From positions 726,647-790,646 of the forward strand of contig CP066688.1 in NCBI GenBank assembly GCA_016432425.1: a stretch of DNA of 64,000 nt. The letters run 5' to 3'. Positions 1-64,000 of the stretch are shown here, one piece after another. The notes beneath the pieces were generated by a model. That model saw nothing but the letters and a program-made list of their open reading frames with translations, did not search any database and was not told the origin of the DNA. Made by a program: the position numbers and the translations under genes. Each line of letters starts with the position of its first letter. The first letter of the stretch is position 1. The DNA is from Candidatus Daviesbacteria bacterium. Its GTDB lineage: Bacteria; Patescibacteriota; Microgenomatia; Daviesbacterales; UBA10151.

Positions 1-794
1 AGGTTCAGTAAAGAAGCCACTGAAAAAGCAGCTAAGGCATTATAAACTTGATAAATCCCGGGAATCGGTAAGGTAATTGGTAATTGATAATTGGTAATTG
101 ACAGTTGGAAAGAAATTCCCGCCAGGCCTTTGGCTTTAATATTTTGAGCTTGTACATTAAGTTTAGTAGCAGATCCGGGATGTTCCCCGGCAATCTTGTG
201 CTCTTTGTCAGCTATGCCAAAAGTAATAATCTTACCCTTAAAAGAGTTAGTTAATTTAAGTAAGTTAGCATCATCCCCATTAATAATTAAAGTAGTAGAT
301 TTAGGTAGCTGCTGCAAAGAATTTTGCCAGCGTTTAACTACCGAATCTATCTCTCCATAGCGATCTAGCTGATCACGAAATACATTTAAAAAAACAATGA
401 TTTTGGGCTGTAATTTGGGAGCTAAATCATTAAAAGCAGCCTCATCCAGCTCCCAAATTCCCAAATCAAACGGCTTTAATTTACCGGTTAAAAGATTAGT
501 TTGCGAGAGAAGTGCTGAAGCTACTCCCCGCTCTAGATTGGATCCGGTGGCATTTCTGATTACTTTTAAATTCTGACTCTCTGCCAAATGGCTGAGTAAC
601 CTGGCAGTAGTAGTTTTACCATTTGTGCCGGTAATAATAATATTTTGAGGAATCTGTTTAGCTAATTTAGCCACTAAATCCCGCTCCAGTTTTAAAGCAT
701 ATAAACCGGGGGCAGCAGATCCTCCGCCTTTACCTAATTTTTTACTTAAAAAAGAAATGAGCTGTCCCGCAGCTACAGCAGCTGAAGTTTTCAT
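1..794 (-). CDS. Mur ligase family protein (MurT-like), N-terminal part; the gene continues past the window start
   Basis: Minus-strand ATG at 794 with an in-frame TAA 6 codons upstream. My translation begins MKTSAAVAAGQLISF and contains IIITGTNGKTTTARLL, a Mur-ligase ATP-binding P-loop. Not in the ORF track because there is no stop inside the window. Confidence 0.6.
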   Translation of the reverse strand, partial: MKTSAAVAAGQLISFLSKKLGKGGGSAAPGLYALKLERDLVAKLAKQIPQNIIITGTNGKTTTARLLSHLAESQNLKVIRNATGSNLERGVASALLSQTNLLTGKLKPFDLGIWELDEAAFNDLAPKLQPKIIVFLNVFRDQLDRYGEIDSVVKRWQNSLQQLPKSTTLIINGDDANLLKLTNSFKGKIITFGIADKEHKIAGEHPGSATKLNVQAQNIKAKGLAGISFQLSITNYQLPITLPIPGIYQVYNALAAFSVASLLN

Positions 795-814
795 ATTGCC
801 TATTATAGCTTAAA

Positions 815-1381
815 TTAGTTCAATTTAGCAGAATTTCCTGCCTCCCAAAAGGAGCTGTCAGTATTTTTATAGTGATATCTATCAGAAAATTTTTCTAAAT
901 CAGCTAAGAAATAAGCCACATGGGCACCCCAAGTAGGAGAAGCAGCATAAACCTTATTCATGGCATAAGGGTTAGTTAAACCTTTATTAATATAATTTTG
1001 TTTAAGTCCCTCGGTGACAGTATAAATACCGTCTCTCCAGGAATTAAAATCCAAAGTTTGATCGCCATAAATTCCCCAGCCCCAGGCATTAAACCCGTAA
1101 GACTGTTTACCAAAAGTACTTTCCACTCCGGAAATAGCCGGAACTAATTTCCAATCTACCCCATATGTATCAGCCGCCTCAATAAAATCTTGAGCTTGAT
1201 ATTGCAGGGGTGAATTATATTTAGCCAGGTAGGCTGCTAAAATTTGGGCGCGTTGATCCAATTGTTTAGCTTGGACCTGAGTTGGAGAGGAAACAATTTG
1301 GATAGAAGAAATCTGTTTATCAAAAGATAAACCAGAAAGGGGTAAAAGTAAAATTGTAATTAGTAATATTTTTATATTCAT
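815..1381 (-). CDS. secreted glucosaminidase/lysozyme-like domain protein (paralog 1)
   Basis: Signal peptide MNIKILLITILLLPLSG (the internal Met is the likely start). Motif PAISGVESTFGK...NAWGWGIYG resembles the glucosaminidase ES..GK plus N.FG.GI motifs. Paralogous to the next gene. Confidence 0.45.
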   Translation of the reverse strand: MNIKILLITILLLPLSGLSFDKQISSIQIVSSPTQVQAKQLDQRAQILAAYLAKYNSPLQYQAQDFIEAADTYGVDWKLVPAISGVESTFGKQSYGFNAWGWGIYGDQTLDFNSWRDGIYTVTEGLKQNYINKGLTNPYAMNKVYAASPTWGAHVAYFLADLEKFSDRYHYKNTDSSFWEAGNSAKLN

Positions 1382-1495
1382 ATTCGCGACCATAAAAAAA
1401 TCCTGATATTTGAGGGGACAAATATCAGGATTAGGACTAATTATAGCTAAAATTGCTCAAAAAGTCAAGTACTATGGGTTAAAATAAGAGCAAAA

Positions 1496-2071
1496 TTACT
1501 GCAGTTCCAACATGAAGGAACGTACACCTTTGGCCCAAGCGCCATCCTTACCCAGAGAAGGCGGGGTATATTTAGTCATGATCTCTTCCGGAGTTTTTAA
1601 ACCAAGGTTTACATAATCTTCCCGCAGAGCTTGCCCAACTCGCTGGATTGCCTCTTCCCAGGAAGGGAATTTGCGAACATTGTTGCCATAAATTCCGTAA
1701 CCAAAAGGATTATAGGAGTTAGCAATCACTCTTTTGCCCCCATTCGACTCTTGCATGGCAATGGCTGGTAGTAGCCGCCAATCGAGTTGGTATTTATCAG
1801 CTACCTTAATAAATTCATTGGCATAATCAGTCAAAACTGATTTATAACCTAAGAAAAAATCTTCAATAATTTTGGCCCGGGCGTCAGTATGAACAATGGC
1901 ATCAGAAACGACAGTATTCTGGGCTGGTAAAGCGCTGTAAAGCTTAAAATCGTGGCTAACTACCGGGGTGTACTTAGCAGTAGATAGATGCATCAGTAAT
2001 ATTAGGGAGAATATTAAGCTGGTAAAGGAGGTCCCAAACCAAGAGGCCACCAAGGTAGTTTGTTTGTCCAT
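1496..2071 (-). CDS. secreted glucosaminidase/lysozyme-like domain protein (paralog 2)
   Basis: N-terminal TM/signal. Motif LLPAIAMQESNGGKRVIANSYNPFGYGIYG matches the FlgJ/LytD-type AQAALESGWGKS...NNLFGIK pattern. Shares the DW(K/R)L.PAI..ES..GK...GIYG...SW core with 815-1381. Confidence 0.45.
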   Translation of the reverse strand: MDKQTTLVASWFGTSFTSLIFSLILLMHLSTAKYTPVVSHDFKLYSALPAQNTVVSDAIVHTDARAKIIEDFFLGYKSVLTDYANEFIKVADKYQLDWRLLPAIAMQESNGGKRVIANSYNPFGYGIYGNNVRKFPSWEEAIQRVGQALREDYVNLGLKTPEEIMTKYTPPSLGKDGAWAKGVRSFMLELQ

Positions 2072-2116
2072 CTGCTAATGATCTAAGTTAGACAAATTTT
2101 TTGCTTTTGTCAAGTT

Positions 2117-3127
2117 TTAGGAGGCAAATACTTTGGGGGTTAGAACATCCAAAATAGCTTGGGCGCAAACTTCTGAATTATGCCTTACCACTTTCAGTTG
2201 ATGTGCTTGCCCTTGTTCTATTTCTATCCTAGTAAAATTACCACGATGAATTTTGTTGGCTAGCGAACAACCAGCTAAATCATTTATCACTGGATACGAA
2301 CCAATGCGAGCGTAAGTAGGAGGAAAATCATGATCTGGTTCATTAACAAAGGCGTGGTCAATAGGTCTACCTAAAATTCCTACTATAACATGAGCAAATT
2401 TTCTAGCAGTATAGCCGTTGGTTTCAGCAAATTTAGTACTGGCGTTACAAAACCAAAGCAGTGGAGACCTACTTTGTCTAATAGCTTCGGCTAGTCCAGG
2501 TGTTTTTAAAATAGGCACTAATGAGGTCCAAAGATCGCTAGGTGGTATTAAAATAGCATCTTTTGGGGTTAAACCATTGATAATCTCCAAAACCTCAGGA
2601 TTAGCTCTGGGAGGCTGAGGAATAAATTCAATATCTGTAATTGCTGGAGTATTAATTTCTCGGGTATCAATATTAGTTTCACCTTCTAAGTATGACCCAT
2701 CCTCCATTCTAGCCCTGATATGGACATTATCATCGCTTATAGGAATAACTCTACCAACATAATGGGCAGCAAAGGCTTTCTCTAAGAGTTTTACTCCTCC
2801 GGAATGGCTACCTGTTATTATTTCGGCCGCTGCTAGTAGCTCGGTAAGAGGGCGATGTCCTTTTAGACTACTGTTACCATTCCACCTGAAACCAGCTAGC
2901 TTACCCACATCCCCCTCTTTGTCTCTAATATGAATTCCAATTCTATGAGTAGCGTCTCCTGGCGGTAAAACTCCTTCTTCTATCCGTAGTAAGCCAGAGT
3001 GGCCACCACTATCATGAACACCGGTAACGCTGATTACATTGGGGGTTAAATTTAAGAGGCCATCTTCAATACTAATACAACCTTTTCCTCCAGCGGGTAT
3101 GACAATTCTAGGCTCATAATCCTTCAT
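2117..3127 (-). CDS. YvcK/CofD-family (UPF0052, gluconeogenesis factor-like) protein
   Basis: 336 aa. Motif VTGVHDSGGHSGLLR resembles the DDGGSSGRLR signature of YvcK/CofD. Size fits the family. Confidence 0.5.
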   Translation of the reverse strand: MKDYEPRIVIPAGGKGCISIEDGLLNLTPNVISVTGVHDSGGHSGLLRIEEGVLPPGDATHRIGIHIRDKEGDVGKLAGFRWNGNSSLKGHRPLTELLAAAEIITGSHSGGVKLLEKAFAAHYVGRVIPISDDNVHIRARMEDGSYLEGETNIDTREINTPAITDIEFIPQPPRANPEVLEIINGLTPKDAILIPPSDLWTSLVPILKTPGLAEAIRQSRSPLLWFCNASTKFAETNGYTARKFAHVIVGILGRPIDHAFVNEPDHDFPPTYARIGSYPVINDLAGCSLANKIHRGNFTRIEIEQGQAHQLKVVRHNSEVCAQAILDVLTPKVFAS

Positions 3128-3203
3128 ACAAAACTTCCGAAAATTATCATATCACAATAGATCAATATGCAAAAGATCCTTATTTAAGGTAAAATATACC
3201 TAC

Positions 3204-3288
3204 GCCCCGATGCTGGAATTGGTAGACAGGCTAGTTTCAGGAACTAGTGCCCGAAAGGGCGTGGGAGTTCGAGTCTCCCTTGGGGCAC
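3204..3288 (+). tRNA. tRNA-Leu (anticodon CAG), type II
   Basis: Hand fold: acceptor GCCCCGA/TTGGGGC; anticodon stem CTAGT/ACTAG with loop TTCAGGA; long variable arm TGCCCGAAAGGGCGT; T-arm GGGAG-TTCGAGT-CTCCC. No encoded CCA. Confidence 0.8.
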
Positions 3289-3292
3289 TTAA

Positions 3293-3377
3293 GCCGAGGT
3301 GGCGGAATTGGTATACGCGTACGCTTGAGGTGCGTATCCCGCAAGGGGTGCAGGTTCAAGTCCTGTCCTCGGCACCA
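3293..3377 (+). tRNA. tRNA-Leu (anticodon GAG), type II, CCA encoded
   Basis: Acceptor GCCGAGG/CCTCGGC; anticodon stem TACGC/GCGTA with loop TTGAGGT; long variable arm; T-arm CAGG-TTCAAGT-CCTG; ends ACCA. Confidence 0.8.
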
Positions 3378-3388
3378 AAATAATTTAT

Positions 3389-3461
3389 GGACGGTTAGCT
3401 CAGTTGGTAGAGCGCTTCATTTACACTGAAGATGTCGGGGGTTCAAGTCCCTCACCGTCCA
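3389..3461 (+). tRNA. tRNA-Val (anticodon TAC)
   Basis: Acceptor GGACGGT/ACCGTCC; D-arm GCTC-AGTTGGT-AGAGC; anticodon stem CTTCA/TGAAG with loop TTTACAC; T-arm GGGGG-TTCAAGT-CCCTC. Confidence 0.85.
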
Positions 3462-3462
3462 C

Positions 3463-3975
3463 TTACTTTCCTATTCCCAAAACTTGGGATCCTAGCCAGG
3501 GTTGGTAATTGACCAGATGTAAAGAAAATTCTTGGTATATCTTAAAAAGAAAAAGTAAAATTAAAACTGCTGTAGATAATTTTCTGGACCAAAGTAATTT
3601 TTCTCCCCAGAATTTTTGATAAATTAAATAAAACAAAAAGAAGAATTCAAATAAATTGGGAAAGAAAAATAATAATTGCTTTGCTTGAGTAATCTCAAAA
3701 AGAATAACACCAACTATTCTATAAAAAAATAAACTGCTGGCAATTTTTTTAACTAATTTGTCTCTCCAGGTTAAAGCTACTATAAATTCCAAAGTCAAAT
3801 AATGAAGATCTAATACTTTATCTAGGTTTTGGTAAAGTATTAATTTCCCTGGGTCAAAAGCCTGTAGGATATTAAAATCAATATAATCCAGGAAAATACT
3901 TAAGAGCCCGCCAATGAGGGGCCATCTTAGAATTAGCAGTGGCAAAGTGATTCTTAAAAGAATTACTAATATCAA
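3463..3975 (-). CDS. hypothetical polytopic membrane protein
   Basis: 170-aa ORF, strongly hydrophobic with several predicted TM segments. No recognisable motif. Confidence 0.4.
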   Translation of the reverse strand: MILVILLRITLPLLILRWPLIGGLLSIFLDYIDFNILQAFDPGKLILYQNLDKVLDLHYLTLEFIVALTWRDKLVKKIASSLFFYRIVGVILFEITQAKQLLFFFPNLFEFFFLFYLIYQKFWGEKLLWSRKLSTAVLILLFLFKIYQEFSLHLVNYQPWLGSQVLGIGK

Positions 3976-4061
3976 GTTATTAATATATTTTTATCCAAGC
4001 TTTAGAGAATCAGATAAACTTAAAGTAAGAAAAAGATAGGAAAATTTGTTATGATTTTAAT

Positions 4062-4268
4062 ATGGTAGATCCGGGAAAGATTTTTGCCCTGCTGGGAATT
4101 CTTTTTTTAATGATTTCTTTATTATGGAATGTAATTGCCCCTAATTTGCCCAAAATTCCCGGGGATATTTATATAAATAGAGGTGGAATTAAGATTTATA
4201 TCCCCTGGTTATCTTCCTTAATCCTTTCCGCCATCTTAACTTTACTCTTCAATTTTTTTAGAAAATAG
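4062..4268 (+). CDS. DUF2905-family small membrane protein
   Basis: 68 aa. LPKIPGDIYINRGGIKIYIPWLSSLILSAILTLLFNFFRK matches the DUF2905 pattern (PGDI..R.G.....P), two TM helices. Confidence 0.7.
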   Translation: MVDPGKIFALLGILFLMISLLWNVIAPNLPKIPGDIYINRGGIKIYIPWLSSLILSAILTLLFNFFRK

Positions 4269-4433
4269 GGTAAAATCTACAGTGATTTGCCGGAATTGCC
4301 AACGTGGTCAAGGCGGGCGCTTGAAGAGCGTTTTATCTCAGTCCGATTCTGGGTTCCGGCACCGAAAGTTTCTGTGGGAATAACAACCTCCGCCAAAGGC
4401 GGAGAACGTTGTTCCCTGGAAATCGGCATTTCT

Positions 4434-4508
4434 GCGGGAATAGCTCAGCGGTAGAGCGTCTCATTGCCAATGAGAAGGTCACGGGTTCAAATCCCGCTTC
4501 CCGCTCCA
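4434..4508 (+). tRNA. tRNA-Gly (anticodon GCC), CCA encoded
   Basis: Acceptor GCGGGAA/TTCCCGC; D-arm GCTC-AGCGGTA-GAGC; anticodon stem TCTCA/TGAGA with loop TTGCCAA; T-arm ACGGG-TTCAAAT-CCCGC; ends TCCA. Confidence 0.85.
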
Positions 4509-4880
4509 TAGGAATTTTATCGAACTCGTGGATTTTAGCTTCAGAAAGTTGCTGAAATTCTGTAAAATCTAAACCTATAACCTTATACCCTAACAGGAAT
4601 CGAACTAGCCTCAAGCTCGTTATTTCCCCTCTTGATCAGATTTTTCAAAACTACCCATCCACTTTGACCCGTTCAATGAGCGAGGCTCGCCAAAGGCGGC
4701 CCATAAAATTCTTGCATAACTGCACAAGCCAGTAAATACACAACTTCTTGTATGTCCTTTAGCTCTTCTTCTGATGAATTAGGATAATATCTCTTGATTA
4801 TTTCCAGCGGTAACATTTGCAATTATCACCCCCTTAATCTAAAATTAGAAAGATTTTACGGTTTGTGATCAAGGTATAAT

Positions 4881-6596
4881 ATGATTGAGGCAGAAATGTA
4901 CAAGAAAATAGAAATAAATAGGAAAAATATATTTATTGGAGTTGCATGGCCCTATGTTAATGGAGACATACATATTGGTCATATGGCAGGATATCTTCTT
5001 CCTGCTGATATAATTGCTAGATATTATCGAGCAGATAATTATAAGGTCTTAATGGTATCAGGATCAGATTGTTTTGGAACTCCAATTACCATTGAAGCCG
5101 ATAAAAGAGATTTACCCCCTCAAACTATTGCTGATATCTATCATAAACAAGATGAAAGACTCTTTAAAGAAGTTCTAGGTTTAACATATGATATTTACAC
5201 AAGGACTGATACTGAAAATCATATAAAAACAGTACAAGATGTTTTTATGGGACTTCTTGACAGAGGGTATATTTTTATTGACACCACCAAACAATTCTAT
5301 TCACCTCAAGAAAAAAAATTCCTGCCTGATAGGTATGTTGAAGGCGAGTGTAAAAATTGTGGATATGATGGTGCGAGGGCAGATCAGTGCGAAAACTGTG
5401 GTAAATTATTAGAACAAGATGAATTGATTAATCCAAAGAGTAAACTAACAGAACAAGAAGTTATACTTAAAGATACAGAACATTACTTTTTAGATTGGTC
5501 TCTGTTACAACCACAAATTAATGATTATGTAGCAGGCTCTGGATCGCATTGGAAAAATTGGGTTTTTCAAGAAACACAAGGCTGGCTTAGGAAAGGATTA
5601 AAACCCAGAGCAATCACCAGGGATATTAATTGGGGAGTTCCTTTACCTACGGATAGAATACCTAGTGATAAATTAATAGATAACCATCAAGAAAAACGTC
5701 TTTATGTATGGTTTGATGCCGTGATAGGGTATCTATCTGCTTCAAAACTTTGGGCTCAAGAAAACTCTGAAAACTGGGAAAATTTTTGGTACAATCAAGA
5801 TTCCAAACATTACTATTTTATGGGGAAAGACAATTTGATATTTCACACTATCCTATGGCCAGGACAGTTAATCGGATATGATCCAAAATTACACCTCCCT
5901 GATATGCCTAGTGTAAATATGTTTTACAATTTAGAAGGTCAAAAATTCTCTAAAAGTAAAAATATTACTATTGGCATAGAAGAATTAGTTAATCAATTTG
6001 GTAATGATGCTGTAAGATTTTATACTACCTTAACTATGCCCGAGACAAAAGACGCTAGTTTTAAATTCGATGATTTCATAGAAAAAAATAACCAGTTATT
6101 AGTTGGAAATCTAGGAAATTACATTCATAGAATTTTATCTATTGCGAGTACAGAAGATATCGGAAAAATTGCAGCATACCCTTTGTCTAGTGAGGTAAGT
6201 AAAGCTATAGATACATCCTTTGAAAAGGCTAGGTCTCATATTCAAAATTGTGAATTCAGGAATTATTTAGATGATTTATTAAATCTTTCGGATTTTGGGA
6301 ATAAGTTTTTTAGTTACCAAGAAGTGTGGAAATTAAAAAAAACAGATCGTGAGCAATACTGCAGTGCTTTAAAGCAATTGTATTCAATGATATTAGCGTT
6401 AGGTTATTTAATGGTACCAGTTTTACCGGAAACGTCTACTAGATTAGCACAGATGCTAGAAATTGAAACCTTCGATAAATGGCCTCAGGTAAATGAAGAA
6501 ATAAATAGGATTGAAGATCAACTAAAACAAGTCAAACAACCCATTAAGCCGACACCTTTATTTAGAAAGATTGATCCAAAAGAAACCCTAAAATAA
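4881..6596 (+). CDS. metG: methionine--tRNA ligase (class I aaRS)
   Basis: HIGH motif in PYVNGDIHIGHMAGY; KMSKS-type KFSKSK; zinc knuckle CKNCGY...CENCG; DCFGTPI resembles MetRS DAHGTPI. 571 aa. Confidence 0.9.
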   Translation: MIEAEMYKKIEINRKNIFIGVAWPYVNGDIHIGHMAGYLLPADIIARYYRADNYKVLMVSGSDCFGTPITIEADKRDLPPQTIADIYHKQDERLFKEVLGLTYDIYTRTDTENHIKTVQDVFMGLLDRGYIFIDTTKQFYSPQEKKFLPDRYVEGECKNCGYDGARADQCENCGKLLEQDELINPKSKLTEQEVILKDTEHYFLDWSLLQPQINDYVAGSGSHWKNWVFQETQGWLRKGLKPRAITRDINWGVPLPTDRIPSDKLIDNHQEKRLYVWFDAVIGYLSASKLWAQENSENWENFWYNQDSKHYYFMGKDNLIFHTILWPGQLIGYDPKLHLPDMPSVNMFYNLEGQKFSKSKNITIGIEELVNQFGNDAVRFYTTLTMPETKDASFKFDDFIEKNNQLLVGNLGNYIHRILSIASTEDIGKIAAYPLSSEVSKAIDTSFEKARSHIQNCEFRNYLDDLLNLSDFGNKFFSYQEVWKLKKTDREQYCSALKQLYSMILALGYLMVPVLPETSTRLAQMLEIETFDKWPQVNEEINRIEDQLKQVKQPIKPTPLFRKIDPKETLK

Positions 6597-6664
6597 GTTT
6601 CTACTAAAACCAAAGAAAAAACTGAGTTTCTAAATGTTGTCGAATTTCTTTTTGGCGATTAATA

Positions 6665-7585
6665 CTACCTTTTTTCAAATTCATATATAAAGCATCCAGG
6701 TTTTATGTATATTCCGTTTTCTTTTTGATAGGTGTTAAAATCTTGTTTCAACTCATCAATTATCTCTTCAACATCATTTGATTTGTTAAAATATGTTTCC
6801 ATATGGAAATTCATGAATGTTTCTAGTGCCTCATTCATGGATTCATATCGTATCGGGTCGCCTACTAAATGAGTTGTAGACATTTTTCCGATTCCCTCCC
6901 GTAAACATATATTGGAAACCTCGTCGATTAATAATTTGGATGGAGATTGGATATTGATATCTGAAAATATTGGGAAAACCTTTTTCCATTGTTTAAAAAG
7001 AATAGTTTGCTCTTCACTCTGACTATCAAAGTGAATAATATATAATTTTCCATTTGATTCTAAATTATTTTTTATAAACCTGAGGATGTTATTTTTTACA
7101 TATTCAGATTTTGATGGGTCATGAATCAAATGCTGATGTACTGAATGTGAGAAGCTCCACAAGCTATACACAAAATCATATTTATTTTTGGCGCTAGAGA
7201 AATAGTTAATGGTATCACTGCGGATAAAAGAAATACCTCTTTGATTCCGATATTTTTTTTGGGAATAATCGATCATTTGAGGACTAAGATCAACCATGTC
7301 CAGGGATGTATATCTAGGTATGTGTTCCAGAAAAATATCAGTGGCTCTACCTGAACCAAAGCCCAGTTCAAGCGCTCGTATGATCGGAAGAGGTCTTATT
7401 TTACTGTCCAAATAATTTGAAAAAAGTTTAAGGTCAGTGACGGAGTTAAATACATACTCCTTAAGTATGCTATTATAGTAATCTGGAGGTATATATTCTG
7501 AAATTTTGTCTGCATGTAGCTTGAGCCAAGGATATTTCTGTTGCAAATAGCTTAATTGCATATCCCACTTATGATAAATCATCAT
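6665..7585 (-). CDS. class I SAM-dependent methyltransferase
   Basis: Motif I LELGFGSGRATD (E/DxGxGxG) followed by acidic motif II (DMVDLS). 306 aa with a ~90-aa N-terminal extension. Confidence 0.65.
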   Translation of the reverse strand: MMIYHKWDMQLSYLQQKYPWLKLHADKISEYIPPDYYNSILKEYVFNSVTDLKLFSNYLDSKIRPLPIIRALELGFGSGRATDIFLEHIPRYTSLDMVDLSPQMIDYSQKKYRNQRGISFIRSDTINYFSSAKNKYDFVYSLWSFSHSVHQHLIHDPSKSEYVKNNILRFIKNNLESNGKLYIIHFDSQSEEQTILFKQWKKVFPIFSDINIQSPSKLLIDEVSNICLREGIGKMSTTHLVGDPIRYESMNEALETFMNFHMETYFNKSNDVEEIIDELKQDFNTYQKENGIYIKPGCFIYEFEKR

Positions 7586-7616
7586 TCCAACTTAGTCAAA
7601 ATAAAAAAACATTTGA

Positions 7617-8639
7617 TTAATCAGTAAGTATTTTATAAAGAGTAGAGGAAAGTTTAGTCATTTGTGAATGAGATTGGATACAAATACGTAACCAACAATC
7701 ACCAGTGAACCCCAGCTCGGCTCCATCTCTAACCAGAAAACCTTGTTCTTTAAGTTTGCTCGCCACTTTAGTACTGGTCTTATTAACCAATATTTTTAAT
7801 AGAATAAAATTAGCTTCAGGCACGAATGGTTGCAACAAACCATAGAATTTGTCTTGGAACAATTTGTAAGTGTCAGGTCTAGCTTGAAGAAAAAATTTTC
7901 GTGTTTTAGTAAGGTGAGTAGTCTGTTTAACCAGCCAAGAGGTGACTTTTTCACTAAAAGCGTTGGTGGAGTATGGTATGTGAAATTCTTTGTATTTAGC
8001 AATATTTAAGGGAGATGAAACCAAAAATGCTGACCTAATACCCGGTACAGCAAATACCTTAGAAAATGAAGTAACAACAAAAAGGTTATCTAAATTTTGA
8101 GCCAGAGATGTAAGAGTTAATTGCGAATAATCCTGGCGAAAAATGAGATAAGTCTCATCAACAACAAAACAAGTGTTGGGATGATCTTTTATTATAGTAA
8201 GAATTTTTTCTCGTTCTATAAGTGTAGAAGTGGGGTTGTTAGGGTTACAAAGATAAACAACTGTGTTTGGAGTAAGTTGACTTTCAAGGATAGGTAAGTT
8301 CAAAACAAAATTTTCAGCCTCTACCAAAGAGAGGATATTGATTTTATGACCTGCTTTTTGACTGGCTAAAGAATATTCCCAAAAAGTAGGATACGGAATC
8401 AAGGAAATTTTCTTATTGAGAAATCTAGGTAAAATGAAAAGAGCCTCAGTGGAGCCATTACAAAAGATAACCCCATCGGGAGCAAGATCGAAAGCAACAG
8501 CAATATCTCTACTGACAGATTCACTGTGAGCATCTGGGTAATGTAAAGCAGAATTAATCAAATCCTGAGCCTGCACGAAAAATGCAGGAGGACAGCCGAG
8601 CACATTAATATTTTGAGCAAAGTCTAGGACTGTTTTCAT
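7617..8639 (-). CDS. class I/II PLP aminotransferase (HisC/CobD-like)
   Basis: CNPNNPTS (NPNNPTG box) and the PLP-lysine motif SFSKVFAVPGIRSAF typical of histidinol-phosphate aminotransferase / threonine-phosphate decarboxylase. Confidence 0.7.
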   Translation of the reverse strand: MKTVLDFAQNINVLGCPPAFFVQAQDLINSALHYPDAHSESVSRDIAVAFDLAPDGVIFCNGSTEALFILPRFLNKKISLIPYPTFWEYSLASQKAGHKINILSLVEAENFVLNLPILESQLTPNTVVYLCNPNNPTSTLIEREKILTIIKDHPNTCFVVDETYLIFRQDYSQLTLTSLAQNLDNLFVVTSFSKVFAVPGIRSAFLVSSPLNIAKYKEFHIPYSTNAFSEKVTSWLVKQTTHLTKTRKFFLQARPDTYKLFQDKFYGLLQPFVPEANFILLKILVNKTSTKVASKLKEQGFLVRDGAELGFTGDCWLRICIQSHSQMTKLSSTLYKILTD

Positions 8640-8671
8640 TTTATGCTATAATTAAGCTAATTATACTAAAT

Positions 8672-10144
8672 TTGAATATGATTCTAAATAGTAAAAATAG
8701 GAGTGAGGCAAAAAAGTATTTTGAACAGGTAATAGATATGGGTTTGGACTTCAAACTTCAGGATAAGGTGACACCAAAACATTTATCCATTAAGGAAGGG
8801 AAAAAACTCCTGATAGACTTTCCAGAGAATGGAGTTTCCATAGATGATATCTTGAAGGAATTTTCAGAGAAGGTTCTTCCTTATTGTACAAACTTCAGTA
8901 GCCCAAATTTTATGGGTTTTCCGGATGCAGGAAATTCAGTGGCAGCTATATCCGCAGGCTTGCTATATAACATGTTGCAACAAAACCTTATCAATCAAAG
9001 TTTTTGTGGTCCTTCTGCAACCTTTGTGGAGATAGCAGTGATCAAATGGCTCAGAGAAGTAGTGGGTTACAAAAATGGGGAAATAAACGATATTTGGGAT
9101 GTGGGTGGAATAATCACTCCTGGAGGAACGTCTAGTAATACTATAGGTATAATATTAGCTAGAGAAAACAGGTTCCCTGATGCAATGAATAAAGGTGTGG
9201 AAGATTTGGACAAGGCATGGTTGGTAGTACCGAAAGGGATAGGTCATTACAGCGTAAAGAGTGGACAAATGTGGGCTGGATGTGGGAACAGGTTAATTGA
9301 GGTAGAAACCAAAGATTTCCGTTATGATCTAGACGAGCTTAAAAAGACACTTGAGATAAATAAAGGGAAGGTGATGTGTGTAGTGGCATACGCTGGGGAT
9401 AGTAGGACGATGACCGTAGATAATTTTACCAAGGTGGTTAAGATTGTCAAAGCCGTTGATCCAACTATTTGGTTACATGCAGATGCATGCCATGGGTTTT
9501 CTTTGGGATTTAGTCCTAAATTGAAGCATAAAATCAAAGGAATTGAACTATTTGATAGTATAACCATGGATCCACATAAGGTGATGATGACTCCGTATGT
9601 AATAAGTGTCCTTTTAGTCAAAAACCCTCAGAAATTCAAAACTATTACAAGCATGTCCGATTTGATAATGCAAGAACAATTTGCCTTCGGACAAATTACA
9701 CCTTTTTTGGGTAGTCGGCCTTGGTTATCGTTAAAACTGTGGTTTGTGATGAAAAATCTGGGCAAAAAAGGGTTCGCTCAATTAATAGAAAGACGTCATA
9801 AATTAGCCCAATATTTAGCCAGTAAACTTGAGAGGGATTCAGATTTTATACTGCTTAATAAGGTGGAGATAAATTCAGTGGCATTTATGTACCGCAAAGG
9901 TATTGATTTACAAGACATTGAGAGATTGAACAAAGTAAACAAGAAAATACACAATGATATCATCGAAGAGGGTTTGTACCATTTACATCAATTCAGCGTC
10001 CCGGATTCAGGGAAGCTTAAAAAGGGCGAGATAGTATACCCACAAAGGTATATGGCAGGAAATCCGAACATTTCGGAAGTAGATATCGATAAAATGCTGG
10101 AATATGTTAGAAGAATAGGAGAAAATGCAGTAAAAGAGCCATAA
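8672..10144 (+). CDS. group II PLP-dependent decarboxylase (aromatic-L-amino-acid / DABA decarboxylase family)
   Basis: 490 aa. DPHKVMMTPYVISVLLVK resembles the NPHKWLLV PLP-lysine region of DDC-type decarboxylases. N-terminal SPNFMGFPDAG resembles HPNFFAYFPS. Confidence 0.7.
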   Translation: MNMILNSKNRSEAKKYFEQVIDMGLDFKLQDKVTPKHLSIKEGKKLLIDFPENGVSIDDILKEFSEKVLPYCTNFSSPNFMGFPDAGNSVAAISAGLLYNMLQQNLINQSFCGPSATFVEIAVIKWLREVVGYKNGEINDIWDVGGIITPGGTSSNTIGIILARENRFPDAMNKGVEDLDKAWLVVPKGIGHYSVKSGQMWAGCGNRLIEVETKDFRYDLDELKKTLEINKGKVMCVVAYAGDSRTMTVDNFTKVVKIVKAVDPTIWLHADACHGFSLGFSPKLKHKIKGIELFDSITMDPHKVMMTPYVISVLLVKNPQKFKTITSMSDLIMQEQFAFGQITPFLGSRPWLSLKLWFVMKNLGKKGFAQLIERRHKLAQYLASKLERDSDFILLNKVEINSVAFMYRKGIDLQDIERLNKVNKKIHNDIIEEGLYHLHQFSVPDSGKLKKGEIVYPQRYMAGNPNISEVDIDKMLEYVRRIGENAVKEP

Positions 10145-10875
10145 TGGGTAATGATGAACTGGTTGGGCAAATAAAAGCACATTTAGAAAAAGTGTTTGGT
10201 CAAAGAAAATATTTCGCTCTAATATATGGATCTTTCGCCAATGGTATGCGTAATGTCGGTTCAGATGTGGATTTGTGTGTGATAACAGAGGAATTCTCAA
10301 TGAAGGAATTAGCGGCTTTAATACGATTTATTTTAGACTTACATAGCAGAAATAAGCTGAAAGTGGATAACGAAGTACCTTTCGAGAACAAATTGATGGC
10401 CAGTTACCAAGATGCAGAAGACGCCTCATATATGACTGGTTTTGAAGTAAGGCATGAACAGATAATAATTCCCCCGGTAGAAAAAAGTAAAAATTTTTTG
10501 GAATCCAGAGCTGTAAAATTAAGATTAATCTTGAATGCTTTAACTTCACCCCACATAAAGATGGGTAATGACTTGGAAACTTATAAGAAATTTAAAGCTT
10601 TAGCAGAGAAGAATACATTACTTTTGGCGATATCTTTGAGCTTCTCAGACAGTTTTGAGTTAGACAAACTACTACAAAGTTTAATGATCGGCAGGAGAGG
10701 AGAAGAGGGAGAAATGTACCTGGGGTATAAACAATATCCATCGGTGCAAGTATATATGAAAACATGGTTACAAAAACAGGGTGGTAAGTTAGCAAAAATT
10801 AACAAAAAAAACGAGTGGAAGAAGTTAGTTAAAGAGGCTAAAAGAAGATCAGTTATAGTTCAATCTATGAACTAA
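10144..10875 (+). CDS. nucleotidyltransferase-domain protein (Pol-beta superfamily; ANT/Lnu-like size)
   Basis: GSFANGMRNVGSDVDLCVI is the GS...G......D.DL nucleotidyltransferase signature. ATG overlaps the upstream stop (ATAATG), suggesting translational coupling. 243 aa. Confidence 0.6.
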   Translation: MGNDELVGQIKAHLEKVFGQRKYFALIYGSFANGMRNVGSDVDLCVITEEFSMKELAALIRFILDLHSRNKLKVDNEVPFENKLMASYQDAEDASYMTGFEVRHEQIIIPPVEKSKNFLESRAVKLRLILNALTSPHIKMGNDLETYKKFKALAEKNTLLLAISLSFSDSFELDKLLQSLMIGRRGEEGEMYLGYKQYPSVQVYMKTWLQKQGGKLAKINKKNEWKKLVKEAKRRSVIVQSMN

Positions 10876-10945
10876 TTTTTAAAAAAGCTGCTACAAGAAT
10901 TAAGTTTCTAAATACATACTTATACATTTTTTAGTCCTAAAGCAT

Positions 10946-11064
10946 AAGCAGAGCTTGATACTTCGTATTAAGCAGAGCTTGATTTCTAGCAAGCTCGAAA
11001 TTAGACTAAATCAGGTAATAGACCGTCAGATAAGCAGAGCTTGTCTTCGAATAAGCAAAGCTTT
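10946..11064. repeat. cluster of four copies of 12-mer AAGCAGAGCTTG (iteron-like)
   Basis: Exact copies at 10946-10957, 10970-10981, 11032-11043; variant AAGCAAAGCTTT at 11053-11064. Each is a mini-hairpin AAGC-AGA-GCTT. The same 12-mer recurs in tandem 27-nt repeats at 30613-30684. Confidence 0.7.
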
Positions 11065-11270
11065 CCTTTTTCTGATGAAAAACGTAGGAACAATCTGATA
11101 AACTCTGGCAGTCTGGCTAAGACCTCGTCAGAAGCTCCAGACCGGATACCCTCGTCCGAAAAGTGACGAATAGCTTGATACAGCGGGCTAATCTTAGGGT
11201 TTAAGTTTAACATCTTTGTTCCAAATCTTCGAGCCTAAATCTTTAACTAAGAGATCGGATTCACACCCTT

Positions 11271-11711
11271 TTATCTTAAACTAATTGAAAGACTACCTAA
11301 AGATATAATTACCTGTGTTGCGACCCCCCAGAAGGATGAAGTTTCTCTCTGGATGGCACAGTGCCAATCATAATACCCCTTGAATAGTTTATTCTTTAAA
11401 GAAGGTTTCCAAATCATACCAATACTATCAAAGTCAGGTATATTTGCTGCAAAAGCTGTAAGCCAAACAGTATTAGCTGTAATTTGACTATGAGTACTAA
11501 TGATATTTACTAAGAAAACTGCTAGCGTTATATCTATGGGAAGTCTTATCCACGTTTTGTATGTGATTTTATAAGGATAAAGGATCTCTTGCCAATGAGG
11601 AATAGAGTCTAAAATGAAGTGACTACCAATCGCCAGAGGAATTGAAAGAGCAGGGTTTGGCACCAAGACTGCTATTGTGGCCCCAACTAAAGAATGTGGT
11701 GTTGTTAGCAT
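11271..11711 (-). CDS. membrane-bound metal-dependent hydrolase, YdjM/DUF457-like
   Basis: N-terminal HSLVGATIA and LDSIPHW motifs resemble the DUF457 H...(F/A)S and DxxH patterns. Several TM segments. Confidence 0.4.
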   Translation of the reverse strand: MLTTPHSLVGATIAVLVPNPALSIPLAIGSHFILDSIPHWQEILYPYKITYKTWIRLPIDITLAVFLVNIISTHSQITANTVWLTAFAANIPDFDSIGMIWKPSLKNKLFKGYYDWHCAIQRETSSFWGVATQVIISLGSLSISLR

Positions 11712-11825
11712 GTGATCAATTATCTCACTTTTCCCCTTCCATAGCGCGATAATCTTTCATCAGCTTGTTAAAATGGATGAGGACCTGATCCAAAACGGGC
11801 GCTAAATAAGAATCGTCCCCCGTTC

Positions 11826-13139
11826 TTAAAAACCATTAATTAAAACCACCGGCTCCGGGTGTTTATTGGAAGGGTCGCTGTGGCCACTACCTAAAATTTC
11901 TGCTAAAGCCTTCAGGCTGTCCCTGACCTGGGTCCAAGTAGCTCCCGGGTTTGATTTTAAATACAGGGCTGCAGTTCCAGCTACATGAGGTGAGGCCATG
12001 CTGGTTCCGCTGATGGATTTATATCTACCTCCTACCCAGGTGGAATTAATGCTCACTCCCGGCGCTGCCAAATCTACCACAGATCCAAAGTTAGAAAAGC
12101 TGGCAAAAGTATCATCTGCCCCGTAAGTGGTGGCAGAGCCCAAACCTCCAGCCAAACCATCTGAATCACTCAAAGCAGAAACTGTGATGAGAGCATCATC
12201 ATAAGCAGCAGGCACCATCAAACCGGCATCCTGGTTGCTGTTGCCTGCAGCTGCCACATAGGTTATCCCTGCCGAGGCAGACCTGCAGATAGCCTGATGT
12301 AGAGCATCCTGATTTGAGCTGCCGCAGTTATTATCACTTTGTCCGCCTCCTCCCAGGCTCATATTGGCAACTTTAATATTAAACTTAGAGGCATTTTGGG
12401 TCACCCAGTCAATGCCGCAAATTACCGAAGACCAGGTTCCACTGCCACGGGAGTCTAAAACTTTAACTGCCATCAGTTTGGCCTGAGGGGCTACCCCTAC
12501 CACTCCCAGATTATTTTGCAGGGCAGCAATTGTCCCGGCCACATGGGTGCCGTGGCCGTTATCGTCATCACCTTTTCTTAATGGTCTGATGCAGTTCACA
12601 TTGGCCAAAATATTGCCTGCCAAATCCGGATGGTCCAGGTCAATACCGGTATCAATGACTGCCACCCCGATACCATCACCATAATTATTAAGCTGGATGC
12701 CGTTAATTCTTCTGATGCCGGTAGGAGTGGATTGGACAGCAGTTGTGCGGTGACTTAAGGCAAAAACTTTTTTATCCTGGGAGATAAATTTTACCCTGGA
12801 ATCCTGTCTGATCTGCTCAATTTTTTGATCAGTAATATTGGCTGAGAAACCTTTAAGGGGCTTTGAGTATTTATGTTTAATGCTGATTTGGTGCTGGCCT
12901 TGAAGCTGATCAGCCACCTCAGCAGGATTTTGTACCTCATCTTTGAACACCACAATATACTCGCCCGGGATATTCACAGAAATATTTCCTTCTTGAATTT
13001 TTGATTCTCCCAAGTTCCCCTCAGCGCTGTTGTTTGAGGTATTAAGGTTAAGATTAATATTGGTCTCAGTAGCTAAAATTGGCGCAGCAAGGAAAAGATA
13101 GAGGAAGGAAGCAAAAAGCAGCAGAGCAGTCTTAAACAT
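11826..13139 (-). CDS. secreted subtilisin-like serine protease (peptidase S8) with I9 propeptide
   Basis: Catalytic triad motifs VAVIDTGID (Asp), HGTHVAGTIAA (His), GTSMASPHVAG (Ser). N-terminal signal peptide plus inhibitor-I9-like prodomain. Confidence 0.9.
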   Translation of the reverse strand: MFKTALLLFASFLYLFLAAPILATETNINLNLNTSNNSAEGNLGESKIQEGNISVNIPGEYIVVFKDEVQNPAEVADQLQGQHQISIKHKYSKPLKGFSANITDQKIEQIRQDSRVKFISQDKKVFALSHRTTAVQSTPTGIRRINGIQLNNYGDGIGVAVIDTGIDLDHPDLAGNILANVNCIRPLRKGDDDNGHGTHVAGTIAALQNNLGVVGVAPQAKLMAVKVLDSRGSGTWSSVICGIDWVTQNASKFNIKVANMSLGGGGQSDNNCGSSNQDALHQAICRSASAGITYVAAAGNSNQDAGLMVPAAYDDALITVSALSDSDGLAGGLGSATTYGADDTFASFSNFGSVVDLAAPGVSINSTWVGGRYKSISGTSMASPHVAGTAALYLKSNPGATWTQVRDSLKALAEILGSGHSDPSNKHPEPVVLINGF

Positions 13140-13225
13140 GTTGATTTCTGTATTATACCATTTATTACAAATCCCTTACTTGATTTAAATATGTTCTTTT
13201 ACTCATTCAAGGTAATGTTAAATAA

Positions 13226-13831
13226 ATGTTTATTTCCAAGTTAAACTTAAAAGAGCCGGGAGCAACTTACCTGCCGATTTTTAATGCAAATGCATTATTT
13301 AAAAAAATCTTAATTGCGGCACTAATTATTGCAATTTTGGGGGGAGCAGGTTATCTGGTTAGTAGATTTTACGACACAGGATCTCAAAACGCTTCTCCAT
13401 CTTCATCCTCAGTCAAATCCCAGAGGATTTCTTTGTCCGAGAGTTTCGAAATCCCAACCGGGCTGGAGGGGAAAGATGCAGGAGCCCCTCTTAAGGTTAG
13501 TTTTCAGCGGGCCCAACTTGCCAACCGCATCTTCATCTCCGGTAAACCGGTGATGGCCAAAGATGGCACCAAATTCTTAATGCTAAACTTCCTTTTGGAA
13601 AACAGTAACAGCAAGGCTTTAAATGTTAAAACTACTGATTTGATCAGACTGATTGACCAAAACGGCAAGAAGTTTGCCCCCAGCTATTTTAATAAAGGAA
13701 AACCTTTGGCTGCTGACTCAACCAAAAAAGATACCTTAGGGTTTTTGGTACCTGACAATATTAAGGAGTTTAAGATTCAATATGGCACTATTGACGGCCC
13801 CAAAAAACTACTGGAGCTAAAATTTAACTGA
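13226..13831 (+). CDS. hypothetical membrane-anchored secreted protein
   Basis: N-terminal TM (ILIAALIIAILGGAGYLV) then a Ser-rich linker and a beta-rich domain. No recognisable motif. Confidence 0.4.
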   Translation: MFISKLNLKEPGATYLPIFNANALFKKILIAALIIAILGGAGYLVSRFYDTGSQNASPSSSSVKSQRISLSESFEIPTGLEGKDAGAPLKVSFQRAQLANRIFISGKPVMAKDGTKFLMLNFLLENSNSKALNVKTTDLIRLIDQNGKKFAPSYFNKGKPLAADSTKKDTLGFLVPDNIKEFKIQYGTIDGPKKLLELKFN

Positions 13832-13842
13832 CACTTCAATTT

Positions 13843-14001
13843 CACTTAAGTGCTATAGAAAATTATTACCGAACTCTTACTACAACATTATTACTTTTTA
13901 AACAGCAGACTTTAATATAGTAAAAGCTATGAGTTATACGGTTATCTGTTCGTCATAGCTTAAGTTGCCAGCGGAGGCTGTCCTATTTAATCAAAGTAGG
14001 G
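13843..14001 (+). promoter_or_regulatory. structured leader/regulatory region upstream of the repeat-protein operon
   Basis: Perfect 10-bp palindrome CACTTAAGTG (13843-13852). Hairpin AAGCTATGA...TCATAGCTT (13914-13952). Long imperfect hairpin GCGGAGGCTGTCCTA...TAGGGCAACCTCCGC (13961-14001). Strong SD GGAGGTGA 8 nt before the ATG at 14112. Confidence 0.35.
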
Positions 14002-14111
14002 CAACCTCCGCTTCAAAATCACCAAACTACAGGTGATGGCGGACTTGGGTCTTAAAACGCTTCCCTCTTTAAAAGACTTGAGATTTTTAAGTGGAAGGAG
14101 GTGATTTATAG

Positions 14112-15752
14112 ATGTTAAAAAAATGGCAAAAGATTCCAGCAGCTATAGCTATGGGAGCAGCCACTCTGGCATTTGCTTTAACCCCAGTTTTAGCTGTTGA
14201 TGTAACTAGCACTAATGAGATGACTGGCTCAGGATCTACCAATACTACCACGACCGATGTCACCAATACCCAGACTGTGACTAATGATAATACCTCAGTA
14301 GTCACCAATACCTTTACTATCACTGCCACAACCGGCGGTAATAGCGCCTCGGACAATACCGGGGATGGGGAGGTTGGCAGCGGTGATGCAGCAAGTAGTG
14401 TCACTTCTGATACAACCAGTAATGTAAACACTACTGATTTGTCAACAGCAGGTACTATGTCGGTAGATTCCGCCAATTCAGTGACCGGTTCTTCCTCCAC
14501 TAATACAACTGACGTAACAGTGACCAACGATGCAACGGTGGTTAACACCAATGATCTGGAAGTCACTAATACGCTGGATTTGTTATCAGACACCGGAGGA
14601 AATACTGCAGATAGCAACACTGGTAATGGCACTGCCTCCAGCGGCGACGCATCTGCAAATGGGGATGTTTCTACAACCGGCAATATCAATGATACCACCG
14701 TATCAATGGCAGCTGATCCGATTGATGTCTCAAACGACACCACCGGATTTGACTCCTTAAATACTGTCTTGGTTGATGTCAGCAATACTGTGACTGTCAT
14801 TAATGATAATGCACCAATAGTGCCTACTACGATCACCAATGATATGAGTTTAACCTCACTCAGCGGTGGCAACAGCGCTGATGGCAATACCGGAGACGGT
14901 AGCGTTGATGGCGGTGGTGCGGATACAACAGTCAGCCTGGCAACAGATGTTAATTCCAACATGGTAGATATTGGGGCAGGAGGAGATTTGGATATTAATA
15001 TGTCCAATGACACTACCGGCTCAAGCTCAACCAACAGCATGGATGCATCTGTGACCAATGATCTGACTGTGGTTAACACCAATGATGCAGATATCCTAAA
15101 TGATATCAGTATGCTCTCTGATACGGGCGGAAATTCCGCATCAGGTAATACCGAGGATGGGTCTGTAGACAGTGGTAATGCCGGGTTAATGGCAGATGTG
15201 GCAACCACAGCCAATTCCAATGACGTGGATACCGGCGGAGCCTTTGGCGATATAGACGCCATGCTATCCAATAGCGTAACGGGCTCTTCATCAGACAACA
15301 CCATCGATTTGAGCGTTGACAACACCAATACTGTCTTAAATGACAATGTGGTGGATGTTGACAATTTGCTGGATATTATCGGATTGACCGGTGATAACAG
15401 CGCCGATGCCAACACCGGCGACGGTTCTGCCTCCAGCGGTGATGTGGATGTGGAAGCTGAGGTCACAACAGATGTCAACTTCAATACCACAGATGATATG
15501 GCAGCTGGGGACGTGGACGTGGATGAAGAAAATACCATGACCGGTTCCGGCTCAACCAATGACATCACGGATACGATTACCAATACCTTAACTCTGGTAA
15601 ATGACAATGATTCCGACGTCTTAAATGACGCCACCGGAACATTGGACACCGGCGGAAATAGCGCCGATGGCAACACTGGGGACGGTGAGGTGGCAACCGG
15701 GGATGTTGATTTGGAGTTAGACTTCACTACTAATGAAAACATGAACATGTAG
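14112..15752 (+). CDS. secreted Thr/Asn/Ser/Asp-rich tandem-repeat protein (about six ~88-aa repeats), no anchor
   Basis: Sec signal peptide MLKKWQKIPAAIAMGAATLAFALTPVLA preceded by SD GGAGGTGA. Recurrent core TGGNSA(S/D)(D/G)NTG(D/N)G within a longer repeat N..TGS.STN...D..VTN..TVVNTND. The antisense 559-aa ORF is a compositional shadow. Confidence 0.75.
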   Translation: MLKKWQKIPAAIAMGAATLAFALTPVLAVDVTSTNEMTGSGSTNTTTTDVTNTQTVTNDNTSVVTNTFTITATTGGNSASDNTGDGEVGSGDAASSVTSDTTSNVNTTDLSTAGTMSVDSANSVTGSSSTNTTDVTVTNDATVVNTNDLEVTNTLDLLSDTGGNTADSNTGNGTASSGDASANGDVSTTGNINDTTVSMAADPIDVSNDTTGFDSLNTVLVDVSNTVTVINDNAPIVPTTITNDMSLTSLSGGNSADGNTGDGSVDGGGADTTVSLATDVNSNMVDIGAGGDLDINMSNDTTGSSSTNSMDASVTNDLTVVNTNDADILNDISMLSDTGGNSASGNTEDGSVDSGNAGLMADVATTANSNDVDTGGAFGDIDAMLSNSVTGSSSDNTIDLSVDNTNTVLNDNVVDVDNLLDIIGLTGDNSADANTGDGSASSGDVDVEAEVTTDVNFNTTDDMAAGDVDVDEENTMTGSGSTNDITDTITNTLTLVNDNDSDVLNDATGTLDTGGNSADGNTGDGEVATGDVDLELDFTTNENMNM

Positions 15753-15762
15753 TGAAGATTTC

Positions 15763-15794
15763 CCAAGGGGGTTTGTGGAAGCCAAACCCCCAGG
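15763..15794 (+). terminator. intra-operon hairpin (attenuator/partial terminator) between repeat genes 1 and 2
   Basis: CCAAGGGGGTTTG-tggaagc-CAAACCCCCAGG, a 9-12 bp GC-rich stem 10 nt after the stop of gene 1. The downstream tract is only moderately U-rich. Confidence 0.4.
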
Positions 15795-15836
15795 GAATAA
15801 ATATTCTTCGAGCGAAGCGGGAAGTTACTTAAAATT

Positions 15837-18290
15837 ATGAATAAATTAGCTGTAAACTTTACTGCCTTAATATTAATAATTAGTCTAGGTTTAAATGGGC
15901 CTGTCGGGTTAGTATTGGCTCAAGAAGCTACTCCTAGTGCGGAAAGTTCCACTACCGAAAATTCCACCACCGGCGCTAATTCCACCAACACTGCCACTGC
16001 AACTGTAGACCAAACTTCTACCACCACTAACACCAATGATGCCATTGCCGTTAACACTACTGATGCACTTTCTGCCTCCGGGGATAATGCAGCTTTAGAT
16101 AACACGGGTGATGCTTCAATCACCACCAACACTGCTGCAACCTCTGCTACTACCTCAACTGAAACTAACCAAACTATTTGGGAACCAATGCCCTGGACTA
16201 CTTGGACAGGTGAGGGTGACTGGCAGACCAGAGCAGAAAACTCCACCACCGGTGCTGACTCTACCAACACCGCCACAACTAGTGTTTCACAAACAGATAC
16301 CCTAACCAACACCAACACTGCTGATGTGACAAACAGCGCTACTACTACTTCTTTAACAGGCGCAAATGTTGCCTCGGATAATACCGGCTCAGCCACTATC
16401 AGCACCGGGAATGCCTCCACCACCACCGCTACTCAAACTACTGCTAATACTAACATTGTTTCCTGGACAGGTGAGGGTGACTGGAGCAATCTGTGGAACG
16501 GTGAGGCAGTTAATTTTCTGACCGGTGCTAACTCCACCAATACTTCAAGTGTAGATTTTACTAAAGTGCTGGATGTTTTAAATGAAAACGGGGTGAATGT
16601 GGATAATTTGATTGCCTCCTTTGCCACCAGTGGAGATAATATTGCCTCGGATAATACCGGAAATGCCACTATTACTACCGGTAGCGCCTTAGTCCTTTCC
16701 ACTTTATTTAATCTGGTTAATACTAATATTTTTGGTACTGATATTATGGAGATTCTATACCAGGATATCTTCGGCACCTTTTCCGGAAATATTGACCTAT
16801 CTTTCGGCAACTTATTTTCTTTGCCCAACTTAATCTCCCAGCCTTTAACCCTAAATTCCAGCAACGATACCACTGGTTTTAACTCGGATAATACAGCCAC
16901 TACTGTAGGCAGTTTCACTGTGGATATCACTAATGATAATAGCGGTGTATTAAATAATGCCCTAGATTTATTTGCCATAACCGGCTCCAACACTGCCTCG
17001 GATAATACCGGAAACGTGCTAGTGGAGACAGGAAATGCGGAGGTTATGGTTAACTTAGTCAATTTCCTAAATACTAATATCTCCACCAATGAGCTTTACC
17101 TGGGGGTAATTAATGTCTTTGGGGACTGGACCGGGAATTTGATACTGCCTGAATATAATGGGGTAACCAGTAGTTCCCCGCTACCGCTACTTTCATCAAC
17201 AAAAAATATCCAAACAGGTGCTACTTCAGATAATACTGCTACTATGACCACAGATAACATTTTGACTGTAGATAATACTAACAATGCTACTGTTGATAAC
17301 GTATTCAACTTATTTGCTGAAACAGGAGGTAATAGCGCCTCTGATAATACTTTATCAGCCAGTGTTACCACCGGTTTGTCCCAAGTGGAAGCCAACCAGG
17401 CTACCTTTGCCAATACTAACGTGGTAAGTAATGCTCCCTGGTGGTTAGTTATAATTAACAATTTAGGCACTTGGGTACCGGTACTACTGCCTCCTTTAAA
17501 CATCGGGACACAGCTGGTTTTGGATTTAGATGATTTGGGAATGAATATTCCCAGCAGCAGTGAAACTTTAGATTTAACTGCCGCTAATAATCTTACCGGT
17601 AGTTTATCCAGCAATGAGGCAAGTGTCACTTTGAATTCTGAGACTAATATTACCAATACTAATGTGGGAACAATTATTAATGATGTTAGCGCTTTAGCTT
17701 CAACAGGAGGCAATGAGGCTAGTAGAAATACCGGATCGGCCACAATTGCCAGTGGTAATGCTTCTATCTTGGTTAATACTTTAAACTTTCTCAATACTAA
17801 TGTAATAGCACCCTCGATACTAATATCAATAGTTAATGTTTTCGGCAGCTGGATGGGAGATGTTTTAAGCTTTGGAACACAAGCACCTCTTCCGGCCGTT
17901 TCTGCCCCCGACCAGCCTATTGCCCAGGCAGAAAACTCGGGAAATATCACCAATGCTCCAGCCAGTCCTTCCAACCCCACCACATCTTCCGAGACAAATT
18001 CATCCCAGAGTTCACCAAGTGTAAATTTTAGTTCTGCCGCACCCCTTTCATCCGTGTCTAATAACCAAAGTACCACCCCTCCCAACTTTAATACCCAAAG
18101 CAATATTCAAAACCAAGAAGGCGAAGTTTTGGCATTTTATGAGGAAAAAGGTGGTGGGGACGGAGGATTCCCCTCTCAAGTAAATGAGGAAACACCGGAT
18201 ACAAAAGGAACTCTTATCCTGATGCTAATTGCCCTGACAGCTGTTTTGTTCATCTTAACAAGAGTTAGCAGAATAATTTCACGAAAATGA
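15837..18290 (+). CDS. secreted Thr/Asn/Ser-rich tandem-repeat protein with C-terminal TM anchor
   Basis: Signal peptide MNKLAVNFTALILIISLGLNGPVGLVLA. Repeats SGDNAALDNTGDASITTNTA, TGANVASDNTGSATISTGNAS, SGDNIASDNTGNATITTGSA, TGSNTASDNTGNVLVETGNAE, TGGNEASRNTGSATIASGNAS. C-terminal GTLILMLIALTAVLFILTRVSRIISRK. TGA stop overlaps the next ATG (ATGA). Confidence 0.75.
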   Translation: MNKLAVNFTALILIISLGLNGPVGLVLAQEATPSAESSTTENSTTGANSTNTATATVDQTSTTTNTNDAIAVNTTDALSASGDNAALDNTGDASITTNTAATSATTSTETNQTIWEPMPWTTWTGEGDWQTRAENSTTGADSTNTATTSVSQTDTLTNTNTADVTNSATTTSLTGANVASDNTGSATISTGNASTTTATQTTANTNIVSWTGEGDWSNLWNGEAVNFLTGANSTNTSSVDFTKVLDVLNENGVNVDNLIASFATSGDNIASDNTGNATITTGSALVLSTLFNLVNTNIFGTDIMEILYQDIFGTFSGNIDLSFGNLFSLPNLISQPLTLNSSNDTTGFNSDNTATTVGSFTVDITNDNSGVLNNALDLFAITGSNTASDNTGNVLVETGNAEVMVNLVNFLNTNISTNELYLGVINVFGDWTGNLILPEYNGVTSSSPLPLLSSTKNIQTGATSDNTATMTTDNILTVDNTNNATVDNVFNLFAETGGNSASDNTLSASVTTGLSQVEANQATFANTNVVSNAPWWLVIINNLGTWVPVLLPPLNIGTQLVLDLDDLGMNIPSSSETLDLTAANNLTGSLSSNEASVTLNSETNITNTNVGTIINDVSALASTGGNEASRNTGSATIASGNASILVNTLNFLNTNVIAPSILISIVNVFGSWMGDVLSFGTQAPLPAVSAPDQPIAQAENSGNITNAPASPSNPTTSSETNSSQSSPSVNFSSAAPLSSVSNNQSTTPPNFNTQSNIQNQEGEVLAFYEEKGGGDGGFPSQVNEETPDTKGTLILMLIALTAVLFILTRVSRIISRK

Positions 18291-19201
18291 GAAATAAGTT
18301 AATTAGTTTAATTATCTTGATCGGATTGACATTTGCTATACCCGGATCCGCGATGGCAGATACCGAAGTGACATCGTCTAATTCCTCCACCGGTGCTGAC
18401 TCTACCAATACCACCAGCTCAACTGTCACCAATGATAACTCTGTTGTCAATAATAATACGTCAGTAGTTACCAATACCATTGATATTACGGGCTCAACAG
18501 GAGCCAACAGCGCCTCAGCTAACACCGGTGACGGTACAGTTGGTAGCGGCTCAATAGACGGCAATGTGGAGGTAAGCAGTACCGATAATCAAAATACTAC
18601 CCTTTTGACAGATAGCGGCAGCATCAATATTACCCAACAAAATACAGAGACCGGCAGTAATTCAACAAATTCCTCCAGCATTAATGTCAGCAATATCAAC
18701 ACCGTTACCAACACTAATGATTCTGTCAAAGAAAATAACTTAATTGTCGATCTTTCCACCGGAGGCAATATAGCAGATGGAAATAGCGGTGGAAGCAGTA
18801 TCACCAGCGGAGATATCACATTTAATGTCGGAGTCACTAATGTGGATAATATCAATGAAACAAATATTGGCCCACCGGCTCCGGGAGGAGTTTCTCAGCC
18901 ACCTGAGGGCCAGGGAGGACAACAGCCGCCACCCCAAGTAGGTGGCGGAGGAGCAGCCATAGCACAAGCCCTGGGAGGGCCAACAGAGGTTACTTCTGCC
19001 CAACCTGCAGGTGAAATATTGGGAATTTCCTCCTTGCCAATTACCGGCCCCACAATAAATCTTTGGATTTTAGCGCTGCTGGCTGCCTCTGTGGCATTGT
19101 TAGGTTGGTTTATGATTAACCGCTCCTACGCTTGGGAAAAAGCCTTAATTAGAAAAAGACTCTCCTTTTCAATTAAAACCCCGCCGAGAAGGCGGGGTTA
19201 A
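18287..19201 (+). CDS. secreted repeat protein with LPXTG (LPITG) sortase cell-wall anchor
   Basis: Signal peptide with AMA-DT cleavage region. Repeats TGANSASANTGDGTVGSGS and TGGNIADGNSGGSSITSGD. Pro/Gly-rich stalk. C-terminal LPITG + hydrophobic segment + RKRL tail is a canonical sortase sorting signal. Confidence 0.75.
   Translation: MRNKLISLIILIGLTFAIPGSAMADTEVTSSNSSTGADSTNTTSSTVTNDNSVVNNNTSVVTNTIDITGSTGANSASANTGDGTVGSGSIDGNVEVSSTDNQNTTLLTDSGSINITQQNTETGSNSTNSSSINVSNINTVTNTNDSVKENNLIVDLSTGGNIADGNSGGSSITSGDITFNVGVTNVDNINETNIGPPAPGGVSQPPEGQGGQQPPPQVGGGGAAIAQALGGPTEVTSAQPAGEILGISSLPITGPTINLWILALLAASVALLGWFMINRSYAWEKALIRKRLSFSIKTPPRRRG
19179..19197. terminator. GC-rich hairpin overlapping the operon stop codon (possible bidirectional terminator)
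   Basis: CCCCGCC-gagaa-GGCGGGG at the end of 18287-19201. It sits between convergent genes (DUF378 on the minus strand). No clean T-run on the plus side. Confidence 0.35.
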
Positions 19202-19230
19202 TAATACCTTAACTATAACTCTTCCCTAAA

Positions 19231-19428
19231 TTATTTCTTTCCACCATCCATTAACAACATGTAAACTTTATACACTCCTACCACACCGATGACAATATAA
19301 ACTACTTTAGTTAAAGTAGTACCCGTACCCAAGATTGCTTCAACTAAATTCAGGTTGAGCAAACCAACTAGTCCCCAGTTAACAGCTGCTATAGCTACTA
19401 CCCAACCGACTAAAGCTTTGGTACCCAT
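19231..19428 (-). CDS. DUF378-family small membrane protein
   Basis: MGTKALVGWVVAIAAVNWGLVGLLNLNLVEAILG matches the DUF378 signature (..ALNWGLVG..). 65 aa, two TM helices. Confidence 0.7.
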   Translation of the reverse strand: MGTKALVGWVVAIAAVNWGLVGLLNLNLVEAILGTGTTLTKVVYIVIGVVGVYKVYMLLMDGGKK

Positions 19429-19499
19429 TTATATCACCTCCCCTCTATACTCCATTTTAGACACAAAAATATGGATGGTGTCAAATGGTAAAATTACTT

Positions 19500-22400
19500 T
19501 TAACGAAGAGAACGTGGAGTTGGCACTGAAGGTCTAACCGCTCCGATAATCTTTTCTAGACTTAAAAGATGTTGTTGTGGCGTATCGAATACCCGCAGTA
19601 TTCCCCATAAACCATCATTTAAATGATTGAAAAAGACGTTACATTTGAATAAAAAGTCCCCCGCAACACTCCCCGCACCTCCACCTCCCAAAAGCGTCAA
19701 ATTAAAAGCCCTGCCGGTATTAATACCTCCTTGAGTGTTTAGTATCGTTGATTGCGGATCATTTTGCTCATGCATCCAACTGTGTCCATGAAGATTAAAA
19801 GCATGTCCCCGAGGTTTATCTTGCGGATTAAAAACCCTCAAGACAACCGGATCACCTTTGTAAGCTTGAAATACCGGCGTGGCCGGGTCATTGTGTCCCA
19901 CTTCCGGATTGGAACTGAAAATCCATGCCTCTTCGCCCTCATGGGCAAGCCGGTTGGCAAAACGCTCTGCCCGGTAATTAATACCTTTATGCCCTTGGTC
20001 TTCCGGATCTGTCTTTCTTGGGGTATTGGAATCCTCTATATCCTCATGGCCTTCTTTAAGATCAGGAATTGGCAGATTGTTTTTACTAAAGAGGTTTAGA
20101 CCATCCTGAAAGGCAATTACAAACTCCCGAAAAGCTTTATATTTTCTCTCCGCTTGATCAAAATACTTAATCACTGCCGACTCCCCGCTTTCTGTTGGAG
20201 TACCTTTTTGAGGATCTAGATAAGTGGCAAATTTATGTTCAACTATTAAGCCCCCAAAAAGTCCATGGTGGCGATGCCCGCGGATGTCCCCAAAATCCGC
20301 CAAATTTATAATCCCCAAATTTTTAGTATCAACGTACCATTTGTAGCTAATGGTTTCCCCTGGTGCTATTGTCTGATCAAAATTATATCCTACAGTTGCC
20401 CCATCTGAACCAACCACGTCATATTTTAAAAGATGGGGGTGTAGGGAAACTCTTTTGCTGGTATTCCACCGAGGATTACTATCCTCTTTCTTTTCTTCTT
20501 CCTCCACACCACAGGAGTCAGCGCCAAACGCCTGATTGCAAACCGTCCCATCAGCAAGTTTAGGAAAAATATCTTCCGGCGGATGGGTATCACCCACATG
20601 GGGTTTAATCCCTTCTGTCGGCAGTAAATTTTTCAGTGTGATATTAATACAATCTCCTTCATTAGCCCGGATAAATAAAGGTTTATCAGAAGGAATTGGT
20701 TTATTGGCTTTGTCCAATAAAGTATACATCAGGCCATTGGGATCATGGTCTCCCTCGCCGTTATAGACAATTTTTTTAGAGATAGCTCCTAATTTGTAGT
20801 TTCGTTGTGGCGCTCCCGGCAAACAAGGATTTCCCGGACTCTTAGCTTTTTTCAAAGGTTCTCCTGGTTTTAAAGCTGGCCACTGCGAAGTGGCAACCGG
20901 AGGCTTATTTTGGGGCAATGGTTTTAGATCAGGAGTTTGTGAGGCAAAAACCCTCATAATTCCCCACATTCCGTTCCATAAATCATCCATCGGTAAAGAT
21001 CCATACAAATAATCGCCAGAAGATCCGGCCCCACCCAACAAGATTTGAGTTGCTCCGTGTATCATCTCTCCAATTTCCCTGGCTCTTTCTGCACCCGATA
21101 ACCTTTTAACCAATTTTGTCCCCTGAAGCTCAAAATTAAAAAACTCCGCAATGTTCATTGATTGGGCATCATACAAATTAGACTGGGGATCATCGGGCTC
21201 ATGTAGCCAACGATGGCCATGAATATTAAAATTATGTTGTTCTTCGTGAGCGCCTTGCACGAGACGGACCACAATCGGATCCCCCCGGTAAGCTTTAAAA
21301 ATCGGCGTGGCCGGATCTCCAAAAACAGCGGAACTAAAAATGTAGGCAGGATCATTTTTATTGGCAATTGAAGAAGGCAGATGCGGGTTGATTCTGATTT
21401 GGAAAGGTTCGTTGCGGTAGTTAACAGTCATGGTCCCCTGGTCTGCGCCATAATCTCCAGCTCCATCCATACCTCTGGGGGAAATCGGCACTATATCTTT
21501 CTCTGCAGGCCCTTGGTTTCCGGGTAAATCCGGAGCAGGCCTAAAGCCAGGCACAAAATCAGCGTAAAAAATACTAAATTCCCTAAAACTGGTACCCTTA
21601 GGAACAATAATATTAGCCGTCGTTCCCACCCCATCGCTGGAAGAACCATCTGGTTTTTCCCAGGTAGAACCATCTGGCTCCACATTCCAGGCAGCATAAA
21701 GACCATGCTGCTGGCCGGTGTTGGGAAATTGATGATCGTGGAAAAATACTGTCCGAAGATTCATATCCACAAAAAGCCTGCTGCCAATTGTTTGACCGGC
21801 CAGCGCTGACTGATCATAATTCCAACCGACCGAAGTTCCGTCAGAACTTAATAAATCGTACATAAAAAGATGCGTATGAACACTTAATTCGCTCATTGGT
21901 CCTTGATGATGAAAAATCTGGTCTTCAAACAGATCTTTTTCCCCATCTCCATGGATATCTACCGGCACAGGTTGGCCTACATTTTCAGGATTATTTAAAT
22001 CATCCTCATGGGTAAGGTTGGTAAAACGGATATTGGCGCATTCACCAACCTGGTTACGGATGACATAAGGTTCAGGCTTTTCTTTGCCGGATAAAACATC
22101 TTGAAGATGTGATTTTTCCACGTATAGTTTTCCGTCGGGATCTTGCCACCCACCTGTCCCGTTACCGCTTTCATTCATCACTAACGCTTTAAATGTGGGA
22201 TGGTCCGGATCAGCATCAATCGCCACCGGGTGATAGGTTCTTTCTTTAGCACCTGTTGGGCAAGGGTCCTGATAAAAAACGCCAGGTGTGGTATCACTCC
22301 CGGGTCGGCCGTTATTGCCGGCCATATTGGTTTTTTCCAACTCGGTTGGTTTTCTGACGGTATCTCCAGGGCGCCTGAGCGGTTTGTTATTTGCATCAGT

Positions 22401-24017
22401 TTGATAAGGGTCTTCAACCACAAAATTTGGCGGACGGTAAGCTTTTTGTAGAAACTGGCCTTTGATAAACAAAGGGAAACCCGGTTGTACCTCGGTGGGA
22501 GCAACTGTCAGTCCTTTTCTGTCTGGTAGTTCCTGCAGGGTTTCGATTGGTGTTCCGTCAGGATAAACTTGGTTATATTCTGTATTGCGAAGTTTGTCAA
22601 AGGTCCGCAAGGTCCCCCAAAAACCTTGGGCAAAATGAGGGTAAAGATGGCAGTGAAAAATAGCATCACCTGGTGATCCGGGAGCGGCGCCAGCCCCCTT
22701 CTCATAGCGTAACTGAAAAGTTTGTCCCGGCCCAGTCAGTTGAACATCTAATCGAGTGGAGTTGGGATCATCCGGTTCATGAAACCAGCGATGTTGATGT
22801 TGATGAAAAGTATGATGTTCTTTTTCTCCGGGATGAATAATACGAAAGCGCAGCGGATCACCCACATAAGCCTTGGGTATTAGATTGTCACTATCAACAA
22901 CAATTTTCCCACCCTCTGTTTTAGAAACCAGCTTGCCATGGTCTCCAAACGGCCAGGATTGCAGATGTACTTCCTCACTAAAACATTTAGCTGATTGATC
23001 AGGAGCGATCTCCTTTAAGTCGGTATCAAAACCGTCACAGAAATTATCTGTTGGTAAAATAACTCTCCCGTTTGGCAAAGTCACAATTTTACCGGCTCGA
23101 TGATCTAAAATAGCCCGCAATCTATTACGGAGCGGTTCAGAACGGTAATTAAAACCGAAAGTGGAGTCTTCTAAATTAGTGGTAGGAAAAGTCGGATGCG
23201 ATCCTGAAGCATCAATAATTTCTTCATTTTCATCTAAAAATACCAAAGCGTAATCTCTAAAGTCATTGGGATTTTCTTTATCTCCTCCGGGTACTTCAAT
23301 ATCTGCAAAAACCGGCGTCTCGACACCGATTAGCTTCCCTGCAATATCTTTTAAAATTTCAGCTCCGGTAACAGGATTTCTCCAAACAGAACCTTTGGGT
23401 TCAACAATAAATCCCCCGTAAAGACCAATCTTCATGGTGTTTTTTTCACTGGCAGGATTAGTATTGGCCATATCATTAATGGGGAACTGGCCTTCGTTTT
23501 CGGCATACCAGACGTAGACTCTTTCCTCTCCTGTGGCAGCAGTGGTATCATTGTTGAGGCCGACGCGGCTGCCGTCAGAGGTCTTTGGGTCATAAGATAA
23601 ACCTGCTATTGTCATACCTACCCGCTTATCCGGAACCTCATTTTTAAAACGGACTACCACACAATCCCCCGCATTGGCCCGAAGCACCAAAGGAGAAGCC
23701 AAATTTTTATTGCCTAAAATGCTGTCTTTATTGGGGAAAGCCTGAGGGTTATTTAAAGCGTAGATGTTAGCTTTTGTAAAACGGTCACCCCAACCATTTA
23801 GAGGTAAGTCTGATACTTCAAAAGCGGCTACATCATAATAAATAGTCCGCTCTGATTTTTTATCCTGACAGATTTTAGTATTTCCAGTCTCTGGATGATC
23901 GGATGAGTAAAGTGCCAAAACATGATGTTGTTTGAAAAGAAGAAAAAATACAGTTATTAAAAAGCCCACAAAAAGTAGGCATATTCTAAGCTTAAAATAA
24001 TTAATATTTAAATGCAT
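19500..24017 (-). CDS. giant (1505 aa) membrane-anchored multicopper-oxidase-like protein, three fused laccase-like modules
   Basis: N-terminal TM (ICLLFVGFLITVFFLLF). Module A has degenerate L1/L2 (MTIAGL; IGLYGGFIVEP without His) but intact L3 HTFHQHQHRWFHEPDDP and T1/T3 motif FHCHLYPHFAQGFWG. Module B has HTHLFMYD, FFHDHQF...HGLY and FNIHGHRWLHEPDDP; its L4 is lost (YGSLPMDDLWNGMWG). Module C has LHPHLLKYD, GHRHHGLFGGLIV and FNLHGHSWMHEQNDP; its L4 is degenerate (FKCNVFFNHLNDGLWG). Confidence 0.75.
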   Translation of the reverse strand: MHLNINYFKLRICLLFVGFLITVFFLLFKQHHVLALYSSDHPETGNTKICQDKKSERTIYYDVAAFEVSDLPLNGWGDRFTKANIYALNNPQAFPNKDSILGNKNLASPLVLRANAGDCVVVRFKNEVPDKRVGMTIAGLSYDPKTSDGSRVGLNNDTTAATGEERVYVWYAENEGQFPINDMANTNPASEKNTMKIGLYGGFIVEPKGSVWRNPVTGAEILKDIAGKLIGVETPVFADIEVPGGDKENPNDFRDYALVFLDENEEIIDASGSHPTFPTTNLEDSTFGFNYRSEPLRNRLRAILDHRAGKIVTLPNGRVILPTDNFCDGFDTDLKEIAPDQSAKCFSEEVHLQSWPFGDHGKLVSKTEGGKIVVDSDNLIPKAYVGDPLRFRIIHPGEKEHHTFHQHQHRWFHEPDDPNSTRLDVQLTGPGQTFQLRYEKGAGAAPGSPGDAIFHCHLYPHFAQGFWGTLRTFDKLRNTEYNQVYPDGTPIETLQELPDRKGLTVAPTEVQPGFPLFIKGQFLQKAYRPPNFVVEDPYQTDANNKPLRRPGDTVRKPTELEKTNMAGNNGRPGSDTTPGVFYQDPCPTGAKERTYHPVAIDADPDHPTFKALVMNESGNGTGGWQDPDGKLYVEKSHLQDVLSGKEKPEPYVIRNQVGECANIRFTNLTHEDDLNNPENVGQPVPVDIHGDGEKDLFEDQIFHHQGPMSELSVHTHLFMYDLLSSDGTSVGWNYDQSALAGQTIGSRLFVDMNLRTVFFHDHQFPNTGQQHGLYAAWNVEPDGSTWEKPDGSSSDGVGTTANIIVPKGTSFREFSIFYADFVPGFRPAPDLPGNQGPAEKDIVPISPRGMDGAGDYGADQGTMTVNYRNEPFQIRINPHLPSSIANKNDPAYIFSSAVFGDPATPIFKAYRGDPIVVRLVQGAHEEQHNFNIHGHRWLHEPDDPQSNLYDAQSMNIAEFFNFELQGTKLVKRLSGAERAREIGEMIHGATQILLGGAGSSGDYLYGSLPMDDLWNGMWGIMRVFASQTPDLKPLPQNKPPVATSQWPALKPGEPLKKAKSPGNPCLPGAPQRNYKLGAISKKIVYNGEGDHDPNGLMYTLLDKANKPIPSDKPLFIRANEGDCINITLKNLLPTEGIKPHVGDTHPPEDIFPKLADGTVCNQAFGADSCGVEEEEKKEDSNPRWNTSKRVSLHPHLLKYDVVGSDGATVGYNFDQTIAPGETISYKWYVDTKNLGIINLADFGDIRGHRHHGLFGGLIVEHKFATYLDPQKGTPTESGESAVIKYFDQAERKYKAFREFVIAFQDGLNLFSKNNLPIPDLKEGHEDIEDSNTPRKTDPEDQGHKGINYRAERFANRLAHEGEEAWIFSSNPEVGHNDPATPVFQAYKGDPVVLRVFNPQDKPRGHAFNLHGHSWMHEQNDPQSTILNTQGGINTGRAFNLTLLGGGGAGSVAGDFLFKCNVFFNHLNDGLWGILRVFDTPQQHLLSLEKIIGAVRPSVPTPRSLR

Positions 24018-24141
24018 TAAAAAAGGGATTTTAGAAAAATAATTAAGATTTTAGATCTTATTAATTAATTTATCTGGCGCCGCTAATAAACAAATAAGAA
24101 AACTGTAGGAAATTAGTAAAAGTACATAAGGAACTTTTTGT

Positions 24142-24432
24142 TTATCTAGCTATAGTCAATTCCAGTGGGAGAACTATTCCTGCTTGATCTTCAAGATTAC
24201 CCACTCTTTTATTTAGTTTACTAATATTATCTTTATTATTTTCCGTATTTACTGCTATTTGATTCAAGGTTACTTTTTGTGCATCCAAATCTTCTTGTAC
24301 TTCAGTCATATTTTCAGTTAATTTAACAGTTTGCTCCCATAGAGTATCAAGTTTTTTTACAACTGGTTCCAAAGCAGTATTAACCTCTTCCTTAACTACT
24401 CCCCGGATTTGATTTAGATCATCATTAATCAT
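24142..24432 (-). CDS. hypothetical small coiled-coil protein
   Basis: 96-aa ORF with heptad-like charged/hydrophobic pattern (LEPVVKKLDTLWEQTVKLTENMTEVQEDLDAQKVTLNQ). Confidence 0.35.
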   Translation of the reverse strand: MINDDLNQIRGVVKEEVNTALEPVVKKLDTLWEQTVKLTENMTEVQEDLDAQKVTLNQIAVNTENNKDNISKLNKRVGNLEDQAGIVLPLELTIAR

Positions 24433-24548
24433 AGATTTATATTATAAAAAATAACCTTAAGATTCAAGATAGATCATTTCAAATGGTAAAATTGCCCAAG
24501 TTTAAGGTATAATGATTTTGAAATTATCTTGATGGGAGGTGAGGAATT

Positions 24549-24797
24549 TTGGATAAAGTAATAGGTAAAGTAGTCCATTACTATGATAAATTAGGAGTGG
24601 CCATTATTGATCTGGAAACAGGTGGGTTAAAGATGGGAGATCAAGTTAAATTCAAACATGGTGAGGAAGAATTTACTCAGAAAGTGGAATCCTTACAGGT
24701 TGATCATGAAAATGTGGAATCTGTTAAAAAAGGAGATTCGTTTGGAGTAAAGGTTGATAACCCCACAAAACCAGGTACTGAAGTTTATCTTGCTTAA
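24549..24797 (+). CDS. hypothetical small beta-barrel protein (EF-Tu domain-II-like)
   Basis: 82 aa. VIGKVVHYYDKLGVAIIDLETGGLKMGDQVKF...GDSFGVKVDNP resembles translation-factor domain-2 beta-barrels. SD GGGAGGTGAGG upstream. Confidence 0.4.
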   Translation: MDKVIGKVVHYYDKLGVAIIDLETGGLKMGDQVKFKHGEEEFTQKVESLQVDHENVESVKKGDSFGVKVDNPTKPGTEVYLA

Positions 24798-24841
24798 GAT
24801 ATTATATTCGAGAGTAAGTTCATAATCTGTCCAAAACACAT

Positions 24842-24912
24842 TGCGGGATCGTCTAACGGTAGGACAACAGACTTTGGATCTGTTTATCATGGTTCGAATC
24901 CATGTCCCGCAG
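24842..24912 (+). tRNA. tRNA-Gln (anticodon TTG)
   Basis: Acceptor TGCGGGA/TCCCGCA; D-arm GTC-TAACGGTAG-GAC; anticodon stem ACAGA/TCTGT with loop CTTTGGA; T-arm CATGG-TTCGAAT-CCATG; discriminator G. No CCA. Confidence 0.8.
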
Positions 24913-24999
24913 CCCATTCGACTCTGGTTCGACTACTTCGACTGTGCTCAGTACGAGTTCGCTCACCATCGCTCAGGGCTATAGCCGAATTATATAATT
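24910..24999 (+). repeat. 90-bp perfect direct repeat, copy A, starting in the last 3 nt of tRNA-Gln
   Basis: CAGCCCATTCGACTCTGGTTCGACTACTTCGACTGTGCTCAGTACGAGTTCGCTCACCATCGCTCAGGGCTATAGCCGAATTATATAATT is identical to 26110-26199, offset exactly 1200 bp. Confidence 0.9.
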
Positions 25000-25059
25000 G
25001 AATTAATTCAGGATTTAAGTCGAATGGTCCTGAGTGAGCGAAGCGAATCGAAGGATAAC

Positions 25060-25332
25060 ATGCCCTATTTTGTTTATATTCTTAGAACCTCCTCTCAGAC
25101 ACTTTATATTGGACAAACTAATAATCTAGAAAAAAGGTTAAAAGAACATCAAAATAAAACTAGTAAATCTGCTAAGTACATTAAATACTTTGATTCATGT
25201 CAACTGGTTTATACGGAAGAATACCCTACAAGAATTGAAGCCATGAGGAGAGAATTTCAGCTAAAAAAATGGACAAAAGCCAAAAAAGAGTCACTAATAA
25301 GTGGTAATATCAAGCTGTTAAAAAAACTATGA
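25060..25332 (+). CDS. GIY-YIG nuclease-superfamily protein (YhbQ/UPF0213-like)
   Basis: MPYFVYILRTSSQTLYIGQTNNLEKRLKEH is a canonical GIY-YIG core. The 12 codons the ORF track places upstream (MVLSERSESKDN) are encoded by a copy of the dispersed ~30-nt repeat, so the start is more likely Met-13. Confidence 0.7.
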   Translation: MPYFVYILRTSSQTLYIGQTNNLEKRLKEHQNKTSKSAKYIKYFDSCQLVYTEEYPTRIEAMRREFQLKKWTKAKKESLISGNIKLLKKL

Positions 25333-25380
25333 ACTTACTAATATTCGATTCTAGGTTGAAATGTTAGGAAAAATCCCGAG

Positions 25381-25409
25381 GTGTCAACCTAATCCACCCC
25401 CGGGGTGGA
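25381..25409. repeat. hairpin repeat GTG(T/C)CAACCTAATCCACCCC(C)GGGGTGGA, copy 1 (terminator-like)
   Basis: Stem TCCACCCC/GGGGTGGA, located just downstream of the convergent GIY-YIG and DedA-like genes. Second copy at 26282-26310. Confidence 0.6.
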
Positions 25410-25468
25410 AAATGGAATTACTTCACTATGTGGGTTTCTAGAAAATGAAGAATAAATAATAAGCACTT

Positions 25469-26044
25469 TTAAAAAGAATGGGCTGCAATTATTACAATAA
25501 ATATCCCTATCGTGTTCAAAAGAAAGGTAAGTAGTAAAAATTGCCAGTTTTTTAACTTGGATGCTCCCAATAATCCTATCCCAACCTCGTCGGGGAATGG
25601 CGAAGCAATTATAAATGCTCCAAAGAGTGGCAAAAACCAAGCAAAGTACGGAGTTTTGAATAACTTAACAAGTAAATTACCTCCATTACTAAGGAATAGC
25701 GGTTTTAGTTCGTCAAATACTCTATCCCTTAAAAACCTAAATATTAAATAATCACCAATAACTGCCCCAGCCCCTGCAAATATTGCTACTAATAGAGGAT
25801 TTAAAGTATCAGCTAGAAAGAACAATAATACTGCTGCAGGGGCGACTGTAAAAATAGAAACAAATAGAATACCCCCGATAAATGCCCCAATATAACCAAA
25901 ATTACCAACAGTAGAAATTATATTCTTTGCAAATGGGTGGTCAGCAAAGATAAAGAATATAACCAAGCTTAAAACTAGTAATGCAGTATTTTTATAGTTC
26001 CAGTTTGTCCATTTTGAAGTGACATGCAAAATTTTTTCTTCCAT
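25469..26044 (-). CDS. polytopic membrane protein with DedA/VTT-like motif
   Basis: 191 aa, 5-6 TM segments. GAFIIASPFPDEVGIGLLGASKL resembles the DedA (F/L)PxxPG(E/D) re-entrant loop motif. Confidence 0.35.
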   Translation of the reverse strand: MEEKILHVTSKWTNWNYKNTALLVLSLVIFFIFADHPFAKNIISTVGNFGYIGAFIGGILFVSIFTVAPAAVLLFFLADTLNPLLVAIFAGAGAVIGDYLIFRFLRDRVFDELKPLFLSNGGNLLVKLFKTPYFAWFLPLFGAFIIASPFPDEVGIGLLGASKLKNWQFLLLTFLLNTIGIFIVIIAAHSF

Positions 26045-26109
26045 AATTATACTCTAGCATAATTCCATAAGTAGTCTTTATAATAAGTTCCAACATAGTC
26101 AACCAGTGC

Positions 26110-26199
26110 CAGCCCATTCGACTCTGGTTCGACTACTTCGACTGTGCTCAGTACGAGTTCGCTCACCATCGCTCAGGGCTATAGCCGAATTATATAATT
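26110..26199 (+). repeat. 90-bp perfect direct repeat, copy B
   Basis: Identical to 24910-24999. Confidence 0.9.
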
Positions 26200-26281
26200 T
26201 CTCTATTTATAGAAGCTAACTTCACCATTTCTGTTACCAGAGATGAGGTTAGAAATTACTTATTATAGGTAAGTTCCTTTG

Positions 26282-26310
26282 GTGCCAACCTAATCCACCC
26301 CCCAGGTGGA
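26282..26310. repeat. hairpin repeat, copy 2
   Basis: GGTGCCAACCTAATCCACCCCCCAGGTGGA; paired with 25381-25409. Confidence 0.6.
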
Positions 26311-26363
26311 TTGAAATTACAATATACCTATCTGAGAATAGGTTGAAAACTTGACTAACTGCC

Positions 26364-27680
26364 ATGTTATATTTTACAAAGTATAGATATAGGATAAAAA
26401 ATTTCTTTTCCATGGGTTCTCACTCGAAACTGCGAAAAAGTATCTACCAAAATCTCTTGGATCTTTGTACCGAGGAAGGGATTACTGCTTCCTCCCGAGA
26501 GGAAATTTTTGGTTGTATTTTTGGTCGGGATACTGCTTTAACTGTGTTAAAAATCCTGCGGGTTCATAGCAAAAATCCCAGCTTGCAACTTTTAGAAACT
26601 GCCAGAAAAGCCCTGCTGACTATGGTGGCTCTGCAAGGGAATACTCACAACTTGGAAAGTGGTGAACAGCCAGGTAAATTTATTCATGAGTACAGAACTG
26701 AGCGTTTTGAGCATTTGCTCATTTTAGAAAAACCTTGGTTTGTTTATCCTGATGGAGCTCTTAAAAATTATGACTCCCTGGACTGTACCCCCTTAACTTT
26801 AATTGCTATTTATAAATATTGGCAAATTACGGAGGACAGTCAATTTTTGCTGAGTGTTTTACCAGCGGTGGAGGCAGGACTAAATTGGCTGCTTAGCTGT
26901 GGCGATTTGGACCAAGATGGTCTGGTGGAATATAATTTACCAAAAAGAGCGCATGGAGGTTTAGTAGTACAGTCTTGGACAGATTCTCATGAATCAATCC
27001 GCCAAGCTGATGGTTTCTTTCCCAAATACCCCATTGCTCCGGTGGAAGTACAGGCTTTTGCCTGGTTAGCTTTATGGTTGTGGGCACATTATTTTGAGCT
27101 TAAGAGTCCCAAATTTGCTAAATTACTGCAAAAATCTGCCCAAAAATTAAAAAAAGCTTTTAATAAAAAATTCATCATTAATGATAAGAAGTTATATTAC
27201 GGAGCCCAGGCTTTAGATGGAGATAAGAAACCAATTAAAACTATTACTGGCAATCCCTTACTTTGTCTCTGGGCCACTCTGGAGAAAAATGGCCGCAGAG
27301 AGTGTATTTTGGAAGGTAGCTATATTGGGGATTTTGTTGCTCGCGCTTTTAAAAAAGACCTTTTTGACCCCGAAGCAGGAATTAGAACTATGAGTACTAA
27401 ATCCCCCACTTTTAATCCCAACCAAGACTGCTACCATAACGGTAGTTTTTGGCCCATTTTAAACGGTTTAATCCATGAAGGTTTGGAGATTTGGGGATTT
27501 GCCAAAGAAGCTAAAAAATTAAAACAGGCCTCACTCAAAGCCATTCTTTATTTTGGAACTCCCCTTGAGCTTTATATTAAAAATGGCCAAGGTCTTCTGG
27601 AATACCAATCTCCTACTGGCCAGCAGGGTTGCAGAGTTCAAGCTTGGTCAGCAGCCGCCACCCTGGATTTAATAACTTGA
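26364..27680 (+). CDS. amylo-alpha-1,6-glucosidase / glycogen-debranching-enzyme-like (alpha/alpha)6-barrel protein
   Basis: CIFGRDTALTVL (FGRD motif of the GDE_C family) plus an (alpha/alpha)6 hallmark pattern (DQDGLVEY, WTDS, FWPILNGL). 438 aa. Confidence 0.55.
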   Translation: MLYFTKYRYRIKNFFSMGSHSKLRKSIYQNLLDLCTEEGITASSREEIFGCIFGRDTALTVLKILRVHSKNPSLQLLETARKALLTMVALQGNTHNLESGEQPGKFIHEYRTERFEHLLILEKPWFVYPDGALKNYDSLDCTPLTLIAIYKYWQITEDSQFLLSVLPAVEAGLNWLLSCGDLDQDGLVEYNLPKRAHGGLVVQSWTDSHESIRQADGFFPKYPIAPVEVQAFAWLALWLWAHYFELKSPKFAKLLQKSAQKLKKAFNKKFIINDKKLYYGAQALDGDKKPIKTITGNPLLCLWATLEKNGRRECILEGSYIGDFVARAFKKDLFDPEAGIRTMSTKSPTFNPNQDCYHNGSFWPILNGLIHEGLEIWGFAKEAKKLKQASLKAILYFGTPLELYIKNGQGLLEYQSPTGQQGCRVQAWSAAATLDLIT

Positions 27681-27712
27681 CTTTATCTTAATTTAAGAGG
27701 CACAATGAGGGT

Positions 27713-27910
27713 ATGGATATGAAGAGGTCATATCAATATTTTGCCAAACATCCTCACTTTAATGCCATAGCCCATACCCTGGCCGGTATCGGGATAGGCA
27801 TGCTTTTAGTTTATCCTATTTTTGAGGGTCACACCGTCCGTTATGGACTTATTTTCTTAAGCTTAGGTTTAGCCTTACATGCTTATCCCCTCTTTATCGG
27901 CAAAAAGTAA
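27713..27910 (+). CDS. hypothetical small membrane protein
   Basis: 65 aa, two hydrophobic helices. Confidence 0.3.
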   Translation: MDMKRSYQYFAKHPHFNAIAHTLAGIGIGMLLVYPIFEGHTVRYGLIFLSLGLALHAYPLFIGKK

Positions 27911-27954
27911 TTGCGCGATCCCTTGCGCGATTATTACGCGATTTATGGTATAAT
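27911..27954 (+). promoter_or_regulatory. TGCGCGAT repeat array plus extended -10 promoter for the Fic gene (apparently leaderless)
   Basis: TTGCGCGAT at 27911 and 27924, TACGCGAT at 27936 (13-nt phasing), then TGgTATAAT (27946-27954) only 7 nt before the ATG at 27962. Confidence 0.5.
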
Positions 27955-27961
27955 ATAGCTA

Positions 27962-29020
27962 ATGTTTGATCCTACCTACTCTATCACTACCACAATTTTA
28001 TCCAGAATTGCGGAAATTGCCGAGATTAAAGCAGCGATTGAACGTTCCCGGGTCCTGCCTTTAAACGAGGCCCAACTGCGCCGCCAGGCCATTTTGCGGA
28101 TGGCCCATACTTCTACTTCCATAGAAGGTAATAAATTGGCCCAATTTGAAGTAGGTAAGGTGTTGGAAGGTCAGGTAGTGAGAGCTCCCCAAAAAGATAT
28201 TCTGGAAGTAGAAAATTATTATCAGGCCTTAAAACTTTTAGATGAGCTGTCTAAAAAGAAAAATGATATTACCGAAGAAGAAATCTTGAATCTACATAAA
28301 ATAATTGTTAACGGTTTGGTGGAGCCGGAAAAGATAGGTAAACTTAGGCCCGGTGATGTTTATATTTTAGATGATTTAGGTGATGGCCGGGAGCAATTGC
28401 GTTTTAAAGCCCCACCCGCCAAAGAAGTAAAAAAATTAATTACTGAGCTGCTGGCTTGGTTAAAAGATTCCCGGGAAAAAGGAGTACATCCTATTATCAG
28501 AGCCGGAATCCTGCACTTGCAATTTGTGACTGTCCACCCTTTTACTGATGGTAATGGCCGTCTGGCTAGGCTGCTAACCCAACTGCTGCTTTATCGGGAT
28601 AACTGGGATTTTCGCCGGGTGATTGTTTTGGAAGATTATTATAACCGTGATCGGTTGAGCTATTATAGCGCGGAAAATTACAGCCAGGGCAAAAATTATC
28701 AAAAAGAAATGGATTTTACTCATTGGCTGGAGTATTTTACCACCGGATTTTTGGTGGAGGCAAGACGTGCTTTGGAACAAGTTCAGGCAATTGGTTTTGG
28801 TAAAAAGAGCCGCAAATCCGAACAGATTTTCTTAACTAATGATGAGCTGCAAATGATGGATTTTTTGACTACAGTGGGAAAAATTACTTCGGATGATGTG
28901 ACTGATATTCTAAAGGTGGGCAAAAGATCAGCCCAATTAAAACTAAAACGCCTCTTGGATTATAGATTGATCAAGCAAACCGGTAAGGGTCCGGCTACTT
29001 TCTACACCTTGGCCAAATGA
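27962..29020 (+). CDS. Fic/Doc-family protein (putative AMPylase) with N-terminal inhibitory motif and C-terminal winged-helix
   Basis: Fic motif HPFTDGNGRLARLL (HxFx(D/E)GNGRxxR). N-terminal inhibitory TSIEGN ((S/T)xxxE(G/N)). C-terminal HTH-like DFLTTVGKITSDDVTDILKVGKRSAQ. Confidence 0.85.
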   Translation: MFDPTYSITTTILSRIAEIAEIKAAIERSRVLPLNEAQLRRQAILRMAHTSTSIEGNKLAQFEVGKVLEGQVVRAPQKDILEVENYYQALKLLDELSKKKNDITEEEILNLHKIIVNGLVEPEKIGKLRPGDVYILDDLGDGREQLRFKAPPAKEVKKLITELLAWLKDSREKGVHPIIRAGILHLQFVTVHPFTDGNGRLARLLTQLLLYRDNWDFRRVIVLEDYYNRDRLSYYSAENYSQGKNYQKEMDFTHWLEYFTTGFLVEARRALEQVQAIGFGKKSRKSEQIFLTNDELQMMDFLTTVGKITSDDVTDILKVGKRSAQLKLKRLLDYRLIKQTGKGPATFYTLAK

Positions 29021-29080
29021 TTTATGGTGAGTGAACTTGTACTGAGTGTAACCGAAGTAGCTGAACTAGTGCGCTTTTTT

Positions 29081-29127
29081 CTGCGCGATAATTGCGCGAT
29101 TTGCTTTTTTTACTCCATTATGGGATA
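29081..29127 (+). promoter_or_regulatory. second TGCGCGAT repeat pair plus extended -10 upstream of the RRM gene
   Basis: CTGCGCGATAATTGCGCGAT (29081-29101) then a T-run and TGgGATAAT (29119-29127), about 75 nt upstream of 29200. Confidence 0.45.
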
Positions 29128-29199
29128 ATAATTTTAGTGTGATGAGTGCATTTAGTATTTTTATCTAATCACCTCGCATGAATTTAGAAAGAAAGAGAG

Positions 29200-29466
29200 G
29201 TGATTTTTTTGAACAATAAGAAATTATTCGTTGGTTCCCTACCATGGGAAGTTGATGATAACAAACTCGCGGAAATTTTTTCTCAAGCTGGAACAGTAGT
29301 TTCTGCTCAAGTAATTAAAGATCGTGATAGTGGTCGCAGTAAAGGATATGGTTTTGTGGAAATGTCTACAGAAGAAGAAGCCCAAAAAGCAGTTCAAACC
29401 TTAAACGGTTCTGATGTTTCTGGTCGTCAAATTGTAGTCAACATTGCCCGTCCTAGAGAAAATTAA
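29200..29466 (+). CDS. RRM-type RNA-binding protein
   Basis: RNP-2 LFVGSL and RNP-1 KGYGFVEM. 88 aa. The start is a GTG at 29200 or a TTG at 29209, after the RBS GAAAGAGAGG. Confidence 0.85.
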   Translation: MIFLNNKKLFVGSLPWEVDDNKLAEIFSQAGTVVSAQVIKDRDSGRSKGYGFVEMSTEEEAQKAVQTLNGSDVSGRQIVVNIARPREN

Positions 29467-29489
29467 TTTCCTAGGATTGATTTGTAATT

Positions 29490-29513
29490 AAACCCTCGGA
29501 AAACCGAGGGTTT
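29490..29513. terminator. bidirectional intrinsic terminator
   Basis: AAACCCTCGG-aaaa-CCGAGGGTTT with A-run upstream and T-run downstream, between convergent genes (RRM gene and deacetylase). Confidence 0.75.
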
Positions 29514-29516
29514 AAT

Positions 29517-30440
29517 TTAAGGGAACATAGAAGCAAATTTTTCTATAGGTAAACTTCCACCAATTTTTACTCTGGGCATATCATAGACAGTACCTTCTGT
29601 CTCAAGAGTCCCTGCCCACGTGCCTACAGACCCTAAATATCCGGCCGCTTTGGCAGTTGTCCAAACTCTCTCATCAGAGGTGCCGTAGGGATAAGCCATA
29701 AAATTAACTGGTTTACCTAATATATCTTCTAAAACTTTTTTACTCTGTATCAACTGATAAGTTAATTGATCATTGTCCATACTTGGTAAGTTTACATGGT
29801 TAACGCTGTGACCCTGAAAAGAGATTAATCCAGTTGAATTCATCTCTTTAATTTGATCCCAGGATAAATAATACCCCTGGTTCATTAAACCAGTGGGAAT
29901 AAAAGATACGGCATGAAAATTCAGACGGCGCAAAATAGGAAAAGCATTGACATAAAAATCAATATAACCATCATCAAAAGTAAGGACTATTGGTTTACCT
30001 GGTAGCTCAGCAGTCCCTTTTAACCTGGCATATAAAGTATCTAGGGTAATAGGAGTATAACCGCGAGTGGCCAGATGAGTCATTTGTTTTTCAAATAAAT
30101 CCGGAGCCACTGATAAATTGTCTCTGGCTTTATCATCTGGATTGGGGTTGTTGCCAATATAATGGTACATCAAGATTGGGACATTTACCGAGCGCCCATA
30201 ACTTACTGGTATAGAAATTTTAGGAGACGCTGTAGCATTGGGAGTACTTTGGGTAGAATTGGTAGCTTCAACTTTTAACTCTGAATTTAGGATAGGGGTA
30301 TTGACGGTTTTTGACTTGATTGTTTGATTTAGGCCTAGCAGATTTGTTTGGGTAGTGATAATTACTTCTAATAATATGAGTAATGCCAAGACCAAGACGG
30401 CATTTAAAACAGTAATTTTTTGATTTAAAAACTTAAGCAC
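29517..30440 (-). CDS. polysaccharide deacetylase (CE4 / NodB-homology) family protein
   Basis: VLTFDDGYIDFY (TFDDG motif), HSVNH, ILMYHY, with N-terminal TM/signal. 307 aa. Confidence 0.75.
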   Translation of the reverse strand: MLKFLNQKITVLNAVLVLALLILLEVIITTQTNLLGLNQTIKSKTVNTPILNSELKVEATNSTQSTPNATASPKISIPVSYGRSVNVPILMYHYIGNNPNPDDKARDNLSVAPDLFEKQMTHLATRGYTPITLDTLYARLKGTAELPGKPIVLTFDDGYIDFYVNAFPILRRLNFHAVSFIPTGLMNQGYYLSWDQIKEMNSTGLISFQGHSVNHVNLPSMDNDQLTYQLIQSKKVLEDILGKPVNFMAYPYGTSDERVWTTAKAAGYLGSVGTWAGTLETEGTVYDMPRVKIGGSLPIEKFASMFP

Positions 30441-30508
30441 AACTCAACTATTATAATTCTCCTTAAGGTTTTGGTACAATATAGGGCATGCCGGGGTGGC
30501 GGAAGAAA

Positions 30509-30590
30509 GGGCTAGTGGCGGAATTGGTATACGCGCGCGCCTTAAGAGCGTGTGGGGAAACCCTTGTGGGTTCGAGTCCCACCTAGCCTA
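30509..30590 (+). tRNA. tRNA-Leu (anticodon TAA), type II
   Basis: Acceptor GGGCTAG/CTAGCCT (G1-U72 wobble); anticodon stem CGCGC/GCGTG with loop CTTAAGA; long variable arm TGGGGAAACCCTT; T-arm GTGGG-TTCGAGT-CCCAC. Confidence 0.75.
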
Positions 30591-30596
30591 CATTCT

Positions 30597-30616
30597 CGGG
30601 GACTAGTTCATCGGTA
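30597..30616 (+). repeat. 20-nt duplicate of the tRNA-Pro 5' end (CGGGGACTAGTTCATCGGTA)
   Basis: Identical to 30706-30725, the first 20 nt of the intact tRNA-Pro 109 bp downstream. Confidence 0.85.
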
Positions 30617-30684
30617 AGCAGAGCTTGCCATCTGGTGATGGTAAGCAGAGCTTGCCATCTGGTGATGGTAAGCAGAGCTTGCCA
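30613..30684 (+). repeat. tandem 27-nt repeat GGTAAGCAGAGCTTGCCATCTGGTGAT, 2.7 copies
   Basis: Copies at 30613-30639, 30640-30666 and partial 30667-30684. Contains the 12-mer AAGCAGAGCTTG and the hairpin CCATC-tggt-GATGG. Flanked by inverted repeats GACTAGTTCATCGG / CCAATGAACTGTC. Confidence 0.85.
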
Positions 30685-30705
30685 ATGAACTGTCGGATTA
30701 TATTT

Positions 30706-30777
30706 CGGGGACTAGTTCATCGGTAGAACGCTCGGTTTGGGACCGAGAAGTACAGGGTTCAATTCCCTGGTCCCCGA
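30706..30777 (+). tRNA. tRNA-Pro (anticodon TGG)
   Basis: Acceptor CGGGGAC/GTCCCCG; D-arm GTTC-ATCGGTA-GAAC; anticodon stem CTCGG/CCGAG with loop TTTGGGA; T-arm CAGGG-TTCAATT-CCCTG; discriminator A. Confidence 0.85.
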
Positions 30778-30796
30778 CTCTAATAATTACTCTTCA

Positions 30797-31354
30797 ATGG
30801 ACGAGCCAAACTTAAAACTAGCTTTACTTCAGGGTAAAATTGTGGTTATGCCTACAGACACTATTTATGGGATAGTAGGCTCTGCCCTAACCCAGGAAAC
30901 TGTGGAGAAGATTTATGCTTTGCGCAAAAGAGCTCTTAGTAAACCAATGATTATTCTAATTTCCTCTCTGGAAGATTTAAAGAAATTTAAGGTAGAATTA
31001 GATAGTTTTACCCTGGATTTTTTAAATAAACATTGGCCAGCAGCTTTAAGTGTAGTACTCCCCTGCTTATCCCCTGAATTTGAGTATTTACACAGAGGTA
31101 CAAAGAGTTTGGCTTTTAGAATGCCGAAAAATATTAAGTTGCTGAACTTATTAAGGCAAGTGGGGCCATTGGTTGCTCCCAGTGCTAATTTTGAAGGGGA
31201 AAAACCGGCTGAAAATGTGGAGGAAGCCAGAAAGTATTTTGGGGATGAGGTAATTTATGTGGATGGAGGAAAATTATCAGGTCAAACTTCTACTTTAATA
31301 GAAATTAAAAACAGCCAGGTAAAAATCTTGCGTGAAGGTGCAGTTAAAGTTTAA
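30797..31354 (+). CDS. tsaC: L-threonylcarbamoyladenylate synthase (YrdC/TsaC family)
   Basis: VMPTDTIYGIVGSAL, KPMIILISSLEDLKKF, PSANFEGEKPA (SAN..G motif). The ORF-track start at 30737 overlaps tRNA-Pro; the internal Met at 30797 is the likely start. Confidence 0.8.
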   Translation: MDEPNLKLALLQGKIVVMPTDTIYGIVGSALTQETVEKIYALRKRALSKPMIILISSLEDLKKFKVELDSFTLDFLNKHWPAALSVVLPCLSPEFEYLHRGTKSLAFRMPKNIKLLNLLRQVGPLVAPSANFEGEKPAENVEEARKYFGDEVIYVDGGKLSGQTSTLIEIKNSQVKILREGAVKV

Positions 31355-31497
31355 GAGCGGGTGAGGGTACTTCGCTCGAACCTTTTTGATTATATCACTC
31401 CTGAATTAGAACTCGAGCTAATAACTCTTATGCATCACTTAAAAATTGATAGCTTTAAAGAACTAAATAGAGCCAACAGGTTTAAGTAATTATCACT

Positions 31498-31770
31498 TTA
31501 TTTTCTATACACTTCATCATGCGTACCTAGATCTACAAAATATGCGATATCTTTGTCTAGCAGTAAGTAAACCATTCTAAGTCCTTTACTTAGGGAGATA
31601 CTCCATCTATTCGTAAGGTTACCTGTTAATTTATGTGTTCTTAGCGATGGGTGTTTCGGATTTTCTTGAAATAATGCAAGCTGTTTTTCTATTTTTTTGC
31701 TTAGTTTCTTGTCTTTTCTTTTTAATTTAGCAAGTTCACTAATAACTTCAGAAGAAAATTTAACGCGCAT
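31498..31770 (-). CDS. type II toxin, RelE/YafQ-family mRNA interferase
   Basis: HKLTGNLTNRWSISLSKGLRMVYLLLDKDIAYFVDLGTHDEVY matches the YafQ/RelE pattern (H.L.G......R..Y......I....G.H). 90 aa, immediately downstream of the antitoxin. Confidence 0.7.
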   Translation of the reverse strand: MRVKFSSEVISELAKLKRKDKKLSKKIEKQLALFQENPKHPSLRTHKLTGNLTNRWSISLSKGLRMVYLLLDKDIAYFVDLGTHDEVYRK

Positions 31771-31773
31771 TTA

Positions 31774-32037
31774 TTATTTAAGATCTTCAAAAAATTTATG
31801 CATATCTTTAACTTCTACTGCTTTATCATACTCTTCTAGTGCTTTTTTTGTATTTCTTTCTACACGTTCTGAAGCTATAAAAGTTGGATATTCTTCGTTT
31901 TCCACCTCTTTAAGGATTAAATGTTTAACTAATTGAGTCACAGGAACTCCAAGCCTAGCAGCCTTTGACTCTAAGCGATCGTTTAATTGTTCAGAGAGAC
32001 TGATTTTTAGCTGAATTTGTGAAGATATGGTATTCAT
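31774..32037 (-). CDS. type II antitoxin, RelB/DinJ-like (ribbon-helix-helix)
   Basis: 87 aa. N-terminal RHH-like KISLSEQLNDRLESKAARLGVPVTQLVKHLI and an acidic C-terminal tail. 3-nt gap to the toxin gene. Confidence 0.65.
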   Translation of the reverse strand: MNTISSQIQLKISLSEQLNDRLESKAARLGVPVTQLVKHLILKEVENEEYPTFIASERVERNTKKALEEYDKAVEVKDMHKFFEDLK

Positions 32038-32212
32038 AGTACCTATATACTACCTAAAAAGTACCTAGTTGTCAAGATGAGATTGGGATGCTATACTTCT
32101 ACACCGAATGATCCTTTTGGTGAAAGCACTTTTTTAGGGAGCGAACGTTGGCGTGATGCACTTATGATCCATTTTGGGAAAGTTTTACTTTTCTGGCCAC
32201 AGGGACCGACTT

Positions 32213-32656
32213 TTATTCTGCAATTTCTAGTTTCTCAATATTGAGTACTGCCAATGGCCCATAAATCTCAATACATTTATTTTGAATGCATTGTTTTGAA
32301 GAACTGGTATATTTTCCTTCAATGTATTTTACTCTCTTTCCGTTAAATTGTTCTAAATCTATGTCGCTTTTTCCTACTGTTATCCTAAAAAAATTAGTAT
32401 TTCCGTTCTCATTGTTGATAAAAACATCAGGTCCTTTGTATTCGACACAATATGCGTTGCCCTGACCTTGGAATTGTTCCTGCCAACCTTGTCCATTAGG
32501 GCAATTTTTAGTAATTCTGTATTCGCCTTTAGAATTGTTCAGTGGAAAAAAGTGCGGAGGTTCATCAGTAAAGATTGCCCTTGCAAACCAACCTATAAAG
32601 GCAAAAATAGCTAGAGTTAGTATAAGTAAGACCTTCTTTGTAGTAAGCTTTTTCAT
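32213..32656 (-). CDS. hypothetical secreted protein
   Basis: Signal peptide MKKLTTKKVLLILTLAIFAFIGWFARA; Cys-containing mature part. No motif. Confidence 0.35.
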   Translation of the reverse strand: MKKLTTKKVLLILTLAIFAFIGWFARAIFTDEPPHFFPLNNSKGEYRITKNCPNGQGWQEQFQGQGNAYCVEYKGPDVFINNENGNTNFFRITVGKSDIDLEQFNGKRVKYIEGKYTSSSKQCIQNKCIEIYGPLAVLNIEKLEIAE

Positions 32657-32740
32657 ATACCTTATTAGAACTTTTCTATCAGTTTATGTACATTTATGTA
32701 GATAACTGTTGATTGGAGCTCTTTTACGAAAAAGTTCGCA

Positions 32741-32895
32741 CTCAGTTTCGCCAAAGGTAGGCGGCGCGGTCCTTTTCGCGCCGCCTCTTGTCCGCTCGGC
32801 CTTCGGCCTCGCTCTATGTATTTTTTGCTAAGACAGAAAGACGAATGCGCGCGATTTTTTTATTTATAGTCCGCCTATGGCGGACAGAAAAACAA
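32741..32895. other. GC-rich hairpin cluster in AT-rich intergenic DNA (candidate structured ncRNA or terminator stack)
   Basis: CGCCAAAGG family motif; AGGCGGCGCG-gtcctttt-CGCGCCGCCT; GGCC-ttc-GGCC; T-run; AATGCGCGCGAT (TGCGCGAT-like); GTCCGCC-tat-GGCGGAC. Confidence 0.4.
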
Positions 32896-33074
32896 AACCA
32901 ATTTAATGTTTTCTTGCCCCAACCCTACCCAGCGCGAAAACTTTTTAACTACCTATATTATACAGAAAATTATAAAGGTTGGAAGTAATTGGCCAATTTC
33001 GCCCATTTTGGCCATCCTCTCCCCGAAGTGCTACGGTGTAAACTTTAATGATTCAATTACTCTCAATTTTAAAA

Positions 33075-34127
33075 TTAAGAACTAGCGCTTACTTTAGGAC
33101 TATAGTTTTCTACTCTAATCATTTGATTATTCCGCCTATCTTTAAATACTAAGAAGTATCCGGTGTCATCTTTTGCTTCTTTGTATCTTTTGCTTGCCTG
33201 TTCCAGTGAACTAACCGCTGCCATATCCGCTTCCCACTCTGAACCTCCCAAGAAGTGACTAGTCTCATGTCTAAATAATTGGCTTAACCACTGACCATAA
33301 TTTTCATACTTCATAGGCACGTACTCACGTAAATGACCCTCAGTTGGTTGGTTTTTAAGTATGGCCGACGGTTCTGGTAAATCATCCCTACTTGTTAATA
33401 GTTCGGTTAAGGTACCCGTAGCCAAGATTAAAAAATATCTATCTTGCATTCTACGTCTCTGTTCTGTATCTTCCAAATCAATCTCATGTTTCATAAAGTG
33501 GCCCACGGCTTTAATATAAGGGCCTTGATAATTAATTCTACTAAAAAAATCTCTTAAATCATTATTGGGGACTTGTAATGCATCTTCACCAGTAATAATT
33601 TTGGATCCTAATAATACAATATCTAGTGTTGGTTTCTCAAATATAAACTCTCTACCGCTCAAGTTAGTTTTCTGTAATCCTTTAGCTCGAGTTTCCTTAA
33701 GATTTTTAAATAGAGGCATTTCTAGAATTCCCTTTCTCAAGAAAAGATCATACTCACTAGTACTTGTTATAGTAATACCATAATCTTTTAATTCTTGCTC
33801 GGTTAAAGTATCGGACGGCAGTTCTTTTAATTGTCCCCTTTCCGCCACATTTAATGTAGGTGTAGCTGTGGGTACAGACAGATGATAAGTAGATTCAACT
33901 TTGGGCACTTGAGTTCCTTCCGTAGCCTTAGTATTTCCACAACCAGCTGATAGCAATAGTTGAAGCATTATCAAACTTGCTAGGCTTCCGTGTAAAAATC
34001 TCTCACTTAATTCATGCAGTTTGTTTCTAATATTTACCGGTAGCTTAGCTTTTTCGTCTGAAATGATCTGCTCCGACCGCTCTAAAATGCTAATCTGTTT
34101 TTGTTCTGCTTCGGCTAGATTCTCCAT
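33075..34127 (-). CDS. hypothetical protein with internal lipobox-like segment and HExxH-like motif (possible Zn-metallopeptidase)
   Basis: LIMLQLLLSAGCGN (lipobox LSAGC) about 50 aa into the ORF, so the true start may be the internal Met. C-terminal FRHETSHFLGG (HExxH). Low-complexity otherwise. Confidence 0.35.
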   Translation of the reverse strand: MENLAEAEQKQISILERSEQIISDEKAKLPVNIRNKLHELSERFLHGSLASLIMLQLLLSAGCGNTKATEGTQVPKVESTYHLSVPTATPTLNVAERGQLKELPSDTLTEQELKDYGITITSTSEYDLFLRKGILEMPLFKNLKETRAKGLQKTNLSGREFIFEKPTLDIVLLGSKIITGEDALQVPNNDLRDFFSRINYQGPYIKAVGHFMKHEIDLEDTEQRRRMQDRYFLILATGTLTELLTSRDDLPEPSAILKNQPTEGHLREYVPMKYENYGQWLSQLFRHETSHFLGGSEWEADMAAVSSLEQASKRYKEAKDDTGYFLVFKDRRNNQMIRVENYSPKVSASS

Positions 34128-34129
34128 AT

Positions 34130-34417
34130 TTAACTCTTCATTTTATTTTTAAATTCTTCTAAGTAACTTTTTAAGACTACTCTGTCGATTTGAGGAAATA
34201 TATATTCAAATTTATCAGCAGATAAAACAATTTCTGGATTATCCTGAGAAAATCTCAGAACAATAAATTCAGTTATACGCTCCATTAAAATCGGCCTTAT
34301 TTTATCCATTTCTTCTGATGGTAAATTATCTAATTCTAAAAAAATGATGGGATCAAAATAATTCATTTGATTATTCACTTTTATTTTATCCTCTTTTAAT
34401 CTTTTTCCAAAACCCAT
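34130..34417 (-). CDS. hypothetical protein
   Basis: 95-aa ORF, no motif. Overlaps the ImmA-like ORF start by 32 nt. Confidence 0.3.
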   Translation of the reverse strand: MGFGKRLKEDKIKVNNQMNYFDPIIFLELDNLPSEEMDKIRPILMERITEFIVLRFSQDNPEIVLSADKFEYIFPQIDRVVLKSYLEEFKNKMKS

Positions 34418-35009
34418 CCGGAACGATTACTAATTTTAGAAAACTTAGCCTTACTAGAAGACTGTCTGCAGTAACTTCAAATTCTTGTGCTAATTCAGGA
34501 AAAGTATCGGGAAGATCAAAAACTGAACAAGGCGTTGGTATGCGATTTTGGATAACAAATTGATCCCATTTTTCTTTCAAAACTTTTTCCGGCATTAACA
34601 CCATACTTGCAAAAGTTCTTGCCTGTCTTTCAATATAATCAAATAATTTAGTATCCAGTTTTTCTTGCCAAGTAATATATTCCTCTAAACCTTTTGGCCC
34701 ATCTTTACTGTACCAATCTTTATGAAGAAATAAATGACCTATTTCCTCAGCAATAGTAAATCTTATTCTTTCAGGTTGTTTTGTGTACATACCTTCATCA
34801 ATTACAATAGAATCAAAATTCTGATTAATAAACGCATTGACTCCAAAATTTTTGATTAAACCACTGATTAGGATAATTTTAAGTTCCAATTTTAATTCTG
34901 CAATATCCTCAATTGGTACTGGAAGAGTTAAGGAAGAATGATAACTTTCTAAAAATAGATTCGCTTGGTTTTTAACGTCTTGTAAAGTTATGTTGCTGGG
35001 TGTTTTCAT
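34386..35009 (-). CDS. ImmA/IrrE-family (peptidase M78 / DUF955-like) protein with variant EExxH motif
   Basis: FTIAEEIGHLFLH aligns with the M78 (F/L)xxAHELGHxxLH motif, but the first His is replaced by Glu. Immediately downstream of an XRE regulator. Confidence 0.55.
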   Translation of the reverse strand: MKTPSNITLQDVKNQANLFLESYHSSLTLPVPIEDIAELKLELKIILISGLIKNFGVNAFINQNFDSIVIDEGMYTKQPERIRFTIAEEIGHLFLHKDWYSKDGPKGLEEYITWQEKLDTKLFDYIERQARTFASMVLMPEKVLKEKWDQFVIQNRIPTPCSVFDLPDTFPELAQEFEVTADSLLVRLSFLKLVIVPDGFWKKIKRG

Positions 35010-35396
35010 TCATTTTTCGAGGAGTTTTATTAGCTGCTCCAGTTTTTTCCTATCCAATTTTTTATTTCTCATAGTTCTAAAAAATGCGGGTAACAGATTA
35101 TTTATATTTTCTTGATTTTTTATATCAGTGGGAATTTGTCCTTTGGCTGTATGTGCTAAATCATGAAATTTAATCCAATCTTCTGTATCTCTTTTTATCT
35201 TTAGAGCAGCTGCATATCCTGCTAATTTCTCATCATCTAGCGTAGGCGGCAAGATATTCCTTTCAAGTCTACTTATATTTCCTGGATCATAACCGTATCT
35301 TTCGCAGAAGGCACGAAGGGAAAATCCAAGCTCTATTCTTCTTGATCTGAAGAAATCACCGAAATTTTGGTTTGAAGCATCTTGACTTTTATTCAT
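35010..35396 (-). CDS. XRE-family HTH transcriptional regulator (Cro/C1-type)
   Basis: FRSRRIELGFSLRAFCERYGYDPGNISRLERN is a Cro/C1 HTH. Adjacent to the ImmA-like gene, as in ImmR/ImmA pairs. Confidence 0.7.
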   Translation of the reverse strand: MNKSQDASNQNFGDFFRSRRIELGFSLRAFCERYGYDPGNISRLERNILPPTLDDEKLAGYAAALKIKRDTEDWIKFHDLAHTAKGQIPTDIKNQENINNLLPAFFRTMRNKKLDRKKLEQLIKLLEK

Positions 35397-35478
35397 AGGT
35401 GTTGTAATAATAATACAACACTATTCTAGTATAAACTTTGACTGGTTGTCAAGTTTTGAAGGGAGGTGGAAAAAATTT

Positions 35479-35703
35479 ATGACTTATAAATGCAAGTATT
35501 GCAAATGGGTTGGTTTTAGAAAGGATTTTGAGATCGATCATGTTATTCCAATTGCCAGATCGATTCTACAGAACATCTTACAACCGGCATTAGATTTAAT
35601 CTGTTCCGGTTGCAACAGACAAAAAGGCAAAATGACTGGGGCAGAATACAGATTATGGAGATTGTTAAATCCATACAGAGCAAATTCAGGACCGATTATC
35701 TAA
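35479..35703 (+). CDS. HNH endonuclease
   Basis: CKYC...DHVIPIARS...N...CSGCNRQKG is an HNH motif with two Cys pairs. SD GGGAGGTGG 9 nt before the ATG at 35479; the track's longer ORF includes the RBS. Confidence 0.7.
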   Translation: MTYKCKYCKWVGFRKDFEIDHVIPIARSILQNILQPALDLICSGCNRQKGKMTGAEYRLWRLLNPYRANSGPII

Positions 35704-35759
35704 AATGAAAAGATTAATATTTTGAAAAGTTCTTTAAAATTTTTGCGTTTTTTGTTCTT

Positions 35760-35865
35760 TTTAACCGGCGGCTGGTGCCAAGTTACAATTTGGGCTTTGC
35801 AGAGCTCTGCGGCCCCCCTCCCGCGCAGAGCCAACCCTCCGTCCGCTTTGCGGACTCCCTTTCGG
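35760..35865 (-). other. GC-rich structured tail following the tRNA-like element (candidate ncRNA)
   Basis: About 65% GC versus about 38% background. Hairpins GTCCGC-aaa-GCGGAC and CTCTGCG-cgggaggggggc-CGCAGAG on the minus strand. Confidence 0.35.
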
Positions 35866-35936
35866 AGCGGGTGAGGAGAATCGGACTCCCGTATCCAGTT
35901 TGGAAAACTGGTGTTCTACCATTGAACTACACCCGC
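35866..35936 (-). tRNA. tRNA-Gly (anticodon TCC)-like gene with noncanonical T-loop
   Basis: Minus-strand acceptor GCGGGTG/CACCCGC; D-arm GTTC-AATGGTA-GAAC; anticodon stem CCAGT/ACTGG with loop TTTCCAA; T-arm GGGAG-TCCGATT-CTCCT (position 55 is C, not U). Confidence 0.5.
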
Positions 35937-35982
35937 ACATCAAAATGAATTAAGAATTATTTTACCAGTCTTTGGGCTAGAT

Positions 35983-36291
35983 TTAAAGCGCTTGGAGGTC
36001 GCGGTCGAGTTGAGTTATATCCGAATTATCACTGGTAGTATCAGCAGAATTTAGTTCATTATTTAAGCTATTCAAACTGGATGGAGTTGAACCGGTTGTG
36101 GCAGGAGTATTGGTGGGTACTCCAAGACTACCTTGATTTCTTATATACAGATAAACTCCCGTTGCCAGCACTACCACTACTAAAATTATCATAATAACCC
36201 ATGTAATTGAATTACCCTTTTTATGACTGTCTGGAGTATCAGTTGGTATTTGTATATTGGGCATCGGTTGACTGCTAGTGTTATTGTCCAT
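35983..36291 (-). CDS. hypothetical membrane-anchored Ser/Thr-rich protein
   Basis: TM segment WVIMIILVVVVLATGVYLYI followed by an S/T/N-rich tail. Confidence 0.35.
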   Translation of the reverse strand: MDNNTSSQPMPNIQIPTDTPDSHKKGNSITWVIMIILVVVVLATGVYLYIRNQGSLGVPTNTPATTGSTPSSLNSLNNELNSADTTSDNSDITQLDRDLQAL

Positions 36292-36913
36292 TATTTTCTC
36301 CCAAAGTGCTGGCCGCAGTTTGAATGGCCTTGGCTACTGCCTGTTTAGTCTCAGTTAAAGTAGTTTTGGTAGCCTGTAAATCCTGGCGTAGGCTGTCAAA
36401 AGCAGCTTTGGCATTGGTCTTAACTTTGCCTTCAGTAGTGACATTAACATTATAATCTTTGGCAGATTGGTTTTCTACGGCAATTTTGGCCTCCGCAATC
36501 TTGGCTTTGGCATCAGCAATAGCAGCTTGGGCAGCGGTCGTATCACCGCTGGCATTTCCTACCCTGGTTTCCACCTTAGCCAAAATATCTGACATGGTAT
36601 TGATAAACCTTAGGAAGGCATTGGTTCTGTTTTCGTTAATTTTATTTAAGTTTTCATTAAATTTTTCTACCCGCTGGGCTCTTTTTTGGTCCTTGAATTT
36701 GGCCAGCCTGGATTTTAGCGCTGCTGTCCGGGAGGCAATATTTTCTTTTCTCTGGTCTAATCTTTCCTGGAGGGTAGCTTTCCTAGTTTCAAATCTTTCT
36801 TTAAGAGTTTCTTTTTTGGGAGTGGAGCTGGAGGTAGAAGTTTGAGCTAAAACAGTAGGGACTATAGTAAGAAGTAAAACTGCAGCGGACAAGGCTAACT
36901 TTAAATTTACCAT
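36281..36913 (-). CDS. hypothetical secreted coiled-coil protein
   Basis: Signal peptide MVNLKLALSAAVLLLTIVPTVLA, then a K/E/A-rich helical region. Its antisense ORF 36459-36845 is a shadow. Confidence 0.4.
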   Translation of the reverse strand: MVNLKLALSAAVLLLTIVPTVLAQTSTSSSTPKKETLKERFETRKATLQERLDQRKENIASRTAALKSRLAKFKDQKRAQRVEKFNENLNKINENRTNAFLRFINTMSDILAKVETRVGNASGDTTAAQAAIADAKAKIAEAKIAVENQSAKDYNVNVTTEGKVKTNAKAAFDSLRQDLQATKTTLTETKQAVAKAIQTAASTLGENNGQ

Positions 36914-36981
36914 TATAAATAGATTAACAAGCTCTTTCTAGTTTGTCAAATTGACCTTAAAATTGGTACAATACTTAGGCT

Positions 36982-37055
36982 GCCCCCATAGCTCAGTGGA
37001 TTAGAGCAGATCGGTTCTAACGATAAGGTCGGAGGTTCGAATCCTCCTGGGGGCG
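36982..37055 (+). tRNA. tRNA-Arg (anticodon TCT)
   Basis: Acceptor GCCCCCA/TGGGGGC; D-arm GCTC-AGTGGATTA-GAGC; anticodon stem GATCG/CGATA with loop GTTCTAA; T-arm GGAGG-TTCGAAT-CCTCC. Confidence 0.8.
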
Positions 37056-37059
37056 CAAT

Positions 37060-37530
37060 TTAAACACTCCAACCGCGGTTGGGAGTATTTCTTAATTCTT
37101 CTGTTTCAGTGGGTCTACTATAATCATCTTCTAGCCTATAAGTATCACCTGTTTCCGGAGTAGAAACCTCTAAGATATTGGCATCAGTAACGGCAATTAA
37201 TCTGTGCCTTTGGCCAGGTATATTGGTATAACCAACCCCTCTTTGCATAATAATAGACTCAATAATTTCCTGGCTATTTTCTAGAAGCAACACAACTTCT
37301 CCATCCAAAAGATATTGGGTTTCTATTTTTTCATCATGAAATTGAAAACTAATTTTGTTTCCTCCTCTAACATGAAGCCGTTTGCCTACATAAGGTAATC
37401 CCGGAGGAGTCCAAATTATTTCATAGCCCCATGGTTTTTCCACTCTACTACAATGAGGGGCGGTCACAAATTTTGACCTATCAACCCCAGTTAAAAACCT
37501 AACCATCTGCTCAGTTAGTCCTTCTATCAT
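37060..37530 (-). CDS. cupin-domain protein
   Basis: EKPWGYEIIW...HVRGGNKISFQFHDEKIETQYLLDGEVVL matches the cupin G(X)5HXH...G...Q.H..K.E pattern. Confidence 0.55.
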   Translation of the reverse strand: MIEGLTEQMVRFLTGVDRSKFVTAPHCSRVEKPWGYEIIWTPPGLPYVGKRLHVRGGNKISFQFHDEKIETQYLLDGEVVLLLENSQEIIESIIMQRGVGYTNIPGQRHRLIAVTDANILEVSTPETGDTYRLEDDYSRPTETEELRNTPNRGWSV

Positions 37531-37573
37531 ACTCTATATTATATATCACCTATAAAAATGTTAAAATACGCTT

Positions 37574-38710
37574 GTGAAGATTCTTTTTGCTTTAGCCCTT
37601 AGCCTACTTGTTTTGTTAACCATTCCCCTACTACTTTCTCCGGTTTTAGCAATTACTGATCCTCTTTCAGTTACTAATAATAAATTTGGTATCCATATTA
37701 TCTCTCCTACTTCTGACGAAGCCTCCCAGGCTGCCAGTTTAGTTAATTCTTCCGGTGGTGATTGGGGTTATGTCACTTTGGTCATTGAAGACAAGGATAA
37801 AGATGTAAATAAATGGCAGAATTTTTTTAACACCTTGACAGATAAGCATCTTATTCCTATTGTCAGAATTGCCACCCATCCGGCAGATGGAGCCTGGGTT
37901 TCCCCTACTGCCACCGCAGCGCTGGCTTGGGCAGATTTTTTGAACCAGTTAACTTGGCCGATTAAAAACCGCTATGTGCTAATTTATAACGAACCTAACC
38001 ACGGAGCCGAGTGGGGTGGAAATGTAAATCCCGACCAATATGCCACCATTTTATCTTTGACCATTGATGCTTTAAAAAGCAGAAGTAGTGATTTTTTTGT
38101 GCTAAATGGCAGCCTAGATGCTTCCAGTCCCCAGCAATTGCCAGAACTTGCTGATGAAATTTGGTTCCTGCAAAAAATGAATGAGGCAGTGCCGGGTATT
38201 TTTAATAAACTAGACGGTTGGAGCTCCCACAGTTACCCTAATCCTAACTTTGCAGGGTTGCCCACGGATAGTGGCCGGGGCAGCATCAAAACTTACCAAT
38301 GGGAACTGGAAACTTTAAAAAGTTTAGGATTGGCTAAAAACTTACCAGTATTTATTACTGAAACTGGCTGGAAACATCAAGGCGATCAATCTTTTTTTGA
38401 GGAGTTGAGTAATTATTATCAGGCAGCTTTTACGCAGAGTTGGACAGACCCAAATATTGTGGCTATTACTCCCTTTCTTTTAAATTATTTAGAGCCTCCT
38501 TTTAATAGTTTTTCTTTTCTGGGGCCTCAGGGACAAATTTATCCTTTTTATACTGCAGTCCAAAGTTTACCCAAGTTAACTGGTCAACCACAATTAAATT
38601 TGCTACCAGAGGTAAAAGGCATTGATTTAGACCTTCAATCAGTGGATTTAAAAACTAAAGAGCCAGAGTTTAATCTTTGGACCTTTTTAACTATGGTGGG
38701 CCCTTTTTAA
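37574..38710 (+). CDS. secreted glycoside hydrolase, clan GH-A (GH5-like)
   Basis: Signal peptide. LIYNEPNHGAEWGG (NEP acid/base motif) and LPVFITETGWK (TE.G nucleophile motif). Confidence 0.55.
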   Translation: MKILFALALSLLVLLTIPLLLSPVLAITDPLSVTNNKFGIHIISPTSDEASQAASLVNSSGGDWGYVTLVIEDKDKDVNKWQNFFNTLTDKHLIPIVRIATHPADGAWVSPTATAALAWADFLNQLTWPIKNRYVLIYNEPNHGAEWGGNVNPDQYATILSLTIDALKSRSSDFFVLNGSLDASSPQQLPELADEIWFLQKMNEAVPGIFNKLDGWSSHSYPNPNFAGLPTDSGRGSIKTYQWELETLKSLGLAKNLPVFITETGWKHQGDQSFFEELSNYYQAAFTQSWTDPNIVAITPFLLNYLEPPFNSFSFLGPQGQIYPFYTAVQSLPKLTGQPQLNLLPEVKGIDLDLQSVDLKTKEPEFNLWTFLTMVGPF

Positions 38711-38787
38711 ATTGGGGGGTTGACAGGCAGGCAGAAGTAGTGTAGTATAAGCTTACTTGTTAACCGTAAGGTTTACAAGTTCTCTAA

Positions 38788-38812
38788 AAGAGCCCCGCAA
38801 GGGGCTTTTTTA
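38788..38812 (+). terminator. intrinsic terminator
   Basis: AGCCCCGCAAGGGGCT followed by TTTTTT, downstream of the GH5-like gene. Confidence 0.8.
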
Positions 38813-38851
38813 GTGGAGAATTAGCCCACAAACTGATAAAATACAACATAT

Positions 38852-38924
38852 GGTGATTGTAGCTCAAAAGTAGAGCGTCCGCCTGTGGAGCGGAAGGAAG
38901 CGGGAGCGTTACCCGTCAGTCACC
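38852..38924 (+). tRNA. tRNA-His (anticodon GTG) with G-1 and unusual T-loop
   Basis: G-1 plus acceptor GTGATTG/CAGTCAC; D-arm GCTC-AAAAGT-AGAGC; anticodon stem TCCGC/GCGGA with loop CTGTGGA; T-arm GCGGG-AGCGTTA-CCCGT (no T54/psi55); discriminator C pairs with G-1. Confidence 0.5.
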
Positions 38925-38949
38925 CATAACCGTAAGAAGATTCTCTGGT

Positions 38950-39025
38950 GCCCTTGTAGCTCAATTGGATAGAGCGCTTCGCTTCGGACGAAGAGGTTTT
39001 GGGGGTTCGAGTCCCTCCAAGGGCG
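38950..39025 (+). tRNA. tRNA-Arg (anticodon TCG)
   Basis: Acceptor GCCCTTG/CAAGGGC; D-arm GCTC-AATTGGAT-AGAGC; anticodon stem CTTCG/CGAAG with loop CTTCGGA; T-arm GGGGG-TTCGAGT-CCCTC; 7-nt variable loop. Confidence 0.65.
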
Positions 39026-39047
39026 CACTTAGAAAAGGAGGTGGAAA

Positions 39048-39281
39048 ATGCCTAAAAGAAAAATTTTTGATGAGGAAAAACATCAACAAGTAGAAACTCC
39101 AGAAGAAGAAGGTGAGCAATCTATTTCTGGTGATACACCCGCTCCTGAATCTGATGATGATACATTAGAAAATGTGCATAAGGTCGGATTATATGAGGAT
39201 CAGGATGAGGAGCATCCAGGGGAATTGGGAATAGCAGAAGAGATAGAGGAAGATGAGGAAGAACGTAAAAGAGAGGATTAA
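39048..39281 (+). CDS. hypothetical small highly acidic protein
   Basis: 77 aa, rich in D/E. Strong SD AAAGGAGGTGG 5 nt upstream. Sits between tRNA genes. Confidence 0.45.
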   Translation: MPKRKIFDEEKHQQVETPEEEGEQSISGDTPAPESDDDTLENVHKVGLYEDQDEEHPGELGIAEEIEEDEEERKRED

Positions 39282-39294
39282 AGTGAAGTTTTAT

Positions 39295-39369
39295 GGCCCC
39301 ATAGCTCAGTGGTAGAGCAGTTGCCTCTTAAGCAATTGGTCGGAGGTTCGAATCCTCCTGGGGTCACCA
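39295..39369 (+). tRNA. tRNA-Lys (anticodon CTT), CCA encoded
   Basis: Acceptor GGCCCCA/TGGGGTC; D-arm GCTC-AGTGGT-AGAGC; anticodon stem GTTGC/GCAAT with loop CTCTTAA; T-arm GGAGG-TTCGAAT-CCTCC; ends ACCA. Confidence 0.8.
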
Positions 39370-39416
39370 AATGGTTGCAAAACAGACTGCGGATTAGTTT
39401 GATATAACGAGCTAAA

Positions 39417-40031
39417 ATGAAGGCAAAAAAACCTAACAAACGCTTATGGCTTACGCTTTTAATGATTGTTGCAATTCCTGTGTTGTTAGTAACTACATAC
39501 ATTATTTACCTTAATGCAATCGAAGCTAATCCTCATCCAATAGTCCCAAGTCAATCTTCTATTGTAGAAACAAATGGTGGTTACAAAAGATATACAAATA
39601 ACCATTTTAAATACTCTTTTGAATATCCCATTGATTACAAATTGGTTGAAAATATGGAATCTTATAAAGATGGTTTTTATAGACAAACTGTACTTGGTAA
39701 AGATGAGAATTATGACACACCTAATACAAAATTCATTTCAGGATCAGTTATCTCTTTTTACTTTTACACAGATCGAACGATGACTCAAGAAATTGATAAA
39801 ATAAAAAAAGACAATGAGGGATCACAATTTAATGATGTACAATTTAAAGGAACAAATGTAGTTGAATTAAAATTTCAGAGGTATCCTCAATCCAGGACTT
39901 TATTTATCCCAAGACCAGATGGATTCCTGGTAATAAGATTTGGCCCTGGTGAACAAACAAGTTTGGATTCACTGGTCCAATACACAAAAGACTTTAATAA
40001 TATTTTAGATTCTTTTGACCTTCTAAATTAA
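39417..40031 (+). CDS. hypothetical membrane-anchored protein
   Basis: N-terminal signal-anchor LWLTLLMIVAIPVLLVTTYIIYL, then a globular domain. No motif. Confidence 0.4.
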   Translation: MKAKKPNKRLWLTLLMIVAIPVLLVTTYIIYLNAIEANPHPIVPSQSSIVETNGGYKRYTNNHFKYSFEYPIDYKLVENMESYKDGFYRQTVLGKDENYDTPNTKFISGSVISFYFYTDRTMTQEIDKIKKDNEGSQFNDVQFKGTNVVELKFQRYPQSRTLFIPRPDGFLVIRFGPGEQTSLDSLVQYTKDFNNILDSFDLLN

Positions 40032-40090
40032 TAGTTAGTATCTTAGTCGAGGATATAATTAATTTTACCTAATGACCTCTTGGCGAAAGT

Positions 40091-40161
40091 ATCCTTCGAC
40101 TCACTTCACTCGCTCAGGACTTAGCTTTACTGTTAGGGAGCCCTTCGACTTCGCTCAGGAT
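40091..40161 (+). repeat. two tandem copies of the dispersed ~30-nt repeat ATCCTTCGAYTC...CTCAGGAC
   Basis: ATCCTTCGACTCACTTCACTCGCTCAGGAC (40091-40120) and CCTTCGACTTCGCTCAGGAT (40142-40161). Related copies at 25027-25056 (reverse orientation), inside the 90-bp direct repeats, and a 20-nt exact match inside uvrA (48576-48595). Confidence 0.75.
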
Positions 40162-40414
40162 AAACGATTCTGATGATTCATTTTGGCCCGCTTCGCCAGC
40201 GAGGCGAGCTACAGGGATCGAAACCTTATTGCATAGCAAGAGCTTGTTCAGTCTCTCTTCTTAAGTGCTACAATTAATTCATGTCCGCCAAAAATAAAAT
40301 CAACATAGGTTCTCTTTGGAAATGGCATATAAAGCAGATCAAGCATTTGTACTTAATTTCTCAAATAGATTTAAATCAGACAGAAAATTGCCGAGACAGT
40401 TGAAAATTGTGAGT

Positions 40415-40448
40415 GTAAAAAAGCCCCGTATGGTAAACATACGGGGTA
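40415..40448 (-). terminator. intrinsic terminator for the minus-strand substrate-binding-protein gene
   Basis: Minus-strand reading: CCCCGTATG-tttac-CATACGGGG followed by CTTTTTT. Confidence 0.7.
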
Positions 40449-40577
40449 AGTGAGTATATTAAATCAAAAATAAGCTCATTTGTCAATGTCTTATAGTTAA
40501 AATTAGTTAAGAAAAGTTAACGTACTTAACTATGTATTTTTTAGCCCAAATAAATAGGCATATCAAGACATGAATTT

Positions 40578-41915
40578 TCAGTTAGACTTAGCAAATTGGG
40601 GCAGTTGCAGGGGTAAAACTTGGTTTAAATTAGTTTCTGCTTTTTTAAGATAAACTACGCTGTATTTGGGGAAATAAAGAAAAGTAGCAGGGGAATCCTC
40701 CAAGAGCACTTTTTGAAAATCAATATATGCATTTTTGCGTTCTCCTGCATTACTTAACTTCCTCCCATCCTCTAAATCCTTATCAGCCCTGGCTTGAGAA
40801 TATTTAGTGGGATTAGTTTTATCCTGGGTAGAATGCCAGAGAAAATATTGATCCGGGTCAGTGGGAATATTTTGTACAACTAACAAGGCTTGAAAATTTT
40901 GGGCAATCCCCGACTCCGCCCTCATTACCACATTCAACCCTAAACTTTTCCAAGCTGAAACTACTCTTTCCCCCACTATCTCCAGTTGAGGAGTGACTGT
41001 CAAAATAATTTGTTTATCCAAAGAGCTGATCCCGGAGTTTTTGGCTCTATTTAAGGCTTCTTTGGCCTGATCAGCATCATTTAAATAATCTTTTAAATCA
41101 GTTCCGTAGGCCCAGGAGAAAGGAGGGATGGGTGATTTGGCAACTGTTTCTCCGCTTATTTCCGGGGCAGAGAAACTCAAAGCCTGACGCAGCGATCGGT
41201 TTCCCAAAAACGGGTCTTTGGTGTTATACAAAATGGTCACTATTTTGGAATAATCAGTAGCTTGCTTGGTAGAAATAAACGGACCGGATAAATTTTGATT
41301 AGAGCTAACACCGAACAAACTTTGAACTTCCCCCAATGAAAAACCTGTCAGGGCAGTTTTTTCATTGGGATAAAAACGGATGATTAACTCCGGCAATTTA
41401 GCATCAAGCGGAGACAGTGTTACCTTGGTCAGAAAAATACGGCTTTTTTCTACTGCAGTTAAGCGATAAGGCCCGGTTCCTAAACGGGTGCCCTTTTTAA
41501 AAATGGGACTAACTAGCAGTGAAGGAAAAGGTGAATAGGGCTCTTTTAATTTAAACTCCACGGTTTTTTCATCAGGAAAACTCACCTCTACATTGGGAAT
41601 ATTAATGTCCAAATCCCCGGATTTTAAATTTAAGTTGTCAGCCCACCTAAGGTTATCTTTTAACTTAAATTTAAAGGTAGTAGCATCATTATTGACCTCC
41701 CACCCGGCAGCTAAATCTCCCACTGTCCGGCCTGTTTGGTCAGTTTTGGTCAGCCCTTGTGAGAGCAGTTTAGTTACCTCCAGGGGTAAATCTGCCTCTT
41801 GATAAGTGCCGACTAAACCTTCAGAGAGGATCTTTTTACCCCATAAAATATTAAATTGAATTTGGAAAATTGTTAGTAAAACCAAGGCTGTTACCACCCC
41901 TAAAAAAATCCACAT
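40578..41915 (-). CDS. ABC transporter substrate-binding protein, family 5 (peptide/nickel type), membrane-anchored
   Basis: SBP_bac_5-like N-terminal region (GTYQEADLPLEVTKLLSQGLTKTDQTGRTVGDLAAGWEV..) after a TM helix. Start set at the internal Met (MWIFLGVV) because the longer ORF overlaps secG. Confidence 0.6.
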   Translation of the reverse strand: MWIFLGVVTALVLLTIFQIQFNILWGKKILSEGLVGTYQEADLPLEVTKLLSQGLTKTDQTGRTVGDLAAGWEVNNDATTFKFKLKDNLRWADNLNLKSGDLDINIPNVEVSFPDEKTVEFKLKEPYSPFPSLLVSPIFKKGTRLGTGPYRLTAVEKSRIFLTKVTLSPLDAKLPELIIRFYPNEKTALTGFSLGEVQSLFGVSSNQNLSGPFISTKQATDYSKIVTILYNTKDPFLGNRSLRQALSFSAPEISGETVAKSPIPPFSWAYGTDLKDYLNDADQAKEALNRAKNSGISSLDKQIILTVTPQLEIVGERVVSAWKSLGLNVVMRAESGIAQNFQALLVVQNIPTDPDQYFLWHSTQDKTNPTKYSQARADKDLEDGRKLSNAGERKNAYIDFQKVLLEDSPATFLYFPKYSVVYLKKAETNLNQVLPLQLPQFAKSN

Positions 41916-41980
41916 CTTACGCTTGATCAAATTAATTACAATCAAGCTGAAAATTCTAAATTGAGAGTTAAATTCAAACA

Positions 41981-42196
41981 TTAGATGACTAGACCTAAAA
42001 CAGAGATAGCAATGAAAGCGACTGCTAAAAACCAAGTGAACCGATAGAGCAGTTTTTCTGCCCCCCGGCGGGTCCGATAAAAGGAAAGTTCTCCTCCAAA
42101 AGTACTACCTAACCCTGCCCCTTTTTGTTGGATAATAATAACTAAAATTAGTAGAATTGCCAAAATAATTTGAATTAAAAATAAAACCGGCTTCAT
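41981..42196 (-). CDS. secG: preprotein translocase subunit SecG
   Basis: 71 aa, two TM helices. QQKGAGLGSTFGGELSFYRTRRGAEKLL matches the SecG G-rich loop. Confidence 0.75.
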   Translation of the reverse strand: MKPVLFLIQIILAILLILVIIIQQKGAGLGSTFGGELSFYRTRRGAEKLLYRFTWFLAVAFIAISVLGLVI

Positions 42197-42222
42197 GGTT
42201 TTGTATTATAACATCTAATCAT

Positions 42223-42624
42223 CTAATCAACTAACCAGTGGAAAAAGTGAGTAAAAAGACCGATTAAGAAAGAAGCACTCACTGCCACCCATAGAGTAGA
42301 TAAATAAATTGCAGGGATGGTAAACCCATTTACCGAGGCCCCGGGAAAATCATAAGGTAGGAGTTTAAATTGGGGTAAAATAGTCATTAGAGCATAAAGG
42401 GCGACTACATTAGCAATCCAGGAAAACATGCCCAAGGTTAATAAATTTAAAGGCAAAAGCAAAACTTTCAAAACTGGCACCAGAATTAAATTAATCACGG
42501 TAAAAATTAACCCCCCCAACAACAGAGTTTGATAACCGCCTTCATAAGAGACTCCTTTGATAATTTGGGTAGTAAAATATAATGCCACTAAATTAATTAG
42601 GTAATAGCGTAAAATTCTCTTCAC
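42223..42624 (-). CDS. DUF360 / YvlD-like (phage-holin-4-2 superfamily) membrane protein
   Basis: Four TM segments. LINLVALYFTTQII...LLLGGLIFTVINLILVPVLKVLLLPLNLLTLGMFSWIANVVALYAL matches the DUF360 pattern. Confidence 0.6.
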   Translation of the reverse strand: MKRILRYYLINLVALYFTTQIIKGVSYEGGYQTLLLGGLIFTVINLILVPVLKVLLLPLNLLTLGMFSWIANVVALYALMTILPQFKLLPYDFPGASVNGFTIPAIYLSTLWVAVSASFLIGLFTHFFHWLVD

Positions 42625-42645
42625 CTTTTTAAATTAACAGAAAAA

Positions 42646-43962
42646 TTAATTCTCGTCAAAAGTAGCTTTACGGTGGAGGGAACGATAAAAAGTAATAGCA
42701 AAACGGTGGGATTCATCACGCAGCCGTTGCAGTAGCTTTAAAGCCGGGGAAGATTTAGGTAATTTGGTGACTGTCCCGTCTGGTTGGTAGAGCCACTCCA
42801 TTCTTTTAGCTAAACCATAAGTAGGTATCTGGAGGTGGGCGGCCAGTAACTGCTCATGAATAGCCCGGACTTGGGCTATTCCCCCATCAATAATTATCAA
42901 ATTAGGCAAGGGCCAATTATTTTTTAATCTTCTTCTCATCATTTCTGCGTGCATCCCCACGTCATTGGGTTTACTCGGTCCGCCAGCTGGCGGACTGATT
43001 TTAAATTTACGGTACTGACTTTTATCTATTTCCCCGTTAGTTAATACCACCATGGAGCCGGTGGCAAAACGGCCCTGGATATTGGAAACATCATAACCTT
43101 CAATCCGCTCGGGCAGTTGCTTTAAATTTAAAGCTTGCTGCAAATTCTCCAGGGCTTTTTGCCTTTGTTCTTCTAAAAAATTGGGATTTTCTAAATAAGA
43201 CTGGACACGATTGGCTTGGAGCAAATAGTTGATACCATCAATCATTTTTTTGGCTTTCTGTGCAGCTTCAAAATTCTCTGCTTTGGCAAAAGAGGTCATT
43301 TGCTTATTTAAGTCCCTGATTAAACTAAAATGTTTACCCTCCATGAATTTAATAAAGTTAGCAATGTTCTTTTTATAATTTTTAGGGGAAATTTCTCCAG
43401 TACAAACTCCCGGACAAAGACCTAAATGGTAATAAAAACAGGCTTTGCCTGTTTTTGAGATAACTTCGTTATCATAAAAACCCGATGAACGTTTGGTTAT
43501 TTTTGGAGGATTACTGCACCAGGGGAAAACCCGTCTTAGCGATTTTAAAGTAGCTTTAACAGTGGTACTAGAGGGAAAGGGGCCGAAATATTTTAAAGAG
43601 CCTGCCAAGTCTTTTTTTCTGGCAGTTAAAATTTTAGGATAATCTTCCTTGGTCACTCTGATATATAAATAATCTTTATCATCGACTAGCCTAATATTAA
43701 ACTTAGGCAAATATTTTTTAATTAAGTTTGCTTCTAAAATTAGGGCTTCCAATTCTGACTCTACCAAGATAGTTTCCACCCCGGCAATTTCCCCTACCAG
43801 AGTAGCGGTTTTAAGATCATGGGAGGAGTTAAAATAACTAGCCACCCGAGCTCTTAGATCAATTGCTTTCCCCACATAAATTACACCACCGCTTTTATCT
43901 TTAAATTGATAAACTCCGGGACGGCGTGGAATCTGGCTAGAGGTAATAAAAGCAGGAATCAC
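42646..43962 (-). CDS. uvrC: excinuclease ABC subunit C, short form lacking the C-terminal (HhH)2
   Basis: N-terminal GIY-YIG (PRRPGVYQFKDKSGGVIYVGKAIDLRARVASYF), a UVR-like region, and a C-terminal RNase-H-like endonuclease region (IEGYDVSNIQG...IIDGG). 438 aa versus about 600 for canonical UvrC. Confidence 0.8.
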   Translation of the reverse strand: MIPAFITSSQIPRRPGVYQFKDKSGGVIYVGKAIDLRARVASYFNSSHDLKTATLVGEIAGVETILVESELEALILEANLIKKYLPKFNIRLVDDKDYLYIRVTKEDYPKILTARKKDLAGSLKYFGPFPSSTTVKATLKSLRRVFPWCSNPPKITKRSSGFYDNEVISKTGKACFYYHLGLCPGVCTGEISPKNYKKNIANFIKFMEGKHFSLIRDLNKQMTSFAKAENFEAAQKAKKMIDGINYLLQANRVQSYLENPNFLEEQRQKALENLQQALNLKQLPERIEGYDVSNIQGRFATGSMVVLTNGEIDKSQYRKFKISPPAGGPSKPNDVGMHAEMMRRRLKNNWPLPNLIIIDGGIAQVRAIHEQLLAAHLQIPTYGLAKRMEWLYQPDGTVTKLPKSSPALKLLQRLRDESHRFAITFYRSLHRKATFDEN

Positions 43963-43989
43963 ACTGCATATTCTACAGAAATTTAAGTT

Positions 43990-45915
43990 TTACTTCAAAT
44001 TATTCTTCCCCACTTTTTTGGTGCTGGCGGGTAGTGATTCCTGTAGCGGAAGAGCTCTTCGTTTGTAAATGTATCGACTTAAAATTACCAGATAAATAAT
44101 TAAAATCGCTCCCACTAAAACAAAAACAGCAATGGGGGCAAATTGAGATTGTAAAAAAGGTTTAACCAAAACTTCTTTATTATATTTTTGGCCGGTAATA
44201 TTTACAGTCACAGTATCAGCATAATTGTCAAACAAAGATTTGGTTCTCACGTTATAAATAAATTCAGCTGAACCAAAGGCAGGAATGGGTCCTAAATTTT
44301 GATTTGTAGCTTCCAAAATATTTAAATTATTGGCAAAAACACTAAAGGGACTGGATTGTTTTAAACCATTGCCATTGTTGGAGATAATTACTTTAATTTG
44401 TCCGGGGAATCCTGCCAAAATGGGGTTACCAGCTTGAATATCTACTGATAAATTAGGTTTGGCAATAAAATCTATCTCGGAGAGGGTGACTTTGACATCA
44501 TGGGACTCTACCCCGTCATATTTATATGATCCCGCCGCGGCGGGACTCTGGGAAGATAACCCCTTCACCGCAAAAGCAAAATGATTTAAATCAAATTGGG
44601 AAAAATAATCCACTCCTCCGGTAGTAGATTCCCAGGTAGGGTCGATCATCACCCAACCGCGACTGTCATCCCAAAACTCAGGCCAGGCATGTAAAATATC
44701 TTTACTTAAAGAAAGAGGCCGCAAAGCCGGATTGGAAGTATAGGCAAAACCATTAATTTCTCGGGCCGGTACCCCGGCAGCCCGGGAGAGGGCAATAAAT
44801 AAATCAGTATATTCCATGCAAACTGCCGAGTTAGGATTATTTAAGGCAGTGACTGCCCCCAAACGTTCGATAATATTGGAACTTAAGCGCGAGGGGTCAT
44901 ATTTTAAGTAAGAGGCCACCCAGCGATGAACTGCGCGGGCCTTTTCTAAATTAGTAGCTGGACTCTCTCCTAAAATCTCCGTTAATTTAAGTTTAATGGC
45001 CGGGTTATCAACCTCCCAATACTTATCCGCTAGCAGGTATTTAGATTTTAGACTTGAATCTAATTTGGGGTTTTTAACTTTAGAGCGGATATAAAGTTTG
45101 GTTGAACCGATTATTTTAACTTGGAGTTGTTGGCTTCTGCTGAGGCGGTACCAGGCCAGGTAATTTCCGTCACTGTCAACTGTCACATTAAGAGGTTGGG
45201 GTTCCATCCTGGTAAAAATTACATCCTGGTAGGCAGTATCCGGAGGTAGGGCAATGTTGGTGACAACCGGGACCAGATTTTTATTTTCTAGATTGTAAGT
45301 TAGATCAAAATCGAATAATTGGAAGGAGCCAAAATTAGCCAATACGCCACTATTTTCCAGCTGGGATTTATCAAAAGTTAAAAATCTTTTGCCTCCCACT
45401 AAAGTTTGGCTTTTAGGAGTGGGGGTAATGGCGGTGGGGTCACCAAACTCCACCGGTACAGACAAAGTTAAGTTATAAGATTTAAGGTTAGAGGTAGAAG
45501 TGACCTTGGGGACAGAAACTTCCCATACTTTACCTTGTTTCTGGGCAAAATCAGTGGATTTAAAAGACAGAGTCCAGGGCAATTCTTTGCCAAGTCCGGC
45601 CACTTGTTGGTTAAATTTTACTGCAATGGTGGTATTAGTTCCGGATTGGTTAGCAGTAGTTTTTAAGGGGCCGGAAGGGTCAGAAGCGGCAATATCAGTA
45701 ATTTTGGTAGCCCCAATGGTTAATTTAAATTCAGAAGCATAATATTGAGTGGTTAAATTTTTGAGGTTAATTTTTTCGGTAACAGTAGTTACCCCATCTG
45801 TACCCACGTCATAAGTGACATCGTAAGTAGTAGCAAACTCTTCTGCAGCAAAAGCTTTTGGGACAATTAAAACAGTAAGGGTCAAAAAAATAGCTACAAA
45901 AAACTTTTTTAACAT
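43990..45915 (-). CDS. secreted transglutaminase-like cysteine-protease-domain protein with C-terminal TM
   Basis: Signal peptide. Core AVCMEYTDLFIALSRAAGVPAREINGF...HAWPEFWDDSRGWVMIDPT (Cys-His-Asp transglutaminase-like). C-terminal TM FAPIAVFVLVGAILIIYLVILS. Co-directional and closely spaced with uvrC. Confidence 0.7.
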   Translation of the reverse strand: MLKKFFVAIFLTLTVLIVPKAFAAEEFATTYDVTYDVGTDGVTTVTEKINLKNLTTQYYASEFKLTIGATKITDIAASDPSGPLKTTANQSGTNTTIAVKFNQQVAGLGKELPWTLSFKSTDFAQKQGKVWEVSVPKVTSTSNLKSYNLTLSVPVEFGDPTAITPTPKSQTLVGGKRFLTFDKSQLENSGVLANFGSFQLFDFDLTYNLENKNLVPVVTNIALPPDTAYQDVIFTRMEPQPLNVTVDSDGNYLAWYRLSRSQQLQVKIIGSTKLYIRSKVKNPKLDSSLKSKYLLADKYWEVDNPAIKLKLTEILGESPATNLEKARAVHRWVASYLKYDPSRLSSNIIERLGAVTALNNPNSAVCMEYTDLFIALSRAAGVPAREINGFAYTSNPALRPLSLSKDILHAWPEFWDDSRGWVMIDPTWESTTGGVDYFSQFDLNHFAFAVKGLSSQSPAAAGSYKYDGVESHDVKVTLSEIDFIAKPNLSVDIQAGNPILAGFPGQIKVIISNNGNGLKQSSPFSVFANNLNILEATNQNLGPIPAFGSAEFIYNVRTKSLFDNYADTVTVNITGQKYNKEVLVKPFLQSQFAPIAVFVLVGAILIIYLVILSRYIYKRRALPLQESLPASTKKVGKNNLK

Positions 45916-46030
45916 CTTAATTATTGTAGCAAAATAACCTGAACTAAACCATTTTAAATAGGATTTATTTCAAACTACATACGGCCGTGGGTAGTTTGAA
46001 ACATTTTGGATAACTAAGCTATCTTTACAA

Positions 46031-49000
46031 TCAAATTAAAATCTTAGCTAAATACTGTCCAGTGTAAGAAGATTTTATTTTGGCAATTTGGGCAGGAGTT
46101 CCCTCTGCTATCACTCTCCCTCCTTTATCTCCACCCTCTGGGCCCAAATCTATTACCCAATCAGTGTTTTTAATGACATCTAAATTATGCTCAATCACGA
46201 TGACCGTATTACCAAAATTAACTAATTTTCGCAGTATCGTCAGCAGCCTTTCAATGTCAGCAAAATGCAGCCCGGTAGTAGGCTCATCCAAAATATAAAC
46301 TGTCCGGCCGGTTTGCCGCTTAGACAGCTCGGAGGAAAGTTTAATCCTTTGGGCCTCACCCCCTGATAAAGTAGGGGCTGGTTGGCCCAAACGGATATAA
46401 CCCAGTCCTACATCAAAAAGAACTTGCAGTTTAGTTTTAATTACCGGAATATTTTCAAAAAACTTTAAGGCTTCCTCGACAGTCATATCCAAAACTTGAG
46501 CAATATTTTTTTCTTTAAATTCTATCTCCAAAGCTTCCCGGTTGTATCTTTGCCCGCTACAAGTTTCACAAGTAACGTAAATATCCGGCAAAAACTGCAT
46601 TTCAATTTTAATCTGGCCTTCTCCCTCACAAACCTCGCACCTGCCCCCTTTGACATTAAAAGAAAATCTGCCCGGTCTATAACCCCTAACTTTAGCCTCC
46701 GGACTATTGGCAAATAAATCCCTGATGGCAGTAAAAGCTCCGGTATAAGTAGCTGGATTAGACCGGGGGGTCCGCCCAATAGGACTTTGGTCCACTAAAA
46801 CTACTTTGTCCACATATTCAATGCCTTCGAGAGCTTTAAATTGGCCGGGTTTTTCCCTAGACCGATAAATTTTTTGAGCTAGGGCCCGATATAAAACATC
46901 ATGGATTAAAGTGGACTTACCGGATCCAGACACCCCAGTAATACAAACAAATTGGCCTAAAGGGAAATCTACATTAACATTTTTTAGATTATGTTCACAT
47001 GCACCTTTAAGTGATAATTTTCCTAAATTCACCCGTTCTCTTTTTAAATTATCGTCTACTTTAACCTGTTTGGCTCCGGATAAATACAGGCCAGTTAAAG
47101 AATTTTTATTCTTTTTAATTTCCATTGGAGTTCCCTGGGCGACAATTTTTCCTCCATGTTCCCCGGCTCCTGGCCCAATTTCGATCATTAAATCAGCATT
47201 TTCCATGGTTTCAGCGTCATGTTCGTTAACGATGACAGTGTTGCCTAGATCCCGAAGCTTTTTTAGTGTTTCAATCAACCGGGTATTATCACGTTGATGC
47301 AAGCCAATGGAAGGTTCATCTAAAACATATAACACCCCTGATAAACCTGAACCTATTTGGGAAGCCAGCCTGATTCTTTGGGATTCCCCTCCGGCCAAAG
47401 TCATGGCCGGCCGATCCAAAGTTAAATAATCCAACCCCACATCCATTAAAAACTGCAGGCGGGCTTTGATCTCTTTGAGTATGGGGGTAGCAATTTGGTT
47501 TTCTCGAACCGACAAAATCATCCCGTCATTGTTTTCAACAGATTGTTTCGCTTCGCTCGCAATGACATGGGGGGTAAGTTTCTTAATCCATGCTAAAGCC
47601 TGTTCAATTGACTGACTGGTCACCTCAGCAATATTTAATCCATTTATTGTCACAGATAAAGCTTCTTCTTTTAACCTGCCCCCGTGACATTTAGGGCAAA
47701 TTTCTTTGACCATATACTTTTCAATTTCTGCTTTGACAAAATCTGATTCCGATTCCTGGTATCTTTCTTTTAGATAATTAACTAAACCCTGGAAACTGGA
47801 ATAAAAATGGGTCCAGCGGCCCTGCCTGTTTCTACCTTCTACTTTAAACTGGTCCCCTCCGGCCCCAAAAAGTAATATTTTGCGGGCCTTCGGGTTCAAT
47901 TGCCCTAATCTGGTATTTAAATCAAACCCGTGCTCCTTGCCCACAGCTTCTATTAACCTGGTAAACCAAGTTTCATGGGTAGATAACTTAGACCAGGGTA
48001 AAATTCCTCCCTCGTTAATAGATAAAATGGGATTCAAAATTGCCTCCGGGTCTATTTCCAAGAGAGATCCTAACCCGGTACAGGTAGGACAAGCTCCATG
48101 GGGTGAGTTAAAAGAAAATAGCCTGGGTTCAATCTCCGAGAGAGCAATATTATCCACCGGACAGGCAAACCTCTCGGAATAAAGATGGTCAGTCATTTTC
48201 TTGGGTTCGGCTGGAAACTCTAAGGAGGCATCCAAAACATCAGCCACAATTACTGCGCCTTCTCCTAGTTTTAAAGCAGTTTCAATACTTTGGGAAAGTC
48301 GGGATAAAAAGGCTGGATCACTGGTAGATTTTTTTTCTATGACCAAACGGTCTACTGCCACATCAATAGAGTGTTTATTAGTTTTAATTAAAACCAAATC
48401 ACCCGCTCCGCGGGCGGAGCGAGGCGAGTCTGTTAAATCTCGGACCTGGCCATCAACCCTTACTTTAGAAAAACCCTTTTTTAAAAGATCATTAAATAGT
48501 TGTGAATACTCCCCTTTACGGTCTTTGACTATGGGAGCTAAAATCATTACTCTGCGACCCTTTTTAGAATGAGATCCTTCGACTTCGCTCAGGATGACAT
48601 TCGTCATTTGCTCAACGCTCATGCGGGAAATTTCCCGTCCGCAAATAGGACAATGAGGATGGCCAATCCGGGCAAAAAGTAACCTAAAATAGTCATAAAT
48701 CTCCGTGGTAGTGCCAACAGTGGAACGGGGGTTATGAGAGACTCCTTTTTGGTCAATGGAAATAGCCGGAGAAAGCCCTTCAATATAGTCCACATCCGGC
48801 TTGTCCATCACTCCCAAAAACTGGCGGGCATAGGCAGACAGTGATTCTACATAACGCCGCTGGCCCTCTGCATAAAGGGTATCAAAAGCTAAAGAAGATT
48901 TACCTGAACCGGATAGCCCGGTAAAAACAATCAATTTGTTTTTAGGTAGCTCTAAATCAATATTTTTAAGATTGTGTTCCCGGGCACCTTTAATGATTAT

Positions 49001-49048
49001 TTTGTCAGTAGTAGCCATGGTGAATGGATATTTTAGACTATTTGGCAA
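46031..49048 (-). CDS. uvrA: excinuclease ABC subunit A
   Basis: Two ABC modules: Walker [11 protein letters not shown] and [10 protein letters not shown]; signatures [12 protein letters not shown] and [11 protein letters not shown]; Zn-finger Cys clusters. 1005 aa. Confidence 0.95.
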
Positions 49049-49068
49049 GATTTTTCTAGGGGTAAAGC

Positions 49069-50706
49069 TTACTTTTGGTTAATAATTCTCACAATAGTAA
49101 AAGCCAGTTCACCGCTGGGATATTTAATTTCTTTTAAAAGTTTTACTTTAGGGTCACCAGTAAATTTATCCCTTTGCAGCCGATCTGCTGACATCACAAA
49201 AATAGTCCCCACGTCTCCCCGTTCACTGGCCCAGTCAACATGGCGAAAATAAATATTCCCTACTTGAACTGGTCTAATTTTGTTAGGATTACTATAATAA
49301 TAACTTTCTACCGGAGGTAATTTAGCAACTGTTTGTTGATATAAAGCAGGATTAACTTTAGCAAAAAATAAATATTGAATGTAGCTTTCAGTGTTGGGAT
49401 CATCAAAAACTACTTTAGTATAATTAGTTTGTGTTTGAATAAAATTTACCACTTCTTTGTAACCAAAATCCCAATCCCTAGCTCTGGTGGCACTGTTAAC
49501 CACACTATAGTTAAACAAAAATAAATTTAAATCTACCAGAAGAATTAAAATTACGCCGGTAAAAATTAACCGCCTGTATTTGGAAAAATTAATGATTTGA
49601 TTTAAACCAACCGCTATCAAAACAGTTAACGGGAAGTACAGTAATAGCGAGCGATAAGTGTGAAATGGGTCTGAAGTAACTGATGCGGGAATGGGGGCAA
49701 TGATAGCCCAACCCAAAAGTAGCTTAACCTTAAGATCTAATTTTTTTAACGCCAAAACTAAACCTAAAATTAAACAAGGCAATAAAATTGCATAAAAAAC
49801 ACTATAGTTTTCGACTGCTCTCTGGCGTAAATAATCCCCGGCAAAAAATAAATTTTGAGGAGAAAAATAAGATAAATAAAGTGCTAAGAGCTGGCGAGAA
49901 AGGAGGTATGGTCGATTGTTAACCAAAAATCTTGCCGGTTGACCCTCTTCCCAACCCGGTGGCTGTCGATCTTGAGAAAAAATTGTCACCCCTAAAGCCC
50001 GATGATAACCACCTGCCCGAAAGGTTAAATTTAAAAGCGGTAACATTAAGACTGCACTAAAAATTATCAGGGGGATTAATTTAAATTTAATAGCCCACAG
50101 TTTTTTCCAATAGAAAATTAGCAGCGATAAGATAAAAAACGGAACTACAAATCTTTCTGCTTGATAAGAGTACATAGCTAGAATAAAAAATAAAACAGTA
50201 AAAAATAACCAACGGATTTGTTGATGATTGATAAACTTCAGGATAAACAAAAACCCGGCGCTAAACATAGTTAAAGCTAAATTGCCTTCAAAAGCTCCCC
50301 GCGAATAAAAAATATGCCAGGGAGAGATTGCCAAAACAAAAGTAGCCAGCAGCGAAATGTTTTTATTTCCCCACAACTGCTGACAGATTAAATAAATTAA
50401 AATCAAAGCTCCTACTCCAGCAAAAGCCGACAAAAGCCTGGTGGAAAATTCATGCAAATCAAGCAAACCAATAATGGGAGCAGATAAATATTCATAAAGC
50501 GGTAAAAAGAAAACTTCAAAAGAGCGGAAAACAATCGGGAATTTCATCCCAAACTCATCCTGACCGGTTTGCCAAATTGAATAAGAGTTATAACCGAGTG
50601 CCGCTTCATCCCGGAAAAATCCTGAAGGAATGTTGCCTAAAGCTGTCAAACGCAATCCGATTCCTAAAATTAGTATTAAAAACAAGAGTTTTAATTGGTT
50701 AGACAT
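49069..50706 (-). CDS. polytopic glycosyltransferase, family 39/83-like (PMT_2 / ArnT-type)
   Basis: 545 aa, more than 10 TM segments. N-terminal loop [14 protein letters not shown] (DE motif region of the GT-C fold). Adjacent to a GT2 Dpm1-like gene. Confidence 0.55.
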
Positions 50707-51454
50707 AGAATGAGATTAATTGCAAAAGATAAATTATTGTTGATAAAATCAGTAGAAGATGGCTAAACAGATCTTTGCGTTTGAGAAAGGTCATTAAACC
50801 TCCCGTGACCAAACAAGTTAATGGAAAAATAACTAAAAACCCAGCTAGTGTAGTTTGGTCTGCCAGCAATACTGGGATCATCAGGGAAAAAATTATCCAG
50901 CCTAGATAGAACCAAACTAAGTCTGGCTTGGTTTTTAAAAAGCCAATGATTAAAAATGGGATAGTTATCCAAAATAACTTCAGGTTTTCTCTAACCCCAG
51001 CCCGCTCGCGGGGATGATTACTAAAAAATAAATTACCAATATCAAAATTCTGGAAAAATAACTTTTCGCGATACCTAAATGATTCAACTAGTTTATTTTC
51101 TGCTAAATTAGTTAATATTTTTTCTGGAGTTCCTTGGCCTGTGACTGTGGAAATTAAAGTCCGCTTCTGATCAACATTTTGGCTGATTTGTTCCGGAATA
51201 ATTAGTACAGAAGTCAGAAAAATTAAGCCAGCAGCTAACAGTAACACTGAACCAGCCCGGTAAAAATTTGAAGTGATAATTTTTGTGGAAATTAAGCCAA
51301 TTACCAGGGGTATGAGGTAAAAATAATTATTTAAATAAAATAGCCAAGGTGAACTAGCTAAAAGCAAACCAAACAAACCAATAAGACTTAAATTATATTT
51401 AAATCTTTTGAGCAGCAACAGACATAGTATAATAAAAGCAATTTTAACGAACAT
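50699..51454 (-). CDS. hypothetical polytopic membrane protein (possibly a GT-C accessory)
   Basis: 251 aa, multiple TM helices. Overlaps the downstream GT39-like gene by 8 nt. Confidence 0.35.
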   Translation of the reverse strand: MFVKIAFIILCLLLLKRFKYNLSLIGLFGLLLASSPWLFYLNNYFYLIPLVIGLISTKIITSNFYRAGSVLLLAAGLIFLTSVLIIPEQISQNVDQKRTLISTVTGQGTPEKILTNLAENKLVESFRYREKLFFQNFDIGNLFFSNHPRERAGVRENLKLFWITIPFLIIGFLKTKPDLVWFYLGWIIFSLMIPVLLADQTTLAGFLVIFPLTCLVTGGLMTFLKRKDLFSHLLLILSTIIYLLQLISFYV

Positions 51455-51465
51455 AAAATTATTAT

Positions 51466-52134
51466 ATGCACTTATCAGTCATCATTCCAGTTTATAACGA
51501 GGAAAAAACTGTCGAAGCGCTCCTAAAAAAAGTCTTGAGTTTAAAAAATATTTTTGAAGTAATTGTGGTTAATGATGGCTCTGAGGATCAAACAAAAGGA
51601 CAATTAGATAAAATCAAAAATCCTAAACTAAAAGTATTTCATCACCCTGTTAATCAAGGTAAGGGAGCGGCTGTTAGAGATGGAATTAAGAAGGCCAAAG
51701 GAGATTTTTTAATTATCCAAGATGCAGATTTAGAATATGATCCCCATCAGTTTGGTAAGCTAATGGACCAAGCTACCATGAACTTAGTAGTTTATGGTTC
51801 CCGAATTTTGGGTCATAACAGACACAGTTATATCAGAACTTATTTAGGAAATGTGTTGGTGACTAATTTTTATAATTTGTTATATTTTAAACATTTAACT
51901 GATACCTATACCTGCTACAAATTAATCCCCACTAAAATTGCCCAAAAATTAAAATTAGCATCCAATGGTTTTGAAATTGAAGCAGAGATTACTGCCAAAT
52001 TAACCAAAATGGGAGTTAGAATTATTGAAGTTCCAATTAAATTTAAACCAAGAAGTTATGAACAGGGTAAAAAAATTAAGGCTAAGGATGCCCTTCTAGG
52101 CTTGTGGACATATCTAAAAATTAAGTGGATGTAA
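51466..52134 (+). CDS. family 2 glycosyltransferase, dolichyl/polyprenyl-phosphate sugar synthase-like (Dpm1/GtrB type)
   Basis: LSVIIPVYNEE, VIVVNDGSEDQT, GKGAAVRDG, IIQDADLEYDP (DxD), a canonical GT2 core. 222 aa. Confidence 0.8.
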   Translation: MHLSVIIPVYNEEKTVEALLKKVLSLKNIFEVIVVNDGSEDQTKGQLDKIKNPKLKVFHHPVNQGKGAAVRDGIKKAKGDFLIIQDADLEYDPHQFGKLMDQATMNLVVYGSRILGHNRHSYIRTYLGNVLVTNFYNLLYFKHLTDTYTCYKLIPTKIAQKLKLASNGFEIEAEITAKLTKMGVRIIEVPIKFKPRSYEQGKKIKAKDALLGLWTYLKIKWM

Positions 52135-52156
52135 TTGTTGTGGTAGAATTTGGTTT

Positions 52157-52558
52157 ATGGAAGAAAGGTTTGAACCAATTGGACAACAGGATGATTTAGA
52201 TGATGTCTTTGACCGGGTACGAGAAAGAATTATTGCTAAGTATGGTTCACCTGAAGGCCCACCAACAACAGAAGCCAGAGTAGATGCTCTCCTTTTAGTG
52301 CTTACTTTGAGTGGCAAAGCTAAGATGGATTCACTGTCTGATACCGACACCGCGAGAGAGCGTGATCTGCAAGAGGCAGATAGCTGGGATAGCGCTATCA
52401 GAGCTGCTACTCATGAAGATAATTGGGTACCTTTGAAAAAAGAAATTCTGTCTCTGGCTAGGTTAGTCAAAGAAGAAAGCACTACTGATAAGAATCCGGG
52501 ATTATTGCAACAAGAAGCAGATGCTTATACTAAGCTGGCCAACTCCTTAGGTGTTTAA
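52157..52558 (+). CDS. hypothetical protein
   Basis: 133-aa ORF, acidic, no motif. Its 3' end overlaps the convergent uvrB by 12 nt. Confidence 0.3.
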   Translation: MEERFEPIGQQDDLDDVFDRVRERIIAKYGSPEGPPTTEARVDALLLVLTLSGKAKMDSLSDTDTARERDLQEADSWDSAIRAATHEDNWVPLKKEILSLARLVKEESTTDKNPGLLQQEADAYTKLANSLGV

Positions 52559-54511
52559 TTCTTTGATTTGATCCCGCAGTCTGGCTGCGGTTTCAAAGTC
52601 TAAAATTTCTGCTGCTTGTTTCATTTGTGCTTCCAAAGTTTTAACCATTTTCTCTCTTTCTTTAATGGGAATATCCTCTACTGTTAAAACTTCCTCTCCG
52701 GTTTCCGCCTCTACTTTTTCAATTAACCGATCCCTCATTGGTTTAACAATAGCTTTAGGGGTAATGTTGTGTTTTTGGTTGTAATCTTGTTGGTATTTAC
52801 GCCGGCGTTCCACCTCATCAATGGCCGCTTTCATGGATCCAGTGATCACATCGCCGTACATGATGACCTTGCCATCAATATGTCGGGCTGCCCTACCCAT
52901 GGTTTGGATTAAAGAAGTTTTAGACCTTAAAAACCCTTCTTTGTCCGCATCTAAAATAGCTACCAGGGATACTTCCGGTAAATCCAAACCTTCCCGCAGC
53001 AGGTTAATTCCCACGATCACATCATATTCCCCTAGTCTTAAAGCCTGCAAAATATCAGTTCGCTCTAACGTTTTAACATCAGAATGCAGATAATGCACCT
53101 TGATACCTTTTTCGGCTAAAAATTCCGCCAAATCTTCAGCCATTCTTTTAGTTAAAGTAGTTACCAAAGTCCGCTCACCTAGTTTAACCCGTTGTTTAAT
53201 TTCTTCCATTAGATCATTAATTTGGCCTTTAATAGGGCGCACTTCCACTGCCGGATCCAAAATTCCGGTTGGCCTAATCAGTTGCTCTACCACCCCCTCT
53301 TTCCCAGCTAAACTTAGTTCATATTCATCAGGAGTAGCAGAAGTAAAAATAACTTTATTCATAAAACGGGCAAACTCATCAAATTTTAAAGGGCGATTAT
53401 CCAAAGCTGAAGGCAACCTAAAGCCAAAATCAATCAAAGTTTCTTTTCTGGAGTGGTCGCCATGATACATGCCTCTGATTTGGGGAATGGTCATGTGTGA
53501 TTCATCAATCACCATTAAAAAGTCTTTGGGGAAATAATGCAGCAAGGTATAAGGAGGTTCCCCGGGTTCTCTACCATCAAAATAGCGGGAGTAATTTTCA
53601 ATACCGTTGCAAAATCCATATTGGCGGATCATTTCCAAATCATAATTAGTCCGCTGTTCCAGCCTTTGAACTTCCACCAACTTGCCTCTAGTTTTCAAAT
53701 CTTTAACCCGCTTTTTTAAATCATGTTCAATTTGTATCAGAGCCGGTTTTAACCGTTGCTCAGGAGTAATGTAGTGTTTGGCCGGATAAATAATTTGAGT
53801 TTCCTCCACCGGAGTCAGATCTGCTGTCAAAGGATCTAAAATAGCCACCCTTTCTACCTCGTTACCTAAAAATTGTACCCTTAAAGCACTGTCTTTATAG
53901 GCAGGGAAAACATCTACAGTATCCCCTTTCACCCGAAATGTGCCTCTTTTAAAATCTACGTCATTTCTTTCATAATAAATTTTGCTTAAAAATTTAATAA
54001 TCTGGTCGAAAGTGGCCTTCATCCCCCGTTTTAACTCTAAAATAGACTGGCCGTATTCTACCGGAGAACCTAAGTTGTAAATGGCAGAAACGGAAGCAAC
54101 CACTATTACATCAGATCTGGTCATTAAAGAGGCAGTGGTAGATAGCCTGAGCTTTTCAATTTCTTCATTAATGGAAGCATCTTTTTCTATATAAGTATCA
54201 GATTGGGGAATATAAGCTTCCGGCTGGTAATAATCATAATAAGAGACAAAATATTCGACAGCATTTTGAGGGAATAATGATCTAAACTCCTGGGTCAACT
54301 GGGCGGCTAAAGTTTTATTATGGGAAATCACCAGAGTTGGTTTTTGGATCCGCTCAATAACTTGAGCTGCAGTAAAAGTTTTCCCGGAACCGGTTACCCC
54401 TAAAAGAACTTGGTGTTCTCTACCGGCATTGATGCCTTTAACCAGTTGCTCAATTGCTTGAGGCTGATCTCCGGTAGGTTTAAAATCGGAAGAAATTTGA
54501 AATTTAGCCAT
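52547..54511 (-). CDS. uvrB: excinuclease ABC subunit B
   Basis: Helicase motif I GVTGSGKTFT; beta-hairpin region YYDYYQPEAY; motifs II-VI; C-terminal UVR domain. 654 aa. Confidence 0.95.
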   Translation of the reverse strand: MAKFQISSDFKPTGDQPQAIEQLVKGINAGREHQVLLGVTGSGKTFTAAQVIERIQKPTLVISHNKTLAAQLTQEFRSLFPQNAVEYFVSYYDYYQPEAYIPQSDTYIEKDASINEEIEKLRLSTTASLMTRSDVIVVASVSAIYNLGSPVEYGQSILELKRGMKATFDQIIKFLSKIYYERNDVDFKRGTFRVKGDTVDVFPAYKDSALRVQFLGNEVERVAILDPLTADLTPVEETQIIYPAKHYITPEQRLKPALIQIEHDLKKRVKDLKTRGKLVEVQRLEQRTNYDLEMIRQYGFCNGIENYSRYFDGREPGEPPYTLLHYFPKDFLMVIDESHMTIPQIRGMYHGDHSRKETLIDFGFRLPSALDNRPLKFDEFARFMNKVIFTSATPDEYELSLAGKEGVVEQLIRPTGILDPAVEVRPIKGQINDLMEEIKQRVKLGERTLVTTLTKRMAEDLAEFLAEKGIKVHYLHSDVKTLERTDILQALRLGEYDVIVGINLLREGLDLPEVSLVAILDADKEGFLRSKTSLIQTMGRAARHIDGKVIMYGDVITGSMKAAIDEVERRRKYQQDYNQKHNITPKAIVKPMRDRLIEKVEAETGEEVLTVEDIPIKEREKMVKTLEAQMKQAAEILDFETAARLRDQIKELNT

Positions 54512-54613
54512 AATAGCTAATTATACAACGAAGGGGACCTGAAGACTAACCTCTTGCTATTTTCTTACCTGATCTTAGGGTTTTCTTTAAGTGTAAGTGC
54601 TTAAATTAAAGTT

Positions 54614-55123
54614 ATGGCTGATCAAACATTGCAGAAAACTGAAGGTCAACTGCCCAGTTATTTATCAGAGGCCCAGTTAAGTTTTATCACTCAAAAAACA
54701 CCTAAACAATATATTAAAACCCGGCCAGGCCCTGGAGGGATCCCTTTATCTTATGTTGAAGTTGGATATGTCATCAATATGTTAAACCAGGTGTTTGGCT
54801 GGGACTGGGATTTTAGGATCTTAGAGGAGCAGATTGGTAAAAAGCAGGTTTGGGTCAGGGGTGAGCTGACTGTCAGAGCCAGGGGCCACTCTATCACTAA
54901 GGGTCAGTTTGGAGGGGCAGATATTAAATTTAATAGAATTAGTGGGGAACCCATTTCCATTGCCGATGATTTAAAAGCTGCCGGCTCGGATTGTTTAAAA
55001 AAATGTGCCTCCATGTTGGGAATTGCCGGGGATGTCTATTGGAAAGAGCTGGAATTTCAAGCATCAGAGGAAGAAACCACTTCCACACAACAACCAGCAT
55101 ATTCTCATAAAGTTTCATATTGA
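54614..55123 (+). CDS. Rad52/Rad22-family single-strand annealing protein (Sak-like)
   Basis: [36 protein letters not shown] aligns with the Rad52 core ISKR.GFG....[28 protein letters not shown]...[21 protein letters not shown] aligns with GYGVSEG...[20 protein letters not shown]. Confidence 0.75.
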   Translation: [169 protein letters not shown]

Positions 55124-55183
55124 TTCCCACTTGTATTTTTAATCATTATAGGGTAGAGTCAAGTTGTTAGACTGATTTTTACC

Positions 55184-58100
55184 TTGAAAATATTTAAAAA
55201 AGTATTTGCTATATTTTCTGTCCTGGCTCTGATTTGGAGCCAAATACTTGCCCCTTCTTTAATCTTGGCCCAGGAGGTTACCTCATCCTCTAGCGCAGAG
55301 TTAAGTGTTTCCCAAGAACCATCCCCCACCCCCTCACCTACTCTCATCCTGGATGAAAATTTACAAGCTCCACCGGCCACCGAGTCAGCAGTGATCATTG
55401 ATACTACCCCCGCTGAAAACGAGCCAAGTGCCACTGTCACACCGGAGGTTTGGCAAGGCAATGAGGATGGATCATCCACTACTACTGCTAATGTAGTTTT
55501 AAACCAAATATACAAAGCCCCTCAAAATGATAAAGTAACAGTTACTTTTACTAAGTTACCGGAACCCCCGGGAACATTAACCATTAAGCAGATCATTTTA
55601 TCCCAGGAAGATAAGGAAGATTTGGGAGCTTTCTCGGATACAGCTTATGAAATTACCTCCACTATGCAGAATGAAACATTTGAGTATGATCTCACCCTTC
55701 CATTGCCCAGTGAGGCAAAAGATAAAGATATAGAAATAAAAGTAGCAGAAAATGTTGACGGATTAGATTCCGGAGAAACAGTTGAACCCAAAGAAAAGAC
55801 AGCAGAGTTTGTTAAAATTACAGGCTTAAACCATTTTACAGTCTTTGTATTAGTCCCACCCGCTACAACAGGGGTAACTAATCAGGCAATTGCAGTTGTT
55901 GCAGATGCATATATCAAACAAGATGCCACCACAACTAATTTCGGTAACACTGGTGGAGACATTATTAGTGTCTATTCTAGAACCACTAATATGAATCGGA
56001 GAGCTGTAGTTAAGTTTGATATATCCTCAATTCCTACAGGATCAACTGTATCCAACGCTACATTAAAACTTAAAATTACTAACCCTCCAGATGTATCAAG
56101 ACAGCATGATGTATACAAAATTACTGCTGATTGGGTAGAGGGGGATGGGGGAACAAACAATTCTCCTGTAGGTGAGGTTGCCTGGGATAGTCTTAATGGT
56201 ACCCGTACACCTACTTTAACTTTTTCAGGATCACCTACATCATCTGTCACTACTGGAACTACAGATAATACAGTGATCAGTTGGAATGTAACTGCAGATG
56301 TAAATGCTTATCTTGCAGGAAGTACTACGAATTATGGGTGGATTATTAGGGATAGCGTAGAAGATGGAACAAGTACTGATGATTATTCTGTAGATTATGC
56401 AGCTTCTACAGCTACTAGTGCCAATAGACCACAGCTTTCTATCACCTTTGACCAGTCAAATGTTTCAGGCTACCATCACGCCACATCACAGGCTGCAGTT
56501 ACTAGTTCTGCAGGTGACAACACAGGTTATCAGACAAACCCAACCTCTGTTTTTGCACCGGATAATATCTATGCAGTTGATACTGACTCAGGTACCGCTA
56601 CTAATGATACCTGTACAGGAACAGGCAACGACAAACACATCTTTTCTAATTTTGACTTAGATACTCAAATCCCTGACGGGGATGTAATAGATGGTATTGA
56701 GGTTAGACAGGATTTAAAGGTTGACTCCCTTACAAGTTCACCATTTAGCTGTGTAGAAATTTCCTGGGATGGTGGAGCTAACTGGACTTCTGTTGAACAC
56801 AAACAAACATTATCAACAACCACTGAAACTTCCTATACTTTTGGAAGCAGCATTGATACTTGGGGTAGAACCTGGAGTAAAAATGGCACTGCCAACGATT
56901 TTTCGAACCCTAATTTCAGGGTTAGAGTGATAAATGGAGATACAAACAGCGGTGGTTCTGGTAGGGATTTCTCGCTCGACTGGATTGGAGCAAAGATTAC
57001 CCATTATACGCCAGGTACTATTGTGATTATTAAAAATAGTGTCCCTAATGATGAGCAGGATTTTTCTTTTACCACCTCAGGTGATGGTTTATCTGATTTT
57101 AGCTTGGATGATGATACTGACAATACTTTGTCAAACCAGCAAACTTTTACCAATCTTACCCCGGGTTCATACGATGTTGTGGAAGATGGAGTTGACGGCT
57201 GGCAATTAACAGATCTTTCCTGTGATGATGACAATTCAGAAACTGATTTAGATAACGGAGCAACCATCAATGTAGAGGCCGGAGAAACTGTAACTTGTAC
57301 CTTTGAAAATACAAAAAGAGCAAGGATTATGGTGGATAAAGTTACTGACCCCTCAGGAAACCCTCAAAGTTTTGATTTTAATCTTACCGGAGGGATATCC
57401 GAGATTGTTGATGAGAGTTTTTCTTTAACGGACGGGTCGGAAGAGTTCTCAACCGGTTTCTCGCTGGAACCAGGTGATGGTTATAGTATTTCTGAAGATC
57501 TGCCGGAAGGCTGGGATCTAACATCAGCTACGTGTAGTGACGACAGTTCAGTTGATAATATTTCTTTAGATGCGGGAGAATCAGTTACATGTACATTTAT
57601 CAATACTAAGCTAGGTTCTATTAGTGGGTATAAATTCTATGATTGGGACGGAGACGGCATTTGGGATGATACTGAAGATCCGATTGAGGAATGGCTAATC
57701 AACTTAAGTGGTGCTGCGGAAGAAGAAACTACTACAGAGTCTGGGGAATGGGGTGACTGGGGCTATTACTTCTTTGGCAATCTTCTACCAGGCATTTATA
57801 ATGTCTGCGAAGGTACAGAAAATAATTGGATACAAACCTTCCCTACCAGTGGTTTTGGCTGTGATAATGGTACAGTAGGATATGAAATTCCGTTATCTGC
57901 TGGGCAAGAAAGTACGGGTAACAATTTTGGTAATACCCAACCAGGTAGCATTTCCGGGCAAAAATTTGAAGATTTAGATGGCGATGGGATAAAAGATGAA
58001 GACGAGATCGGAATTGAGGGGTGGACTATCTTTTTAGATACAGATAGTGATGGTGTTTTGGATGAGGATGAAGTATCAACAGACACTGATGGGGACGGAA

Positions 58101-59764
58101 ATTATGGGTTCGCAAATCTTGAGCCTGGAACATATAAGGTAAGAGAAGTCTCACAAGATGGTTGGGTACAGAAAACTGAAAACCCCGAAGATATCACCAT
58201 TAATTCCGGAGAAGAAAAAACAGGCATTGATTTTGGTAATTTTAAGAAGGTGATTATTACCGGACTGAAATGGGAGGATCTGAATGCTAATGGAGTAAAA
58301 GAGGATGCTGAACCGGTCTTAGGTGGGTGGAACATTGATGTTAGCAGAGTTACTACCTCGTCTAAACTCTCCGAAGATGGCCTTAGTACCATTCCAATAG
58401 AATTAGTTCAATTACAGCTTACTTCCCAAACAGCTACTAGCAGTGGGGAATTTACTGCTATAGTAGACAGACCAGGAACATATAGAATTACAGAGCAACC
58501 TCAAACTGGTTTCCAACCAACTTCTCCTGGTAAATCTTACACTGATTCATTCTTCGATATTTTTGTAGATTTTAGCGGACAGGTTACTCCTGGCCAGAAA
58601 ACATCAATCACCAAGGATAAAAATGGTAAACTCTTATGGTTTGGCAATGCTCCATACCAGCAAATAGGTGGAACCGGCACCAAATTTGTGCCCACCAGCG
58701 GGAACAGCAGTTTAACTATCTCTTTGATTGTGGTCGATCCCGCCCCCATCTGTCCGGGCGGGGCCTGTGTGACGGTGGAGGGTCAGACAGTGGGCAGTAA
58801 TGTAGTTTTGCAAAGTGGTACCATAATTACTAAAAGCGGTGGAGGAAACTTTGACGCCTCACAGTTGGGCGCCAGCTCTCCTACTTTATCTTCCATGACC
58901 GGATTAGACAGTAATGTGGTAGTTGATGGGGCCCTGCAATGGGGAATTCCTGATTTTGGTTTGGAGTTTAAAGACTCAAATGGAGATCCAAAGCCGATTA
59001 CTTTGAACATTTTTGTTGGCACCAGCCTTAACGGGCAAGTACTAAATGTTGTTCGATCAGCAGGCCTAACCGGACCTTGGGTGAGTGAGGGAATTGAGGA
59101 TCCTAAAACTTGTACAGTTGCTGCAGGAATTTGTACCTTCCAGGCTACTAAAGCCTCATTTTATGCCACCACCCATACTGCTACCACCAGTTCATCTTCC
59201 ACTTCCGGTGGTGGGGTAAGTTTGAGTGCTGCTGGTGCCCCGTCATGCGGTGATACCAAACCAGGCAGCGCTCCAACATTATTATCAGCAACTCCCGGTG
59301 CCAATAGTGTTAACCTGGCATGGTCAAAAGCTGTTAATCCTGTTACTTACTATTTGGTGAATTATTCCACCACTCCCGGAACATTCCAGTTTGGTAACCC
59401 CAATGTGGGCGGATCTGACACTACCAGTTACATAGTTTCCGGATTGTCCGGTGGCGTTACTTATTATTTTAAAGTTAGGGCTGGTAATGGTTGTGCTCCG
59501 GGTTCGTATTCTAATGAACTGGCAGCCACACCAGGTGGGGAAACTATTTCAGGACCTGCTGCCGGATTTGCCCCAGGAATTTTAGGTGTATCTACTGACA
59601 GTCAAGAAAATATTGAAGTTGATACTCAAACAGGTGCAGTTAAGGGTGAGACTACCGGGGAAACTACATCTCCATCAGTTGCTTCTACTTCTATTAATCC
59701 AGTTCAGGCAATTTTTAATTTTCTAGGTACCATATTGGGATGGATAGGATCCTGGTTTAAATGA
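55184..59764 (+). CDS. giant (1526 aa) secreted multidomain surface protein: DNRLRE-like domain, SdrD-B/CnaB-type repeats, FN3 domain, C-terminal TM
   Basis: Signal peptide. DNRLRE-like RTTNMNRRAVVKFDISSIPTGSTVSNATLKLKI...VYKITADWVEGDG. Repeats GSISGYKFYDWDGDGIWDDTEDPIEEW and GSISGQKFEDLDGDGIKDEDE...TDTDGDGNYGFANLEPGTYKVREV (SdrD B-like). FN3-like LAWSKAVNPVTYYLVNYSTTPG...YYFKVRAGNG. C-terminal hydrophobic IFNFLGTILGWIGSWF. Confidence 0.75.
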   Translation: MKIFKKVFAIFSVLALIWSQILAPSLILAQEVTSSSSAELSVSQEPSPTPSPTLILDENLQAPPATESAVIIDTTPAENEPSATVTPEVWQGNEDGSSTTTANVVLNQIYKAPQNDKVTVTFTKLPEPPGTLTIKQIILSQEDKEDLGAFSDTAYEITSTMQNETFEYDLTLPLPSEAKDKDIEIKVAENVDGLDSGETVEPKEKTAEFVKITGLNHFTVFVLVPPATTGVTNQAIAVVADAYIKQDATTTNFGNTGGDIISVYSRTTNMNRRAVVKFDISSIPTGSTVSNATLKLKITNPPDVSRQHDVYKITADWVEGDGGTNNSPVGEVAWDSLNGTRTPTLTFSGSPTSSVTTGTTDNTVISWNVTADVNAYLAGSTTNYGWIIRDSVEDGTSTDDYSVDYAASTATSANRPQLSITFDQSNVSGYHHATSQAAVTSSAGDNTGYQTNPTSVFAPDNIYAVDTDSGTATNDTCTGTGNDKHIFSNFDLDTQIPDGDVIDGIEVRQDLKVDSLTSSPFSCVEISWDGGANWTSVEHKQTLSTTTETSYTFGSSIDTWGRTWSKNGTANDFSNPNFRVRVINGDTNSGGSGRDFSLDWIGAKITHYTPGTIVIIKNSVPNDEQDFSFTTSGDGLSDFSLDDDTDNTLSNQQTFTNLTPGSYDVVEDGVDGWQLTDLSCDDDNSETDLDNGATINVEAGETVTCTFENTKRARIMVDKVTDPSGNPQSFDFNLTGGISEIVDESFSLTDGSEEFSTGFSLEPGDGYSISEDLPEGWDLTSATCSDDSSVDNISLDAGESVTCTFINTKLGSISGYKFYDWDGDGIWDDTEDPIEEWLINLSGAAEEETTTESGEWGDWGYYFFGNLLPGIYNVCEGTENNWIQTFPTSGFGCDNGTVGYEIPLSAGQESTGNNFGNTQPGSISGQKFEDLDGDGIKDEDEIGIEGWTIFLDTDSDGVLDEDEVSTDTDGDGNYGFANLEPGTYKVREVSQDGWVQKTENPEDITINSGEEKTGIDFGNFKKVIITGLKWEDLNANGVKEDAEPVLGGWNIDVSRVTTSSKLSEDGLSTIPIELVQLQLTSQTATSSGEFTAIVDRPGTYRITEQPQTGFQPTSPGKSYTDSFFDIFVDFSGQVTPGQKTSITKDKNGKLLWFGNAPYQQIGGTGTKFVPTSGNSSLTISLIVVDPAPICPGGACVTVEGQTVGSNVVLQSGTIITKSGGGNFDASQLGASSPTLSSMTGLDSNVVVDGALQWGIPDFGLEFKDSNGDPKPITLNIFVGTSLNGQVLNVVRSAGLTGPWVSEGIEDPKTCTVAAGICTFQATKASFYATTHTATTSSSSTSGGGVSLSAAGAPSCGDTKPGSAPTLLSATPGANSVNLAWSKAVNPVTYYLVNYSTTPGTFQFGNPNVGGSDTTSYIVSGLSGGVTYYFKVRAGNGCAPGSYSNELAATPGGETISGPAAGFAPGILGVSTDSQENIEVDTQTGAVKGETTGETTSPSVASTSINPVQAIFNFLGTILGWIGSWFK

Positions 59765-59789
59765 TCCAGTTTGTCCTAGTTGACAAGTT

Positions 59790-59841
59790 TGGTTTAACTT
59801 TGGTATTGTTTTGGTGATGATTCGATTTTACTCATCATAAT
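59790..59841 (+). promoter_or_regulatory. putative lexA promoter/operator region
   Basis: TTGACA (59790-59795) with a downstream AT-rich -10-like segment, and the imperfect palindrome TTGTC-ctagt-TGACAA. No canonical GAAC-N4-GTTC box seen. Confidence 0.25.
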
Positions 59842-60459
59842 ATGCCGGTTACTTTATACAAGAGACAAAAACAGATTTTAGACTTCATTAAACAGTATAT
59901 CGGTAAATATGGTTATTCCCCCACCCTGTCTGAAATTGCTGACAGCATCGGGGTCTCCTCCTTAGCTACTGTCCATGAGCATTTACAAATTCTGGTCTCC
60001 AAAGGTGTGGTCAAAAAATTTGAAGGAGCTGTCAGAGGTTTGGAAGTTATTGACCAAGAAATTTCTCATGCTACTCAAGGGGTAGAACTGCCGATTTTAG
60101 GTTATATTGCGGCCGGACAACCAATTCAAACTTTCACTGACCCTGATGCCACAGTTAAAGTGGCCCCGGCCATGATTTCCGGCAAAAAAAGGTCTTATGT
60201 GCTCCAAGTTAAGGGAGATTCCATGATTGAAGATGGAATTTTAGATGGGGATTACGTCATTATTGAAGAACAAACTATTGCCGCAGACGGAGATATAGTG
60301 GTGGCCTTGCTGGAAAACGGCTTGGCCACACTAAAGCGGTTTTTCCGGGAACCAAATAGGATTAGGTTAGAGCCGGCTAATGCTAGTATGGAGCCAATTT
60401 ATGCCACAGATGTCAAAATTCAAGGGAAATGTGTGGGGGTAATACGAAGATTTCAGTAA
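59842..60459 (+). CDS. lexA: LexA repressor (S24 peptidase)
   Basis: N-terminal LexA winged-helix (SPTLSEIADSIGVSSLATVHEHLQILVSKGVV). Cleavage-site region and Ser/Lys dyad (KGDSMIEDGILDGD...; ...KRF). 205 aa. Confidence 0.85.
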   Translation: MPVTLYKRQKQILDFIKQYIGKYGYSPTLSEIADSIGVSSLATVHEHLQILVSKGVVKKFEGAVRGLEVIDQEISHATQGVELPILGYIAAGQPIQTFTDPDATVKVAPAMISGKKRSYVLQVKGDSMIEDGILDGDYVIIEEQTIAADGDIVVALLENGLATLKRFFREPNRIRLEPANASMEPIYATDVKIQGKCVGVIRRFQ

Positions 60460-60592
60460 TTACCTAAAAACAACTCCAAAGTTAAAACTCACCTTACAGA
60501 AAAATATCCTATATCTTTAGCAAGGTACGTTTACAGGTTACCATTGTTTAAAACGGTTGTCAAGGCATCCATTTTTAGAGTAATCTGAACAA

Positions 60593-61726
60593 GTGAAAAC
60601 AAGGGTTAGAGACGGAAACCCTTCTAAAGATTTTTCAAGTCTAGACTGCCCGGAAAGGAATTTGTCTAGACTCGTGGAAGAATTTAAGGTTTACCTGCTC
60701 AATAATGATAGAAAAATACGAACAGTTTATAGGCATCTTAAAAACCTCGAAAGAGTTCTTGCCTACTGCCCCAATTTTTCAAAGGAGGAAATTGAAGCGT
60801 ACTTTACGAGCCTTAAAGAACAAGGTTGCAAGAATACTTACTTAAACTCTTTAACTTCTACCATCCGCCAGTATGGTCATTTTAAAAATGACCAAGACTT
60901 AAAGGTATGGAAATTTAGAAAAAAGGAGCAATTCTCCAAAGCTACCATGTCTGATGAAGAAATTGAATCATTCCTCAACTTACAGTTTCAAAAATCAACA
61001 AAACCCTATTACGATAGAAGAACCAATGCCTATCACGAACCATTTTTATTTAAGAGATGGAGGATTTGGAATGCATTTTTTTCAATCATGGCTTTCTCCG
61101 GTATGCGCCCGGGAGAAGTTGCTGCACTGCGGGTTGGTGATATTGATTTTGGGAGGCAGGTATTTGTAATCCGTGATTCAAAGACTAATACTCCGGGGAT
61201 AGCCCCAATTGCTCCCAATGTTATTGAACTAGTCAAAAAACACATTGAGGGATTAACCGGTGAATATCTATTCCCCTCTCCTGAAGGTGGTAAGTCTTGG
61301 AAAGGTAAAGATATGGATGGTGGAGAGCCTATCTTAAACAGTAATGCCTGGCACGACCATTTCCATAAAAGATTAAAAATCTTAGGAATCAAAAGAACAA
61401 ACCTTACTGTCTATAGCTTCCGCCATTCATACGCCACCAGGCTATTAGAATCCAATGTAAGTCTATTCCATGTTAAAAAACTCCTCCGCCACAATGACCT
61501 TAGGAGCACACTGGTATATGAACATCTAACCACAAAAGACTTGATAGACGCTGTTCAAAAATTACCCCTTGTAAGGCGCGGAACCCATCCAAAAACGATT
61601 CTACAGGCAATAGTAGAGCTCATTAAGTCGTTCAAAATTGAAGAGGATGTTCGTTTTAATTATAAAATAGAAGAAAACGAAAACTCAGTTCGCTTTGAGG
61701 TTCATATAAAAGAGGTACACACTTAG
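60593..61726 (+). CDS. tyrosine-type site-specific recombinase/integrase
   Basis: RPGEVAALRVGDIDF (box I Arg), YSFRHSYATRLL (HxxR), LLRHNDLRSTLVYEHL (catalytic Tyr). GTG start. Confidence 0.8.
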   Translation: MKTRVRDGNPSKDFSSLDCPERNLSRLVEEFKVYLLNNDRKIRTVYRHLKNLERVLAYCPNFSKEEIEAYFTSLKEQGCKNTYLNSLTSTIRQYGHFKNDQDLKVWKFRKKEQFSKATMSDEEIESFLNLQFQKSTKPYYDRRTNAYHEPFLFKRWRIWNAFFSIMAFSGMRPGEVAALRVGDIDFGRQVFVIRDSKTNTPGIAPIAPNVIELVKKHIEGLTGEYLFPSPEGGKSWKGKDMDGGEPILNSNAWHDHFHKRLKILGIKRTNLTVYSFRHSYATRLLESNVSLFHVKKLLRHNDLRSTLVYEHLTTKDLIDAVQKLPLVRRGTHPKTILQAIVELIKSFKIEEDVRFNYKIEENENSVRFEVHIKEVHT

Positions 61727-61727
61727 A

Positions 61728-61955
61728 TTAGAAAGGAAAGATATCCTTAACTTTAGCATCTAAAGCTCTGGCTATCTTATAAATCATTTTTAGATTGGGT
61801 CTTCTATAACCTGTTTCAACATACCCGATAAATGTTGTAGAGACCTTAACCTTTTCAGCTAATTGTTCTTGGGTCATTCCTTTTACCTTTCTAATCTTTT
61901 GGATTTTGCGACCGAGCCTGTAATCCTGCTCGGTTATTTTTTTAACCTTAGACAT
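61728..61955 (-). CDS. XRE-family HTH regulator (Cro-like)
   Basis: GRKIQKIRKVKGMTQEQLAEKVKVSTTFIGYVETGYRRPNL is a Cro/C1 HTH. Convergent and abutting the integrase gene. Confidence 0.7.
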   Translation of the reverse strand: MSKVKKITEQDYRLGRKIQKIRKVKGMTQEQLAEKVKVSTTFIGYVETGYRRPNLKMIYKIARALDAKVKDIFPF

Positions 61956-62199
61956 ATGCTAAGGCTACCAATTTATATTGTTAGAGTTTACTAACCCATA
62001 TGTTTATGATTGTGTTCAAAATACCTTGTTTCTTATAAACACATAGGTTAGGATAAAAATTATAAAAGAAAGGAGGATAAATCAACTTACTATATTAGCA
62101 GCTTTAGATAGGCGCACATCTCCCTATTGATTTTAAAATTAAAAAAAGATTAAAATGCTCGGATTGACACGTAAGATTAGAACAGAGTAATCTAACGGC

Positions 62200-62610
62200 G
62201 TGTTCTACTACCTCAAGGATAAATTACTCGCCCTACTTGCTGCCGTGATAGCAGGCCTATCCATAGCTTCTATCATATATATTTATAGAATTCCTGGAAT
62301 CGGCCAAAATTATCATAACCAATTTTTAGGAATCAATTTTAAGTTTTGGATTTTATTAAGACTAATGGAATATATCGTTGTTAGTATTATTGCCGTTTTC
62401 ATTTACCACCTCTTTGCAGAAAGAAGGATTAAGAAGCTGGAAGATAAGTTTAGTAATTACCTAAAGGATTTGGATGAACTAAATGAGGAATGGGCAGATG
62501 AAAATCATGAGCTTTGGGAATTTATAGAGTCTATTTTAAAAGAGAAGGATATTAAAAAGATTAAAAGAAAAGCCAAAAGCCTGCTTAAATCCAGAACTAA
62601 GAGTAAATAA
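62200..62610 (+). CDS. hypothetical membrane protein with C-terminal K/E-rich coiled tail
   Basis: Two or three TM helices, then KKLEDKFSNYLKDLDELNEEWADEN. Confidence 0.35.
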   Translation: MFYYLKDKLLALLAAVIAGLSIASIIYIYRIPGIGQNYHNQFLGINFKFWILLRLMEYIVVSIIAVFIYHLFAERRIKKLEDKFSNYLKDLDELNEEWADENHELWEFIESILKEKDIKKIKRKAKSLLKSRTKSK

Positions 62611-62613
62611 GAA

Positions 62614-62748
62614 TTATATCTTCAGTTTTATCCCCGTTTGCATGTAAACTTCCTTCAGAACATATTCCTTAGAAAAACCTTTTTTTATAAGCATTTCAAA
62701 AAGTATCTTTGCCTCTTTTTCCAACTGCTCTTTAGACTTAGTCTGCAT
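62614..62748 (-). CDS. possible small protein (44 aa)
   Basis: My minus-strand reading from the ATG at 62748 gives MQTKSKEQLEKEAKILFEMLIKKGFSKEYVLKEVYMQTGIKLKI and ends at a TAA. Below the ORF-track size cutoff; no RBS found. Confidence 0.2.
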   Translation of the reverse strand: MQTKSKEQLEKEAKILFEMLIKKGFSKEYVLKEVYMQTGIKLKI

Positions 62749-62840
62749 CACGATTCGAGTATATCATTATTTTAATTATCTGATTAAAGAAAAGTACCCC
62801 GTGTGCATTGGGCACGTATAAGTTTTCATAGTTTTTATAA

Positions 62841-63890
62841 TTATTTTTCCTCCCCATGTTTAAAACCCAGGTGATGTTTGAACTTGAATATAACCAGGAT
62901 CTTAAAAATAATAATAACAAGGATTATTCCTATCGTAAAATACGAGAGATTTTTAAGAGAGAACGCATTGAACAGTAAAACAGCAAGACTGGAATGGACA
63001 ATAACTCCTAAGATTATCATCAATCCGATTCCACCGAACAGAAAGTAGTTCTTAATACGTTTTGAATTGTCAGTCATATTCATCATACTCATTTTAAAGT
63101 TAGAAAAATCTTCGGAATGGATGCTCTCTTCGTTTATTCCTATTTCTTTAAGTAATGCTTTCATTGCATTAACCATTTCAGATAGTCCAGCAGTGTAATA
63201 AATAGGTGATTTCAAATCACCCAGATATTTTTTGAGCATTACCTGATCTATAAATCCAGTTTCTCCTTGCCATGATTTTTTCGACTTTTCCATCTGAGTC
63301 ATGGTTGCAATCAATGTAAATTTGGGGTTTTGCTTTGCTAAATTCTGAAGCTCGTCTAAATATGGTGCATCTTCTGGTCTGCGGTTGGAATAGAACAGAA
63401 AGATTTTGTGCGGCAATTTTCTCTCTATAGCATCTTTGATCATAGAATAAGCAGGAACTATGCCAATTCCACCAATCAGAAATACAGCAGGAATTGAAGG
63501 GTCATCATGGATGACAAATGATCCATGCGGACTATGCAGTAATATCTGAATAAGTACCTTTTCTCCAATCTGCATTTTTCCTAAAACTCTTTTAAACGCA
63601 GAATCCGTCATTCTCATAGCAACAATTAAATCTTTATCTTTTGGGGTATTTGCCAGAGTCAGAAATCTGCTATTTCCCTTACTATCAGTTTCCGGAGGAT
63701 TAAGAAGCGTCATCCGAACATGCTGACCGGCATTAAAATGAAACTCCTGAGGTTTTTCAAAAATAAATTCGTACGTTCTTTCTGCTATCAGTTTTTTACC
63801 CTTCAAAGCGATTTCAAATGACGCTTTCTCCATTGAATTCATAGACTTGTCCAACCCCAGATGACCAAGAAGCATGTTGTAGTGTTTCAT
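62841..63890 (-). CDS. ferredoxin-NADP-reductase-type FAD/NAD(P)-binding oxidoreductase with C-terminal membrane anchor
   Basis: FAD-binding RFLTLAN (RxYS-type). NAD-binding VFLIGGIGIVP (GGxGxxP). C-terminal hydrophobic helices LFGGIGLMIILGVIVHSSLAVLLF...IGIILVIIIFKILVIF. Confidence 0.6.
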   Translation of the reverse strand: MKHYNMLLGHLGLDKSMNSMEKASFEIALKGKKLIAERTYEFIFEKPQEFHFNAGQHVRMTLLNPPETDSKGNSRFLTLANTPKDKDLIVAMRMTDSAFKRVLGKMQIGEKVLIQILLHSPHGSFVIHDDPSIPAVFLIGGIGIVPAYSMIKDAIERKLPHKIFLFYSNRRPEDAPYLDELQNLAKQNPKFTLIATMTQMEKSKKSWQGETGFIDQVMLKKYLGDLKSPIYYTAGLSEMVNAMKALLKEIGINEESIHSEDFSNFKMSMMNMTDNSKRIKNYFLFGGIGLMIILGVIVHSSLAVLLFNAFSLKNLSYFTIGIILVIIIFKILVIFKFKHHLGFKHGEEK

Positions 63891-63904
63891 ATATTCTTTA
63901 TTAA

Positions 63905-64000
63905 CTAAGACTTTGACGTGATTTTCTTGTGTAATCGCACGAACTCCTCCAGCTCACCATCAGTCAACCCGTCAAACATATCTCCCATTTCATTTATGCG
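63905..64000 (-). CDS. C-terminal fragment of a gene starting beyond the window end
   Basis: Minus-strand in-frame reading ...MGDMFDGLTDGELEEFVRLHKKITSKS ending in TAG, 14 nt before the next minus-strand start. Confidence 0.3.
   Translation of the reverse strand, partial: RINEMGDMFDGLTDGELEEFVRLHKKITSKS

Follow-up and report, generated by a model that had tools for sequence, protein, structure and literature searches.

The stretch of DNA analysed here (the window, 64,000 nt) is part of the chromosome of a Candidatus Daviesbacteria member, a CPR bacterium. An earlier note on this DNA had listed a subtilase (S8), a membrane-anchored protein (TM201), three repeat proteins (rep546, rep817 and rep304), a DUF378 protein and a giant multicopper oxidase, together with two clusters of a 12-mer repeat. 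All of these genes and both clusters were found at the positions given there (Table 1), and the tRNA-Gln, GIY-YIG, Fic and polysaccharide deacetylase genes of the wider region were likewise confirmed. A contig from a separate sequencing run (L001) is a base-for-base copy of positions 11093–24887, and the adjacency of the oxidase to the other genes is therefore not an assembly chimera.

Table 1. Positions in the window of the genes and sequence elements discussed in the text.
Feature	Position	Strand	Remarks
Nucleotidyltransferase gene	10144–10875	+	70 nt before 12-mer cluster 1
12-mer cluster 1	10945–11064	+	Three exact TAAGCAGAGCTTG copies and one degenerate copy
S8 subtilase	11826–13139	-	Pfam Peptidase_S8 3e-51, Inhibitor_I9 8.5e-09; N-terminal signal peptide
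TM201, 201-aa single-TM protein	13226–13831	+	First cassette gene
Imperfect 15-bp stem-loop between TM201 and rep546	13971–14011	+	Read from sequence; putative element
rep546 (repA)	14112–15752	+	Secreted, no anchor, six ~88-aa units
rep817 (repB)	15837–18290	+	At least 6 units; C-terminal TM helix, basic tail
rep304 (repC)	18287–19201	+	Two units; LPITG sorting signal
DUF378 small membrane protein	19231–19428	-	Pfam 2.2e-13; 50.3 bits (cut-off 25)
MnxG-type multicopper oxidase, 1505 aa	19500–24017	-	Multi-domain; N-terminal signal/anchor
96-aa coiled-coil protein, upstream of the oxidase	24142–24432	-	Weak coiled-coil Pfam matches only
12-mer cluster 2	30596–30725	+	27-nt unit, three in tandem (GGTAAGCAGAGCTTGCCATCTGGTGAT)

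TM201, rep546, rep817 and rep304 form a co-oriented gene cassette (13226–19201). The TM201-bearing cassette was found in 64 loci, in which the repeat genes always lie 3' of the TM201 homologue and in the same orientation, the order being DUF4352-like anchor, free repeat protein, membrane-anchored repeat protein and LPXTG protein. The offsets in these loci are +0.1–0.8 kb for repA, +1.5–2.2 kb for repB and +4.0–4.4 kb for repC, followed by sortase at +4.3–5.5 kb. A sortase gene was present downstream of repC in 7 of the 15 loci with enough downstream DNA to be scored (in L008 the downstream gene matches Pfam Sortase at 9.5e-22); there is none within the 64-kb window. In another Daviesbacteria locus (L079; TM201 59% identical) the cassette occupies a different neighbourhood, without S8 and without the oxidase. 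The view that TM201 and the repeat proteins constitute a conserved, co-transcribed-looking unit for secreted, fibre-like surface proteins is thus supported, and to this extent the functional unit proposed in the earlier note stands.

The extracellular part of the single-pass TM201 is predicted to be a DUF4352-like beta-sandwich. The match to Pfam DUF4352 is weak (E 5.5e-4; 20.6 bits, under the cut-off of 25.9), and the homologue in L004 carries a PF11611 record. The ectodomain was modelled by AF2 with a pLDDT of 85–94, and Foldseek matched it to 4les (2e-06) as well as to YxkC, YcdA, 5bxg, 4eae and YjhA (3cfu).

The three repeat proteins are paralogues, each with a Sec signal peptide, and are built from units of ~88 aa rich in Asn, Thr, Gly and Asp. 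These units are predicted to stack into a beta-solenoid; the confidence of the model is moderate, and Foldseek returned no significant PDB match to it, the beta-solenoid adhesins Ag43, UpaB, FHA and PfbA being among the fold matches. The family comprises 4,394 cluster representatives and matches no curated model in Pfam or NCBIfam. All of its meaningfully named records are from Patescibacteria, and judged by these sequences the family appears to be CPR-specific, not foreign. Conservation of the cassette, secretion and the predicted solenoid-like fold all agree with the suggestion of the earlier note that these are surface-fibre proteins.

A strong Shine-Dalgarno sequence, GGAAGGAGGTGAT, stands between the stem-loop and the ATG of rep546. 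The mature protein is extremely acidic, with 88 acidic residues and no Tyr, Lys, Cys, His or Arg; acidity is a family-wide trait (median 61 Asp+Glu). rep817 contains Trp-rich and hydrophobic inserts and a Ser/Thr/Pro/Asn-rich stalk preceding its C-terminal helix. Its orthologues at the same cassette position are 35–37% identical over 450–570 aa; a TM helix with a basic tail closes 49 of the 53 orthologues of repB size, usually after an I-N-L-A-W motif, which rep817 itself lacks. The start codon of rep304 overlaps the stop codon of rep817 (ATGA). In rep304 a Pro/Gly-rich linker joins the two units to LPITG, after which the sequence turns hydrophobic and ends in a basic tail, and repC orthologues in the same position carry LPATG, LPVTG, LPITG or LPRTG, then a TM segment with a tail resembling LRLRSGRSPG. 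By these sequence features, the C-terminus of rep304 is a sortase cell-wall sorting signal.

The S8 sequence displays the triad motifs DTG, HGTH and GTSMASPH. Of 39 loci, 6 have an S8 gene in the 2.5 kb upstream of the TM201 homologue, whereas 632 kb of control DNA has none (binomial P about 1e-8), so that a protease associated with the cassette, as the earlier note had it, does recur. In cassette-linked S8 proteins elsewhere the prodomain is of the Fervidolysin type or missing, and their genes run in the same direction as the cassette, whereas the window S8 has an I9-type prodomain and is divergent from it; hence its link to the cassette is weaker than that seen in other genomes. Its orthologue in L077 (62% identity) is located away from a full cassette.

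The oxidase is homologous to the solved Bacillus MnxG (9bxa_A; phmmer E 6.6e-187, 627 bits). The aligned stretches jointly span most of both proteins, and the copper motifs HxFHxHxHxW and HCHLYPxF are conserved; the score against the NCBIfam MnxG model (319.7 bits) is nevertheless far under the equivalog cut-off of 3100. MnxG of the Mn(II)-oxidising, spore-forming Bacillus sp. PL-12 is shorter (1227 aa), the protein of this CPR bacterium having insertions, and neither an mnx operon nor MnxE/F-like partners were recognised around the window gene. The enzyme would be secreted or membrane-tethered and probably oxidises a metal, Mn(II) being the candidate by homology. Six relatives are 68–81% identical, after which identity falls to 47–50%, and the named relatives outside this group are mostly actinobacterial (Actinomycetota). 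No cassette genes, S8 or DUF378 were found in the flanks (1.5–7.7 kb) of the four closest relatives (L003, 81%; L132, 78%; L131, 70%; L002, 68%), and the neighbours differ in every relative; L003 keeps the Fic gene (69% identity) while the cassette is absent. Conversely, none of 123 cassette loci contains such an oxidase. The oxidase is a stand-alone, separately inherited gene that merely adjoins the cassette, carried by a small Daviesbacteria clade in varying neighbourhoods. DUF378, downstream of the oxidase and on the same strand, recurs in 2–3 of about 120 cassette loci (120–123) and is never adjacent, and no homologue of the 96-aa coiled-coil protein was found in the fetched loci other than L001, which is the same DNA. 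These two genes are unlinked fillers. We therefore favour, at a probability of about 0.65, the reading that the 12-kb stretch holds independent units, a surface cassette and an MnxG-type oxidase, that are neighbours by chance in this Daviesbacteria genome.

According to the earlier note, S8 would mature the repeat fibres and the oxidase would cross-link them through Tyr and Lys, as laccases do with spore-coat or cuticle proteins. The genes are indeed contiguous, also in the independent assembly, export or insertion into the membrane is predicted for their products, and S8 recurs with the cassette. The synteny counts given above nevertheless already largely refute a single matrix system of this kind, which we regard as extremely improbable: the shared arrangement of S8, repeat genes, DUF378 and oxidase is not kept in relatives as far as its oxidase half is concerned. 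The oxidase is moreover convergent with the cassette on the opposite strand and, as an MnxG homologue, is of the metal-oxidase type and not a two- or three-domain enzyme of the laccase type. Oxidative cross-linking of rep546 is chemically implausible given its lack of Tyr, Lys, Cys and His; rep304 has a single Tyr and rep817 has four. In sum, the earlier interpretation holds for the cassette and in part for S8, and fails for the oxidase, DUF378, the cross-linking and the bracketing repeats dealt with below.

Mineral-coated surfaces exist in the Bacillus exosporium and in Leptothrix sheaths. A coupling specific to this lineage, in which Mn(III/IV) oxides made by the oxidase nucleate on the acidic fibres and coat the surface, would draw on the MnxG homology, on the 88 acidic and no basic residues of mature rep546 and on the confirmed adjacency of two sets of genes with products predicted to be exported. 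We hold it to be highly improbable. The adjacency is unique to this genome among those examined, acidity is general to a repeat family of which most members have no oxidase neighbour, and MnxE/MnxF-like partners were not recognised. In addition, members of the CPR are as a rule considered to live by anaerobic fermentation (PMC5220378).

Base composition raises the further possibility of a horizontally acquired island, with either the two 12-mer clusters as its limits or cluster 1 at one end and tRNA-Gln at the other. G+C is 0.42–0.46 over 11–24 kb, compared with 0.32–0.38 in the immediate flanks and 0.392 in the whole window; the ends of L001 fall beside cluster 1 (11093) and inside tRNA-Gln (24887), and most of the named outside relatives of the oxidase belong to Actinomycetota. 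However, GC3 is elevated solely in the S8, TM201 and repeat genes (0.38–0.46), that of the oxidase (0.36) being at background. The abundance of Gly, Ala and Thr in the repeat proteins in itself lifts G+C. No integrase, recombinase or transposase was detected in 11–31 kb and no att-like repeats were found; no direct or inverted repeat of at least 10 nt is common to the two ends, and the cassette family is apparently CPR-specific. An acquired island is accordingly highly improbable.

Nor do the 12-mer clusters serve as its borders. AAGCAGAGCTTG is present in six exact copies, all on the + strand (10946, 10970, 11032, 30616, 30643 and 30670), where 0.31 would be expected by chance and none of 100 shuffles reached six; a degenerate seventh copy occupies 11052–11064. 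Cluster 1 lies 70 nt 3' of the co-oriented nucleotidyltransferase gene, and its unit, ATAAGCAGAGCTTGATACTTCGTA, is identical to those of L190 and L219 and matches the unit of a 15-copy array in L158 at 22 of 24 positions. Cluster 2 lies 24 nt 3' of tRNA-Leu, within a 109-nt segment that is flanked by 21 nt of the tRNA-Pro 5' end in perfect duplicate. This tandem-repeat family occurs in at least 120 metagenome contigs, usually directly 3' of a co-oriented gene, and matches no Rfam family. Being dispersed and tied to the 3' ends of upstream genes, the clusters are not island boundaries, and the region does not make up a single functional island. Compared from general knowledge, they resemble the enterobacterial intergenic repeats REP/BIME in their short, partly palindromic motifs and in forming intergenic tandem arrays at many dispersed loci, mostly just 3' of co-oriented genes. 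They differ in the core TAAGCAGAGCTTG, in the unit lengths (24, 30 or 33 nt), in the head-to-tail instead of alternating orientation of the copies and in the lack of a linked RAYT-like transposase.

For the cassette itself, three features suggest that rep546 is the major exported subunit: it lacks an anchor, its ribosome-binding site is the strongest, and its units are the most numerous. rep817 would be held in the membrane by its C-terminal helix behind the long Ser/Thr/Pro stalk, whereas a sortase would cleave rep304 at LPITG and attach it covalently to peptidoglycan. This sortase is presumably encoded elsewhere in the genome, and in many relatives directly downstream. By analogy with the systems below, we infer that rep546 docks end-to-end on the homologous units of its anchored paralogues, so that a fibre or coat grows on the wall. 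TM201, always first in the cassette, is probably an assembly or anchoring platform, and S8 is a possible accessory protease that may trim or release the fibre. The repeat proteins could instead act independently, as adhesins or S-layer-like proteins without co-polymerisation, one free, one membrane-anchored and one wall-anchored, and the adhesins among the fold matches are in keeping with this. We consider it unlikely, since three paralogues are strictly kept in a fixed order with exactly one of them anchorless, and the simplest explanation for this is that the free protein needs the anchored ones in order to be retained.

Co-polymerisation on anchored paralogues has partial parallels in known systems. 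In curli, CsgB nucleates CsgA. There is no sequence similarity to CsgA/CsgB or to Fap, another functional amyloid, and the CsgG/E/F secretion genes are absent here; anchoring is by sortase in a monoderm envelope, and the units are about four times the length of a curli repeat. Sortase-assembled pili (SpaA/RrgB) share with the cassette three structural genes, an LPXTG base-like subunit and, in relatives, an adjacent sortase. Against this, LPXTG is confined to one of the three proteins, no CnaA, CnaB or SpaA domains were detected, the predicted fold is a solenoid, and rep546 has no Lys to act as pilin nucleophile.

The chaplins of Streptomyces are likewise paralogous secreted proteins built on one common repeat domain. 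Some members with additional repeat copies and a C-terminal sortase signal are thought to tether the fibres of the unanchored members (PMC5618241); the long ChpA-C and short ChpD-H would correspond to rep304, with its two units and LPITG, and to the anchorless rep546. The repeat proteins nonetheless have no chaplin (DUF320) domain or sequence similarity, and ~55-aa hydrophobic amyloid domains are replaced by 88-aa acidic, hydrophilic solenoid repeats. Furthermore, the cassette adds a membrane-anchored paralogue and a DUF4352-like partner, and its host is a CPR bacterium. It represents a widespread, CPR-wide and previously undescribed cell-surface fibre gene set, from which a fibre or coat on the wall may be assembled.

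A cassette made up of the membrane protein gene TM201 and the three repeat genes that follow it (repA, repB and repC) recurs well beyond the window. A degenerate nucleotide pattern describing the unit was run on one-genome-per-species contigs and returned at least 120 stretches; within the window it matched 7 of the ~14 units, and shuffled sequence gave no match. TM201 homologues were then collected by HMM iteration over the ORFs of these loci and of three loci from protein look-ups (123 loci); a word-indexed search had retrieved 6 proteins only, and the family size is therefore taken from the HMM iteration. TM201 homologues are present in at least 64 loci, all of which have the repeat genes downstream in the same orientation and at fixed offsets, as summarised in the table. 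In one Daviesbacteria locus (L079, TM201 at 59% identity) RRM, HAD and HhH-GPD genes are found upstream of the cassette, the RRM gene directly so (3173–3469 of that contig), with neither S8 nor oxidase. In another locus, L004, an SdrD_B/SpaA/CLIPPER protein is encoded two genes downstream of the cassette. Many cassette contigs (loci L009–L128) are titled ‘uncultured Gammaproteobacteria’, ‘Pseudomonadales’, ‘Nanoarchaeia’ or ‘Acidiferrales’, and one ‘uncultured Gammaproteobacteria’ record is a 915-kb complete chromosome (OZ246414.1); these non-CPR titles look like placeholder or wrong taxonomic labels.

Genes of the region in the window, and placement of the repeat genes relative to TM201 in related loci
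Feature	Window position	Strand	Remarks	Offset after TM201 in related loci	Orientation to TM201	Length in related loci
S8 subtilase with I9 propeptide	11826–13139	−	Pfam, translation motifs
TM201	13226–13831	+	201-aa single-pass membrane protein
rep546 (repA)	14112–15752	+	repeat protein paralogue	+0.1–0.8 kb	co-oriented	about 370–560 aa
rep817 (repB)	15837–18290	+	repeat protein paralogue	+1.5–2.2 kb	co-oriented	about 630–825 aa
rep304 (repC)	18287–19201	+	repeat protein paralogue; start overlaps rep817 stop	+4.0–4.4 kb	co-oriented	265–409 aa
DUF378	19231–19428	−	Pfam PF04070, 50.3 bits vs cut-off 25
Multicopper oxidase	19500–24017	−	1505 aa

All of the ORFs, domains and repeats named in the earlier note are present in the window, and positions 11093–24887 are identical, with zero mismatches, to an independent assembly of the same DNA (L001), which shows that the gene order was not created by faulty assembly. 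Beyond the oxidase lie tRNA-Gln and genes for a GIY-YIG protein, a glycosidase, Fic, an RRM protein and a polysaccharide deacetylase; the remainder of the window is ordinary chromosome (MetRS, UvrA, UvrB, 13 tRNAs). Promoter and terminator scans of 10.8–24.9 kb gave no more sites than shuffled sequence, and the transcription units are therefore read solely from spacing and orientation. Antisense ORFs of 559, 168, 218 and 335 aa inside the repeat genes (14087–15766 and 15920–18103, both − strand) were dismissed as genes, being most likely shadows of the stop-poor repeat composition. Directly past tRNA-Gln, 24917–25060 holds three TTCGACT repeats, and an inverted pair, CGAGTTCGCTCACCATCGCTCAGGG / CCTGAGTGAGCGAAGCGAATCG, extends into the start of the 102-aa GIY-YIG gene (25024–25332). 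Another large surface protein of 1526 aa, with Disaggregatase-repeat, SpaA_4, SdrD_B and fn3 domains, is encoded at 55184–59764.

TM201 scored 20.6 bits against DUF4352 (PF11611; E 5.5e-4), below the gathering score of 25.9, and its homologue in L004 has a recorded PF11611 match. The ectodomain was modelled with high confidence (pLDDT 85–94), and at probability 1.0 Foldseek returned 4les (2e-06), YxkC, YcdA (4r4g), 5bxg, 4eae and YjhA (3cfu). These are beta-sandwiches of uncharacterised Firmicutes lipoproteins and extracellular proteins, which we take to be DUF4352 members; the modelled fold thus agrees with the sub-threshold score.

The three repeat proteins each begin with a signal peptide and share a unit of ~88 aa with the skeleton N..TG..S.N ... 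N.A.[IV].N.V.A.A.TG.N.A..NTGGG.V.TGDA ... N..N.N, present six times in rep546, at least six times in rep817 and twice in rep304. They matched nothing among Pfam, NCBIfam and PDB sequences. A profile built from rep546 and 34 homologues nevertheless recovered 4,394 cluster representatives at E ≤ 1e-3 (1,323 at ≤ 1e-30) among 1.84 billion, and every source with a meaningful name is a member of the Patescibacteria. The AlphaFold2 model is all-beta (pLDDT 70.5, pTM 0.55) and gave no significant match in Foldseek; the label ‘fibre-like’ is therefore reasonable, with moderate confidence. An RTX/HemolysinCabind beta-roll was rejected, since the Pfam model picked up no GGxGxDxUx nonapeptide repeats. 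In its mature form rep546 has 88 acidic residues (Asp+Glu) and lacks Lys, Arg, His, Tyr and Cys altogether. Family members have a median of 10 Lys and 5 Tyr; lacking these two residues is thus no general feature, and any argument built on it is confined to rep546 of this genome. The rep546 gene is preceded by a very strong Shine-Dalgarno sequence, and upstream of this, in the 281-nt gap after TM201, an imperfect 15-bp stem-loop (13971–14011) is a possible attenuator or processing site, through which expression of rep546 would be boosted relative to that of TM201.

The paralogues differ in their C-termini. That of rep304 consists of LPITG, then the hydrophobic segment PTINLWILALLAASVALLGWFMI and an R/K-rich tail, which marks it as a predicted sortase substrate, and repC orthologues carry LPATG, LPVTG, LPITG or LPRTG at the same position followed by a conserved LRLRSGRSPG-like tail. 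At the end of rep817, by comparison, a stalk rich in Ser/Thr/Pro/Asn leads to a TM helix and a basic tail with no LPXTG, and rep546 has no anchor signal. A TM helix and basic tail terminate 49 of the 53 repB-size orthologues, usually after an I-N-L-A-W motif that rep817 itself does not have. The order I-N-L-A-W, TM helix, basic cluster in repB orthologues (loci L004–L128, e.g. L032 3110–5428) resembles the tripartite layout of a sorting signal and, to judge from these sequences, may be a new one. No sortase gene was found within the 64-kb window; in 7 of 15 relatives with enough flank the cassette is followed by a sortase gene, at +4.3–5.5 kb from TM201.

The cassette thus comprises three secreted paralogues of solenoid type, anchored to different degrees (not at all, in the membrane, or through LPXTG), and a constant membrane partner, frequently accompanied by a sortase and an S8 protease, and it belongs with the sortase-associated surface polymers. 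We propose that sortase would fix repC to peptidoglycan while repB would cross the wall on its stalk, and that abundant free repA would be retained by stacking on the homologous units of its anchored paralogues, giving a fibre or coat. TM201 would serve as the platform, and S8 might process or release the structure. The main rival to this mechanism holds that the three repeat proteins are independent adhesins or S-layer-like proteins. For the proposed assembly from anchored and free paralogues, the nearest functional parallels are the long and short chaplins (PMC5618241) and CsgB/CsgA, systems that the cassette resembles in architecture and fold class only. A curli or chaplin amyloid was rejected, as there was no curlin-repeat or chaplin (DUF320) Pfam match at E ≤ 0.01. 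Similarly, sortase-assembled pili were set aside because LPXTG occurs on rep304 only, mature rep546 is devoid of Lys, SpaA/Cna domains are absent and the fold is predicted to be a solenoid.

The subtilase was examined as the proposed dedicated maturation protease. The window enzyme matches PF00082 at 3e-51 and the I9 propeptide PF05922 at 8.5e-09, and its translation contains the triad motifs DTG, HGTH and GTSMASPH. Among 39 loci with sufficient flank, six have an S8 gene co-oriented and no more than 2.5 kb upstream of TM201, and two more have one close by; none was present in a 632-kb control set, which consisted of environmental contigs with comparable G+C that had been selected on an unrelated feature. 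Even granting the control set one S8, the binomial probability of at least 6 in 39 is ~1e-8, and the association of S8 with the cassette across loci is therefore real. The part of the proposal concerning the window enzyme itself fared less well: it is divergently oriented and I9-type, whereas the cassette-linked S8s of other loci have a Fervidolysin-type prodomain or none, and its 62%-identity orthologue (L077) has no full cassette beside it. The window S8 may plausibly have a dedicated role.

The oxidase, which NCBI lists as a hypothetical protein in a Candidatus Daviesbacteria MAG, aligns over most of its length with the Bacillus MnxG of known structure (9bxa_A; E 6.6e-187, 627 bits), in stretches spanning query residues 74–1492 and MnxG 17–1219. 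The copper motifs in part of the alignment correspond (HTFHQHQHRW to HVFHYHVHQW, FHCHLYPHF to IHCHLYPAF) and further HxH motifs occur in the sequence. Its score against the NCBIfam MnxG equivalog NF041487 is 319.7 bits with a cut-off of 3100; by sequence it is classed as an MnxG homologue, not an equivalog of that model's MnxG. Six relatives share 68–81% identity, on contigs of 38–42% G+C. The next share 47–50%, with Actinomycetota among the named ones, and two contigs carrying such relatives have 57–64% G+C. This drop in identity, together with the jump in G+C, suggests that a small Daviesbacteria clade acquired the gene laterally long ago. The enzyme is of the MnxG kind and its host unusual, and its presence in this clade would mean an unexpected use of oxygen for the group.

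It does not, however, travel with the cassette. The earlier note had asked whether the S8–repeat–DUF378–oxidase order is conserved in relatives, with the oxidase as a possible part of a fibre system. None of the 123 cassette loci listed contains an oxidase, and the four close oxidase relatives with flanking DNA have no S8, TM201, repeat or DUF378 genes beside them; their neighbours are histidine kinase and response regulator, ECF sigma factor, IleRS, PRC barrel and GSDH genes. In L003, the locus of the closest oxidase relative, a 69%-identity copy of the window Fic gene (L003 2–964 vs window 27962–29020) lies ~2 kb upstream of the oxidase; since Fic has been kept near the oxidase, L003 is a true relative in which the cassette is absent. 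The relative orientation of Fic and oxidase is opposite to that in the window, which indicates a conserved neighbourhood with local rearrangement. The immediate neighbours of the window oxidase, a coiled-coil protein and DUF378, fare no better: the 96-aa coiled-coil gene occurs in none of the cassette loci listed, and DUF378, likewise put forward as a member, occurs in only 2–3 of them and is never adjacent. We regard it as very improbable that in this Daviesbacteria lineage the CPR-wide acidic beta-solenoid fibre is functionally coupled to the MnxG-type oxidase, with Mn or another metal oxidised and deposited on the fibre. If true, an ultra-small, supposedly fermentative CPR bacterium would have an oxygen-dependent, mineral-forming cell surface.

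The region likewise failed to qualify as a genomic island. No integrase, recombinase or transposase is encoded in 11–31 kb, and a search for att-like repeats showed nothing of 10 nt or longer common to the two ends of the L001 segment. GC3 is 0.38–0.46 for S8, TM201 and the repeat genes vs about 0.2–0.4 elsewhere, and not raised for the oxidase (0.36), so that composition deviates for S8 and the cassette genes only; total G+C is inflated by the Gly/Ala/Thr-rich repeat proteins. One end of L001 falls inside tRNA-Gln and the other beside 12-mer cluster 1, which is weak evidence of a boundary at best, as graph assemblers stop at repeats.

The 12-mer clusters themselves, taken as brackets, belong to a dispersed repeat family. 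AAGCAGAGCTTG occurs in six exact copies in the two clusters (10945–11064 and 30596–30725) vs 0.31 expected. Cluster 2, between tRNA-Leu and tRNA-Pro, has a 27-nt unit three times within a segment of 109 nt, on whose flanks the 5′ end of tRNA-Pro is duplicated perfectly over 21 nt (TCGGGGACTAGTTCATCGGTA). The arrangement resembles an insertion with target duplication or a scar of replication slippage. A search of metagenome contigs for two cores 8–20 nt apart returned arrays on at least 120 contigs (L133–L252). They are head-to-tail with 2–15 copies, and among the matches listed are mostly intergenic; the distribution of unit lengths has its peaks at 24, 30 and 33 nt. An invariant core is formed by (A)TAAGCAGAGCTTG, and the rest of the unit is uniform inside an array and variable between loci. 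The cluster 1 unit is identical to those of two arrays (L190 and L219) and at 22 of 24 positions to that of a 15-copy array (L158). The arrays match no Rfam family, searching the literature for the 12-mer gave unrelated primer sequences only, and no conserved flanking gene marking a mobile element was seen among the at least 120 arrays. A link to tRNAs was rejected, only 8 of 120 arrays listed lying within 300 nt of one.

Among the matches listed, arrays are co-oriented with both neighbours in 36 loci and in the opposite sense in 13. In 22 of the 36 the upstream ORF stops 0–14 nt before the first core, and in 14 of these its TAA is that of the first unit; the median distance to the downstream start is 53 nt. 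Both window clusters fit this 3′ placement, lying 70 nt 3′ of a + strand nucleotidyltransferase gene (cluster 1) and 24 nt 3′ of tRNA-Leu (cluster 2); they go with their upstream genes, not with the genes that the two clusters enclose. The RRM gene of the window (29200–29466) is 1.1 kb from cluster 2, and homologues at 49–54% identity adjoin arrays in L163, L168 and L196; its product may bind the AUAAGCAGAGCUUG repeats. One metagenome contig with an 8-copy 33-nt array and a tRNA also carries a group I intron (L186 779–997; Rfam 63.8 bits).

Of the single shared system first envisaged, the cassette is real and more general than supposed, but the oxidase, DUF378 and the bracketing repeats found no support. 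Several secreted proteins are co-localised here and yet are not one system, which calls for caution in such inference. Members of the CPR/Patescibacteria are believed to live in attachment to other cells, yet to our knowledge type IV pili are the only surface structures of theirs described at the molecular level. Although the repeat family comprises thousands of cluster representatives, it has no curated family or described function, and the cassette offers a concrete candidate for a fibre, coat or attachment organelle on the CPR cell surface.

Follow-up and report, generated by a model that had tools for sequence, protein, structure and literature searches.

What can three neighbouring genes build on a bacterial cell when their products are secreted, share one long repeat and differ in how they would be held at the surface? 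This question is raised by a locus in the 64-kb window analysed here, a stretch of a Candidatus Daviesbacteria genome (Microgenomates-group CPR). A large part of bacterial diversity belongs to the CPR or Patescibacteria, which lead a cell-attached life and whose surface structures are known in very few cases. The cassette to which the three genes belong stands out among the envelope gene sets of the Microgenomates branch as one of the most regular and probably builds a hitherto undescribed cell-surface fibre or coat. The best reading, to which we give a probability of about 0.55, is a beta-solenoid surface assembly anchored in three tiers, whose free subunit would dock on anchored paralogues; its fold is predicted, and docking or stacking, stoichiometry and function are what we infer.

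The three genes have been identified in the list of open reading frames of the window as adjacent, co-oriented frames of 546, 817 and 304 aa on the plus strand. Gene 1 (14112..15752) encodes only a signal peptide and, behind it, six 87-aa repeats, gene 2 (15837..18290) a signal peptide, six repeats, a low-complexity stalk, a transmembrane (TM) helix and a basic tail, and gene 3 (18287..19201) a signal peptide, two repeats, a Pro/Gly-rich linker, the motif LPITG, a TM segment and a basic tail. A strong Shine-Dalgarno sequence, GGAAGGAGGTGA (14093..14104, plus strand), is read 7 nt 5' of the gene 1 ATG, and the start of gene 3 overlaps the stop of gene 2 in an ATGA (18287-18290, plus strand). 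The ORFs and their translations have confirmed the preliminary description in that the three genes are real and their products secreted, with signal peptides; on this evidence genes 1, 2 and 3 are paralogues, predicted to be Sec-exported, that share one 87-residue repeat. The proposed three-gene operon has held for the three co-oriented ORFs, but the cassette is larger and includes an upstream gene for a DUF4352-like, N-terminally membrane-anchored protein of 201 aa (13226..13831, plus strand), the conserved first gene of the cassette, whose Pfam match to DUF4352 is weak and sub-threshold (E=5.5e-4). The cassettes of relatives also contain a sortase and a small paralogue, so that the whole is not a three-gene unit. 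A terminal hairpin, AACCCCGCC-GAGAA-GGCGGGGTT (19177..19199, plus strand), overlaps the last codons of gene 3 and likely marks the operon end, and the next genes lie on the opposite strand. A scan of 13832-14111 for a sigma-70 promoter of gene 1 has found none.

The repeat itself has been found to be a single 87-aa unit rich in Thr, Asn, Ser, Gly and Asp, present in 6, 6 and 2 copies in genes 1, 2 and 3 when full-length matches of an HMM built from the units are counted, with no further match in the window. All 14 units can be aligned end to end, and the core motif [ST]G.N.A..NTG recurs six times in gene 1 at a spacing of 87-90 aa, five to six times in gene 2 and once or twice in gene 3. The self-similarity of gene 1 has its maximum at an offset of 87 aa (z=10.7 against shuffles), which is the only significant period in its autocorrelation; the coil sub-period of ~22 aa expected within the unit is absent by the same measure (z=1.3 at offset 22). 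None of the three proteins has a Pfam family at E<=1, and no Pfam family is shared by the 60 relatives examined. NCBIfam has given no match for either set, and searches of the PDB sequences by protein and by repeat profile have yielded only one chance match (E=0.32). The placement of the repeat outside known families in the preliminary description is therefore borne out, also with regard to DUF11, CARDB and Cna-type domains, none of which matches the repeat; PF01345 is confined to two distant homologues, where it occupies a C-terminal region of its own. Among 1.84 billion representatives the repeat profile has retrieved 1,980 clusters at E<=1e-3, with 1,116 remaining at the stricter E<=1e-10, essentially all of CPR/Patescibacteria origin, and the Gly and Asn columns are conserved among these ~2,000 diverged relatives. 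All examined members having a source name are called 'hypothetical', 65 homologues from Patescibacteria are likewise all nameless or 'hypothetical', and no description of the repeat family has been found in the CPR literature.

Structure prediction has given beta-solenoid-like models of the repeat proteins at moderate confidence (pLDDT 72-73), and Foldseek has found no significant match in the PDB. AlphaFold tends toward solenoids for repetitive sequences. According to the models, a beta-solenoid rod is the most likely fold of the 87-residue repeat. With four rungs per unit, a gene 1 monomer would make a rod of about 11-12 nm.

Gene 1 differs most strongly in composition. Its mature product has a net charge of -85 and contains zero Lys, Arg, His, Cys and Tyr, the only basic residues of the protein being three Lys that all lie inside the signal peptide, and such acidity is common to the gene-1-type family (13.8 D+E against 3.1 K+R per 100 aa). 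It has neither an anchor nor an LPXTG motif, and since no sequence outside the repeats follows the signal peptide, the repeat array ends open, i.e., uncapped. In most relatives, the four-repeat gene-1 proteins have a C-terminal extension that is missing from the window's gene 1, and therefore the mode of docking may differ between subfamilies. With the best ribosome-binding site and a stable 3' stem-loop, gene 1 appears to be set up for the highest expression.

The two other products carry graded anchors. In gene 2, units 3-6 have a hydrophobic NxFGxW extension of 20-40 aa, and the C-terminal part consists of a low-complexity stalk of ~100 aa, the TM helix (residues 790-816) and the basic tail, without LPXTG. 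Gene 3 begins with a Sec signal peptide read from the translation as MRNKLISLIILIGLTFAIPGSAMA/DTE and ends in a sorting signal composed of LPITG (nt 19034-19048, plus strand, by reading of the sequence), INLWILALLAASVALLGWFMI and a basic tail containing RKRL...RRRG, which at 27 aa is longer than usual. The protein is annotated as hypothetical protein HYW45_03925 of Ca. Daviesbacteria, and its orthologues have kept GLPITG, the TM segment and the basic tail. The gene 3 product can credibly be regarded as a sortase substrate, and its earlier description as sortase-anchored is strengthened by the LPxTG of the orthologues and by the dedicated sortase next to it in most relatives. No sortase has been found in the 64-kb window, neither by Pfam among ORFs of at least 150 aa nor, among all ORFs from 50 aa upward, by an HMM of the cassette sortases, and anchoring of gene 3 therefore depends on a sortase gene outside the window. 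Sortase has been reported as near-ubiquitous in Microgenomates (PMC6744442), and the cassette supplies plausible substrates for this enzyme, whose targets were left unnamed in earlier work.

The regularity of the cassette becomes apparent in its relatives, for which 98 GTDB loci have been located with a degenerate two-motif DNA pattern. Their order is DUF4352-like membrane protein, free paralogue, TM-anchored paralogue, LPxTG paralogue and dedicated sortase, with a small paralogue on the opposite strand; in the Levybacteria locus L002, for example, proteins of 459, 735 and 379 aa in the same order are followed by a Pfam Sortase gene. Within the 98 loci a gene-1-type gene is followed by a gene-2-type gene in 38 of 43 cases, 37 of these 38 having the C-terminal TM segment, and motifs such as LPATG and LPVTG are found in the third paralogue. 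The next gene is a sortase in 15/19 related loci, and in 50 of the 58 loci having room for it the DUF4352-like gene directly precedes the gene-1-type gene in the same orientation. Judged by these sequences, the cassette is a conserved, so far unnamed cell-envelope gene set of Microgenomates-group CPR bacteria.

Within the three-tier assembly that we prefer, the gene 2 product would be held in the membrane by its C-terminal helix behind a long disordered stalk, and the gene 3 product would be cleaved at LPITG by sortase and linked covalently to the wall. Both anchored paralogues would offer a free N-terminal solenoid edge, on which the abundant free gene 1 paralogue may dock and then stack, possibly with divalent cations, resulting in a surface fibril or coat for attachment or protection. 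A more specific and only tentative form of this idea, which we regard as rather unlikely, is a monoderm fibre in which an uncapped, lysine-free, hyper-acidic solenoid would stack end to end, non-covalently and templated by sortase- or TM-fixed paralogous primers, so that a curli-like principle might have been re-invented with a sortase-anchored nucleator. If the free subunit indeed polymerises on anchored paralogues, this would be a new route of fibre building for a wall-bearing cell without an outer membrane.

Several other explanations have to be weighed against this assembly. That the locus is an annotation artefact, with low-complexity DNA whose plus-strand ORFs are not genes or whose antisense ORFs are the real ones, could be argued from long stop-free antisense ORFs of 559, 335, 218 and 168 aa and from the public protein collection, where the exact gene 1 protein is missing, unlike those of genes 2 and 3. 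A gene with the exact gene 1 product has, however, been called on an independent Logan assembly, and the plus-strand proteins have signal peptides, Shine-Dalgarno and sorting signals and ~2,000 diverged relatives, whereas the 559-aa antisense ORF matches no public protein; the artefact is contradicted to the point of being negligible, and the warning that antisense ORFs could mislead annotation has found no support. The preliminary description had also likened the locus to a pilus, and a sortase-polymerised pilus of the Gram-positive type, whose major pilin would be the gene 1 product and whose minor or basal pilins those of genes 2 and 3, shares with SpaA/FimA-type systems several secreted paralogues, one LPXTG subunit and, in relatives, an adjacent dedicated sortase, in a layout that is superficially pilus-islet-like. 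This likeness has not survived closer comparison: LPXTG occurs only in gene 3 and is lacking from gene 2 and the major candidate gene 1, mature gene 1 provides no lysine nucleophile, and Cna (CnaA/CnaB), SpaA and Ig domains are absent by Pfam from proteins for which a solenoid is predicted. The relatives' sortase lies above the generic TIGR01076 cutoff and far under every class cutoff, with class C as its best sub-threshold subfamily match (68.7 bits, cutoff 160) and 51 bits for class D (cutoff 165); the NCBIfam cutoffs do not place it in class C. We have rejected such a pilus as very improbable.

A two-dimensional S-layer-like coat, in which gene 1 would provide the abundant, acidic, non-covalent lattice protein, held by gene 2 at the membrane and by gene 3 at the wall, appears unlikely. 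Pfam and NCBIfam have detected none of the known anchoring domains (SLH, CWB2 and similar) in the three proteins, a rod of collinear repeats has no obvious lateral lattice contacts, and the S-layer candidates that a preprint has proposed for Patescibacteria are proteins of 1,100-1,300 aa from other lineages. The three products might instead act independently, genes 2 and 3 as monomeric beta-solenoid adhesins and gene 1 as a released factor that binds cations or a host, for example. The fold neighbours include LPXTG-bearing monomeric beta-helix adhesins (L. reuteri SRRP, 5nxk; S. pneumoniae PfbA, 3zpp), the extreme acidity of gene 1 would suit a soluble cation binder, and an interaction between the three products is itself a proposal. 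Against this stand the fixed order, co-orientation and graded anchoring of three paralogues across many genera, the uncapped ends of gene 1 and the conservation of an expression-tuning stem-loop; fixed order, open ends and stem-loop together are more typical of the parts of one structure, and we consider separate functions distinctly unlikely.

The assembly with a docking free subunit can be set apart from the known systems that resemble it. The Firmicutes LPXTG beta-helix adhesins (SRRP 5nxk; PfbA 3zpp/4mr0) have no sequence relationship to the cassette proteins, for which a solenoid is predicted from an 87-aa super-repeat; the latter form sets of three or four paralogues whose anchoring is graded from free through TM to LPXTG, and in relatives they are accompanied by a sortase of their own. 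Among the nearest systems are the Fap amyloids and curli, the latter with CsgA as major subunit and CsgB as cell-bound nucleator. Curli repeats are, however, Q/N-rich strand-loop-strand units of 19-23 aa, whereas the cassette repeat has 87 aa without a short period; curli are exported by CsgG/E/F through the outer membrane of diderms, while the cassette would use Sec in a monoderm-like cell with anchoring by sortase or a TM helix, and templated polymerisation is only a proposal here. The Pam pili have been described as a CPR-specific filament operon in Saccharimonadia and Microgenomatia, with Ig-like pilins, donor-strand exchange, chaperone-like (PapD-like) proteins and no sortase (bioRxiv 10.64898/2026.03.03.709456). 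They resemble the cassette in their Sec-exported, formerly 'hypothetical' proteins and in membrane-anchored components with C-terminal TM helices; by the Pam description the cassette proteins, as predicted solenoids, are set apart as a different family. In contrast to the RTX beta-roll and the RsaA S-layer protein, the cassette has no GGxGxDxUx nonapeptide, no HemolysinCabind match in Pfam and an N-terminal Sec signal in place of a C-terminal T1SS signal.

Two conserved RNA elements accompany the cassette and offer a handle on regulation in bacteria for which cis-regulatory RNAs have hardly been described; neither has a family in Rfam, as searched at gathering thresholds for the window and 18 loci and in E-value mode for one leader. 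At the junction of genes 1 and 2 lies a GC-rich stem-loop (15760..15797, plus strand; dG -23.3 against -10.3 for shuffles), and a strong hairpin is found at this place in 48/49 related loci. The hairpin after gene 1 to which the preliminary description had pointed is thus conserved, but its role as an attenuator is unproven and it has no U-tract; genuine U-tract terminators occur in the same lineages as this U-tract-free stem-loop. Its subfamily with a CACUUC loop has a covariation of 0.475, compared with 0.207 in shuffles and reached by 0/500 of them. A covariance model of the CACUUC-loop hairpin has no match in the window, where the hairpin is of another loop type that is common to the window and locus L014. 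From the Shine-Dalgarno strengths and the conserved, covarying stem-loop we propose that the genes may be differentially expressed, and as part of the tentative fibre proposal the stem-loop might be a processing or stabilising element.

The second element lies in the leader, where the window has a hairpin, AGCGGAGG...CCTCCGCT (13970..14012, plus strand; dG -28.4 against -12.9 for shuffles), again without a U-tract. Relatives have at the same place GCYGACCGCAAACGGAGGC, a hairpin and a U-run, and a search of the window allowing up to 3 mismatches has not found the canonical 19-nt leader box; the window leader hairpin is probably, to judge from its position, a diverged form of the 'box + terminator' leader of the relatives. 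The same tentative proposal would treat the 19-nt box with its terminator as a candidate attenuator or riboswitch-like leader, and the box as defining a Microgenomates envelope regulon that may extend to S8 protease and TasA/SipW-type genes. In the relatives, the 19-nt leader box followed by a terminator marks an envelope regulon.

The three co-oriented reading frames claimed in the preliminary description have been found with exactly the expected sizes and coordinates: gene 1 (14112-15752, plus strand, 546 aa), gene 2 (15837-18290, plus, 817 aa) and gene 3 (18287-19201, plus, 304 aa). Each translation opens with a signal peptide, in which the hydrophobic core is preceded by a basic n-region and followed by a cleavage site of small residues. 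As had been proposed, the strongest Shine-Dalgarno sequence, GGAAGGAGGTGA, lies upstream of gene 1, whereas the GGGAAG of gene 2 is weak and gene 3, the start of which overlaps the gene 2 stop as ATGA, has none. The C-termini also agree with the earlier reading: gene 2 closes with a hydrophobic helix and RVSRIISRK, and in gene 3 LPITG precedes a hydrophobic segment of 21 residues and a basic tail, this LPITG being the sole credible LPXTG signal within the 64-kb window. A hairpin overlaps the gene 3 stop, and the next genes lie on the opposite strand. Genes 2 and 3 correspond to QQG43317.1 (HYW45_03920) and QQG43318.1 (HYW45_03925), NCBI hypothetical proteins of the same 820,589-bp contig. The exact gene 1 protein is absent from a collection of 15 billion proteins, and a homology search returned no match above 43% identity; gene 1 has been called as a gene on a Logan assembly and may have been left out of the GenBank annotation.

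The core motif of the repeat, [ST]G.N.A..NTG, recurs every 87-90 aa, and gene 1 shows no period shorter than its self-similarity maximum at 87 aa (z=10.7). Fourteen repeat units can be aligned over their full length, with columns of invariant Asn, Gly, Thr and Ser, and the profile (unit HMM) built from them detects six complete repeats in gene 1, six in gene 2 and two in gene 3, and no other match in the window. The units are only 38-53% identical in pairs and slightly nearer to the same-numbered unit of orthologues than to each other; the array is thus old and has not been homogenised. Units 3-6 of gene 2 share a conserved hydrophobic extension, N.FG.W.G..LP, common to its counterparts elsewhere (gene-2-type proteins). 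Mature gene 1 consists of repeats alone; it lacks Lys, Arg, His, Cys and Tyr altogether, and its net charge is -85. Its high acidity is a family trait, gene-1-type proteins containing 13.8 D+E against 3.1 K+R per 100 aa, compared with ~7-8 D+E in the other paralogue types.

That the repeat belongs to no known family has been borne out by searches of Pfam-A, NCBIfam and PDB sequences. Pfam-A and NCBIfam gave zero matches at E<=1 for the three proteins, no Pfam family is shared among 60 relatives, and nothing was found among PDB sequences with either protein or repeat profile as query. DUF11, considered beforehand as a possible identity of the repeat, occurs on two distant homologues in a separate C-terminal region. 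Against 1.84 billion representatives, the repeat profile matched 1,980 clusters at E<=1e-3 and 1,116 at E<=1e-10, and all examined members with a named source are Patescibacteria "hypothetical proteins". The protein family and its cassette are undescribed, while the general kind, sortase-associated Gram-positive-type surface proteins, is known; unusual in the cassette are the three-tier anchoring, the hyper-acidic, uncapped free subunit and RNA elements of its own.

A two-motif DNA pattern has identified 98 related loci in GTDB species genomes, assigned to Levy-, Woese-, Davies-, Gottesman-, Roizman- and Woykebacteria, Saccharibacteria and Berkelbacteria; the matches also include many "Gammaproteobacteria"-labelled MAGs with small chromosomes and CPR-like gene content. 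By ORF, HMM and motif analysis, these loci contain 75 gene-1-type genes, followed directly by a gene-2-type gene in 38/43 cases, with a C-terminal TM segment on 37 of the 38. A third paralogue lies downstream in 22/33 (strict LPxTG in 12, as LPATG, LPVTG, LPMTG, LPSTG or LPTTG), a sortase after it in 15/19, and a DUF4352-like membrane protein upstream in 50/58 (window copy 13226-13831). The conserved cassette is larger than the three-gene unit described, also comprising the DUF4352-like gene and, in relatives, a sortase and a small paralogue. In the Levybacteria contig L002, for instance, paralogues of 459, 735 and 379 aa, the third ending in LPVTG and a TM segment, are directly followed by a Pfam Sortase gene, and an additional 206-aa paralogue lies on the opposite strand. 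The window falls with loci L014, L048 and P0001 into a six-repeat subfamily, in which gene 3 is short and has two repeats. No sortase was detected among the ORFs of the 64-kb window with Pfam and a cassette-sortase HMM, and an adjacent one is also missing at the short-third-gene loci L020, L021, L054, L072, L073 and L076. The cassette sortase of relatives scores above the generic TIGR01076 cutoff and far under every class cutoff (best class C, 68.7 bits vs 160). A sortase family near-ubiquitous in Microgenomates has been reported, its substrates not being named (Méheust et al., 2019; PMC6744442). Several relatives carry a 72-aa ORF with a weak DUF2292 match between the DUF4352-like gene and the gene-1-type leader (L002:7696-7914(+); L009 ~7110-7310(-)), which the window, with a spacer of only 280 nt, lacks.

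The GC-rich hairpin after gene 1 (15760-15797, plus strand) had been described as an attenuator. The structure itself is conserved, a strong stem-loop occupying the gene 1-gene 2 spacer in 48/49 related loci (mean dG -24.3 vs -8.7 for shuffles). At least 44 loci display an 8-nt loop, NNCACUUC, on a 14-25 bp stem of variable sequence with compensatory changes (e.g., L009:5551-5594(-) and L038:2475-2518(+)), and the hairpins of the window and L014 have another loop type, GUGGAAGC and UGAGGAAGC. For the main loop type, pair covariation reaches 0.475, compared with 0.207 in shuffles (0/500 reach the observed value) and 0.12-0.20 in slid controls, and a covariance model yields 45 matches in 800 kb, one per locus and always at the gene 1/gene 2 junction. 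The attenuator function fits less well: the stem lacks a 3' U-tract, though clear U-tract terminators are present in the same genomes, and we consequently prefer a role in 3'-end stabilisation or RNase III-type processing.

Upstream of gene-1-type genes, a sigma-70-like promoter, the 19-nt leader box GCYGACCGCAAACGGAGGC, a hairpin with its 5' arm overlapping the box, a U-run and ~100-180 nt precede the start codon, as seen at L009:6985-7050(-), L031, L053 and the metagenome loci L102-L221. In the related loci, 51/56 box matches lie upstream of gene-1-type genes and 4 upstream of the small paralogue. When metagenome contigs were scanned independently for the exact box, a repeat-family ORF came after 84/97 testable matches and a T-run after 112/121. 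Among the exceptions, the box precedes an S8 protease/DUF4352-like gene pair, a TasA-like/SipW-like gene pair, divergent ~170-aa paralogues or sugar-nucleotide enzymes. Box and intrinsic terminator may together constitute an attenuator that marks an envelope regulon. The canonical box is absent from the window, which holds only a diverged hairpin (13970-14012), and Rfam contains no family for either RNA element. The secreted ~170-aa proteins behind the box at L131, L168 and L197 comprise two diverged units (…TG.N.QGN…VSGNN…TGDA.A…V.NTHVGCG…) and probably represent a small, remote offshoot of the repeat superfamily, below the unit-HMM threshold.

For gene 1, AlphaFold gives an all-beta model with a pLDDT of 72.8 (34-sequence alignment); the gene 2 model (26 sequences) averages 72.0, with 85-97 within the repeats, <50 in linkers and stalk, and a C-terminal helix. 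Fold neighbours are SufB/SufD, RTX blocks, antifreeze solenoids, RsaA and the LPXTG adhesins SRRP and PfbA. A Foldseek search of the PDB returned no significant match. A beta-solenoid rod is the likely fold, viewed with caution because solenoid predictions arise readily for repetitive sequences.

The three repeat proteins of the cassette are Sec-exported paralogues that differ in a graded way in their attachment: one is free, one is membrane-anchored and one carries a sortase signal. In most lineages a dedicated sortase accompanies them. Genes 2 and 3 would be attached C-terminally behind disordered Pro/Ser/Gly-rich spacers, so that the N-terminal repeat, right after the signal peptide, would present an open solenoid edge. 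Gene 1, the most acidic paralogue with the best translation signals, would have open edges at both ends and may stack head-to-tail on the anchored paralogues into a surface fibril or coat, in which its charge would have to be neutralised by divalent cations. A Gram-positive-type, sortase-polymerised pilus with gene 1 as major subunit is excluded, since genes 1 and 2 carry no LPXTG, mature gene 1 has no lysine and a Cna/Ig fold is missing. An S-layer-like lattice or three independent adhesins are possible, less likely alternatives to such stacking. The known kinds nearest to the cassette are LPXTG-anchored beta-helix adhesins and, in the logic of assembly, curli. The recently described Pam pili of CPR bacteria (10.64898/2026.03.03.709456) are by their description a different system of Ig-like pilins with donor-strand exchange.

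Divergent from the cassette, a secreted S8 subtilisin-like protease with I9 propeptide (11826-13139, minus) may be a processing enzyme for the surface proteins; L002 likewise has an S8 protease close to its cassette, and in metagenome locus L115 one is under the leader box and followed by a DUF4352-like gene. Beside the L002 cassette, a cluster (L002:14228-17380(-)) of a HemolysinCabind protein, a weak S26 signal-peptidase match and weak Peptidase_M73 (TasA/camelysin-type) and VWA proteins looks like a second surface-fibre system, which may be co-regulated (cf. L205). Directly downstream of the window cassette lies a 1,505-aa protein (19500-24017, minus) that has a hydrophobic segment at its N-terminus and matches multicopper-oxidase domains only weakly; relatives of this protein were not seen adjoining the cassette in other loci. 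A 1,526-aa protein (55184-59764, plus) combines SpaA-type prealbumin-fold, SdrD-B, fn3 and disaggregatase-repeat domains, a set typical of Gram-positive surface proteins and pilins, and no LPXTG motif was found in it. The 64 kb contain thirteen tRNA genes, several tightly clustered (3204-4508, 24841-24916, 30509-30778, 35864-39369), and GC ranges from 33 to 46%, with its maximum in the cassette region (14-24 kb).

Follow-up and report, generated by a model that had tools for sequence, protein, structure and literature searches.

An MnxG-type six-domain multicopper oxidase encoded in the genome of a Candidatus Daviesbacteria bacterium

The MnxG protein of Pseudomonas putida GB-1 has been characterised genetically. 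The Bacillus Mnx is an experimentally established manganese oxidase complex, in which active MnxG has been obtained only together with MnxE3F3, MnxE and MnxF being proteins without known homologs (PMC5622069). The Mn(II) oxidase MnxG of Bacillus sp. PL-12 (9bxa, Mnx H340A complex) consists of six cupredoxin domains forming three two-domain modules. The Bacillus protein is a spore exosporium enzyme, according to the title of Francis et al. (2002) as cited in PMC9224936, which includes the P. putida GB-1 gene (PputGB1_2447) among putative Mn-oxidizing genes. [quoted passage not shown]

The window analysed here, a stretch of 64,000 nucleotides of the Candidatus Daviesbacteria genome, carries a large ORF that had been described in an earlier note and proved to be real and complete (Table 1). 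The ORF product is 100% identical to the NCBI entry “hypothetical protein HYW45_03935” (P0001, from a Candidatus Daviesbacteria MAG). In a phmmer search of the PDB, it matched Bacillus MnxG (9bxa_A) with an E value of 6.6e-187, the two proteins being collinear over aa 74-1492 of the ORF product. The sole substantial NCBIfam match was with the MnxG model NF041487 (“copper_ox_MnxG”), at 319.7 bits. The equivalog cut-off of this model, 3100 bits, was not reached, and functional equivalence to characterised MnxG is therefore not established. The model (profile length 1894) appears to have been built on Pseudomonas-type MnxG, and the product is, judging from its sequence, a family relative of these proteins rather than an equivalog. 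Its homologs number more than 2,240; several relatives at about 50% identity are named “manganese oxidase” by JGI, and some homologs already bear this name in several sources.

We consider the protein to be an exported, MnxG-type, six-cupredoxin-domain multicopper oxidase with one catalytic interface and with Mn(II) as its likeliest substrate by homology (probability of about 0.82 for this reading as a whole). The architecture had been thought non-standard for bacteria, but the MnxG type is standard, with a solved structure (9bxa) and a published layout (PMC3600357). The homolog search essentially returned a common, already described subfamily whose copper sites are of the ordinary kind, an outcome that the earlier note had itself named as counting against its proposal. 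The protein is thus an ordinary member of the MnxG family, and what is unusual is the host, a Candidate Phyla Radiation (CPR) bacterium. The mildly new elements are Candidatus Daviesbacteria as a host and, in domain 6, a His/Cys/His triad that is restricted to one clade and might form a second blue-copper site.

Table 1. Features of the MnxG-type ORF (positions in the window; aa, residues of the ORF product)
Feature	Position	Strand	Details
Complete ORF	19500..24017	(-)	1505 aa, ATG start; MnxG-type six-domain multicopper oxidase
N-terminal signal sequence	23913..24017	(-)	aa 1-35; K9/R11, hydrophobic core, VLA↓LY
Module A, domains 1+2	22563..23855	(-)	aa 55-485
Module B, domains 3+4	20913..22247	(-)	aa 591-1035
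Module C, domains 5+6	19548..20813	(-)	aa 1069-1490
L3 of domain 2, H402-T-F-H405-Q-H407	22797..22814	(-)	T1: H402; cluster: H405, H407
L4 of domain 2, H455-C456-H457-LYP-H461-FAQG-F466	22620..22655	(-)	T1: C456, H461; cluster: H455, H457
L1 of domain 3, H714-T-H716	21870..21878	(-)	cluster ligands
L2 of domain 3, H760-D-H762	21732..21740	(-)	cluster ligands
Domain 6 loop, C1459-NVFFN-H1465-LNDG-L1470	19608..19643	(-)	candidate second T1 with H1405
H1405 of the candidate domain 6 T1 site	19803-19805	(-)	

All 12 motif strings quoted in the earlier note were present (aa 134-143, 193-205, 401-418, 454-468, 713-721, 758-779, 927-944, 1005-1019, 1192-1200, 1247-1259, 1405-1421 and 1457-1472), and the threefold internal repeat that it had described was significant by blastp (1.8e-17 for A-B, 4e-14 for A-C and 1.5e-43 for B-C), with 30-38% identity between modules in the MAFFT alignment. 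Each module corresponds to one whole two-domain laccase, both in sequence alignment and in structure (TMt about 0.70, range 0.64-0.74), and three-domain oxidases fitted the modules less well (TMt of 0.37 for 1aoz and 0.46 for 2uxv). In module A, Pfam identified one Cu-oxidase_3 and one Cu-oxidase_2 domain, with none between them. AlphaFold2 models were obtained for aa 45-1045 (pLDDT 89, pTM 0.90) and aa 585-1505 (pLDDT 84.9, pTM 0.90), and the top structural match of both was 9bxa_A (E value of about 7e-84; TMq of 0.75 and 0.77, respectively). Ceruloplasmin and factors V/VIII ranked next, followed by two-domain laccases. The earlier note was therefore right in its basic view that laccase-like modules form a pseudo-trimer within one chain, with an architecture related to that of ceruloplasmin. 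The chain therefore comprises six cupredoxin domains in three tandem two-domain modules, as in the MnxG type, and the three small-laccase-like modules would form a pseudo-threefold ring. An architecture of nine domains, with three three-domain laccases, was rejected, because the modules superpose on two-domain laccases and the alignment with MnxG, a six-domain protein, is collinear.

A T1 site in domain 2, a criterion for family membership that we took from PMC3600357, was found as the single full T1 site of the protein, aligned with the ligands of small laccases and MnxG. The L3 of domain 2 aligns with the HTFHMH of small laccases (4uan/4w1t), and the domain 2 motifs match small-laccase HTFHMHGHRW and HCHxxxH residue for residue. 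On sequence grounds, the eight predicted His ligands of the trinuclear cluster are split evenly between domain 2 and domain 3 (Table 1). The axial T1 position is occupied by F466, which is non-coordinating. All 11 ligands of the centre were invariant (100%) in 117 homologs, and they were also conserved in another 24 genomes, which represent five phyla. By analogy with established multicopper oxidase chemistry, a one-electron substrate would be oxidised at the T1 copper of domain 2, the electrons would pass through the H455-C456-H457 tripeptide to the trinuclear cluster, and the cluster, held by His residues of domains 2 and 3, would reduce O2 to water.

The other two interfaces are heavily depleted, with 3/8 cluster ligands at the domain 4/5 interface and 1/8 at the domain 6/1 interface. 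They are probably evolutionary remnants, predicted to be unable to hold a trinuclear cluster. The domain 2/3 interface would be the sole catalytic one among the three between modules. The alignments of modules and homologs bore out the claim that module A has intact L3 and L4 motifs but lacks L1 and L2: domain 1 has lost these ligands (T136/A138, and no His ahead of GLYGG). For module B, the reported intact L1/L2 and absent L4 were correct, but L3 is not fully kept, one of its His residues being an Asn (N931); domain 4 retains only H928, H933 and H935 of L3, with no L4 and no Cys. The L3 motif reads H-x-F-N-x-H-G-H in both modules B and C, with Asn (N931 and N1408) replacing the second His of H-x-x-H-x-H, which is a cluster ligand, and the L3 of module C, previously thought to be kept, is thus also degenerate. 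The GHRHHGLFGG string that had been taken as the L2 motif in module C does not line up with that motif: this His run lies 8-10 residues beyond the true L2, beside the GLxG motif, and the positions of module B H760/H762 are occupied by A1240/F1242 in the module alignment. The L1 of module C is H1193-P-H1195, the second His being confined to the Daviesbacteria-like clade, and its L4 has no cluster histidines (K1458/N1460).

[quoted passage not shown] Identity between the two proteins is, however, only about 32-33%, and the ORF product is about 280 aa longer, due to its signal sequence and several inserts (e.g. aa 303-344, 535-590, 965-1000 and 1130-1185). They also differ in the axial T1 residue (Phe in the ORF product, Met in Bacillus MnxG) and in domain 6, where Bacillus MnxG has HTFHLHGH without a Cys, whereas the ORF product has HAFNLHGH together with C1459/H1465. 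The exosporium setting of a spore-former, as given in the cited title, also contrasts with a CPR host. The MnxG of P. putida GB-1 (about 1950 aa) belongs to the same family and shares the domain 2 motifs FHLHGHQW and HCHFYPHFAQGMW, but Pseudomonas MnxG proteins are only 24-28% identical in the best segments and about 400 aa longer.

The nearest non-CPR relatives are actinobacterial and Solirubrobacterales proteins (P0008-P0098). They are 43-50% identical to the ORF product in alignments that span about 95% of the length, or only about 45-75% of it for some of these proteins. They have the same inserts, cysteine pairs and active-site set as the ORF product, but carry Asp at the position of C1459 and Gly/Ser at that of H1195, and many have His at position 136. 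These relatives are named “multicopper oxidase domain-containing protein” or, by JGI, “manganese oxidase”; no experimental characterisation of them was found. Ceruloplasmin, hephaestin and algal Fox1 have a similar six-domain pseudo-trimer fold (TMq 0.43-0.52), but these eukaryotic proteins are only about 11-12% identical in sequence. [quoted passage not shown] In the two-domain small laccases (SLAC, Ssl1), a single chain folds like one module of the ORF product (TMt about 0.70), the cluster likewise lies at the interface of neighbouring units and L3/L4 are nearly identical in sequence; these laccases assemble as homotrimers in which all three clusters are active, whereas the ORF product has three fused units in which two clusters have decayed.

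The N-terminus, described in the earlier note as a membrane anchor, is probably a cleavable Sec signal peptide. The hydropathy profile displayed one hydrophobic stretch only (aa 10-28), followed by VLA↓LY, and homologs have AxA-type sites (ALA↓, ATA↓ or AQA↓) at this position, which makes cleavage after export likelier than anchoring. No twin-arginine motif was found in aa 1-35. Four co-conserved cysteine pairs, and a fifth confined to the Daviesbacteria-like clade, are, together with the signal sequence, consistent with an extracytoplasmic protein.

The substrate specificity of multicopper oxidases is not readable from sequence. By homology, Mn(II) is the leading candidate, with a little under an even chance, and its oxidation would yield extracellular Mn(III/IV) oxide. 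The only experimentally characterised proteins of exactly this architecture that could be linked to the ORF product, the MnxG proteins of Bacillus and P. putida GB-1, are Mn oxidases, and an axial T1 residue that is a Phe and does not coordinate usually accompanies a high-potential T1, as Mn(II) oxidation needs, which would tend to favour Mn(II). It is only slightly less probable that the same architecture serves another purpose, as a ferroxidase, a cuprous oxidase, a phenol/humic oxidase or an extracellular O2-scavenging device, the last of which could serve an oxygen-sensitive, respiration-poor CPR cell. Ceruloplasmin and Fox1 are ferroxidases, and the cluster of the algal enzyme lies between domains 2 and 3, as in the ORF product (PMC3600357). 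The score far below the MnxG equivalog cut-off points in the same direction, as does the genomic context. In the Bacillus Mnx system, the small accessory subunits MnxE and MnxF are encoded beside mnxG, but no such accessory genes were found among the neighbours of the ORF, and no manganese-related genes were detected among the window genes scanned. The upstream 96-aa ORF encodes a coiled coil that matched none of the Mnx chains in the PDB at E≤10, and the other neighbours are unrelated. Gene neighbourhoods were not conserved among homologs. Next to the ORF lie genes for a subtilase and for secreted T/N/S-rich repeat proteins, one of which bears an LPITG sorting signal.

A second blue-copper centre, with H1405/C1459/H1465 of domain 6 (axial L1470) binding another T1 copper, is unlikely, although it would provide an extra site of substrate oxidation or electron relay comparable to the additional T1 sites of ceruloplasmin. 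In the module alignment, these three residues fall where the T1 ligands are expected by homology, C1459 is the sole Cys outside the T1 ligand, the signal peptide and the co-conserved pairs, and the loop was modelled at a pLDDT of about 89-96. The triad is complete in five of the seven members of the Daviesbacteria-like clade, but broken in the other two (L/C/C in P0005 and H/S/H in P0007), and the Cys-to-His spacing exceeds the canonical one by a residue. Outside the clade, the Cys is missing from 109 of 110 aligned homologs and from all 24 other genomes. In the neighbour-joining tree, the clade is nested within Cys-less relatives, such that the domain 6 Cys would be a regain.

Much less probable still is a role in adhesion or at the cell surface without catalysis, the six-domain fold alone having been kept, as in coagulation factors V and VIII; these factors are among the structural matches and the adjoining genes for secreted repeat proteins and a subtilase would suit such a role, but all 11 copper ligands are strictly conserved (more than 117 homologs; five phyla), which is not expected of a non-enzymatic scaffold. 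The proposal of the earlier note, in which partial sites of three three-domain laccases complement each other, accounts for the degenerate His motifs present in all three modules but is scarcely credible given the two-domain modules collinear with MnxG, and the domain 2/3 interface alone provides 8/8 invariant cluster His residues and the full T1 site.

The minus strand at 19500..24017 carries a single unbroken ORF with an ATG start, encoding a protein of 1505 amino acids (residue numbers refer to this protein), and all the motif strings cited in the earlier note were found in its translation, in the order and at the positions that it gave. This protein is a new, hitherto unannotated member of the known MnxG-type family of six-domain multicopper oxidases, in an unusual host. 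A phmmer search against PDB identified 9bxa chain A, MnxG from Bacillus sp. PL-12 (E-value 6.6e-187), and residues 74-302, 345-964, 999-1146 and 1185-1492 were collinear with MnxG residues 17-230, 240-755, 759-911 and 922-1219, respectively. The NCBIfam model for manganese oxidase MnxG (NF041487) scored 319.7 bits over seven stretches, its equivalog cut-off of 3100 lying well above this value. At least 2,240 homologs were recovered at E≤1e-5 from a set limited to 8,000 scored candidates, several being named “manganese oxidase” (JGI) and some “multicopper oxidase domain-containing protein” (NCBI) at source. The architecture, which had been considered non-standard for bacteria, is not novel: the family is large and its layout has been published. 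Vasin et al. (2013), who analysed 23 prokaryotic six-domain proteins, located the histidines of the trinuclear cluster in domains 2 and 3 of all the bacterial six-domain oxidases analysed, with the mononuclear site confined to domain 2, no mononuclear site in domain 6 of the prokaryotic proteins, and, at the other positions, leftover ligands from mono- and trinuclear sites that had been lost (PMC3600357). The site pattern noticed in our sequence was, thus, already described at that time. Bacillus Mnx is a Mn oxidase complex characterised by experiment, MnxG-E3F3 (PMC5622069), and the mnxG gene of Pseudomonas putida GB-1 (PputGB1_2447) is listed among putative Mn-oxidizing genes (PMC9224936).

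Three internal repeats (modules A, B and C; see table) matched each other in blastp comparisons, with E-values of 1.8e-17 (A-B), 4e-14 (A-C) and 1.5e-43 (B-C), and were 30-38% identical in a MAFFT alignment. The triplication is thus genuine, far exceeding chance expectation, and, together with the graded decay of copper sites, was borne out by blastp, MAFFT and ligand mapping. The count of nine cupredoxin domains was not. Pfam matches were weak and confined to module A (Cu-oxidase_3, residues 96-208; Cu-oxidase_2, residues 386-471). Domains 1 and 2 of the small two-domain laccases, the next PDB matches in the phmmer search, aligned with residues 102-176 and 382-469, both inside module A, so that one module corresponds to one two-domain laccase. 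AlphaFold2 was run on two overlapping parts with a 52-sequence alignment, yielding models for residues 45-1045 (mean pLDDT 89.0, pTM 0.90) and 585-1505 (mean pLDDT 84.9, pTM 0.90). The top Foldseek match in PDB was 9bxa chain A for both (E about 7e-84, TMq 0.75/0.77, rmsd 2.9/4.0 Å), followed by ceruloplasmin and coagulation factors V/VIII (TMq 0.41-0.53). Two-domain laccases ranked third, with a TMt of 0.64-0.74 and a TMq of about 0.21-0.24, indicating that each laccase covers one module, and three-domain oxidases gave a poorer fit (TMt 0.37-0.46). The phmmer collinearity and the Foldseek matches thus establish six cupredoxin domains in the chain rather than nine, and the presence of ceruloplasmin among the matches of both models vindicates the idea of a ceruloplasmin-like pseudo-trimer.

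Features of the oxidase and its neighbourhood. Positions are nucleotides of the window, unless residues (aa) are indicated.
Feature	Position	Strand	Size	Remarks
Secreted subtilase	11826-13139	-		Peptidase_S8 (E 3e-51) and Inhibitor_I9 propeptide; beyond the repeat-protein genes
Secreted T/N/S/D-rich low-complexity protein	14112-15752	+	546 aa	No Pfam match
Secreted T/N/S/D-rich low-complexity protein	15837-18290	+	817 aa	No Pfam match
Secreted T/N/S/D-rich low-complexity protein	18287-19201	+	304 aa	No Pfam match
DUF378 small membrane protein	19231-19428	-	65 aa	Pfam E 2.2e-13; 72 nt past the oxidase stop
Oxidase module A	aa 55-485	-		Internal repeat
Oxidase module B	aa 591-1035	-		Internal repeat
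Oxidase module C	aa 1069-1490	-		Internal repeat
Domain 2 L3	H402-T-F-H405-Q-H407			HTFHMH in small laccases
Domain 2 L4	H455-C456-H457-LYP-H461-FAQG-F466			HCHVQSH in small laccases
Domain 3 L1	H714-T-H716			Cluster ligands
Domain 3 L2	H760-D-H762			Cluster ligands
Coiled-coil ORF	24142-24432	-	96 aa	Upstream of the oxidase; Pfam coiled-coil noise only
tRNA-Gln(ttg)	24841-24916	+		~800 bp upstream of the oxidase start
Stand-alone GIY-YIG nuclease gene	25024-25332	+	102 aa	After tRNA-Gln
Fic/DOC family gene	27962-29020	+		Further on from the GIY-YIG gene

The copper-ligand motifs (L1-L4) were mapped by two routes: module A was aligned with small laccases and MnxG using HMMER, and the modules were aligned with each other. 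One complete, invariant set of T1 (blue copper) and trinuclear cluster ligands lies at the domain 2/3 interface of the six-domain MnxG fold, with domain 2 providing the full T1 site (H402, C456 and H461) and four cluster histidines. All eleven ligands are 100% conserved across 117 homologs, each 1150 aa or longer, aligned with MAFFT, and they are also kept in 24 more genomes, from Actinomycetota, Acidobacteriota, Gemmatimonadota, Myxococcota and Pseudomonadota. The axial T1 residue is Phe in 88% of near relatives, as it is in the query, whereas Bacillus MnxG has Met; a noncoordinating axial Phe would be compatible with a high-potential T1 site. The sequence of 9bxa chain A (HCHLYPAF) has Ala in place of a His that is invariant in the family (residue 461), but this is not a natural difference, because the entry (“Structure of Mnx H340A complex from Bacillus sp. 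PL-12”) is a mutant for this T1 ligand. Eight of the eight cluster ligands are present at the domain 2/3 interface, three at domain 4/5 and one at domain 6/1. The earlier note had envisaged a trinuclear site assembled from complementary partial sites; this was wrong, as domain 2/3 alone holds the entire cluster and the full T1 site.

The other sites have decayed to different extents. In domain 1, T136 and A138 replace L1, and there is no His at the L2 position. Domain 4 has H928-N-F-N931-I-H933-G-H935 and has lost L4 (YGSLPMDD), and domain 6 has H1405-A-F-N1408-L-H1410-G-H1412 and K1458-C1459-N1460; the L3 motifs of modules B and C, previously read as intact, therefore both have Asn (N931 and N1408) in place of the second His. 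Domain 5 contains H1193-P-H1195, with A1240 and F1242 at the true L2 positions. The string GHRHHGLFGG, which had been taken for L2 of module C, is out of register, lying 8-10 residues downstream of these positions and aligning with GQQH of module B. The remnants in Bacillus MnxG differ (LHTS and NHRSF in domain 5; HTFHLHGH and no Cys in domain 6), supporting the view that they are drifting vestiges. A functional partial cluster or type 2 copper site between domains 4 and 5, involving H933, H1193 and H1195, was rejected for want of support: H1195 is restricted to the clade of the query and H933 varies (62-85%), neither the true L2 nor L4 remains, and Asn replaces the L3 His that would be the T2 ligand. 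As a separate observation, H928, H935, H1250, H1251 (RHHG) and H1412, which lie outside the canonical copper-ligand positions or belong to defunct sites, show 96-100% conservation among 96 closer homologs but diverge in Bacillus MnxG; they may have a structural or second-sphere role, or serve a different metal site.

Domain 6 merits separate consideration. The query and six relatives with 68-81% identity group together as a seven-member, Daviesbacteria-like clade, in which the position equivalent to the T1 cysteine is Cys (C1459 in the query, the only cysteine of this protein with no other explanation). Only one other aligned sequence has Cys at this position, and none of the 24 further genomes from five phyla does. 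The T1-histidine-equivalent positions are H1405 and H1465, with L1470 in the axial position. In this clade, domain 6 might have gained, or regained, a blue-copper site of its own, the second T1 site of the protein (H1405, C1459 and H1465, with axial Leu), but we consider this unlikely, because conservation is imperfect and the spacing noncanonical: the His/Cys/His triad is complete in five of the seven members (L/C/C in P0005 and H/S/H in P0007), and the distance from C1459 to H1465 exceeds the canonical one by one residue. If such a site did exist, this would be the first six-domain oxidase from a prokaryote to have several T1 sites in a ceruloplasmin-like arrangement, housed in an ultra-small bacterium of the Candidate Phyla Radiation (CPR). 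The triad bears on the small question of the loss and regain of copper sites in six-domain oxidases.

According to established multicopper-oxidase chemistry, the T1 copper of domain 2 would take electrons singly from the substrate and pass them to the cluster via the Cys-His pathway H455-C456-H457; after four electrons, the cluster would turn O2 into two waters. Homology suggests Mn(II) as the substrate. PputGB1_2447 has reportedly been demonstrated genetically to be a Mn oxidase. Oxidation of Fe(II), Cu(I) or organics, or oxygen scavenging, is a possible alternative.

The only strongly hydrophobic segment, at residues 10-28, is preceded by K9/R11 and followed by H-H-V-L-A/L-Y, and the equivalent regions of homologs carry AxA-type sites (ALA/LH, ATA/QH and AQA/SG, the slash marking the site). 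Inspection of the query revealed neither a twin-arginine motif nor a C-terminal anchor. These features point to a cleavable signal, and we favour Sec export followed by removal of the signal peptide over the permanent membrane anchor initially assigned, which was probably not right. Four cysteine pairs are co-conserved family-wide (50/119, 327/345, 586/660 and 1065/1123) and a fifth, 1160/1169, is clade-specific; they would be consistent with disulfides in an exported protein. The fifth pair (TVCNQAFGADSCG, at about 20509-20540 on the minus strand) lies within a ~55-aa insert of domain 5 and is present in 7/7 members of the Daviesbacteria-like clade and 0/110 other homologs. This insert is probably a disulfide-stapled, clade-specific surface loop.

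An identical protein is annotated at NCBI as “hypothetical protein HYW45_03935”, from a Candidatus Daviesbacteria (CPR/Patescibacteria) MAG. It can confidently be renamed a secreted multicopper oxidase of the MnxG type, with a single active centre; the main value of this work lies in this correction, and current understanding of the family is not overturned. The location of the gene on an 820,589-bp contig makes mis-binning unlikely. The next relatives beyond the clade (43-50% identity) are mostly actinobacterial where named (Solirubrobacteraceae, Arthrobacter, Actinoplanes and others), and a neighbour-joining tree placed the clade among actinobacterial-type sequences. This nesting is compatible with an old transfer, the tree being crude. 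GC content is raised at 12-24 kb in the window, but recent horizontal transfer or a genomic island was rejected: with a GC3 of 0.36, the oxidase gene resembles the host and its neighbours, giving no sign of recent acquisition, and codon positions 1 and 2 account for the excess, which thus reflects amino-acid composition. The tRNA-Gln gene is in the wrong orientation for classical 3'-end integration on the oxidase side. A scan of GTDB representative genomes identified relatives in Actinomycetota, Acidobacteriota, Gemmatimonadota, Myxococcota and Pseudomonadota, but in no CPR representative, and a literature search with incomplete coverage yielded no report of MnxG-type or multicopper oxidases in CPR. 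Bacteria of this radiation have very small genomes and, as a rule, no respiratory chain, and would not be expected to possess an extracellular metal oxidase that reduces O2. The devotion of 4.5 kb to such an exported enzyme suggests a role in Mn/Fe oxidation, oxygen detoxification or host-surface interaction; metal oxidation would place CPR among the candidate manganese oxidisers of their habitats.

The oxidase gene appears to stand alone. No neighbours were shared between the contigs of the homologs P0007, P0002 and P0013, or between these contigs and the window, and promoter and terminator scans around the gene gave results no better than those for shuffled controls. No MnxE/MnxF-like partner was found in the two small adjacent ORFs: the upstream coiled-coil ORF matched no Mnx chain in PDB at E≤10, and the downstream ORF is a DUF378 gene, not conserved beside the oxidase in homolog contigs, with its own strong ribosome-binding site (GGGGAGGTGA) and a promoter-like TTGACA-17-TAAAAT. 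Three consecutive genes for T/N/S/D-rich proteins, with a repeat unit of the type “...TGGNSADxNTGDGxVxSGDA...NxN...”, lie downstream and are convergent with the oxidase gene. The 304-aa protein ends with a cell-wall sorting signal of the sortase type: LPITG, then a hydrophobic segment, then a basic tail. With the subtilase and the oxidase, the repeat proteins form a ~12-kb cluster for exported proteins, with a GC content of 42-47%, versus 33-40% in the flanks. The long minus-strand ORFs opposite these repeat-protein genes (14087-15766, 16433-17089, 17096-18103 and 18265-18564; up to 559 aa) are almost certainly spurious, arising from the biased repetitive composition rather than representing genes. 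The window contains 13 tRNA genes in total, and the tRNA-Gln, GIY-YIG and Fic/DOC group could correspond to small mobile or toxin-type elements.
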